The notes beneath the pieces were generated by a model that saw only the letters and a program-made list of their open reading frames with translations, had not been told where the DNA came from and did not search any database. 33,287 nucleotides of DNA from Chlamydiota bacterium (GTDB taxonomy: Bacteria > Auribacterota > UBA3054 > B51-G9), in assembly GCA_003648225.1 (NCBI GenBank), contig QMOL01000003.1, positions 1 through 33,287 of the forward strand, in the 5' to 3' direction. This document shows, one piece after another, positions 1 to 33,287 of the stretch. Every line of letters starts with the position of its first letter. Position 1 is the first letter of the stretch. The position numbers and the translations under genes are program-made.

Positions 1-509
1 GAATGCAAAAATCCGCTGTTAACTTCAAGAATAGTGCCAAAAACATCCTCCTCTATCATTTTACCGACTTTTTGCAAAGCCGGGAAAAACGGTGATTCGC
101 TTGAACAGCGTACAAAAACATTAGGATGTTTGTTTATACACTCTGTTATTACATCATTAGCCGCTTTATCTATACCGAATGGTTTTTCTCCTAATAAATG
201 TTTTCCAGCTTCAATCGCGGCACAGTAAAATTCCTGATGTAAATTATGAGGGACAGCGATATAAACCGCGTCAACATTATCATTGGATAATAATTCTTTA
301 TAGTCTGAGGTTACCTGTTCAATAGAATCAAAATTCTTTGTGTACCATTTAAGAATATCAGGGTTTGAATCACATACAGCTACTATTTCAGGTTTAATAT
401 CCATTTCGGGCAAGTGGCACCAACGCGCAACCGAGCTTGCAAATTCGCGTCCCATAAGTCCGCAGCCAATTATTCCGAATTTACAGATTTTTTCAGTAGT
501 TTGTTCCAT
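1..509 (-). CDS. Gfo/Idh/MocA family oxidoreductase (partial, runs off the left edge)
   Basis: Absent from the ORF track. Manual translation from ATG at 509: MEQTTEKICKFGIIGCGLMGREFASSVARWCHL...VDAVYIAVPHNLH...AGKHLLGEKPFG, with a Rossmann GxGxxG and the EKP motif. Confidence 0.9.
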   Translation of the reverse strand, partial: MEQTTEKICKFGIIGCGLMGREFASSVARWCHLPEMDIKPEIVAVCDSNPDILKWYTKNFDSIEQVTSDYKELLSNDNVDAVYIAVPHNLHQEFYCAAIEAGKHLLGEKPFGIDKAANDVITECINKHPNVFVRCSSESPFFPALQKVGKMIEEDVFGTILEVNSGFLH

Positions 510-521
510 ATTTACTATTAT

Positions 522-1820
522 TTATTTTATTTTCGCGATTTTTGCCGCGCCTATTGCGCCGGTATATTCCCCATCGCCTAAGTTTATTTTCAAGCCGGTT
601 ATTTTAGAAATAGTTTTTATCCAAATATTACTATTTGTAGGTCCGCCAACCATAGAGATATTTTTGGTTGTTATACCTCCGGTATTTATTTTATCTATTT
701 CATCTTTCAACTTTCTTGCCACGCTTTCCATTATAACTCTTGCTACATCAGCCGCGGAATTTGTTTTAAGAATTTCATTAGAAGGTTCATCTTCGATATT
801 TATTATCAAACTATTATCGGATAATTTTGATTTACCGGCTTCCCGATTAAAGAAGTCAAATTTTTCTTTTTCGGGAATTTCATAATTCTCGGCTAATTTA
901 TTGATCCAATTATCTATCTTAATTCCTAATTTCGGTAAAGAAAATATTGCGCCCCAATGTCCTGTTTCATCTGATAAATAAGGATCAATAAGCACTTTTA
1001 ATTTTAATGCTTCTTTTCTGTCAATTATGGGAAAAAATCCAACCCAGGATGTCCCGCAGGATAATAATAAATCTCCCTCCTCTTTTACTCCTACAGCCCG
1101 TGCCGCGGTTGGATGGTCAAAAGCGCCACTTATTACAATAACATCTTCAGATAATCCTGTTTGTTCCGCCGCAAATTTTGTTAAATTTCCAATAGGAGTT
1201 CCTGTGGGCAGTAATTTCGAGAGTTGTTCCTCTTTAATTTCAAGTTTATCGAGAAAAGGTTTATGCCAGCATTTATCTAATTGATTATAAAGATGACTAG
1301 TTGTTGCGGTAGAATAATCTAAAGCAAAATTACCCGTTAAACGAAAAGTTATAAAATCATTGTTCATTACAATTCGTTGCGCTTTTTCGTAAATTTCTTT
1401 AGCATTCTCTTTCCACCAACTCAAATGCGCAAGCGGAAAAATTTCTACAGCAGGCCATCCGGTTACAGGATAAACTTCATCAACTGAAAACAAAGATTTT
1501 ACAGGCCGGGTATCAAGCCAGCTTATTATATTTGTCAAAGGCTTATTTGCTTCATCAAGAAGCATTGTATTTCCTGTTGCTCCGGAAAAGCAAATAGCTT
1601 TTATTTTGGTTTTATTTTTTACCAATGAAGTAAATTCTTTTAAAATATCAAATATAGATTCCATTAAAATTTCCGGATTAGTTTCTTTATATCCAGATTC
1701 GGGTTCAATGTAATTCATTTCTCTTTTCGTGGCAGAGAGAACAGATAATGAGTCGTCAACCAAAACAGCTTTTATATTGGTGGTTCCCAGATCAAATCCA
1801 ATGTATAAGTTTTGGTTCAT
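522..1820 (-). CDS. FGGY family carbohydrate kinase (xylulokinase-like)
   Basis: IGFDLGTTNIKA phosphate motif, ISWLDTR, GAFDH, LSCGTS, VGGPTNS..W. Confidence 0.9.
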   Translation of the reverse strand: MNQNLYIGFDLGTTNIKAVLVDDSLSVLSATKREMNYIEPESGYKETNPEILMESIFDILKEFTSLVKNKTKIKAICFSGATGNTMLLDEANKPLTNIISWLDTRPVKSLFSVDEVYPVTGWPAVEIFPLAHLSWWKENAKEIYEKAQRIVMNNDFITFRLTGNFALDYSTATTSHLYNQLDKCWHKPFLDKLEIKEEQLSKLLPTGTPIGNLTKFAAEQTGLSEDVIVISGAFDHPTAARAVGVKEEGDLLLSCGTSWVGFFPIIDRKEALKLKVLIDPYLSDETGHWGAIFSLPKLGIKIDNWINKLAENYEIPEKEKFDFFNREAGKSKLSDNSLIINIEDEPSNEILKTNSAADVARVIMESVARKLKDEIDKINTGGITTKNISMVGGPTNSNIWIKTISKITGLKINLGDGEYTGAIGAAKIAKIK

Positions 1821-3208
1821 ATTTTTACCACTTCAAAATTCATTAATTTGCCGAACTTTTCAATTTTTTCTATTTCGGTTGTGTAAACCATTGCCGAATG
1901 ATGTGTTCCGCCATTTTCGCTATATTTCTCAAGAAAATCCGTAATTGGGATTTGAGGTTTAATCCAGCCGCGAATAGAATCTGATTTTTCATCATTTACA
2001 TCCGGATTAAAAACTTTTACCGCCGCTATTATTAATTTGTATTTATCGCCTGCTAAAGGAGCCAAATTAACGAGTATCGCGTTTCCTTCCTTAAACGTTC
2101 CAACACCGATAACAGGATTACAACCATCAATAAAGGGAAGAGATTTTTCAATTAAATTCGGTTGCAATTGTGTTAAATTCAAATTCATTTCACCCATGTG
2201 ACTTAAAAATATAATGTCTTCTTCCCAACCAGGACAAAAAATTTCAACAAATGAAGTCTCAGGAAATTCTGATAATAAAGCTGATGTAAGAGCTGCGGTT
2301 AATACATCTCCTTCACCGGCATAACCTATACCGCGCGTCATTGATTTGCTTGCTTCAAGGAAAGGCATAGTCGGAAAATCGGTTTTTTGGTTTATTTCAT
2401 TAAAATTTATTGAGAAACCTGATAAGTTTTCTTTTTGAATCCATTTCCTTACAGCGAGCGCGGCTTTAATATTTTGTTTAAAAGTGTTTTCATCTATTTT
2501 ACGGCAATTATAAGTTTTTTTATCAGCAATAATTTCATTTTCTATTTCATCATCAGAAAGTTCATTTATTAATTTACTAACAGATTCAGGCGTTGCTTGA
2601 ACAACTTCAATACCGATATTTTCTTTCAATTTATTAAACGGAACCTGGAAATCACCCATTCCTTTGAATTGTTTTCCAATAATTCCAATACGAATATTTT
2701 TCATAAATGATGTCATCTTCGCAATCCTGACATCTGAAATCACTCTCTGAATAACATTTGATTTTTTCCAATGACCTGCTTCAATTTGGAATGGCTTATT
2801 GTTTCTCAAAAGGAGGTTGCACATATCCTGCACACCATGAATTCCATGGTTCATCATGATAAGTTCATCATTAATATTTGCGGGCGAAAAAGAAAAATTA
2901 TACGTTGTATCCAAAATAACTATCGGTATTTTGGTGTTTGCAAGAACTTTTGATGATTCAAGTGAAGGTGAATAAGCAAGATGCAAAGTCACTATAGCAT
3001 CAACTTTTTCTTTTTCAAACAATGCGATTGCTGTGTTAAATTCATTTTCAACGCAGCAAATCCCGGGATTTACAACTTCAATTTCACATTTTTCAAATTC
3101 TTTTGATATAATATCATTAAATTCGGAAAACTTTATTCTTGCTTCGGGAACAAGTTCATCATACAGTTTTAAATATAAAGGCAAAAGTCCAATTTTCATT
3201 TTTTTCAT
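1817..3208 (-). CDS. L-arabinose/L-fucose isomerase family protein
   Basis: GIGYAGEGD, SHMGE and C-terminal GGTHHSA metal-ligand motifs as in AraA-like isomerases; 4-bp overlap with the kinase. Confidence 0.8.
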   Translation of the reverse strand: MKKMKIGLLPLYLKLYDELVPEARIKFSEFNDIISKEFEKCEIEVVNPGICCVENEFNTAIALFEKEKVDAIVTLHLAYSPSLESSKVLANTKIPIVILDTTYNFSFSPANINDELIMMNHGIHGVQDMCNLLLRNNKPFQIEAGHWKKSNVIQRVISDVRIAKMTSFMKNIRIGIIGKQFKGMGDFQVPFNKLKENIGIEVVQATPESVSKLINELSDDEIENEIIADKKTYNCRKIDENTFKQNIKAALAVRKWIQKENLSGFSINFNEINQKTDFPTMPFLEASKSMTRGIGYAGEGDVLTAALTSALLSEFPETSFVEIFCPGWEEDIIFLSHMGEMNLNLTQLQPNLIEKSLPFIDGCNPVIGVGTFKEGNAILVNLAPLAGDKYKLIIAAVKVFNPDVNDEKSDSIRGWIKPQIPITDFLEKYSENGGTHHSAMVYTTEIEKIEKFGKLMNFEVVKI

Positions 3209-4260
3209 TTGATTTTTCTTAAATTAACTGTTGCGTCATTAATTATTTTTATCGCGTTATTATAAAATATATCCTCTAAATCATTCTTTGTTAAATTACA
3301 TTCCTTAGCCGCTTTGAAAAAAGCCGCTAATTCTTCATAAAGAAAAAATGTTATCTTCTCCGCTTCAGCATCGGAAACTTCACGCATGTTCGGATCGTTT
3401 GATACATCTCCATATAAACCTTTTGGCACCAAATTTATGTACTTGCCATTTTCACAAATCCGATGTGTGCGCATTTTTAATATCGGAAGATCGGTTCCAA
3501 ATAAAATGCGTTTCGGACCAACCGCTTGTATTAATTTCTCGAAAACAACGGAATTACAGTTCGCGGAAAAATCGAACATTAAATTTTTTGTGCCCGATAA
3601 AACTTCAAAAGCATTTCCTACATCTTCTTCGCAGTATGCTCTGCCGACATGAGCTACAATCAATTTAATATTAGGATAATTATTTTCAATTTCAATTAAC
3701 TGCTTCAAATTAACAGGATCTTTTAATCGTAAATTTCTTGGGATGTGAAGCATCATTATCATTCCAAGTTTATCCAAAACTTCAAGATGATGTTTAGGAA
3801 AAAAATCGAAAATTGTAATATCAGCAACTGAAATCTCAGGTTTTGAAAGCGAGAGATAACTTTTTACTCCAATGAACTTCCAGGAAATAATTTTTTGTTC
3901 TAGTGTTTCCGCTGACCATTCCGGATGAGAAAAAATCAATCCTGGAATGTTTGTTTCTGATGATACTTTACTTACATAATTATTAAACCTTTCCAACTCA
4001 TCAAAATCACACGGAACATAGCCAAAAACAAGAGGTGTTACTTCGGTCTCCGGTAAAAGAATTTTGTACGTTTCCAGTAATTGTTCTATAGGATTTTCAT
4101 CAGCTACCAGCATAGGCCAGGAAACACTTCTATCATTTTGAAAATTTTTAGAATGGTCTGTTTTTCTCCAGATATGTGTATGAATATCAATGATTTTTTT
4201 CGGTAAAAAATCTTTAATAAAATTTTTATAAAAATTTTTATCTGCATTCGTAACATTCAT
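3205..4260 (-). CDS. Amidohydrolase family protein (Amidohydro_2-like TIM barrel)
   Basis: IIDIHTH, MLHIP, IVAHVG, ILFGTD and IFYNNA motifs. Confidence 0.85.
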   Translation of the reverse strand: MNVTNADKNFYKNFIKDFLPKKIIDIHTHIWRKTDHSKNFQNDRSVSWPMLVADENPIEQLLETYKILLPETEVTPLVFGYVPCDFDELERFNNYVSKVSSETNIPGLIFSHPEWSAETLEQKIISWKFIGVKSYLSLSKPEISVADITIFDFFPKHHLEVLDKLGMIMMLHIPRNLRLKDPVNLKQLIEIENNYPNIKLIVAHVGRAYCEEDVGNAFEVLSGTKNLMFDFSANCNSVVFEKLIQAVGPKRILFGTDLPILKMRTHRICENGKYINLVPKGLYGDVSNDPNMREVSDAEAEKITFFLYEELAAFFKAAKECNLTKNDLEDIFYNNAIKIINDATVNLRKIK

Positions 4261-4344
4261 TATTTTTTATTTGTGTCTGAAAGGTTCAATAATTATATTA
4301 AGTAATCGTCATGTTCTAAACAAACAAAATCGAACATTTTTATA

Positions 4345-4373
4345 ATGGTACCATATTTTAAACTATATTTCAA
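4345..4373 (-). promoter_or_regulatory. Putative sigma70 promoter of the sugar operon with a palindrome over the -10
   Basis: Minus strand TTGAAA (4373-4368), 17 bp, TACCAT (4350-4345) with extended TG; palindrome ATGGTACCAT at 4345-4354. Confidence 0.4.
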
Positions 4374-4433
4374 CCCCCTATGATAAAAGACCCTGTTTTT
4401 TAATAAAATTGAATGTTTTTTTAACATTTACCA

Positions 4434-4462
4434 TTGCTTTTTATTAGTTCTTTTGTTAAAAT
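4434..4462 (+). promoter_or_regulatory. Putative sigma70 promoter of trkAH
   Basis: TTGCTT (4434-4439), 17 bp, TAAAAT (4457-4462) with extended TG. Confidence 0.5.
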
Positions 4463-4504
4463 TTTTTATTTATTTGTTTAAGTATAAAATTAGGATAAAT
4501 TATT

Positions 4505-5881
4505 ATGAAAATTATAATTCTCGGTGCGGGTGGACTTGGACGTAACCTTGCAACTACACTTTGTGATGACAAACATGATGTTGTAATAGTTGATTTAAAA
4601 TCGAGGACTCTTAATAATATTAGAGAACATCTTGATGCTATGGTAATACAAGGTCACGGCGCTTCAATTAATGTGTTAAAACAAGCGGGTATTGAAAATG
4701 CTCAGTTATTAATTGCAGCCACTAGTGATGATGCTTCAAATATTCTTGCCTGCCAAATTGCAAATCATTTTAAGGTTGAAAATATAATTTGCCGCTTATA
4801 TTCTTATGATTTTTTTTCACAGCTAGATAATTTCACTCCTGAAATGCTGGGAATAACTGATACTGTTTTTCCGGAAGATGAATGTATAAAAAAAATATTA
4901 GATACTTTAGAGGATCAGAATATACTTGAAAAAATTGTTTTCAGTGCTGAAAATGCTGTAATGACAGTTTTTAGAATAAGAAATGATTCTCCAATTAAAG
5001 GTCTTGCCTTAAAAAATTTCCCCGATCCTGATCTTTTAAAAATTGTCAGATTTGCCGCTATTGTACGTGATAAAAAACTTATGATTCCACAAGGTGATAC
5101 AATTATTCAGCAAAATGATGAAGTATATCTCGCCGGAACAAAAAAAGGTATCAAAAGTATGATTGGCTGGCTTACGCCGGAAAATAAACCAATTAAAAAA
5201 ATAATCGTTGCAGGCGCAAGCCGTATGGGAATTAAACTTGCCGGTAAACTTGACAAAACAGGTTTTGATGTTCGGGTAATAGAAAATGATTTTAATAAAT
5301 GTGAAGAAATTATAGATAAAACAAAATCTGATATAAAAGTAATTAACGGTGATCCTACTAATTACTTTATACTGAAAGAAACCGGTATCAGTGAATGCGA
5401 TGTTTATATTGGCGTCCTTGATGATGATGAAGATAATATTTTAAGTTGTATCCTTGCCAAAAAACATGGCGCAAAAAAAGTGATCACCACAACTAAAAAA
5501 GGTGAATATATTAAAGTTGTTCCGGATCTGGATGTGATTGATTGTGGTTTTAACTCAGGTCTTGTAGCCGTAAATACCGTTCTCAGATATCTCGGTACCG
5601 GCACAGGTAAACTGAGTATCGATGCCGTCTTATATAGAGTTGATGCTTATGTTTATGAGTTCAAAATTGAATCAGGCTCTGAATTGTGCAATAAACAAAT
5701 TCATGAATGCGGAATCTTAGATTATGCTGTTATCGCTCTTATTTTTAGAAACGGGGGAGATGTTGTCATTCCTTCCGGAAGTCTTGAATTGAAAACCGGC
5801 GATATTATTGCTATTATTGCTACAAAGGATACCGCAAAAAAATTAGGGAAACTTTTTACTAAGAAAAAACTGTTCTCTTAA
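4505..5881 (+). CDS. trkA: Trk potassium uptake NAD-binding regulatory subunit TrkA
   Basis: 458 aa with two RCK N/C repeats; MKIIILGAGGLG, LKQAGIENAQLLIAAT, DEDNILSCILAK; adjacent to trkH. Confidence 0.95.
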   Translation: MKIIILGAGGLGRNLATTLCDDKHDVVIVDLKSRTLNNIREHLDAMVIQGHGASINVLKQAGIENAQLLIAATSDDASNILACQIANHFKVENIICRLYSYDFFSQLDNFTPEMLGITDTVFPEDECIKKILDTLEDQNILEKIVFSAENAVMTVFRIRNDSPIKGLALKNFPDPDLLKIVRFAAIVRDKKLMIPQGDTIIQQNDEVYLAGTKKGIKSMIGWLTPENKPIKKIIVAGASRMGIKLAGKLDKTGFDVRVIENDFNKCEEIIDKTKSDIKVINGDPTNYFILKETGISECDVYIGVLDDDEDNILSCILAKKHGAKKVITTTKKGEYIKVVPDLDVIDCGFNSGLVAVNTVLRYLGTGTGKLSIDAVLYRVDAYVYEFKIESGSELCNKQIHECGILDYAVIALIFRNGGDVVIPSGSLELKTGDIIAIIATKDTAKKLGKLFTKKKLFS

Positions 5882-5886
5882 TGAAG

Positions 5887-5941
5887 AAGGTTTAAGGTTT
5901 AAGGTTTAAGGTTTAAAGTTTAAGGTTTAAAGTTTAAGGTT
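5887..5941 (+). repeat. Heptamer tandem repeat (AARGTTT), about 8 units
   Basis: AAGGTTT x4, AAAGTTT, AAGGTTT, AAAGTTT, AAGGTT read directly. Confidence 0.9.
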
Positions 5942-6011
5942 GAATGGGTTCGCGACGCGCCCGGCGAATGCCGGGTAAAGCCTAAGGCTTAAGTGGGTAT
6001 TGGGAAAGGGA

Positions 6012-6051
6012 AAATTACTAAATTATTTAATTATTAAATTACCAAATTAAA
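6012..6051 (+). repeat. Degenerate octamer tandem repeat (AAATTANN) x5 abutting the trkH start
   Basis: AAATTACT AAATTATT TAATTATT AAATTACC AAATTAAA, then TTG. Confidence 0.55.
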
Positions 6052-7584
6052 TTGAATAAACGCGCTGTCATAAATGTTGTTTCTGCCCTTATTGTTGTTA
6101 TTGGTTTGATGATTCTTATTTCAGGAATTGTCGGATGGTTTATGAATGACCAACATAATGTTGTTTATCAGATGTATATAAGTGCTGCTTTTTCCATTGG
6201 CTTTGGCTCTGTTTTGTTTTTACTGACAAAAGCAAAGAATAAAAAGTTCCGGTTAGGAATTCGTGAGGGCTTTGGCATTGTTTCTTTAGGTTGGATTGCT
6301 GCTTCTGCTTTCGGCTGTATACCATTTATAATAATTTCAGATATGTTTTGGTATGATGCTTTCTTTGAAACAATGTCCGGATTCACAACAACAGGAGCAA
6401 GTGTTCTGGATGATAAACTGCTTCTAATGAATGGAAAAACTCTTGTCTATGGTATAGCGGATTTACCAAAAGGGCTACTTTTCTGGAGAAGTTTAACCCA
6501 TTGGTTAGGAGGAATGGGAATCGTTGTATTATCATTAGCTGTTTTACCTTTTCTGGGGATCGGAGGACAACAGTTATATAATGCTGAAGTCCCGGGACCA
6601 ACATCAGACCAACTTACTCCGAGAATTGCTAATTCCGCAAAAATTCTCTGGGGAGTATATATGTTATTAACAGTTGTTGAAGTCTTCTTGCTATGGATTG
6701 GAAATATGACGATGTTTGATGCCTGGTGTACTGCATTTGGTACCCTCGCAACAGGTGGCTTTTCAACTCAGCAATCAAGTATCGGTTATTATAACAGCAC
6801 ATATTTTGACGTCATAATATGTCTCTTTATGTTTCTCGCAGGTTGTAACTTTATTCTTCACTACAAAGCTTTACGCGGTAAACCTCTTTTCCACTGGAAA
6901 GATGAAGAATTCCGCTTCTATTTTGGCTTGGTCGTTCTTTCTTCTCTTTTGATCGCCGTATTATTAATGTTAAATAAAATTACAATTTACACTTCTGCCG
7001 GATTAGAAGTTGAACCCGGATTATTCAATTATCTGCGCTATTCTACATTTCAAGTTATATCAATATTAACTACAACAGGTTTTGTTACCGCAAATTTTAA
7101 CCTCTGGCCGGCTTTTGCTGCTATTTTATTGGTAACTCTTATGTTTATAGGTGGATGTGGCGGCTCTACAGGTGGCGGAATGAAAAACTCCAGAATTATT
7201 TTATTGCTTAAATATGGAAAAGTTCAACTTGAAAGATGTTTGTTCCCGCATCTCGTTTCTAATGTAAGGCTTAATAAAGAACGTATTCCTACGGTCACGC
7301 TTCATAAAGTAATGTCTTTTTTCTTCTTTTTTATAACCGTTTATCTGATTGTTGCTTTAGCTCTTTGTTTTTTAGATTCTAATATGGATTTTAAAACTTC
7401 CTTATCCGCCTCTATCGCAGCTTTGGGTAACATAGGACCGGGCCTGGGCAAAGTAGGGGCGATTTGCACTTATTCATGGATTACACCCTCTGCCAAAATA
7501 TTACTCAGTTTTTCAATGCTTCTCGGAAGGCTGGAATTATATACTGTTTTAGTATTATTCCTCCCGTCATTTTGGAAAAAATGA
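6052..7584 (+). CDS. trkH: TrkH potassium uptake permease (TTG start)
   Basis: FFETMSGFTTTGAS, LATGGFS, TTTGF, GGCGGSTGGGMK, LGNIGPG and MLLGRLE signatures. Confidence 0.95.
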   Translation: MNKRAVINVVSALIVVIGLMILISGIVGWFMNDQHNVVYQMYISAAFSIGFGSVLFLLTKAKNKKFRLGIREGFGIVSLGWIAASAFGCIPFIIISDMFWYDAFFETMSGFTTTGASVLDDKLLLMNGKTLVYGIADLPKGLLFWRSLTHWLGGMGIVVLSLAVLPFLGIGGQQLYNAEVPGPTSDQLTPRIANSAKILWGVYMLLTVVEVFLLWIGNMTMFDAWCTAFGTLATGGFSTQQSSIGYYNSTYFDVIICLFMFLAGCNFILHYKALRGKPLFHWKDEEFRFYFGLVVLSSLLIAVLLMLNKITIYTSAGLEVEPGLFNYLRYSTFQVISILTTTGFVTANFNLWPAFAAILLVTLMFIGGCGGSTGGGMKNSRIILLLKYGKVQLERCLFPHLVSNVRLNKERIPTVTLHKVMSFFFFFITVYLIVALALCFLDSNMDFKTSLSASIAALGNIGPGLGKVGAICTYSWITPSAKILLSFSMLLGRLELYTVLVLFLPSFWKK

Positions 7585-7665
7585 AAAATTTTTAGAAAAA
7601 AGCTGTTTTACTTTGTTTTTAAATCGAATTGAATATCGAATGTCAATTAACGATAGAAAATAAAA

Positions 7666-8868
7666 TTATCTGGTAAGAAGGTAGGCTAGAATATTTATAT
7701 TCATCAAATAAGCGTCAAGCGTTGTTTTAAAATCTTCCACGTTCGCATAAATTTTACGCTCATTATGCCATATTCTCGGACCTTGCCAGCGATAATATCC
7801 TTTCGCATCAGCCGCGAGGCCGTATTTAATCGCGTTACCTGTAGAATCGAGGGAAGCGAGCATAAAATCGCCATAATCATTGAGATTATAAATAACAACA
7901 ACTCTACCGTCAATTTCAATTGTTTCAATAGGTTCCTGCCAATAATTCATTCCCATAGGAACACCCTGAAAAACAACAAAAGAACGGAAAACTTTGTGTT
8001 TGTTACTAACCGGTTTTAAATCGTGGTCAGGAATGACACGTTTCATCTCACGGCGAAAAGCAACATCAAAACGCGATCGCCTACCCGGCAGGGAAGAATT
8101 AGCGACGATAGCGCCGCCCTGTAATATATACGTTCTGAGGTTTTCGACTTCCGCATCAGTAAATTTAAAATTCTTATGACCTGTAATATAAACAAAGGGA
8201 CTATCATGAATTTCCGGGGAATCCGCTCTGGCAACTACCGGAGTTTTATGTTTGACTTCAATATTTGTCCTGCGTTCAATTTCGTGAATGAGGTTAATAA
8301 GTGAGCCGTGAGTAAGATCCGGAACACTTTTCCCTTTTCTGTTTTTAATATGGTGGAATTCACAATCCCAGTCTCCGCCTTCATAAGACAAAAGTACAAT
8401 TTTATCAATGATAGCACGGATTGTTTTTCCGCTGCTTTCAACGCCATGTCTCGCGGCATAGTCACGGTACATCATATTTTTAACGCTTTTGCCGAGATTA
8501 TTAGCTGTTTTAAAATCGATTTTAGTTTTTTTCTTAAAGGTGAGAGTTTTAGGCCGCAATTTGCTTTTTATATTTCTTTTTACTACCAGTCTTTTCTCCA
8601 GCTTCTGCATCTTCTTCATCTTAGGTGGAGGAGGAGGTATATTAACCGGAATATTTTTAGGCATCACAACCGGTTTTGGTTGTTCGATTTTTTTCTTTAC
8701 AGGTTTTCTAAAAACACTCGTTATCGCATTCCGCATTGTCTCAGAACTTGAAACAATAACAAAGGCCATTGCAACAGCAATAATCGCGTGAATAAGAATA
8801 GACACGCCGAGAGCTTCTGACTGCCGAATAATATTATATCTTTTTTTTATAAATTCTTTAAATTTCAT
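7666..8868 (-). CDS. TonB-like membrane-anchored protein with a C-terminal DUF4159-like domain
   Basis: N-terminal TM with S-x3-H (VSILIHA), Pro/Lys-rich linker (PPPPP), C-terminal YEGGDW...SPFVYITGH..FKFTDAEVENLRTYILQGG resembling DUF4159. Confidence 0.75.
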   Translation of the reverse strand: MKFKEFIKKRYNIIRQSEALGVSILIHAIIAVAMAFVIVSSSETMRNAITSVFRKPVKKKIEQPKPVVMPKNIPVNIPPPPPKMKKMQKLEKRLVVKRNIKSKLRPKTLTFKKKTKIDFKTANNLGKSVKNMMYRDYAARHGVESSGKTIRAIIDKIVLLSYEGGDWDCEFHHIKNRKGKSVPDLTHGSLINLIHEIERRTNIEVKHKTPVVARADSPEIHDSPFVYITGHKNFKFTDAEVENLRTYILQGGAIVANSSLPGRRSRFDVAFRREMKRVIPDHDLKPVSNKHKVFRSFVVFQGVPMGMNYWQEPIETIEIDGRVVVIYNLNDYGDFMLASLDSTGNAIKYGLAADAKGYYRWQGPRIWHNERKIYANVEDFKTTLDAYLMNINILAYLLTR

Positions 8869-8870
8869 AT

Positions 8871-9314
8871 TTATTCAAAAACGCTTGAATCCGATGGAAA
8901 CGATATTTGATCAATGCCCGCGTAAGCACAGGCGTTAAGAACAGAAATAACTCGCTGGTGCTTAGTGTCACGCTGACCGCGAATAACTACCGGCTGTTCG
9001 GGATATGCTTGCTTGAGATCATAAAGAATTGATTTTAATTCCGGCAAATCAATCGATTTTGCTGAATCACTCGGCTGACCATTCCAATAAACTTCTCCTG
9101 TCGGGAAAATATCAACGACAACTTCTTCAGGTGAATCAAGCTGTTGCGCCTGTTTCATTTCATTATCAACGGGAATAGCCACTTTCAGCTCCGATTCGTC
9201 TTGAATTAAGCTTGCTGAAACGATAAAATAAATAAGCAGCAGAAAAACAATATCTACCATGCTTGACAGGTTCATTTCAACTGCATCTTCATCTCTACAT
9301 CCTCGAAAAGCCAT
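8871..9314 (-). CDS. exbD: Biopolymer transporter ExbD/TolR family protein
   Basis: NLSSMVDIVFLLLIYF with conserved TM Asp; VVIRG...VLNAC. Confidence 0.9.
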   Translation of the reverse strand: MAFRGCRDEDAVEMNLSSMVDIVFLLLIYFIVSASLIQDESELKVAIPVDNEMKQAQQLDSPEEVVVDIFPTGEVYWNGQPSDSAKSIDLPELKSILYDLKQAYPEQPVVIRGQRDTKHQRVISVLNACAYAGIDQISFPSDSSVFE

Positions 9315-9323
9315 AATTTTTAA

Positions 9324-9344
9324 TCGTTATTCGTTATTCGTAAT
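9324..9344 (+). repeat. Heptamer tandem repeat (TCGTWAT) x3 between the two exbD genes
   Basis: TCGTTAT TCGTTAT TCGTAAT. Confidence 0.6.
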
Positions 9345-9787
9345 TAATATTGTTCCTTCTGTTCCGCTTCCTGAAAAGCGGCGTAGGAAACATTCCATAG
9401 TCCCGCCTGCGCACATGAGCGCATAATATTCATCATTCTACCGTAATGAGCATTTTTATCTCCGCGAATAATAATTTTTTTATCTGTTTTGTCTGATGAA
9501 TCGGCAACTTTACGCAGTCCCTCAGAAAGTTTTTCCATAGGTAAAACAGAACCGCTGACTTTAACAGTGCCGTTCGACAGAACATTAATAAGGATTTCCT
9601 GAACCCCCTCGCTTTTCTTTGCTTGTGCGGAATCAGCAATAGGGAGCGATACTTGTTTTTCAAGTTCTAAATCCTGTAGTTGGGAAGCAACGATAAAGAA
9701 AATCAGCAGAAGGAAAACAATATCAATCATAGAAGCAACCTGAAAGCCGATTTCTTCTTCTTTATGTTTCTGTTTAAATTTCATCAT
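9344..9787 (-). CDS. exbD: Biopolymer transporter ExbD/TolR family protein
   Basis: SMIDIVFLLLIFF; IIIRGDKNAHYG. Confidence 0.92.
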   Translation of the reverse strand: MMKFKQKHKEEEIGFQVASMIDIVFLLLIFFIVASQLQDLELEKQVSLPIADSAQAKKSEGVQEILINVLSNGTVKVSGSVLPMEKLSEGLRKVADSSDKTDKKIIIRGDKNAHYGRMMNIMRSCAQAGLWNVSYAAFQEAEQKEQY

Positions 9788-10521
9788 TGTTCAAATTTTT
9801 CAATAATTTCGCCAATCTTATCTTCAACAAGTACCATAAGATCATTTAAACGATTTCTGAAAAAGAAAAATGCCGCCATTGCAGGAATAGCAATAACTAA
9901 TCCACCCGCGGTGGTAATCAACGCTTCAGAAATATTATCAGCGAGAACAGACGCTTTGCCCATTCCCATTGTGGCGATATTTCCGAAAGCTTTAATCATA
10001 CCGGAAACAGTACCAAGCAACCCGAGCATGGGAGCGATAGTCGCGATAGTATTAAGATAAGAGATTTTAGTTCTTATAGCCGAAGCTTCTCGAGCACCGT
10101 GCTCAGCGATAGCTTCTTCCATAGCGGTTTTGCCGCGTTTTTTTGCTTTCAAGCCTGCACCGATAATTCTGGTAATCGCGCAAGGATTTTCTTCACAAAT
10201 TGCGAGTGTGGCATTGACATCGACTTTATCTGCTTCAGCATCGAGTTTTTCTGTTACATCTGTCGGCATAAGTTTGTCAGCTTTAATAAGCATAACCGCG
10301 TCAACGATAAGATAAACCATACCTACTGATAACAGAAGAATTGCGTACATAAAAATACCGCCTTTTACAAAAACAAGTTCAAAAAGACTTGTTTTTTTAG
10401 GCGCTGCAGTTGCTGCTACGTCATTCGTTACAGCAAAAAGGATTGCCGGAGTAAGTAAAACACCAATAGATAGTGAGTAATATTTCGCGCGTTTAATAAA
10501 AATTTTTATTATGCTTGTCAT
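9784..10521 (-). CDS. exbB: MotA/TolQ/ExbB proton channel family protein
   Basis: TIAPMLGLLGTVSGMI and ISEALITTAGGLVIAIP signatures. Confidence 0.92.
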   Translation of the reverse strand: MTSIIKIFIKRAKYYSLSIGVLLTPAILFAVTNDVAATAAPKKTSLFELVFVKGGIFMYAILLLSVGMVYLIVDAVMLIKADKLMPTDVTEKLDAEADKVDVNATLAICEENPCAITRIIGAGLKAKKRGKTAMEEAIAEHGAREASAIRTKISYLNTIATIAPMLGLLGTVSGMIKAFGNIATMGMGKASVLADNISEALITTAGGLVIAIPAMAAFFFFRNRLNDLMVLVEDKIGEIIEKFEQ

Positions 10522-10526
10522 TGTAA

Positions 10527-11357
10527 TTAATCTCCTTTAACATTGTTGATAGATGAAAGTTTTTTCTCAGCAATTTTGGCGCCATCGGTATTCGGATACG
10601 CTTCAATAATTTGTTTATAATAAAATGCCGCCTCATTCGTGCGACCGGCCTGTAAAAACAGATCCGCGCATTTTGCCTGTGTGCTTTCCTGAAGTTCATC
10701 AACATCACCATGCAAAACGATAATGCTAACATATTCTTCGAGAGCTTTTTTGGGTTGATTTACCGACTCGTAATATTTTGCGAGTCCCTGGTGCGCTTTC
10801 GCGCGTATTCGGTCGCTGGTTCTTGGATTTTTAACTAAATCTTTTAATTTTTTCTCTAACTCGGGGCCCGGCTTACCTGAAAGTTGGAGTTCAATAAGCC
10901 AGTATTCAGCTTCGTTTCTGTAACGTGTCTTCGGAAATTTATCAAGTAGTTTTTGAAGAATAGGCGCCGCTTCTTTTGTCTTTCCTTCATTTGCAAGGCA
11001 AATTCCCACACCATAAAGCGCGCGTTCAAACCACGGCACCTGCAGGTCATTATATCTTTTAAGCCATTGAGTAAAAATGGGTTCTGCCTTCGCGTATTTC
11101 TTTTGTTTGATTAAAGAAAAAGCTTTTTCGGCATTTCTCGGCGGAGTCATTTTTGTAAGTTTAAAACTTATTTTATTATCGTCAAACTCCATCTTCGCCT
11201 GTTTCGTTCTTATAGCTACTTTGCCGGGAGATGACCGCGAAACAATACCATTATATTTTTTGCCGCTTTTTAAAACAAGAATATCTGCCATCACTGTCAA
11301 TCCTGCAAATAAAACAAGAACAGCCAAAACGAAGAATATTTTAATTTTATTTGTCAT
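10527..11357 (-). CDS. Exported TPR protein with a small N-terminal beta domain
   Basis: Signal peptide, DILVLKSGKKYNG beta-rich segment, then TPR-like helical pairs (LLDKFPKT, IIEAYPNT). Confidence 0.8.
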   Translation of the reverse strand: MTNKIKIFFVLAVLVLFAGLTVMADILVLKSGKKYNGIVSRSSPGKVAIRTKQAKMEFDDNKISFKLTKMTPPRNAEKAFSLIKQKKYAKAEPIFTQWLKRYNDLQVPWFERALYGVGICLANEGKTKEAAPILQKLLDKFPKTRYRNEAEYWLIELQLSGKPGPELEKKLKDLVKNPRTSDRIRAKAHQGLAKYYESVNQPKKALEEYVSIIVLHGDVDELQESTQAKCADLFLQAGRTNEAAFYYKQIIEAYPNTDGAKIAEKKLSSINNVKGD

Positions 11358-14146
11358 TTTTGCACCTTAGGATATAGTTCAGTAAACTTTTTCCGCGCTG
11401 CGGATGCTTGTTCGGTCAACCCGAGTTTTTTATAAGATTTTATCAAACCTTCAAATGCCGGCACACCATATTTTTTAATTTTTCCATATAGAATTGTCGC
11501 TCGTTTAAAATATTGCGCGGCTTTTTTATATTCATTTTTATTATACATACTTTTGCCTTTTAATACAACTGCACGAGCAGACATTTCAGCGCCACTTCTT
11601 AGTTTAATTGCCTGGTCACACAAGCTGATAACTTTGTCATAATCATTTAGTTCTATTAAACATTCTGCCTGATCTAAAAAAGCTATGGCATTAATTTTAT
11701 TATCAGGAATAATACATTCGCTAAGCAATTTCGCGTAAGTTTGTTCCGCGGATTCATATTCTTTTTGGAAAAACAATGCGCGGGCGTGTTGGAAAAGCGC
11801 TTCATCAAGTCCCAGATTTGTCTGGAGACAAATTGTTTCTGCTTGCTCAGCTGTTTCCGCGGCTTTTTGGTATTCCTTCTTTTCGTTAAGAATTCCCGCT
11901 TGTAAAGCGAGTGCGTAGCCCAAAACGTCATTATATTTTATTTTCTCAATTGCTAATTCCGGCATAACCAATGCTGCTTCTTTCGGTTTTCCTGCGTGCA
12001 TAAGCACACCTGCTTTAGCTATATCTATATAAATTTTCGCGTTAGGTTTTTCTTTGGAAAGCTTATCCGTTTCGGCAAGAAATGTGTCAAACTGATTAAA
12101 TTTCTGATTGTAAATGTCTCCGGCGCGAACAAGAGAATAAATTCCATATCCGGTATATGGAAACTTGTTGAAAGCAAATTTTAATGCTTCAAGCGATTTG
12201 GCAAAATTGTTTCCAAGCGCGTAACTTTCACCAGCAAGATACGCGGCTTCCGAAGCATAACTATGATTTGGAAAGTTTTCAATTAATGTTTTATAAGTTT
12301 CCGCAGCCTCATTGTAAGCAGTTGTGTTTCTAAGTAAATATCCAATCCAATAATATGCATCGCCGGCTTCACTTGAAACAGGATATTTTTCAATAACTTT
12401 TGCGAGCGCGTTGCTCATACCGACAGTATCATCCATATAATATTTACAGAACGCGATTTGCAGTTGAGCATAAGGAAGGACGGGATTTGTTTCTGATAGT
12501 CCTCCGGAAATGATAGAATTAAAAGTTTTTTCGGCTTCAGCATATTTTTGCGCTTGCATTTGTGCTTCACCAATAGAAAATTTTGCTTGTGGAACAAGTT
12601 CACTGTCAGGAAACCTATCAACAAAATTCATATACGCGGTTGAAGCGTTTTCATATTGCCCCGCTTGCATATAATTGTCACCTATAAGAAATGTCGCGTT
12701 CTCAATTAAATTAGTCGCCGTGATTTTTCTGTATTGGTCTATCGCGGCAATAAATTTGTTTGTGGCGGTCAGATAATCCGCATAAATCATATGAACCTCC
12801 TGAACTCGTTCAGCGGCGGTATCTGCCTCATCAGAAGAGGGAAAATCATTAATGAGATTCTCAAGAGTTGTAATCGCGCGATTATAATATTTTTGTTCAA
12901 TAAACGCTTCCGAAAGGTAGATATAACTTGCCGGAACCAATTCGCTGTCGGGGAATTTTTTCGCAAATTCTTTTAACGTTTGTTCTGCATCAGTAAATTG
13001 TTTGGCGTTCAGATAAGCTATTCCCAGCATATTAAAAGATACTTCCGCGTACGCGCCTGTCGGGAATTCTTTTAAACCCATTTTAAGATTATAGATCGCG
13101 TTGGAATAATCGTGTTTTTCCATAAGTCTTTGCGCAAAATAAAGCCTTACATCGTTAACTGCTGTTTTTTTATCATGCGTTTTCAAAAAATTAAAATATG
13201 ACTTTTCCGCGCGACCATAATTCCCGTAATCAGCATCGCTTAAAATAGCTCTGTGCCACGCTTCAGTTGACATCTCCGTATCAGCATAAAGTTTAGCTAC
13301 GCCATCGAAACCAATATGCGCTTCAAGCGGGTGATCGAGTTTTTCGTAAGTTTGAGCTATTTCAAACAGAATTCCCGCGTTCAATTTTCTCGCCTCCAAG
13401 TCATTCCCTTTAGATTTAATGCGTCTATATTGGTCGATTGCTTTAATTAAATTTCCGTTTTGCCTGTAGATATCACCAAGTTTAAAAAGCGCGCTGTTTT
13501 TAGCATCTCTATTTTTAGCCGTTTTAACAAGCAGGGACATTAATTTTTCGGTTTTTTTATAGTTTTTCTGCTTTGCCGCAATATTTGCTAAAAGATAAAT
13601 TGCACCGTCGTGCATAGAACTTTTTTCATTCGCGGCAACAGGTGTAAGCAATTTGCTTGCATCTGCATAGTCGCCTTTGGCTATGTAAGATGACGCAAGC
13701 TGATAATAAGCCGAGTCTTTTGCCGCGCTTCTGGGTTTGTTTTTGAGAAAAGTTTTGATGTGCTGTATAGCTTCATCATATTTGCCCTTGGCAGTCATAA
13801 TTCTCGCCTGAGCAATTATCGCTGAATCTACACGAGCTATTTTATCACCATATTTGCCGTATCGTTTGAGTAGAAGATTAAGTGTAGCGGCGGCTTTGTT
13901 GTATTGACCTATGTCGATATAAGCCGAACTAAGTTGAAAGAGAATTTCAGAATTAGCAGAGTGGAAAGGATGTTTTTTTTCTGCCTGTTCAAGAAGAGGA
14001 ATTGCGATTTTTGTGTTACCGCTTTGTGCCGCCGCAAGCGCTTGTTCGATTAATTTATCGGATTTTGATTCCGCGTTGCTGTAAAATGAAAAAGCAAGCG
14101 CGAAGATTATCAATAAGATTTTTGAATATTTTTTAATAAATATCAT
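11354..14146 (-). CDS. Large exported tetratricopeptide repeat protein (BamD/CpoB-type repeats)
   Basis: Signal peptide (..YSNA|ES) then many TPRs with the 'F/YPxS..A' turn. ATG at 14146 preferred; the track's TTG at 14173 is an alternative. Confidence 0.85.
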   Translation of the reverse strand: MIFIKKYSKILLIIFALAFSFYSNAESKSDKLIEQALAAAQSGNTKIAIPLLEQAEKKHPFHSANSEILFQLSSAYIDIGQYNKAAATLNLLLKRYGKYGDKIARVDSAIIAQARIMTAKGKYDEAIQHIKTFLKNKPRSAAKDSAYYQLASSYIAKGDYADASKLLTPVAANEKSSMHDGAIYLLANIAAKQKNYKKTEKLMSLLVKTAKNRDAKNSALFKLGDIYRQNGNLIKAIDQYRRIKSKGNDLEARKLNAGILFEIAQTYEKLDHPLEAHIGFDGVAKLYADTEMSTEAWHRAILSDADYGNYGRAEKSYFNFLKTHDKKTAVNDVRLYFAQRLMEKHDYSNAIYNLKMGLKEFPTGAYAEVSFNMLGIAYLNAKQFTDAEQTLKEFAKKFPDSELVPASYIYLSEAFIEQKYYNRAITTLENLINDFPSSDEADTAAERVQEVHMIYADYLTATNKFIAAIDQYRKITATNLIENATFLIGDNYMQAGQYENASTAYMNFVDRFPDSELVPQAKFSIGEAQMQAQKYAEAEKTFNSIISGGLSETNPVLPYAQLQIAFCKYYMDDTVGMSNALAKVIEKYPVSSEAGDAYYWIGYLLRNTTAYNEAAETYKTLIENFPNHSYASEAAYLAGESYALGNNFAKSLEALKFAFNKFPYTGYGIYSLVRAGDIYNQKFNQFDTFLAETDKLSKEKPNAKIYIDIAKAGVLMHAGKPKEAALVMPELAIEKIKYNDVLGYALALQAGILNEKKEYQKAAETAEQAETICLQTNLGLDEALFQHARALFFQKEYESAEQTYAKLLSECIIPDNKINAIAFLDQAECLIELNDYDKVISLCDQAIKLRSGAEMSARAVVLKGKSMYNKNEYKKAAQYFKRATILYGKIKKYGVPAFEGLIKSYKKLGLTEQASAARKKFTELYPKVQK

Positions 14147-14243
14147 ACCGATTTTTAATAAGCCATTAGACAACGAAATAATATATAATTATGGTTGTTG
14201 TTTTATTTTTTATTTGCTTTAATTTAGAGTATAACTTTATTAA

Positions 14244-14272
14244 ATTATATCCTACTTGACAGAATTTGTCAA
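14244..14272 (-). promoter_or_regulatory. Consensus sigma70 promoter of the TPR-exbBD operon with an overlapping palindrome
   Basis: TTGACA (14272-14267), 17 bp, TATAAT (14249-14244); inverted repeat TTGACA-GAATT-TGTCAA at 14256-14272. Confidence 0.75.
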
Positions 14273-14494
14273 TAACCCATTGCAGGAGATACCCGATTTT
14301 TAACCAACAACATTAAAATGGATTATAAAAAATATACAAAATATTCAGTAAATATTGTAAGCAGTAATTACTCTTTTGAGAGTTTTAGATATTTTTATGG
14401 GGCAGGGGGATTTTTTGGGGGACTCAGATAAAATTTATCCCGATACGTTGCGCCATCGGAATGAATTTAGAACTTAATTAATTTTGCCAAATCA

Positions 14495-15748
14495 TCATCC
14501 TTCATATTTTTTGACTAAAATCGAGGCGTTGTGACCTCCAAAACCAAATGAATTGCTTAACGCTGTTGTAACCTGAAAATCAATTGCCTCGTTTGGAACA
14601 CAATTAACTTTACATCTTGGATCAGGAAATTCATGGTTAATTGTCGGTGGAATAATTCCGTGCTGCATCGTAAGACATGTGGCAGCAAGTTCAATCCCGC
14701 CGGCGGCACCAAGAGTATGTCCGGTCATAGATTTTGTTGAAGTAACCATTACTTTTGAATCAAGACCAAAAAGACGATTTACAGCAAGTGATTCTGAAAT
14801 GTCTCCAAGAGGTGTTGATGTTCCGTGTGAATTGATATATTGAATATCTTCCGGTTTTAAACCGCTTTGCCGAAGAGCCATGCGCATCGCCTGTTCCGCG
14901 CCTCTGCCTTCGGCTTCCGGAGCAACCATATTATAAGCATCTCCACTCATTCCAACGGCGAGGAGTTCCGCGTAAATCGGTGCATTGCGTTTTAAAGCAT
15001 GCTCAAGTTCTTCAAGAATAACAATTCCTGCACCTTCAGCCATAACAAAGCCGTCGCGCTTTTCATCAAACGGCCTGCTTGCGCGTTCGGGTTGATCGTT
15101 AAAAGAGGTGCTTAAAGCGTTCATATTTGAGAAGCCGCCCATTCCAAGAGCAGAAAGCGCGCTTTCTGCTCCACCGGCAACAAAAATCTCGGCATCGCCA
15201 AATTTAATTGACCTAAATGCCGCGCCGACAGAATGAGCTGCCGTCGCGCACGCGGTAACCACGCAATAGTTTGGTCCTTTCATTCCTTGTTTAATTGAGA
15301 TTTGGCCTGCAGCCATATCAACAATCATCATAGGAATAAGAAAAGGAGAAATAGCACGCGGACCACGTTTTATACATCGCTCGTGCTGCTTCTCAATAGT
15401 ATTAAGTCCACCAATACCCGAACCAACGATTACGCCTGCGCGTGTCGGGTCTTCATTTTCCATATTTATTTTGCTGTCTTTAACAGCCATTTCTGCGGCA
15501 GCAACAGCGAACTGAACAAACCTGTCCATTCTTCTTGCTTCTTTTGCGTCAAAAAAGTCATCGGGATTAAAATCTCTGACTTCGCCGGCAATTTTAGAAG
15601 GAAATTTCTCCGGATCAACATAAGTAAGCGGTTTAATTCCGTTTTTACCATTTACTATGCTGTTCCAGAAAGTATCTAAAGTGTTACCAACGGGTGTTAT
15701 TACACCAAGACCGGTTATTACTACTCGTCTGTTAGAAAATGAATTCAT
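14495..15748 (-). CDS. fabF: Beta-ketoacyl-ACP synthase II
   Basis: RRVVITGLG, TACA, HGTST, KSMTGHTLGAAG, SNSFGFGGHN. Confidence 0.97.
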   Translation of the reverse strand: MNSFSNRRVVITGLGVITPVGNTLDTFWNSIVNGKNGIKPLTYVDPEKFPSKIAGEVRDFNPDDFFDAKEARRMDRFVQFAVAAAEMAVKDSKINMENEDPTRAGVIVGSGIGGLNTIEKQHERCIKRGPRAISPFLIPMMIVDMAAGQISIKQGMKGPNYCVVTACATAAHSVGAAFRSIKFGDAEIFVAGGAESALSALGMGGFSNMNALSTSFNDQPERASRPFDEKRDGFVMAEGAGIVILEELEHALKRNAPIYAELLAVGMSGDAYNMVAPEAEGRGAEQAMRMALRQSGLKPEDIQYINSHGTSTPLGDISESLAVNRLFGLDSKVMVTSTKSMTGHTLGAAGGIELAATCLTMQHGIIPPTINHEFPDPRCKVNCVPNEAIDFQVTTALSNSFGFGGHNASILVKKYEG

Positions 15749-15841
15749 TCGATTATCCAGGTTTAGATAGATATATAATAAAGTATAATAACACTTCGAT
15801 AAGAAATATTATTGCTTTCTTTCAATTGCATTTAAGTATGG

Positions 15842-15896
15842 ACCGGTCGCATTCGCGTCTCTAGTAAAGAGACGGCGAATACAATCCGGGTTTTTA
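15842..15896. other. Long stem-loop between acpP and fabF
   Basis: ATTCGCGTCTCT-AGTAA-AGAGACGGCGAAT with outer CCGG/CCGG pairing; T tract on the + strand only. Confidence 0.55.
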
Positions 15897-15949
15897 TATC
15901 TCAAACTGAAATTATTATCCGTTTAAGACATATAATTCAAGTGAATGAA

Positions 15950-16192
15950 TTATTCTGTTACCATTTCGTTTTCGATGAAATTGATGGCATCGCCAACTGT
16001 TTTAATCTTTTCAGCGGCTTCATCAGGAATCTGACCATCAAATTCTTCTTCAAGCGCCATGACAACTTCGACGAGGTCGAGACTATCGGCACCGAGATCA
16101 TCTGTAAAAGATGCTTCCGGAGTTACTTCTTCCGGCTTAACGCCAAGCTGTTTTACGATGATGTCTTTTACTTTTTCAGCAGTTTCAGACAT
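15950..16192 (-). CDS. acpP: Acyl carrier protein
   Basis: [21 protein letters not shown] phosphopantetheine site; AAGGAG ribosome binding site. Confidence 0.97.
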
Positions 16193-16306
16193 AATAATGC
16201 TCCTTTTTATATAAGGTTAATTACACAGCGGAAAACCTTTTCCCGCCTTTTTATTAATACGCGACAGTAATCTCACATTGATTTCCTGCCATTGATTAGA
16301 CGTCAG

Positions 16307-17059
16307 TTACATAACCATGCCGCCGTCAACAACAACGACCTGACCTGTAACATAACTTGATAAATCACTTACGAAAAACAATACTATTTTTGCCACGTCA
16401 TCGGCTGTTCCAAATGCTTTCTGAGGAATTAATTTCAACATTGTTTCCTTAACCTCTTCAGATAGAACCTCTGTCATCTTCGTTTGTATAAACCCGGGCG
16501 CTACAGCGTTGACATTAATCCCGCGACTTGCAAGCTCTTTCGCTGAACTTTTTGTTAAGCCGATCAATCCGGCTTTGCTTGCAGCGTAATTTGCCTGGCC
16601 CGCGTTACCGATAAGCCCGATTATTGACGCAATATTTACGATACGTCCCGAGCGCTGTTTCATCATAATTCTTGTTACGGCATGAGTGCAGTTGAAAGCG
16701 CCTTTAAGATTTACTCTGAGAACCGCGTCCCATTCCGCTTCGCCCATTCTCATAATTAAAGTATCTTTAGTAATTCCGGCATTATTAACAAGAATATCAA
16801 TTTGTCCAAAATCTTCGTGAATTTGTTTAATTGTATCATGAATTCCGTTAAAATCCGAAACATCTTCGCCATAAGCTTTTGCTTCAACACCAAATCCTTT
16901 GGCTTTTTCAACTGTTTCTTCAGCAAATTCACTTTTAAGTTCTACTGCGGCTATATTTGCGCCCGCGTTTGCAAGGGCTAAAGCAATTGCCTGTCCGATT
17001 CCGCGACCTGCACCTGTTACAAGCGCTGTTTTTCCTTTTAAATCAATAGTTAAACTCAT
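16307..17059 (-). CDS. fabG: 3-oxoacyl-ACP reductase
   Basis: TGAGRGIG, NNAGITKD, YAASK, VAPGFI. Confidence 0.97.
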   Translation of the reverse strand: MSLTIDLKGKTALVTGAGRGIGQAIALALANAGANIAAVELKSEFAEETVEKAKGFGVEAKAYGEDVSDFNGIHDTIKQIHEDFGQIDILVNNAGITKDTLIMRMGEAEWDAVLRVNLKGAFNCTHAVTRIMMKQRSGRIVNIASIIGLIGNAGQANYAASKAGLIGLTKSSAKELASRGINVNAVAPGFIQTKMTEVLSEEVKETMLKLIPQKAFGTADDVAKIVLFFVSDLSSYVTGQVVVVDGGMVM

Positions 17060-17064
17060 ATTTT

Positions 17065-17092
17065 AAGGTTTAAGGTTTAAGGTTTAAGGTTT
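17065..17092 (+). repeat. Heptamer tandem repeat (AAGGTTT) x4 just upstream of the fabG start
   Basis: Four perfect units, same unit as 5887-5941. Confidence 0.85.
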
Positions 17093-17123
17093 TAATCATC
17101 AATTAATAACCAATTACTGATAC

Positions 17124-18041
17124 CTATTTTATCTCTTCCGGCGTTTCCACTGAAATCACATTTGCCGCACGCTCAATTTTTTTCATGAGTCCCTGTAATA
17201 CTTTACCGGGACCTAACTCATAATAGTTCTCTATTCCCTGAAAAAGCATCCAACGACAATTGTCTTCCCAGCGAACCGAACCGACAACCTGTTTGCCAAG
17301 CAACTCAGGCATTTCCGCGGCACAATTATACGGCATTCCGGTTACATTTGAAAGAACAGTACAAGAAGGCTCTTCCCAATTTACCGCTTCAAGGAGCGGT
17401 TGAAGACCTTTGCGTGCCGATTCCATAAGTTGAGTATGAAAAGCACCACTCACTTTTAACGGGATAACTCTGCGCGCTCCCGCTTCCGAGCATTCGGCAG
17501 AAGCTTTTGCTACCGCATCGGAAGTTCCTGAAATAACAATTTGTCCGGGACTATTGTAGTTTGCAACATACGCGCCATCAATTCCGGTGCAAATTGTATC
17601 AATCTTTTCTGCTTCAAGCCCAAGAACGGAAGCCATTGCACCCGGATTCTTTTCCGCCGCTTCCTGCATAAGTTTTCCACGCATTTGAACAAGTTTAATT
17701 CCTTCCGCGAAAGGTAAGCTTCCAACTGCAGTCAAAGCTGAATATTCGCCGAGACTAAGTCCCGCGACAGCAGAAATTGTTCCCTCAAACTTTTCTTTAA
17801 AAACGTTGAATGCGGCACAAGAAACAGCATAAATTGCTGGCTGAGAAACGTCCGTTGCCGTAAGATTTTCCGCCGGCCCGTTAAAAAGGACTTCAAGAAA
17901 ATTCCCGCCAAGCATTTGATCGGCTTTCTCAAGTATTTCTTTTCCAACAGTACTTTCTTCGTAAAGCGATTTGCCCATACCAACGTATTGCGCGCCTTGA
18001 CCCGGAAAAAGAATACCTATATTATTGTTTTTATCTGTCAA
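17124..18041 (-). CDS. fabD: Malonyl-CoA:ACP transacylase
   Basis: LFPGQGAQ, GLSLGEY, VSGAFH, ELGPGKVL. Confidence 0.96.
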   Translation of the reverse strand: MTDKNNNIGILFPGQGAQYVGMGKSLYEESTVGKEILEKADQMLGGNFLEVLFNGPAENLTATDVSQPAIYAVSCAAFNVFKEKFEGTISAVAGLSLGEYSALTAVGSLPFAEGIKLVQMRGKLMQEAAEKNPGAMASVLGLEAEKIDTICTGIDGAYVANYNSPGQIVISGTSDAVAKASAECSEAGARRVIPLKVSGAFHTQLMESARKGLQPLLEAVNWEEPSCTVLSNVTGMPYNCAAEMPELLGKQVVGSVRWEDNCRWMLFQGIENYYELGPGKVLQGLMKKIERAANVISVETPEEIK

Positions 18042-18064
18042 TTTATAATTCCTTTATATTTAAG

Positions 18065-19075
18065 TCACCATTTTATCAAAGCCGATCCCCAAGTCATTCC
18101 CGCGCCGAAAGCTACAAGAAGCAGGTAATCATCCTTCTTCAGATCATTATTTAAAATTACTTCCGCGAGACCTACAGCAGTTGACGCCGCTGACATATTT
18201 CCGTATTTATGAATATTATAATGTATTTTGCTTTGGTCAAGTCCTAACGCCTGCGAAGCGGCATCAATAATTCTTTTGTTTGCCTGATGAGGAATAAGCC
18301 AGGTTATATCTTCAGCAGCCAGATTATTTCTTTCAGCTATACGGACAGTTGTTCTTTTCATTGCTGTAACCGCGAATTTGAAAACTTCTCTGCCTTTCAT
18401 TTTCGTAAAATGCATTTTCTGATCTACGGTTTCCTTGGTCGCGGGATATCGTGATCCGCCACCCGGAACTTCAAGCCAAGCTACATTTCTGCCATCGCTT
18501 TCCAGTATAAAATCTATTAAGCCGTGCCCTTCGTTTTCAGTTCTTTTAAGAACAACCGCGCCGGCTCCATCACCGAAAAGAACACAAGTATTTCTATCTT
18601 CATAATCAGTAATAGTGCTTAATTTTTCCGCACCGATAACTAGTGCTGTTTTAATATAATCATTTGAAAGGTACATATAAGCGGTAGAAAGCGCGTAAAT
18701 AAAACCTGTACAGGCGGCTGAAAGGTCGAATGCAAAAGCATTTCTCGCTCCAATACCTTTTTGAACAAAACAGGCTGTACTAGGGTACTGCATATCCGGA
18801 GTAATTGTACCGCAAATAATTAAATCAATTTCTTCAGCTTCCATTTTGGCATTCTCAAGCGCGGATTTCGCCGCATGAATTGCCAGATCGGATGTTGCCA
18901 TTTCCGGAGGCGCGATTCTTCTTTCATGAATTCCTGTTCTTTCTGTAATCCATTCATGATTTGTGTCCACCATTTTTTCTAGATCAGAGTTGGTTAATAC
19001 TCGTTCCGGCAGGTAATAACCTGCGCCAATGATTTCAACGGGGACTTTTTTTTCTAATTTAGGTAAATTTTTCAT
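18065..19075 (-). CDS. fabH: Beta-ketoacyl-ACP synthase III
   Basis: AACTGF, LFGDGAGA, PHQAN, YGNMS catalytic triad motifs. Confidence 0.96.
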   Translation of the reverse strand: MKNLPKLEKKVPVEIIGAGYYLPERVLTNSDLEKMVDTNHEWITERTGIHERRIAPPEMATSDLAIHAAKSALENAKMEAEEIDLIICGTITPDMQYPSTACFVQKGIGARNAFAFDLSAACTGFIYALSTAYMYLSNDYIKTALVIGAEKLSTITDYEDRNTCVLFGDGAGAVVLKRTENEGHGLIDFILESDGRNVAWLEVPGGGSRYPATKETVDQKMHFTKMKGREVFKFAVTAMKRTTVRIAERNNLAAEDITWLIPHQANKRIIDAASQALGLDQSKIHYNIHKYGNMSAASTAVGLAEVILNNDLKKDDYLLLVAFGAGMTWGSALIKW

Positions 19076-20070
19076 CAGTTTTTTATTGATTCTGTAATAC
19101 GCACGTTTAATTGTTGTAAAACAGCTTCCCTGGCGCGCTCTATCGCATTGCTAATAGAATGTGCTTTTGAATTCCCGTGAGCGCAAACACAAATTCCGCT
19201 GACTCCAAGCAAAGGAGCTCCACCAAATTGGGATGCATCAAATTTCTTTCCTACTCGCCACAACAAAGGCCGCAGCATTAATCTTTGCAAAGATCTTATC
19301 CATGATTTAGGATACGCGTGCCGCTCAAACATCATTCTCACGCCATACGCCATCCCTTCCATTACTTTAAGCGCTACGTTTCCAACGAAACCGTCACAAA
19401 CGATTACGTCAACTTTCCCGGAAAAAACATCTTGTCCTTCTACATTCCCGTAAAATTGCAGTTTGCTTTCTCTTAAAAGCCGAAATGCTTCTTTCGTTAT
19501 TATATTTCCTTTCACGTCTTCTTCTCCAACAGAGAGAAGACCAACAACAGGATGCGTTCTGTGCAGCATACTTTGAGCATAACATGCTCCCATATGAGCA
19601 AATTGAAGCAAATTATTTGCTTTACAGTTTACTGTCGCACCCGCGTCAACAAGCACTGTCGCGCCAAATGGTCCCGGTATCAGCGCCGCGATTGCCGGCC
19701 TTTCAATTCCCGAAAGCAGTTCCCATTCCATTTTTGCTACAGCTACTGCCGCGCCTGTATTTCCTGCTGTAACAACTGCGTCAACATCTTCTCTTGCCGC
19801 CATTCGAATAGCAACTGAAATTGAGCTGTCTTTTTTTCTTCTTAAAGTTACCGCCGGAGATTCACGCATTTCAATTACTTGTGATGCATGAACAACTTGA
19901 ATTGGCAAATTGGAAGCTTTTATTTCACCAAGACATTTTTCTATCTTTGATGCATTGCCAACAAGTGTAAGATGAATATTCGACCTTCTTTGGCAAAGAT
20001 ATTCTACTGCGCCGGAAACTATTTCTCTTGGCGCGTAATCTCCTCCCATTGCATCGATGGCAATTCGCAT
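19075..20070 (-). CDS. plsX: Phosphate acyltransferase PlsX
   Basis: MRIAIDAMGGDYAP, AGNTGA, CDGFVGNVALK, GGAPLLG; located between rpmF and fabH. Confidence 0.96.
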   Translation of the reverse strand: MRIAIDAMGGDYAPREIVSGAVEYLCQRRSNIHLTLVGNASKIEKCLGEIKASNLPIQVVHASQVIEMRESPAVTLRRKKDSSISVAIRMAAREDVDAVVTAGNTGAAVAVAKMEWELLSGIERPAIAALIPGPFGATVLVDAGATVNCKANNLLQFAHMGACYAQSMLHRTHPVVGLLSVGEEDVKGNIITKEAFRLLRESKLQFYGNVEGQDVFSGKVDVIVCDGFVGNVALKVMEGMAYGVRMMFERHAYPKSWIRSLQRLMLRPLLWRVGKKFDASQFGGAPLLGVSGICVCAHGNSKAHSISNAIERAREAVLQQLNVRITESIKN

Positions 20071-20113
20071 AGCGGTTTTCTGGTAACGCCTTTTTATTAA
20101 GACGCCGTTAATG

Positions 20114-20299
20114 TTAAGCAGTTACGCGAACTGCTAAAACTTGACGACCTTTATAATAGCCGCATGCATTGCAAACTTTATGCGGTAATTTCGCTTCTCC
20201 GCAATGATCGCACTTGATTGTTTGAATCGGAGTTAATGCGTCATGCGAGCGACGTTTGTCGCGTCTTGCTTTCGAGTGTCTTCTTTTAGGATTAGCCAT
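20114..20299 (-). CDS. rpmF: 50S ribosomal protein L32 (zinc-ribbon form)
   Basis: MANPKRRHSKARRDKRRSH...CDHC...PHKVCNACGYY. Confidence 0.97.
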   Translation of the reverse strand: MANPKRRHSKARRDKRRSHDALTPIQTIKCDHCGEAKLPHKVCNACGYYKGRQVLAVRVTA

Positions 20300-20404
20300 A
20301 ATATTTCCTTTTTTAATAGATAATGCTTGTCATCGACAAAACAAAATCATTTTTTTACTATTTTTAATTATTTGTTTTTATAATTTTCAAATCTACAGTT
20401 CGTT

Positions 20405-20433
20405 ATTATACCAGAAACACCTTTTTCTGTCAA
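20405..20433 (-). promoter_or_regulatory. Consensus sigma70 promoter of the rpmF-plsX-fab operon
   Basis: TTGACA (20433-20428), 17 bp, TATAAT (20410-20405), extended TG. Confidence 0.8.
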
Positions 20434-20589
20434 AACGGTTTGATTTCCGGTTGTAATTTACACAAAATAAAGTATAAATACAGAGATAATAACACGCCCA
20501 CACCCAAAAAATCACCTTATTTGATATAATAATTATGATTGGAAAAATACATTGTATCTTGTTAATAAGCAAAATCGAGGACTGTATTA

Positions 20590-21291
20590 ATGATATCAAC
20601 GCAATTCTTAAATTATAAAAACTGTAATATCCGGTTTTGGCTATGCTTTATTTTATTCGTTCTTTTATTTGTTCAGTCTTCTAATTCTTACGCTAAGGTT
20701 AAACTTCCTCCACCGTCAACTATAGAGGGATATATTACATTATTACTTATTAATGAAGCTCCTTTTCCGGGTGAAAAGAATTACAAAAATGAAAAAGATA
20801 CCAAATTGGCCATGCTATCTATACTTGTGGTTTTAGACAACAGACTTAAACATATTCCGCCCGGCTATAAACAAAAATATATAGCAACTGTGAGAACTAA
20901 AAATATTGTCGAAATAATTGCTGCAGGTGGAAAACGAGGTCAGGTTGATGGCTTTTATCTTGACTCAAACGGGAAACCGGCAATTGTGCCAAGAGTAACC
21001 CGGCGTGTAAAAAACTTACTAAATATTGCATCGAAAGGAAAACCGGGAATATTTGCCCGGCTACTAAATTACGCCGCCGAAATATCCGGGAAATACTTAA
21101 AGGGCAAAAACATAAACGATATGTATGTTAATTTAAAATTTATTCCTCCGTATAAAGTTACCGGGCGGGCATATTCATGGATGACCGATAACTTAAGTTT
21201 CCATCCCGGAGGGCAATATATTACCATTCCCGACAAAAACAAAGGTTCTCTTGGCGGCAATCGATTTTTCACCTTAAAAAAATTAAAATAA
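20590..21291 (+). CDS. Exported hypothetical protein, probable divergent SleB/Hydrolase_2 cell wall hydrolase
   Basis: Signal peptide; [29 protein letters not shown] and C-terminal LGGNRFF follow the SleB motif order. Confidence 0.55.
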
Positions 21292-21292
21292 A

Positions 21293-22144
21293 ATGAAAAA
21301 AATACTTATACTTATACTGTGTTTTGCAACAATTAATTCTCTTGCAGCTAAAAAATTTATGAAACCTGAAAACGCGGAATTCCTGCGCGGCGTTCTTCGT
21401 TACATTTATTTCTGGCATCTTGATCCCGCTCATTTCTTTGAAGATGACCCGGATACAAATATTGAGGTTTATGTCAAAAAAAACAGTTATTCAAAAGATT
21501 TAAATAATAATTCTATACGATACGAACTTATAATTCCCGACCTTAATCTGGGAATTGACCTTGTAAAAGCAAATTATAAAATCCGTGAACTTGACCTTCA
21601 GATAACTAACTCTTCTTTTAAAGTTGTTGCGGTTAATCCTGATTTTCGTGAACCAATAACAAATAAAAATTTTCAGGTGCGGCTTCTTAGTGAAGGTAAG
21701 ATGATGAAAAAATTGTTTCAAAGCCGATACAGACCCGCTGTCTTATCCGGTTGTGTTAAAACAAATATCTACAACAGTTTGGTTAAACTCTCTAAATTAG
21801 AGCTCGGTCATCCCTTAAAAAAATCACATGTTTTCTTCGTTGGTCCCCTTTCTGATTATTCAAATGATATTTGGATTTTCTGGGAAACCGAGCGAAAACT
21901 TGTAAGATTTTCTTCTGCTTCAGATTATACTTCAAAAGCATATTGGCAATTATTGCCGATATATGTTAAAATATATGATCTTGATAGCAATGTTGTTGTT
22001 TCGCTTAGCGAAGTTAGCGGTAGTAATGCTTATATTACAAAGTCTTTTGCCGGTCGGATAATGTTTAATTGCATTGTTGAAGGTAAAAAAATTATTATTA
22101 AAAATCAAGATAAAATAACCACAAAACAGGAGACAAAAAAATGA
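21293..22144 (+). CDS. Exported hypothetical protein
   Basis: 283 aa ORF, MKK-type signal peptide, starts 1 bp after the upstream stop; no family recognised. Confidence 0.75.
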   Translation: MKKILILILCFATINSLAAKKFMKPENAEFLRGVLRYIYFWHLDPAHFFEDDPDTNIEVYVKKNSYSKDLNNNSIRYELIIPDLNLGIDLVKANYKIRELDLQITNSSFKVVAVNPDFREPITNKNFQVRLLSEGKMMKKLFQSRYRPAVLSGCVKTNIYNSLVKLSKLELGHPLKKSHVFFVGPLSDYSNDIWIFWETERKLVRFSSASDYTSKAYWQLLPIYVKIYDLDSNVVVSLSEVSGSNAYITKSFAGRIMFNCIVEGKKIIIKNQDKITTKQETKK

Positions 22145-23091
22145 AAAAAATATCTTTTTTAATTTTATCAATATTCTTTATTGGTTTATTAAACGTAAAT
22201 TCTTTCGCAAAAGTTAAAAGCAATGCTAAAATTAAAAAGCCGAATCTTATTGTACAAAAAGAAGCTGCAATTAAAGAAATGACAGATGAAATTTTTGCTA
22301 TTGACTCAAAAATAGAAGGAGAGGTCGGTCAAATTATCAATTATTTGTCTTCTGTTAAAGATTCTGCAGAATCTCACACCAAAGTAGCCGTTATTAAAGA
22401 AAAAGCAATACTCGCTCTTGCAAATAGTGTTGCTGATTATAAAAGAGAACGCGCTAAAAGAATGAATGAATTAAGCAAACGCTATCCTAATTTGTCACGT
22501 GACATTCTTAAAAAACAAATCGGGATTGCCGATGAAAGAATTAACAAAAGAATTAAGCAGATTGTTGACATTACTTCTTCATTAACTCAAAATCAAAATG
22601 TTAAAAAATATGATAAATATTGGACGCGACAGCGGCGTTCCGGAAGACGTGCCAAAGTCAAATCCGGAAAAAAGATTTCGAAAGAGTATAAACAGAATAG
22701 AAGTGTTACTGCTAAAAGCAACGCTTTAAAAGATAAGGTAATTAAAGGATTAAATGATGAGATTGATACACTTGAAGCCAAAAACGTTTCTTTAAACACT
22801 AAAATTCAAACTGAACGCTCAAAAGAAATTAAAGAACAGTACAAAAAAGAAATTGAGGCTAATAAAGTCACAATCGAAAAAAGAAAACAACAGATTGCTG
22901 ATGCCGAAGCCCAAACAGCTGTTTCAACAACACCGCTTCAATATAATGACGCAAAAGAATTAGAAAAACAAATTACAGACATGGTTCTTGATATTGAAGA
23001 TCAGGAAGCAAAAATGAAACAGCTTATTTATAAACGTAATATGGCACTTAAAAAACTTGCAACTTATAAAAAAGCTGCCGGTAAAAAATAA
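22141..23091 (+). CDS. Exported long coiled-coil hypothetical protein
   Basis: Signal peptide (..NSFA|K), CAGGAG RBS, ATGA-region overlap, K/E-rich heptad helices with a central basic loop RQRRSGRR. Confidence 0.8.
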   Translation: MKKISFLILSIFFIGLLNVNSFAKVKSNAKIKKPNLIVQKEAAIKEMTDEIFAIDSKIEGEVGQIINYLSSVKDSAESHTKVAVIKEKAILALANSVADYKRERAKRMNELSKRYPNLSRDILKKQIGIADERINKRIKQIVDITSSLTQNQNVKKYDKYWTRQRRSGRRAKVKSGKKISKEYKQNRSVTAKSNALKDKVIKGLNDEIDTLEAKNVSLNTKIQTERSKEIKEQYKKEIEANKVTIEKRKQQIADAEAQTAVSTTPLQYNDAKELEKQITDMVLDIEDQEAKMKQLIYKRNMALKKLATYKKAAGKK

Positions 23092-23124
23092 CCGATTTAA
23101 TTTCGTGCCTGACCAAAAAGCATT

Positions 23125-23241
23125 TGTAGCCTCGAAGAGGCTTAACGTGAATAGCCTCACGTTTTAACGAGGTTATTAGATTATCAACACCATACACTCT
23201 GAAAGGGCGAAAGGAAATTTTCCGTTTGCCCTTACAGGGCA
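23125..23241. repeat. Cluster of REP-like short palindromes between convergent genes
   Basis: AGCCTC-GAA-GAGGCT (23128-23142), ATAGCCT..CGTT-TT-AACG-AGGTTAT, CTCT-GAA-AGGG, TGCCCT-TAC-AGGGCA (23227-23241). Confidence 0.55.
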
Positions 23242-23317
23242 CCGTGCCTTATTTCATTTTTGCCTTATGGCAAATTTTTGAAGTTATGCCTTTTCGAGTA
23301 AATTCTAATTAATAAAA

Positions 23318-24367
23318 TTAATTTTCCTTAATCCACTTCGCTCCCCTGCCTTTTCCCCGTACAGCGATTACTCTTTCATCTCTTAATTTTCTTAAAATCA
23401 CACGAATCATATCGCGACTGATAAGCGGGCAATCAGCTTCAATATCGGAAATAGCAAACGGCCCAATTCGTCTTTGCACCGCGGCAATAATCTGGTCTGT
23501 TTTTGATCCTTTTCCGCTTCTTATATTAGAAACTTTGTCTTCGAGTTCGCTATAAGCTTTTAACAAAACTCCCCAAAAATAGTTCAGCCACGGAAAGCTG
23601 TTGTGTTTTTCTTTATGCCAGTTTTTTGAGCTGATTTCAAGGGTTTCATAATAAGATTGCTTTGATTCCTCAAAAATACGCTCAAGACTTATATATCTGC
23701 CTACCTGATAATCAAAATGATACAGCAGCATCAGTGTAATTAAACGAGCAACACGTCCATTCCCGTCACGGAACGGATGAATACAAAGAAAGTCAAGAAT
23801 TGTAAGAGGAATAACTATCAAAGCTTCAATTTCATTTTCTAAAGCTGATTTTATATAATTCTCTTCCAAATTTTTTAATGCTTTTTTTGTTTTATTTGCC
23901 GGAACAGGTTTAAAACGGACTTTTTTGAACGAACCATCTGAATTCAGTTCTATAATTTCATTATCGGTTGTTTTGATCTTCCCGCCATCTTCCGGCATAT
24001 AATTATATATTATTCTATGAAGTTGTAAAATTGTTTCAACTGAAAATTTTACGTCTTCACCGGAAGAATGAATTAATGAAAGCGCGTCTCGATAACCGGC
24101 TATCTCCTGTTCCGACCTGTTTTCCGGTTTTAATTCTTTTTTTACAATTCCTTCAACTCGTTTATGAGGAGCCGTAATTCCCTCCAGACGATTTGACGAT
24201 TCACTCGATTCAATAATAGCGATATGCTGGAGTGAATCAAGAGCTTCAGGTGTTTGTCTGAAAAAAAGTTCCTGTTTTCCTCTATGTTCACCAATTTTTT
24301 TCATTATACTGAGATGCACAGGAGAAAAATTTAGAGAGTTAATGTATTTATCTGTTAAGGAATTCAT
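23318..24367 (-). CDS. Fic family protein (class II-like) with a probable C-terminal winged HTH
   Basis: Intact HPFRDGNGRVAR; N-terminal inhibitory motif SNRLEG; C-terminal ISRDMIRVILRKLRDERVIAVRGKGRGAKW. Confidence 0.92.
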   Translation of the reverse strand: MNSLTDKYINSLNFSPVHLSIMKKIGEHRGKQELFFRQTPEALDSLQHIAIIESSESSNRLEGITAPHKRVEGIVKKELKPENRSEQEIAGYRDALSLIHSSGEDVKFSVETILQLHRIIYNYMPEDGGKIKTTDNEIIELNSDGSFKKVRFKPVPANKTKKALKNLEENYIKSALENEIEALIVIPLTILDFLCIHPFRDGNGRVARLITLMLLYHFDYQVGRYISLERIFEESKQSYYETLEISSKNWHKEKHNSFPWLNYFWGVLLKAYSELEDKVSNIRSGKGSKTDQIIAAVQRRIGPFAISDIEADCPLISRDMIRVILRKLRDERVIAVRGKGRGAKWIKEN

Positions 24368-24450
24368 AAAAATAGTTAATAGTTATTTGTCGAAGATCCG
24401 CCAAAAGAGGATTAATTGTTATTTTATTAGGAATATTTAAATAATTAATA

Positions 24451-24515
24451 GGGTATTATATTGATTTAACAGGGTAATGTCAAGCCGTCATTACCTCATT
24501 AATTAATTCATTACC
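24451..24515 (-). promoter_or_regulatory. Consensus sigma70 promoter of fic inside an inverted-repeat array
   Basis: TTGACA (24483-24478), 17 bp, TATAAT (24460-24455); half-sites GGGTATTA 24451, GGGTAATG 24472, TCATTACC 24488 and 24508. Confidence 0.75.
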
Positions 24516-24519
24516 CCCT

Positions 24520-25302
24520 TTAACCCAATCCTGACGGCACTTCATTGAATTTTGACTGTAAAATATCCCTGAGCGGGTTTGAATCGGTATTACATAGACC
24601 AAGCGGATTGTGATATCGCCATCCTTCCGCGAATTCGCATTTTGCTGACAGGTTGCCTAATTCGCGTGAAAAGTTTTTCATAGTATTTAAATAAACGTCA
24701 AATCCCTGACTTTTCTCCAACCATTCTTTTTGACTTTTATGTTCATTAAGCATATCAGATTTTTCTTTAATTACTGAATCAATATTAATTAAAAAATCCG
24801 GAAAAACAAAACGATTTAATAAATCTCTGTTCCCGTGAGGTTGAGCATGATATACCGTAACCTGATTGAATACAGGCTCTTTTGGAGGATCAACAGGAAA
24901 ATTCCGCATCGCACGGGTAAACGCTGCCGTTACTGCAAGCCGGGATGAAATCGTGTGATCTTCCATATAATCCATCGGTCCGTCAACAAGAAGAATATCG
25001 GGTGCAACAGAGCGCATGACAGACCCGATTTTAGCGAGGAGATTTTTTTCATAGAAAATTTCAATATCATTAACAAGAGGAGAATGAAATACAGCATTTA
25101 TTTTATTTGCGGCATTTTTTGATTCCTCAAGCCGGATTGCCGCAATTGTTTCCGCGTCATGTTCTGCTGATCCACATGAACCGTTAGCAATATTCATATA
25201 GTGGATTTCACAACCAGCTTTTGCAAGCAGAATTAAAGTTCCCGCCATGCGGAACTCAATATCATCTGCATGTGCGGCAATTGCGAATACTTTGCAGATC
25301 AT
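24520..25302 (-). CDS. PIG-L/LmbE family deacetylase
   Basis: AIAAHADDIE, IRLEE, DYMEDH, HKSQ, FAEG. ATG at 25302 preferred over 25362 because it sits just after the upstream stop. Confidence 0.88.
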   Translation of the reverse strand: MICKVFAIAAHADDIEFRMAGTLILLAKAGCEIHYMNIANGSCGSAEHDAETIAAIRLEESKNAANKINAVFHSPLVNDIEIFYEKNLLAKIGSVMRSVAPDILLVDGPMDYMEDHTISSRLAVTAAFTRAMRNFPVDPPKEPVFNQVTVYHAQPHGNRDLLNRFVFPDFLINIDSVIKEKSDMLNEHKSQKEWLEKSQGFDVYLNTMKNFSRELGNLSAKCEFAEGWRYHNPLGLCNTDSNPLRDILQSKFNEVPSGLG

Positions 25303-25303
25303 T

Positions 25304-26230
25304 TTAGTGCATCTCCACTTCGCAGGACCCCAGACCGGGGCGATAAAAATTAAATTGAACATTTGGATGATCTGCCAAAAGTGACATTGGAACAGATGAA
25401 TCCGGTATTTTTTTAGATATCATCAGAGTTGTTAAACGCATACCTAATGGATTATCGTGATGACCCGGATGCCAAATTGAAACTTTTTCGGCTTTCCATG
25501 TTTCAACAGGACCTACGGTTAAAGCCTGACAAGGCACATTCTGAACCATGCCGCCGCCGGACGTCCGCGCATTTTGTATTAAAGTCATAGGGTGTAAATC
25601 AACAACTCTGGTTCCTAATTTTCTGTATTCTTCAGGAGATGGAGGAGCATCTTGATAGATTCCTTCGCGTTTTGGCGGATCGTTAAATGCCCAGTGCTTT
25701 ACTTCACCTTGTCCGCCCTGCATAACTACGCAACGCGCTGAATTCCAACTTTCGATATATTTTTTGGAATCAACGGCGGGAAAATGGATATTTTCTTTTG
25801 GAATTGCTAATTCCGGTTTAATTCGATTGAAACACAAATCCATATCCGCCCTGGCAAATCCAAGAGGGAAATCAGCGGAAACTTCTTTACCGTTAACAAC
25901 CCACTCGTCCATTCCCCAAAAATGACAATGTTTGAGAGAAATATCTAACTCATTCACAATACGGGCAACCAGAGGAAGCTGTTCTGTCGGACCGATTGGT
26001 CCACAAACGCCTGTAGGGCTATCTTTGGTTCCTTGCTGCCATGCTGTAATATATTCCAGCGCCTCTGCAAGATAAAATTCTTCAATAGTGTCGTAAAATT
26101 TTATTGTAAAGCCTTCTCTTGCAAGTTGATGAATATCTTTTTCGGTAAGTGCGGCAGCAGCATCCAGCAAATCTTTATCTAAAGTTGTATAGTCCCACCA
26201 TTCGGGAGCAACTTTACTAATATTTCTCAT
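25304..26230 (-). CDS. Glucosamine-6-phosphate isomerase/deaminase-like (NagB fold) protein
   Basis: [38 protein letters not shown]; GGAGG RBS. Confidence 0.82.
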
Positions 26231-26268
26231 TATTTTCCTCCTGATATTTTTGCTGTATCAATAATAAA

Positions 26269-26344
26269 TGGAGCCGGGAATCGGACTTGAACCGACGACC
26301 TGCGCTTTACGAAAGCGCTGCTCTACCAACTGAGCTATCCCGGC
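26269..26344 (-). tRNA. tRNA-Thr (anticodon CGT)
   Basis: GCCGGGATAGCTCAGTTGGTAGAGCAGCGCTTTCGTAAAGCGCAGGTCGTCGGTTCAAGTCCGATTCCCGGCTCCA; 76 nt cloverleaf with encoded CCA. Confidence 0.97.
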
Positions 26345-26361
26345 AATAAAAAGGAGCGAAT

Positions 26362-26390
26362 ATTATATCAAAAAAAAAAAATGAGTGCAA
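26362..26390 (-). promoter_or_regulatory. Sigma70 promoter of tRNA-Thr with a poly-T spacer
   Basis: TTGCAC (26390-26385), 17 bp containing T12, TATAAT (26367-26362). Confidence 0.7.
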
Positions 26391-26485
26391 TCTTAAAACG
26401 CAAGAGGGATGCATGTAAATCTTCGGGATTGGTTAGTGAGAGCTGTATTGAAGTTAGATAAGTTATACTCCATTTATCCACCTAT

Positions 26486-26564
26486 TGTAGCCGACCTCGC
26501 TGAGGGCGGACAAATAATTCCTCCTATGGCGGATCTTCGACCGCAGCCATCGGCAGTGGCTACA
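26486..26564. repeat. GTAG-type REP/REPIN-like element
   Basis: Terminal inverted repeats TGTAGCC...GGCTACA with internal hairpin CCG-A-CCTC-GCT-GAGG-G-CGG; GC-rich in an AT-rich spacer. Confidence 0.55.
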
Positions 26565-26680
26565 GAAGATGTTGGCAGATAACATCCGGTAATTTGACCT
26601 TAATGTCAAATTTTCTCCGACAAGATACCCGGTTTTTTATTATTCACCTAAAAGATATAGCTTAAAAAGTTGTACAAACC

Positions 26681-27961
26681 TTAGTTGCTTTTCTTAACTC
26701 TAAATTTTTGTATCTGATCGGTTAAATTTTTAGGTACAAAAGCATCAACTTTTATATATTCATCAAGATATTCAACAGAAATTACTTTTCCGTATTTGTA
26801 TAATTTGCTTAAAAGTTCGGATTTATGTGGTGGGAGACGGAGTTTTATTCTTTTGTTGTCAGGTTTTAACAACAAACGTAATTTTGTAAATAACTCTGCA
26901 AAACCATAATTATATTTTGCGGAAATGATAACTGTTTTGCTATTATCTGCTAATAAATCCTTCTTCGCTTTATGAGAAAGAACATCAACTTTATTTAAAG
27001 CAAGTAAAACAGGCTTATCTTTAGTGCCGATTTCTTTGAGTACAGAATTCACAGCGGAAATTTGCGACTCTAAATCCGGCGCTGATGCATCGGCAATATG
27101 AAGTAAAACATCCGCTTCCATCGTTTCTTCAAGTGTTGCTTTAAATGATTCAACAAGTTTATGCGGCAAATTACGAATAAAACCAACCGTATCAACAAAA
27201 AGAAATTTTTCGCCTGTGGAAAATTGGTAAAGTCGCGTTGTTGGATCAAGCGTTGCAAACAATTTATCTTCAACGAGAACATCAGCCTTTGTGAGCGAAT
27301 TCAGAAAAGTTGATTTTCCCGCGTTTGTGTATCCAACAATGCCGATAACTGGCAAGTGTATTTTTTTACGTTTTTTTCGTTGTGTTGCCCTTTGCTTTCT
27401 TATATTGGATAATAAACCATTTAATCTACGAATTCGTGATTTGATTATTCGTTTGTCTGATTCAAGTTGCTTTTCTCCCGGGCCTCGGGTGCGCAATCCA
27501 CCGTATTGCCTTGAAAGATGAGTCCACATATTTGTCAATCTTGGCAACAGATATTCGAGTTGAGCAAGTTCAACTTGTAATTTACCTTCATTTGTTCGGG
27601 CATGCTGCGCAAAAATCTCAAGAATTAAAGTTGTTCTATCAATAATTTTAACTTCAATTGCTTTTTCCAGATTTCTTGTTTGAGCCGGTGAAAGGTCGAT
27701 ATCGAAAATCACAGCATGAAATTCGTTTTTTTTACAGGTTTCGGCAATTTCTGCAACTTTCCCTTTTCCAATATAAAAAGCGGGATTAACAGTTTTCTGA
27801 TTCGAAATACAGCCGTCTACCGGCTCGGCACCCGCGGTAACAGTAAGTGATTTTAATTCATCATAGCTAACATTTTTACCGGCAACTACATTTTCTTTTG
27901 AATTAAAGCCAACCAAAAATACTTTTTCACATTCATCAAACGTAGGAAATTGAGCATCCAT
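26681..27961 (-). CDS. hflX: Ribosome-splitting GTPase HflX
   Basis: EGKLQVELAQL, RGPGEKQLE, GYTNAGKS, LFATLDPT, DTVGFI, NKVD. Confidence 0.97.
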   Translation of the reverse strand: MDAQFPTFDECEKVFLVGFNSKENVVAGKNVSYDELKSLTVTAGAEPVDGCISNQKTVNPAFYIGKGKVAEIAETCKKNEFHAVIFDIDLSPAQTRNLEKAIEVKIIDRTTLILEIFAQHARTNEGKLQVELAQLEYLLPRLTNMWTHLSRQYGGLRTRGPGEKQLESDKRIIKSRIRRLNGLLSNIRKQRATQRKKRKKIHLPVIGIVGYTNAGKSTFLNSLTKADVLVEDKLFATLDPTTRLYQFSTGEKFLFVDTVGFIRNLPHKLVESFKATLEETMEADVLLHIADASAPDLESQISAVNSVLKEIGTKDKPVLLALNKVDVLSHKAKKDLLADNSKTVIISAKYNYGFAELFTKLRLLLKPDNKRIKLRLPPHKSELLSKLYKYGKVISVEYLDEYIKVDAFVPKNLTDQIQKFRVKKSN

Positions 27962-27980
27962 TAATTATATAGTTTTTTAG

Positions 27981-30900
27981 TTATTTTTTCTTAGATGATT
28001 TATCGGTCTTTTTTTGGAATGTATTCAGCAATCCACGAAAAAGTTCAACTCCATCTTTTTCCACATCGTTATCGTCATCATTATCATTACCGAACAGTTT
28101 ACCAATGGATTTAATCGCATCGGATCCAAGCATTTTAATAAGTGTGGGAACAAAATCCTTAATATTAGATTCAAGTTTTGGTTTACCAATTTTTCCATCA
28201 ATTTTTACAGGTAAAGGTAATTCATAAAATTTATCTAAAGCACCTGTAAAAGGAATTCTGAATTTTGAGTTTTGACGGGAAAAAATTCTTGCGATAGCTC
28301 TTCCGCTTAACGCCAAATAAATGTTCAAATCAAGATTGTTATTTATTGTTGTCGTCCCGTCAATACCCATTTTTATTGATTTGCCTTCAATATTTACATT
28401 GTCAATAAAATTTGTTCCATAAAGTAAATGGGCATTAAGCACAACTTTATTAAAAGAATAATCAGAAAGCTCTTTTATTTTCAATTTTTCAGATAAAACA
28501 GTTAAAAAAGGCATGTTTTTTAAATGACCGTCATTAATATAAAGTTTAGCTTTACCACGGAAATTTTTTACAATATTTGATTTAGAAAATCCTCTGCCGG
28601 TAAAAGAAAGATCACCATTAAGCTTTCCTACAATTTTATCGCTTATCTCCGGTGCCCATAATTCTAAAATGGGCGTTAAAGGAATGTGAGCCACCTTTAA
28701 CGTCGAAGAATAAATATATCCGGTAACATTTAAATCCGCTTTAACGTCTAAATCAAAATTTCCTTCATTAATTATCATATTGCGGGTTATAAAATTAATT
28801 TTATTGCTTTTTATAATAAAATCAAAACTTAATGGAGCCGCTATCATATCCCTGGCGATAAATTGGTCGATATGTGTTTTAAAATTAAGATTAAGAAATT
28901 GAAGTTTTGGTGGTACAGGCTCTTTATAAATAGCTTTTTTTATTTTGCTAATTTCAACAGCTGTTCCGTTTTTTTCATTCTTATTCTTTTTCTTTTTATG
29001 CTTAGATTTTTTTATTGGAATAATTGTATTTAATAAAGCCGTTGAATCAAAATGCTCGGATTGAAGTGTTAAATCTGATTGTTGACTGTTTTTCTTTAAA
29101 TTAATTTCTCCTGTTAATTTAAGACTGTTATCATCCCATTTACCCGGAGTAATTGAAAGTTTACAATTATTAAAAATTAATTTATCCGGAGTTTGATTTA
29201 CGTCAATATTTAGAGATAGTTTTTCAAGTTCGTTATCAAAAAAGTGATTTGAGTTCTTGATATTTAAGAAAGCTGAAATTTTTCTGTTTTTTGTTTTTTG
29301 TTTTTGTTCCGCTAAAATTTTTAAATCTAAAATCAGATCGTCTATTTTTTTATTTGTTCCCTTAATGTCTATTAATGGACGAATTAAACTCCCGGAAAAA
29401 TCATTTGCTACAAAAGCGATCTTTTCAGTCCCGGAATGAATTTTATAATATCCTCCAGCAGCAATTTCACCTGCTTTTTTCTTATTAATTGAAAATACTG
29501 CGTTAAAGCGGGAAAGAGAAATTGAGTTAAAATTATTTATATTACCGGCAATATCTAATTTTATACCAAGATGTTGCCATCTTGATTTATTAATTGAAAA
29601 ATCTATTTGGTTTCCAATTATAGAACTGTCAAGAGTTATTTTATCACCAATACCTAAAACATCACAATCTATTTTCCCGCTTGCATTTCCGGAATTAAAA
29701 ATAATATTTTTTGATTCGGTAAAATAATTAATATATTTAAGATTAACATCGTTAATAACTAAACTAATTTTTGAACTTTTATTTGTGTTTATTACTGCTC
29801 TGTCTTTTTTATTTAAGTTTATCAAAATTGGCTTGGATATTTTAAGCTGAATCATTGGATGTGCTTTATCTTCAACAATGAAATTAGCACTCTTAATTTT
29901 GAAAAGCTCTAATTTGTGATTTAAAGCAATATTAAATATTCCGGCAAAATTAACAGCGGGAAGTTTTTTGCTTTTCTTCGCGTAAATTTTCTTCAATACA
30001 ACTTTGCCGTTAATTTTATATTTGTCATTGGCTAAATCAGCGTTACAATTAAAAATACCGTTTCCGTAACTTTGACTTATATCATATTTTTTTTGCGGAT
30101 GAAATAAAGCTTGATATAAATTATTCGATTGTACATCAATATGGAATTGACAATTAATAATATTATCAACCAAGTCAATTTTGCCTGTAACAAACAGTGT
30201 TGAAATTTTATTTCCGTTCCAATAGCCTTCGAACAGACATTTTGAAAAATCTAAAACATTACTATTGTTTGTCATATTAATGTTTAATTCAGCCGTAAAA
30301 GGGGATAAATTAATTTTTCCGGCATGGCCTACAGCATTTGATACTAATAACGTTGAAAAGAATACATTTGGAATAATTGATTTCTTAACAGTATAATTCA
30401 TTTCCCAGCCAAAAGGAAGAGAATCCATAAACACATTCTTGCCATCGCTGTAAAAGAATGAACCTTTTGCAAGCGCCGAACCTGAATTTTCGGGTTCGAT
30501 ATCTATTCCCGCTAAATTAAAATCATCTATACCAAAAGACGTTTTTTGATTATCTGAATAACTAAAATAAAGATTTTTAATAACTAATTTTTTTATTCTA
30601 ACAGGAAAATCGGGTAAAACAAAAAGTTTTTTCTTCTTATTCTTTGGTTTTTTCGACTTTCCGGGCGCAAAATCTTTTTTTTGCTTATTTGGTGCTACAG
30701 TTCCTCTTGAGGAGGTTGTGTAATTTACTCCCTCTACTTTAACAAGATAAAACAACGGTACATCAGAAAAAAGTGAAGAAGCTTTATAATTTAAATCAAT
30801 TAAATTTGCGGACAAATAAAAATTAGTTACATCGGTTTTACTTGATATATCGGCAATTACTAATCCATTTGCATTTAAAGATTTCCATGGCCGAAAATTC

Positions 30901-31049
30901 CAGTTTTTGACACTTATTTTTACAGGAACAAAAACATTTATAAGTGGTAAAGTAATATGTTTGAAAAGAATATTTGAACATAACAAGCTGAAAACAAACA
31001 ATAAAATAAGTATAAATGTAATAAACAAATACTTAAAAAATCTTTTCAT
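27981..31049 (-). CDS. AsmA-family large beta-rich envelope protein
   Basis: N-terminal TM, about 1000 aa of amphipathic beta strands, AsmA-like C-terminus (FTGRG..FRGKAKLYINDG...LPVKIDGKIGKP). Confidence 0.7.
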   Translation of the reverse strand: MKRFFKYLFITFILILLFVFSLLCSNILFKHITLPLINVFVPVKISVKNWNFRPWKSLNANGLVIADISSKTDVTNFYLSANLIDLNYKASSLFSDVPLFYLVKVEGVNYTTSSRGTVAPNKQKKDFAPGKSKKPKNKKKKLFVLPDFPVRIKKLVIKNLYFSYSDNQKTSFGIDDFNLAGIDIEPENSGSALAKGSFFYSDGKNVFMDSLPFGWEMNYTVKKSIIPNVFFSTLLVSNAVGHAGKINLSPFTAELNINMTNNSNVLDFSKCLFEGYWNGNKISTLFVTGKIDLVDNIINCQFHIDVQSNNLYQALFHPQKKYDISQSYGNGIFNCNADLANDKYKINGKVVLKKIYAKKSKKLPAVNFAGIFNIALNHKLELFKIKSANFIVEDKAHPMIQLKISKPILINLNKKDRAVINTNKSSKISLVINDVNLKYINYFTESKNIIFNSGNASGKIDCDVLGIGDKITLDSSIIGNQIDFSINKSRWQHLGIKLDIAGNINNFNSISLSRFNAVFSINKKKAGEIAAGGYYKIHSGTEKIAFVANDFSGSLIRPLIDIKGTNKKIDDLILDLKILAEQKQKTKNRKISAFLNIKNSNHFFDNELEKLSLNIDVNQTPDKLIFNNCKLSITPGKWDDNSLKLTGEINLKKNSQQSDLTLQSEHFDSTALLNTIIPIKKSKHKKKKNKNEKNGTAVEISKIKKAIYKEPVPPKLQFLNLNFKTHIDQFIARDMIAAPLSFDFIIKSNKINFITRNMIINEGNFDLDVKADLNVTGYIYSSTLKVAHIPLTPILELWAPEISDKIVGKLNGDLSFTGRGFSKSNIVKNFRGKAKLYINDGHLKNMPFLTVLSEKLKIKELSDYSFNKVVLNAHLLYGTNFIDNVNIEGKSIKMGIDGTTTINNNLDLNIYLALSGRAIARIFSRQNSKFRIPFTGALDKFYELPLPVKIDGKIGKPKLESNIKDFVPTLIKMLGSDAIKSIGKLFGNDNDDDNDVEKDGVELFRGLLNTFQKKTDKSSKKK

Positions 31050-32632
31050 TATTTTTGAGAAGGCTGTAAAATTATATAAGTTGGAAGGCCGAGAATATTA
31101 TAATGTTTAAGAATAGATTTTACCGGTTCGGTATCAGGATGTTCAGCTTGAAATTTAACGATAATATAATGGTCTAATTTTTTAATTACATCTTTATTTT
31201 TAAATGTTGTTTTGTCCATTGTTGTACAATTTTTACACCAGCTTGCCCAGAAATCAACAAAAATCGGTTTCTTTTCTCTCTGAGCTTTCTTTAAAGCTGA
31301 AATAAATAACGTTTTCGGATTACTTTCTGAAAAATTTGAATGAGACGGCGGGAAAAGTAAAGTATAGCCGAGATAACCATAGTAAAACGCAAAAAGAATA
31401 ATGAAAATTCCAAAAATATATTTTACGCGTGTCATCCACACACCGGGCTTCGGTAAAAATGACATTCCCGCGCCTGCGAACGCCCACGGAAAACCCATTC
31501 CCAAACCAAGCAAAAAAGGAAGGAATAAAGCAATAAACGTTCCGTTTGAATACATCGTCGTGGAAAGCAAAAGAACATAAATAACTACCGGTGCAACACA
31601 CGCTCCGGCAAGCAGCGCCGCAATACATCCCATAAAAAACGCTGTAAAAAAAGTTCCTTTTTTTACGCGGCCGTCAACGGCGGAATGCTGATATTTTGTA
31701 AAATCAATCATAATAATATCAAACATCGCAAGGGAAAGAATTACAAAAATTATGGCAATAGAAAAATTAAACCACGGTGATGAATTAAGGGTCCCAAATT
31801 GCGAGCCGGTAAGCACGACAACCAAGCCGAGAATGCCATAAGTCAAAGCTATACCCAAACCGTAAATACTACCTAGTAGAAACCCTTTTAATTTGGAGCC
31901 ACTTTGAGCTCCCGCGCCAATAATGGCAATATTAATAGGGATCATAGGAAGGACACACGGTGTAAGATTTAGTAAAAACCCGCCGATAATTATGAGAATC
32001 AAAGAAAAGAAAATTCCTCTATTCATAAATTTCTCTATAATATTTTCTGAATGAAGATTTTTTCCGGATTCGGTGTCATTAATAAATTTTATAAATTCTT
32101 TACTGCTTAAATATCCGGATTTTTTTCCAACAACTTTAAACTTTGATCCAAGTTTTAACCAGTCATTTTCATTTTCCGCTTGTAAAATTTGTTTTTCTGA
32201 AATAGCTGTACCGCTTTTCGTAAATTGAGCTAATGAAAGATTAAATTTTTTGGATTCCGGCATAAAACACATGTTTTCGCTGCAGCCTTGAAAATTAATC
32301 GCAATTTGAACAGGGAATTTTGTAATATTTTCTAAAAAATATTTTGCGGTAAAATCATTTGTGTACATTTCCCGGTTTTCTTTCCCAATAGGATCAAAAA
32401 CATTTACAGCCGAAGGAACATTTTGGGGAATGAGTTTAACTCCTTTGGGCACATCAATGCTCATCATATCTGAATAAAGATGATGTTTTTTTGCTATTAA
32501 ATAGTCAACAGTCAGTAGAATCTTATTTTCAGAAACTTTTGATAGTGAAGCCGAAACACTAAAAGGCAGTGTTTCGGCATAAAGAAATGTCGAGAAAATC
32601 AATGAAAGAAGCGTAAAAATAATTTTTTTCAT
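31049..32632 (-). CDS. dsbD: DsbD-family thiol:disulfide interchange protein
   Basis: Alpha domain QGCSENMC, TM domain LTPCVLPMIP and GACVAP, thioredoxin domain DFWASWCKNC...GLPT. Confidence 0.88.
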   Translation of the reverse strand: MKKIIFTLLSLIFSTFLYAETLPFSVSASLSKVSENKILLTVDYLIAKKHHLYSDMMSIDVPKGVKLIPQNVPSAVNVFDPIGKENREMYTNDFTAKYFLENITKFPVQIAINFQGCSENMCFMPESKKFNLSLAQFTKSGTAISEKQILQAENENDWLKLGSKFKVVGKKSGYLSSKEFIKFINDTESGKNLHSENIIEKFMNRGIFFSLILIIIGGFLLNLTPCVLPMIPINIAIIGAGAQSGSKLKGFLLGSIYGLGIALTYGILGLVVVLTGSQFGTLNSSPWFNFSIAIIFVILSLAMFDIIMIDFTKYQHSAVDGRVKKGTFFTAFFMGCIAALLAGACVAPVVIYVLLLSTTMYSNGTFIALFLPFLLGLGMGFPWAFAGAGMSFLPKPGVWMTRVKYIFGIFIILFAFYYGYLGYTLLFPPSHSNFSESNPKTLFISALKKAQREKKPIFVDFWASWCKNCTTMDKTTFKNKDVIKKLDHYIIVKFQAEHPDTEPVKSILKHYNILGLPTYIILQPSQK

Positions 32633-33090
32633 TTTTTTGTTATGGTCTTGTATTTTTTAATGTTTGTTATGCCGACAAGCCGGTCTATTTCTCTACCATG
32701 ATTAAACAAAATAAGCGTTGGTACAGAAAAAATACTGTATTTTGTTCCAAGTGATTTAACCGCATTATCCGATAAATTAATTTGAATGAACAAAACGTCA
32801 TTTGACATGCTTTGAGATAAATTGTTAATAAACTTTTGGCTGTAAACACAAGGCACACTTTTATCAGAGTAAAATAAAGCGGCACACGGCTTGTTTCGTT
32901 GTATTGCAAGTAGAGAAAAAGCTTTATTGGAATTTATTTCAGCGATATTGAATTTATTTTTTATTTTTGCTAATTGAGCCAAAACAGCATTATCAAGCGC
33001 TGGATTTTTATTAGCTTTTTTTGAAAAATTTATTTTATCGCAGCCAAACAGAAATAAAACCGTAAAAATATAAATATAATATTTATTCAT
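32629..33090 (-). CDS. Thioredoxin-fold lipoprotein with an SxxC site
   Basis: Lipobox LFGC; FYSDKSVPC; KYSIFSVPTLILFNHGREIDRLVG. Confidence 0.8.
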   Translation of the reverse strand: MNKYYIYIFTVLFLFGCDKINFSKKANKNPALDNAVLAQLAKIKNKFNIAEINSNKAFSLLAIQRNKPCAALFYSDKSVPCVYSQKFINNLSQSMSNDVLFIQINLSDNAVKSLGTKYSIFSVPTLILFNHGREIDRLVGITNIKKYKTITKK

Positions 33091-33120
33091 GTTTTTTTAA
33101 GTAAATTAATTATTTAATAT

Positions 33121-33149
33121 AGTCTATCAAAATAAGCCATTCTAGTCAA
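33121..33149 (-). promoter_or_regulatory. Putative sigma70 promoter of the thioredoxin-dsbD-asmA-hflX operon
   Basis: TTGACT (33149-33144), 17 bp, TAGACT (33126-33121). Confidence 0.6.
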
Positions 33150-33166
33150 CACAAAAAAACAGACTG

Positions 33167-33287
33167 TGTCAAGTTTATAGAAATGTCACCTTTTACGTTT
33201 TTTAGAAATGTCACCTTTTCATTTGTTTTTTTTTCTTTTTGGGTATGGTCTGAATTTCGGTTTACATGGAATACTTTAAGAGTTATC
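33167..33287 (-). mobile_element. Probable end of an IS1202/ISNCY-type insertion sequence (partial)
   Basis: Terminal TGTCAA followed by two perfect 17-bp repeats TAGAAATGTCACCTTTT (33178-33194, 33203-33219); no transposase visible in the window. Confidence 0.6.

Follow-up and report, generated by a model that had tools for sequence, protein, structure and literature searches.

A PVC-type ExbB-ExbD-ExbD operon with a DUF4159-headed transducer in an Auribacterota genome: a candidate cassette for polymer uptake

Six tightly packed genes in the genome of a Chlamydiota bacterium (GTDB lineage Auribacterota; assembly GCA_003648225.1, contig QMOL01000003.1) encode two TPR proteins, an ExbB/TolQ-type subunit, two ExbD/TolR-type subunits, and a predicted force transducer. 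This operon very probably belongs to the class of motor-driven force-transducer cassettes of the PVC group. Its nearest studied relative appears, from sequence comparison, to be the MUL1 mucin-uptake locus of Akkermansia. By analogy, the most likely job proposed for the cassette is to capture or import large molecules (glycans, glycoproteins) with proton power; this assignment is tentative. The overall best explanation, a PVC motor cassette with a DUF4159 arm, TPR scaffolds, and a role in polymer uptake, is held with about even confidence. In the following, "the window" means the whole stretch of 33,287 nucleotides that was analysed.

Operon layout and the six proteins

In the ORF list, the six minus-strand genes span 14173..7666 (Table 1), and the junctions between them are, in order, -4, +5, -4, +29, and +2 bases. 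The promoter-like site matches the consensus at 12/12 positions and is the sole perfect one among 31 promoter-like sites in the region 7400-14700. The earlier note on this DNA, made from the letters alone, had described six linked genes behind a single consensus promoter, and this description holds. HMM searches against Pfam gave TPR, TPR, MotA_ExbB, ExbD, ExbD, and DUF4159, in agreement with its gene assignments. The first protein had been called a 931-aa TPR protein; the TPR assignment stands, and the length is corrected in Table 1. Plug/TonB-dependent receptor, TolB, and Pal/OmpA domains were found neither in the six genes, as had been claimed for the operon, nor in any of the window's 20 further large ORFs. 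Fatty-acid synthesis genes are located upstream of the operon. The setting of the operon in the host lineage is one of housekeeping genes, with no glycan-degradation locus, which speaks against an uptake role.

Table 1. Features of the operon in the window
Feature	Coordinates	Strand	Remarks
Promoter-like site TTGACA-17-TATAAT, sigma-70-type	14244..14272	-	consensus match alone; ~70 bases upstream of first ORF
Large TPR protein	11354..14173	-	939 aa from TTG, 930 aa from first ATG at 14146; many TPR families
Small TPR protein, Mul1B-like	10527..11357	-	276 aa; TPR families in Pfam
ExbB/TolQ-type proton channel subunit	9784..10521	-	245 aa; MotA_ExbB PF01618 1.3e-28
ExbD/TolR paralogue a (ExbDa)	9344..9787	-	147 aa; ExbD PF02472 1.2e-23; membrane Asp21
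ExbD/TolR paralogue b (ExbDb)	8871..9314	-	147 aa; ExbD PF02472 3.5e-25; membrane Asp21
TonB/TolA-like force transducer, predicted	7666..8868	-	400 aa; DUF4159 8.6e-32

ExbB carries an N-terminal signal-like extension, and its motifs GL.GT..GM and T..GL..AIP are kept across 35 sequences. Its scores were under the cut-offs of both the NCBIfam tolQ and exbB equivalogs (86.5 bits versus a cut-off of 221 for tolQ). The two ExbD proteins gave 55.5 and 62.0 bits with the tolR equivalog, versus a cut-off of 127.3. TolQ and TolR were the best-scoring models for the motor subunits, though below cut-off. ExbDa and ExbDb share 26.6% identity. The sequence ...M(I/V)DIVFLLL... is present in both, and the membrane Asp is retained by at least 90% of the 35 ExbDa orthologues and likewise for ExbDb. 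In other words, the operon does encode two different ExbD proteins that both retain the transmembrane Asp, as the earlier note had stated. ExbDb has, in addition, its own conserved C-terminal motif. In a tree of 81 ExbD rows, which carries long-branch warnings, the ExbDa clade had a support of 98/92, and the ExbDa and ExbDb clades were separate from the ExbDs of TonB clusters.

The transducer consists of a membrane helix (residues ~19-41), a disordered Pro/Lys-rich linker (~55-118), and a DUF4159 head (~150-400). The membrane helix bears a TonB-like S23-x3-H27 motif, and an alignment of 24 transducer homologues shows the membrane His at 90% conservation or more. Among the homologues having a membrane helix, His is kept in 24 of the 38 motor-linked and 30 of the 31 orphan proteins. 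The remaining 14 motor-linked transducers, mostly Kiritimatiellia or unclassified Verrucomicrobiota records, have Tyr at this position in a by-eye reading. In the linker, pLDDT is below 50 in segments 68-77, 82-97, and 103-116. The TonB-like character suggested for the N-terminus of the DUF4159 protein is therefore supported by the helix motif, the widely kept His, and the disordered linker.

The head matched PF13709 (DUF4159) over residues 185-336 with 110.7 bits, versus a gathering cut-off of 25.9. No other Pfam family was found on the transducer at E <= 0.01; TonB_C (PF03544/PF13103) was not matched. PDB 4i66, a DUF4159 entry, was retrieved by the profile search (E 1.8e-18), by Foldseek (4.9e-13), and by VIA (Z 25.1, rmsd 2.1, 29% identity over 197 residues; 153-399 of the transducer). 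The last protein thus does not fold as a standard TonB_C or TolA domain, an outcome that would have told against the earlier reading. Its head belongs instead to the alpha/beta domains of class I glutamine-amidotransferase-like type, which are unlike TonB. Mid-range fold matches in VIA were the N-terminal domains of IFT52 (5fms, Z 8.9; 8bd7_B, Z 8.5) and an OST48-type structure (6s7o_G, Z 7.0), domains that are grouped with the gliding protein GldG as "GIFT" domains. No von Willebrand A signal was found in the head in Pfam at E <= 0.01, nor among the 50 VIA matches or the Foldseek matches listed. It should be mentioned that a missing vWA family match is still compatible with a vWA-like wording for the fold of the head.

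The large TPR protein begins with a signal-peptide-like segment. The TIGR02795 model (YbgF/CpoB-type TPR) gave 207 bits on the 939-aa protein versus a cut-off of 90.1, spread over 10 stretches of the repeat protein, and a BamD-type model gave 130.8 bits. On the 276-aa TPR protein TIGR02795 gave 61 bits, below cut-off. The small TPR protein is composed of a signal peptide, a short conserved beta-rich N-terminal segment, and TPR-like helices.

Distribution of the cassette and a proposed link to MUL1

The order small TPR-ExbB-ExbDa-ExbDb-transducer recurs at homologous loci in Verrucomicrobiota, Kiritimatiellia, Planctomycetia, and Auribacterota, of which 67 could be judged. The complete ExbB-ExbDa-ExbDb set lies directly upstream of the transducer in 34 of these 67 loci. 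Among the 34 complete cassettes, 29 have a plus-strand TPR gene immediately upstream of ExbB and 31 have a large TPR gene at most 8 kb away. Because the order recurs in this half of the judgeable loci and in several phyla, the six-gene arrangement is far beyond chance; conservation of the gene order elsewhere, on which the earlier interpretation depended, is thereby established. Of 17 relatives from the same genus or order, 16 have the transducer. One of these, G013 (92% complete), has the same six genes with NusA/IF2 downstream and also holds, apart from the DUF4159 cassette, an ExbB-ExbD-ExbD set followed by a true TonB_C protein. Orphan paralogues of the DUF4159 transducer adjoin carbohydrate-active genes at loci L069 and L088. 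The host genome (G000) itself contains three DUF4159 loci (C3, C137, and C235). They were considered as paralogous systems and rejected as such: identity between their proteins reaches 86-92%, C235 has the TrkH/TrkA flank in common, and the majority of the relatives carry a single copy. The three loci are more likely to represent co-binned related populations.

MUL1 is known from Akkermansia. PMC12570417 presents mul1A (amuc_0544) as a mucin transport gene whose mutant is unable to use mucin glycans, and PMC13174399 ascribes mucin transport to MUL1 and MUL2. The mucin-uptake phenotype of MUL1 is reported for Akkermansia alone (PMC12570417, PMC13174399, and PMC12418764). In three genomes (G253, G106, and G367), ExbB-ExbD-ExbD genes adjoin those of TPR1101 and Mul1B. 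Of the two ExbDs at the Mul loci, the first is placed within the ExbDa clade (98/92) and the second groups with the ExbDb of the window lineage (97/82), in the same 81-row tree with its long-branch warnings. The Mul1B family model NF052542 gave a weak match on the small TPR protein of the window (E 6.4e-4; 19 bits versus a cut-off of 75), and in G363 and G366 the Mul1B model likewise matched weakly at the place of the small TPR, ahead of the transducer. When a profile of 23 small-TPR proteins was compared with a profile of 10 Mul1B proteins, the probability was 94.9% (E 4.6e-8; 177 columns), a kind of score that TPR-rich profiles can inflate. A single Mul1B sequence against the small-TPR profile gave a probability of 7.5%. 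Judged from these comparisons, the small TPR protein of the window is a homologue of Mul1B at the profile level. The large TPR protein of the window gave no phmmer match to TPR1101 at E <= 1e-3.

The MUL1-type genomes G253, G367, and G124 gave no full-length DUF4159 transducer, and the matches in G106 and G391 were domain-only. The overlap of 30 Mul1B genomes with 14 full-length-transducer genomes was zero. This means that the studied MUL1 system works without a DUF4159 head. A 206-aa ORF between ExbDb and TPR1101 in locus L105 was considered as a gene and rejected; it has no family match and reads as non-coding. No paper linking MUL1 to the DUF4159 cassette was found, and PMC13174399 does not contain the words "TonB", "ExbB", or "TPR". 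The MUL1 link is an addition of the present analysis to the published description of the cassette. Of the three roles suggested in the earlier note for the periplasmic TPR scaffolds (protein handling, envelope remodelling, and macromolecule uptake), the last gains support from this link.

Proposed mechanism and rival explanations

ExbB/ExbD-type motors are 5:2 assemblies. By homology and from the retained Asp, an ExbB/TolQ pentamer with ExbDa and ExbDb would convert proton flow into movement. The transducer might dock on this motor by its His-bearing membrane helix. The Pro/Lys linker would then span the periplasm and offer the DUF4159 head to a partner in the envelope, as the TonB-like anatomy suggests. 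The two signal-peptide-bearing TPR proteins may serve as periplasmic scaffolds. The earlier note's ideas that the motor acts on these scaffolds and that ExbDa and ExbDb pair as a heterodimer might fit such a machine. Such an assembly could support polymer import in bacteria that are largely without TonB-dependent receptors.

The main rival to uptake is a Tol-Pal-like machine for envelope maintenance or division, in which the motor and DUF4159 arm, together with CpoB/BamD-like TPR proteins, would serve outer-membrane attachment or coordinate wall synthesis at the constriction and nothing would be imported. Models of the YbgF/CpoB and BamD types are hit by both TPR proteins (the small one below the TIGR02795 cut-off), and the motor subunits are closest to the TolQ and TolR models despite the sub-threshold scores. 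The operon itself, however, has neither TolB nor Pal. Nearly all relatives in the order have the cassette (16/17); it is single-copy and flanked by housekeeping genes in the window and in G013, and in these respects it resembles a core envelope function. A Tol/Ton-like set exists in parallel, though: G000 carries a TolB gene on contig C59 and, on C193, an ExbB-ExbD pair with a partial ORF behind it, and a TonB_C/TonB_2 protein is present in 15 of the 17 order relatives. The lack of TonB_C in G000 itself was discarded as a meaningful absence, since this genome is 64% complete and its relatives have the domain. The closest studied relative, MUL1, moreover has a reported uptake phenotype. The Tol-Pal-like machine is considered rather unlikely. 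If the cassette does turn out to be Tol-like, it would represent a second, parallel envelope-tethering motor in PVC-group bacteria.

An ordinary Ton system with a divergent TonB, serving receptors encoded elsewhere, is close to refuted. The ExbB/ExbD families, the S-x3-H helix, and the Pro-rich linker would suit it, and an exbB-exbD-exbD-tonB order with a true TonB_C does exist in G013; the head of the window protein, however, is positively DUF4159, and its ExbD pair falls in clades apart from those of the TonB clusters. A search of G000 (64% complete) for Plug domains gave none, and among the 17 order relatives (completeness 68-93%) a single one has such a domain. A TonB-dependent receptor is therefore an unlikely target of the cassette. 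A machine for surface motility or adhesion, whose motor would move or hold adhesins by way of the DUF4159 head, is very improbable. It was suggested by the authors of PMC12204202 (section 8), who speculated by analogy with Myxococcus gliding that their "vWA" transducers serve such a purpose. The IFT52 and OST48-type fold matches of the head might seem to point the same way, but their Z values are tied with those of ordinary amidotransferases, so that they reflect a common fold only. Moreover, no adhesin, gliding, or pilus gene was found in the operon or in the window.

For polymer uptake, the preferred reading, a wider and more doubtful extension can be put forward. The small TPR, ExbB, ExbDa, and ExbDb, together with a swappable TonB-like arm (DUF4159-headed in the window), might be an ancestral machine that powers "selfish" polymer import throughout the PVC group, in the role that TonB/SusC-type systems have in Bacteroidota. 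MUL1 would then be a derived offshoot without the arm, and not a gut-specific invention. The orphan His-bearing DUF4159 arms near FG-GAP and carbohydrate-active genes could each be specific for a substrate and be driven in trans by this one motor. How large glycans pass the outer membrane of Planctomycetes, Verrucomicrobia, and relatives with few or no TonB-dependent receptors is a question for which the cassette is a concrete candidate. If the MUL1 link is true, the only genetic phenotype of the family, that an Akkermansia mutant no longer uses mucin, could be extended to a cassette that several phyla carry, and DUF4159 would gain its first functional context.

Comparison with known systems

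TPR-tolQ-tolR-tolR-transducer cassettes in PVC bacteria have been described from genomes (PMC12204202; Mol Biol Evol 2025). The window operon shares with them the gene order (TPR, tolQ-like, two heterologous tolR-like, transducer), the PVC distribution, and the co-occurring TPR gene. The transducers are alike in the SHLS/His membrane helix, the disordered Pro-rich linker, and the globular non-TonB head. The earlier proposal of a third type of envelope machine driven by the proton motive force is thus sound in substance, although such cassettes had already been published. The head is labelled a "vWA fold" resembling YfbK in PMC12204202, whereas 4i66 is the clear best match of the DUF4159 head in the window; the two were compared by description only. 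Among 120 listed homologues of a Kiritimatiellia transducer, none was named Tichowtungia, the genus of the protein in PMC12204202. The large TPR gene is inside the operon in the window lineage, whereas it is divergently transcribed at the Kiritimatiellia loci. In the literature, DUF4159 matched only the Pfam database paper, and searches for a force transducer with vWA and TolQ, or for an ExbB/ExbD and TPR operon of Planctomycetes, gave no functional study.

The structural-genomics entry 4i66 (Hoch_4089 of Haliangium ochraceum) is the same domain as the transducer head. It is a stand-alone domain of 200-209 residues, whereas the DUF4159 of the window forms the tip of a membrane-anchored protein with a linker.

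The Ton system and the cassette are alike in the proton-driven ExbB/ExbD motor, the His-bearing transducer helix, and the Pro-rich periplasmic spacer. They differ in that the former has a TonB_C head and a Plug receptor, whereas the latter has a DUF4159 head and two ExbD paralogues in clades of their own. Tol-Pal with CpoB (YbgF) resembles the cassette in its TolQ/TolR-like motor, its TolA-like three-part transducer, and perhaps its CpoB-type TPR proteins. Unlike Tol-Pal, the cassette has no TolB or Pal in the operon, its TolQ/TolR equivalog scores are far below cut-off, and its head is not TolA domain III. The MUL1 locus differs from the window operon in gene order: the motor comes first, followed by a gap of ~1 kb and then by TPR1101 and Mul1B. 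The two are nevertheless alike in that a large TPR protein and a small TPR-like protein of the Mul1B type adjoin ExbB-ExbD-ExbD.

The operon and its surroundings

The operon was filled by six ORFs encoding, in order, 939, 276, 245, 147, 147, and 400 residues, with junctions of -4, +5, -4, +29, and +2 bases. The first product has 939 residues from a TTG start, or 930 from the ATG at 14146. The motor subunits are closest to the TolQ and TolR models of NCBIfam, with scores far under the equivalog cut-offs. Both TPR proteins have signal-peptide-like N-termini and match YbgF/CpoB-type and BamD-type TPR models (NCBIfam). A plsX-fabH-fabD-fabG-fabF block lies upstream on the same strand, and TrkA and TrkH lie downstream in convergent orientation. 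A domain search of the window's 20 other large ORFs found no Plug, TolB, or Pal/OmpA domain. Therefore, the earlier note was correct in describing a six-gene TPR/TPR/ExbB/ExbD/ExbD/TonB-like operon behind a consensus promoter (judged by consensus match) that contains no TonB-dependent receptor, TolB, or Pal.

Other features of the window are also listed in the table. The AsmA-like match of the 1022-aa protein is weak (far under the cut-off); a thioredoxin-like gene precedes its gene and DsbD comes next, possibly forming an envelope-biogenesis and redox cluster. Three consecutive ORFs gave no Pfam match at E <= 1e-5 and no NCBIfam match at E <= 0.01, and the local G+C falls there to 0.31-0.35. 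A lone Fic/DOC-domain gene is located between these ORFs and a PIG-L deacetylase gene.

Positions of the operon, its parts, and other features (C, contigs of the window's own genome bin; G013, a same-order relative; L, loci)
Feature	Position	Strand	Basis or content
Operon	14173..7666	minus	six ORFs
ORFs 1 and 2		minus	TPR and TPR (Pfam)
ORF 3 (245 aa)		minus	MotA_ExbB (Pfam, 1.3e-28)
ORF 4 (147 aa)		minus	ExbD (Pfam, 1.2e-23)
ORF 5 (147 aa)		minus	ExbD (Pfam, 3.5e-25)
ORF 6 (400 aa)		minus	DUF4159 (Pfam, 8.6e-32)
Promoter-like TTGACA-17-TATAAT	14272..14244	minus	12/12 consensus match; sole perfect site among 31 in region
Three ORFs	20590-23091	plus	233, 283, 316 aa, overlapping or abutting
Fic/DOC-domain gene	23318-24367	minus	349 aa
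AsmA-like gene and neighbours	27981-33090	minus	E 9.6e-12
Versions of window 4505-10521	C137:4470-7431; C235:3-5098		DUF4159 loci
ExbB and single ExbD (L091)	C116:7101-8440		294-aa ExbB; contig end
ExbB-ExbD-ExbD-TonB_2/TonB_C (L095)	G013:C9:84000-100000, ~7965-10493	minus	separate cluster
Orphan arms before FG-GAP proteins	L016:9630-11888; L027:9723-11825		700-750-aa FG-GAP repeat proteins
Orphan arm and neighbours	L069:3166-15720		acetyl-xylan esterase, CHB_HEX_C giants, sugar transporter
Orphan arm	L088:7402-8385		near GH18 enzyme

The ExbD pair and the transducer

The two ExbD proteins (ExbDa and ExbDb, in gene order) share 26.6% identity, and each retains Asp21 within ...M(I/V)DIVFLLL...; the earlier note had read a TM Asp in both. 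For each paralogue, at least 90% of 35 orthologues retain this membrane Asp. In a maximum-likelihood tree of 81 rows, none of which was dropped and for which the program warned of long branches, the starred ExbDa clade (98/92) takes in 34 of the 35 ExbDa rows, and the ExbDb rows fall in groups of their own. Outside the cassette groups are the ExbDs of L095, a true TonB cluster, and those of the C193 and C109 pairs from the window's own bin; the L044 pair is an outlier. This grouping indicates that the ExbD duplication is old and specific to the cassette. It should be mentioned that the L091 ExbD groups with Mul-locus ExbDs within the ExbDa clade (97/89, long branch); the partners of L091 lie past the end of its contig.

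The N-terminus of the transducer, the 400-aa protein, consists of a basic stretch and a hydrophobic segment, A19-S41, containing S23-I-L-I-H27; a Pro/Lys-rich segment follows the membrane helix. An AlphaFold2 model from 114 sequences (mean pLDDT 81.6) shows a long N-terminal helix, continuous over residues 11-41. Disorder follows, with blocks of 61-120 under pLDDT 50, and then an alpha/beta head modelled confidently at about 150-400. The head matches 4i66 (Hoch_4089, a DUF4159 structural-genomics entry) by profile (E 1.8e-18), Foldseek (E 4.9e-13), and VIA-align (Z 25.1, rmsd 2.1, 197 residues). Among the matches listed, the runners-up score Z 7-9 and belong to the class I glutamine-amidotransferase-like domains (PurQ, HisH, Pdx2, ThuA-like proteins, and the IFT52 N-terminal domain). 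The invariant head residues are Gly, Phe, Glu, Ser, Asp, Arg, Asn, and Tyr, around the motif ...LPGRRSRFDVAFRREMKRV...; since no Cys was noticed among them in the homologue alignment, a catalytic amidotransferase triad seems unlikely. Thus, the transducer has the TonB/TolA architecture bearing another head: the TonB-like helix with S23-x3-H27 and the disordered linker were borne out, and the last domain is DUF4159/4i66-like, not a standard TonB_C/TolA domain.

Across 24 diverse aligned homologues, conservation of His27 reaches at least 90%. In motor-linked transducers from public genomes, the membrane helix is present in 38/38 and the His in 24/38. Orphan transducers, which have no motor nearby, have the helix in 31/32 and the His in 30 of those 31, often as S-x3-H. 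The 14 motor-linked transducers lacking the His (L020, L024-L026, L028, L030, L033, L037, L041, L043, L048, L050, L052, L061) have Tyr at that position, as read by eye (e.g., ...SL.FYL...); most come from records of Kiritimatiellia or of unclassified Verrucomicrobiota. The published seed transducer, also from Kiritimatiellia, was reported with His35 (PMC12204202).

Two 655-aa metagenomic proteins (P0223, P0224) join Peptidase_M56 (BlaR1-type, PF05569) to DUF4159. In other bacteria, TonB_C domains occur joined to the same M56 module; if such fusions hold, DUF4159 and TonB_C would be interchangeable heads in a second architecture.

Distribution of the cassette and of other motors

A word-indexed search gave 301 transducer homologues at E <= 1e-5; those bearing names carry Verrucomicrobia, Aureabacteria, or Methylacidiphilales labels. 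In a one-genome-per-species scan, 265 relatives were confirmed of 362 pattern matches, and 80 loci were kept with 85 transducer genes, 67 with at least 2.5 kb upstream and 18 with less. ExbB-ExbDa-ExbDb lies directly upstream in 34 of the 67, so the gene order is conserved elsewhere; the motor is partial in one (L086) and absent nearby in 32. Among the 34 complete cassettes, a plus-strand TPR gene stands immediately ahead of ExbB in 29, and a TPR match lies within 8 kb in 31. In the 18 short-upstream loci, the full motor is still visible in three and ExbDb stands at the contig edge in four. Complete cassettes carry Verrucomicrobiota, Kiritimatiellia, Methylacidiphilales, Planctomycetia (L039), and Auribacterota (L014) labels and also occur in the window's own lineage (L009, L013). 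The orphans, some in tandem, are mostly from Chthoniobacterales and Verrucomicrobiae. His-bearing orphan arms directly precede FG-GAP repeat proteins at two loci, and two others have carbohydrate-related neighbours (L069, L088); the remaining neighbours in the eight orphan loci scanned are unrelated genes.

Of 17 genomes from the same genus or order, 16 have a full-length transducer homologue, usually a single one (the search missed it in G015); outside the order, one of 23 same-phylum genomes has it (G037). In a sample of 401 genomes from the phylum of genome G041, DUF4159 is matched at E <= 1e-10 in at least 95 and across the whole profile in at least 14; these are lower bounds, because four first-look candidates were scored per genome.

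The window's own bin (239 contigs, 64% complete) has three DUF4159 loci (C3, C137, C235) whose proteins are 86-92% identical. C235 repeats the TrkH/TrkA flank, and the C137 flank differs (PhoU_div, PMT_2). The identity and the repeated flank disfavour paralogy; the loci look like co-binned related populations, so that copy numbers from this bin are unreliable. Four secretin-domain matches (C24, C205, C47, C45; L111-L114) possibly include co-binning duplicates.

Neither TonB_C nor a Plug domain was found in this 64% complete bin. Because a TonB_C protein of about 330 aa occurs in 15 of 17 order relatives, its absence is ascribed to a gap in the assembly. Of the same 17, just one yielded a Plug domain. 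The same six-gene operon occurs in G013 (92% complete), which has the separate L095 cluster and in which no Plug domain was found. The bin also carries TolB (C59), and three of its contigs hold further ExbB-ExbD pairs (C193, C109, C116). Therefore, the DUF4159 cassette is an additional motor system in a lineage nearly devoid of TonB-dependent receptors. The L095 TonB_2/TonB_C protein has 313 aa, and a methyltransferase and then a serpin gene follow that cluster.

Possible function and relation to known systems

The earlier note took the operon for a third type of PMF-driven envelope machine. This reading is sound, and the operon is real and conserved, but the cassette has already been described: by gene order and transducer architecture, the operon is a new member, from a PVC-affiliated lineage, of a cassette reported computationally in 2025, whose transducer combines an SHLS/His membrane helix with a disordered linker and a non-TonB head, which the authors called a vWA fold (PMC12204202). 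They gave AF3 models of helix docking, stated that no deletion phenotype is known, and speculated on gliding (PMC12204202). Our literature search found "DUF4159" in the Pfam database paper only and no functional study of such cassettes. The present analysis newly identifies the head positively as DUF4159/4i66-like, counts the motor-linked and the orphan arms, finds Plug domains almost absent from the order, and offers evidence from sequences and a tree that would link the cassette to the Akkermansia muciniphila mucin locus MUL1.

The domain identities, retained Asp and His, disordered linker, signal-peptide-like N-termini of the TPR proteins, conserved order, and scarce Plug domains come from the analysis itself; beyond them, a mechanism may be sketched by analogy with the established Ton and Tol systems and 5:2 motors. 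Protons passing through ExbB5-ExbD2 would power a pull or rotation, which the His-bearing helix would relay to the linker and then to the DUF4159 head. The head would act on a putative envelope partner, and the TPR proteins would serve as scaffolds. Capture or import of a polymer is tentatively favoured, given the relationship to MUL1 and the carbohydrate-related genes beside some orphan arms. A Tol-like role in the envelope or division seems rather unlikely; the CpoB/BamD-type TPRs, the core single-copy distribution within the order, and the housekeeping neighbourhood argue for it. A gliding or adhesion machine found little support and is quite improbable, and a disguised Ton system, also with little in its favour, can hardly be expected.

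The polymer-import reading draws on the following comparison. The small TPR protein matches the "Mul1B family putative transporter subunit" (NF052542) weakly (E 6.4e-4, 19 bits, cut-off 75). Aligned as profiles (n=23 and n=10), the two families gave a co-linear match over 177 columns with a probability of 94.9% and E 4.6e-8, a score that TPR-like repeats may inflate. NF052542 was above the cut-off in 30 of the 401 genomes, with no overlap with the 14 full-length-transducer genomes. In G363 and G366, a weak match occurs on the same strand as the full-length transducer and 2.2-2.4 kb upstream of it, by distance where cassettes carry the small TPR gene. In the tree, with its long-branch warning, the first ExbD of three Mul1B loci (L105-L107) falls within the ExbDa clade and the second beside the window-lineage ExbDb.

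In published work, mul1A (amuc_0544) is described as a gene for mucin transport, and its transposon mutant as unable to use mucin glycans (PMC12570417); MUL1 and MUL2 are said to mediate mucin transport and processing, and MUL1 "resembles the Sus system" and may be gut-specific (PMC13174399); and the products of MUL genes are reported to be pili and periplasmic complexes that accumulation in internal compartments requires (PMC12418764).

MUL1-type loci resemble the cassette in having a large TPR protein and a Mul1B-type protein with ExbB-ExbD-ExbD adjoining: at L105-L107, a TPR protein of about 1100 aa precedes Mul1B, and the motor genes lie just upstream on the same strand. MUL1 itself, in the primary MUL paper by Davey et al. 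(2023), reportedly may include motor genes. The A2 profile, which finds transducers, gave only domain-size matches in G106 and G391. Unlike the cassette, MUL1-type loci appear with no full-length DUF4159 transducer, as judged by this profile in G253, G367, and G124.
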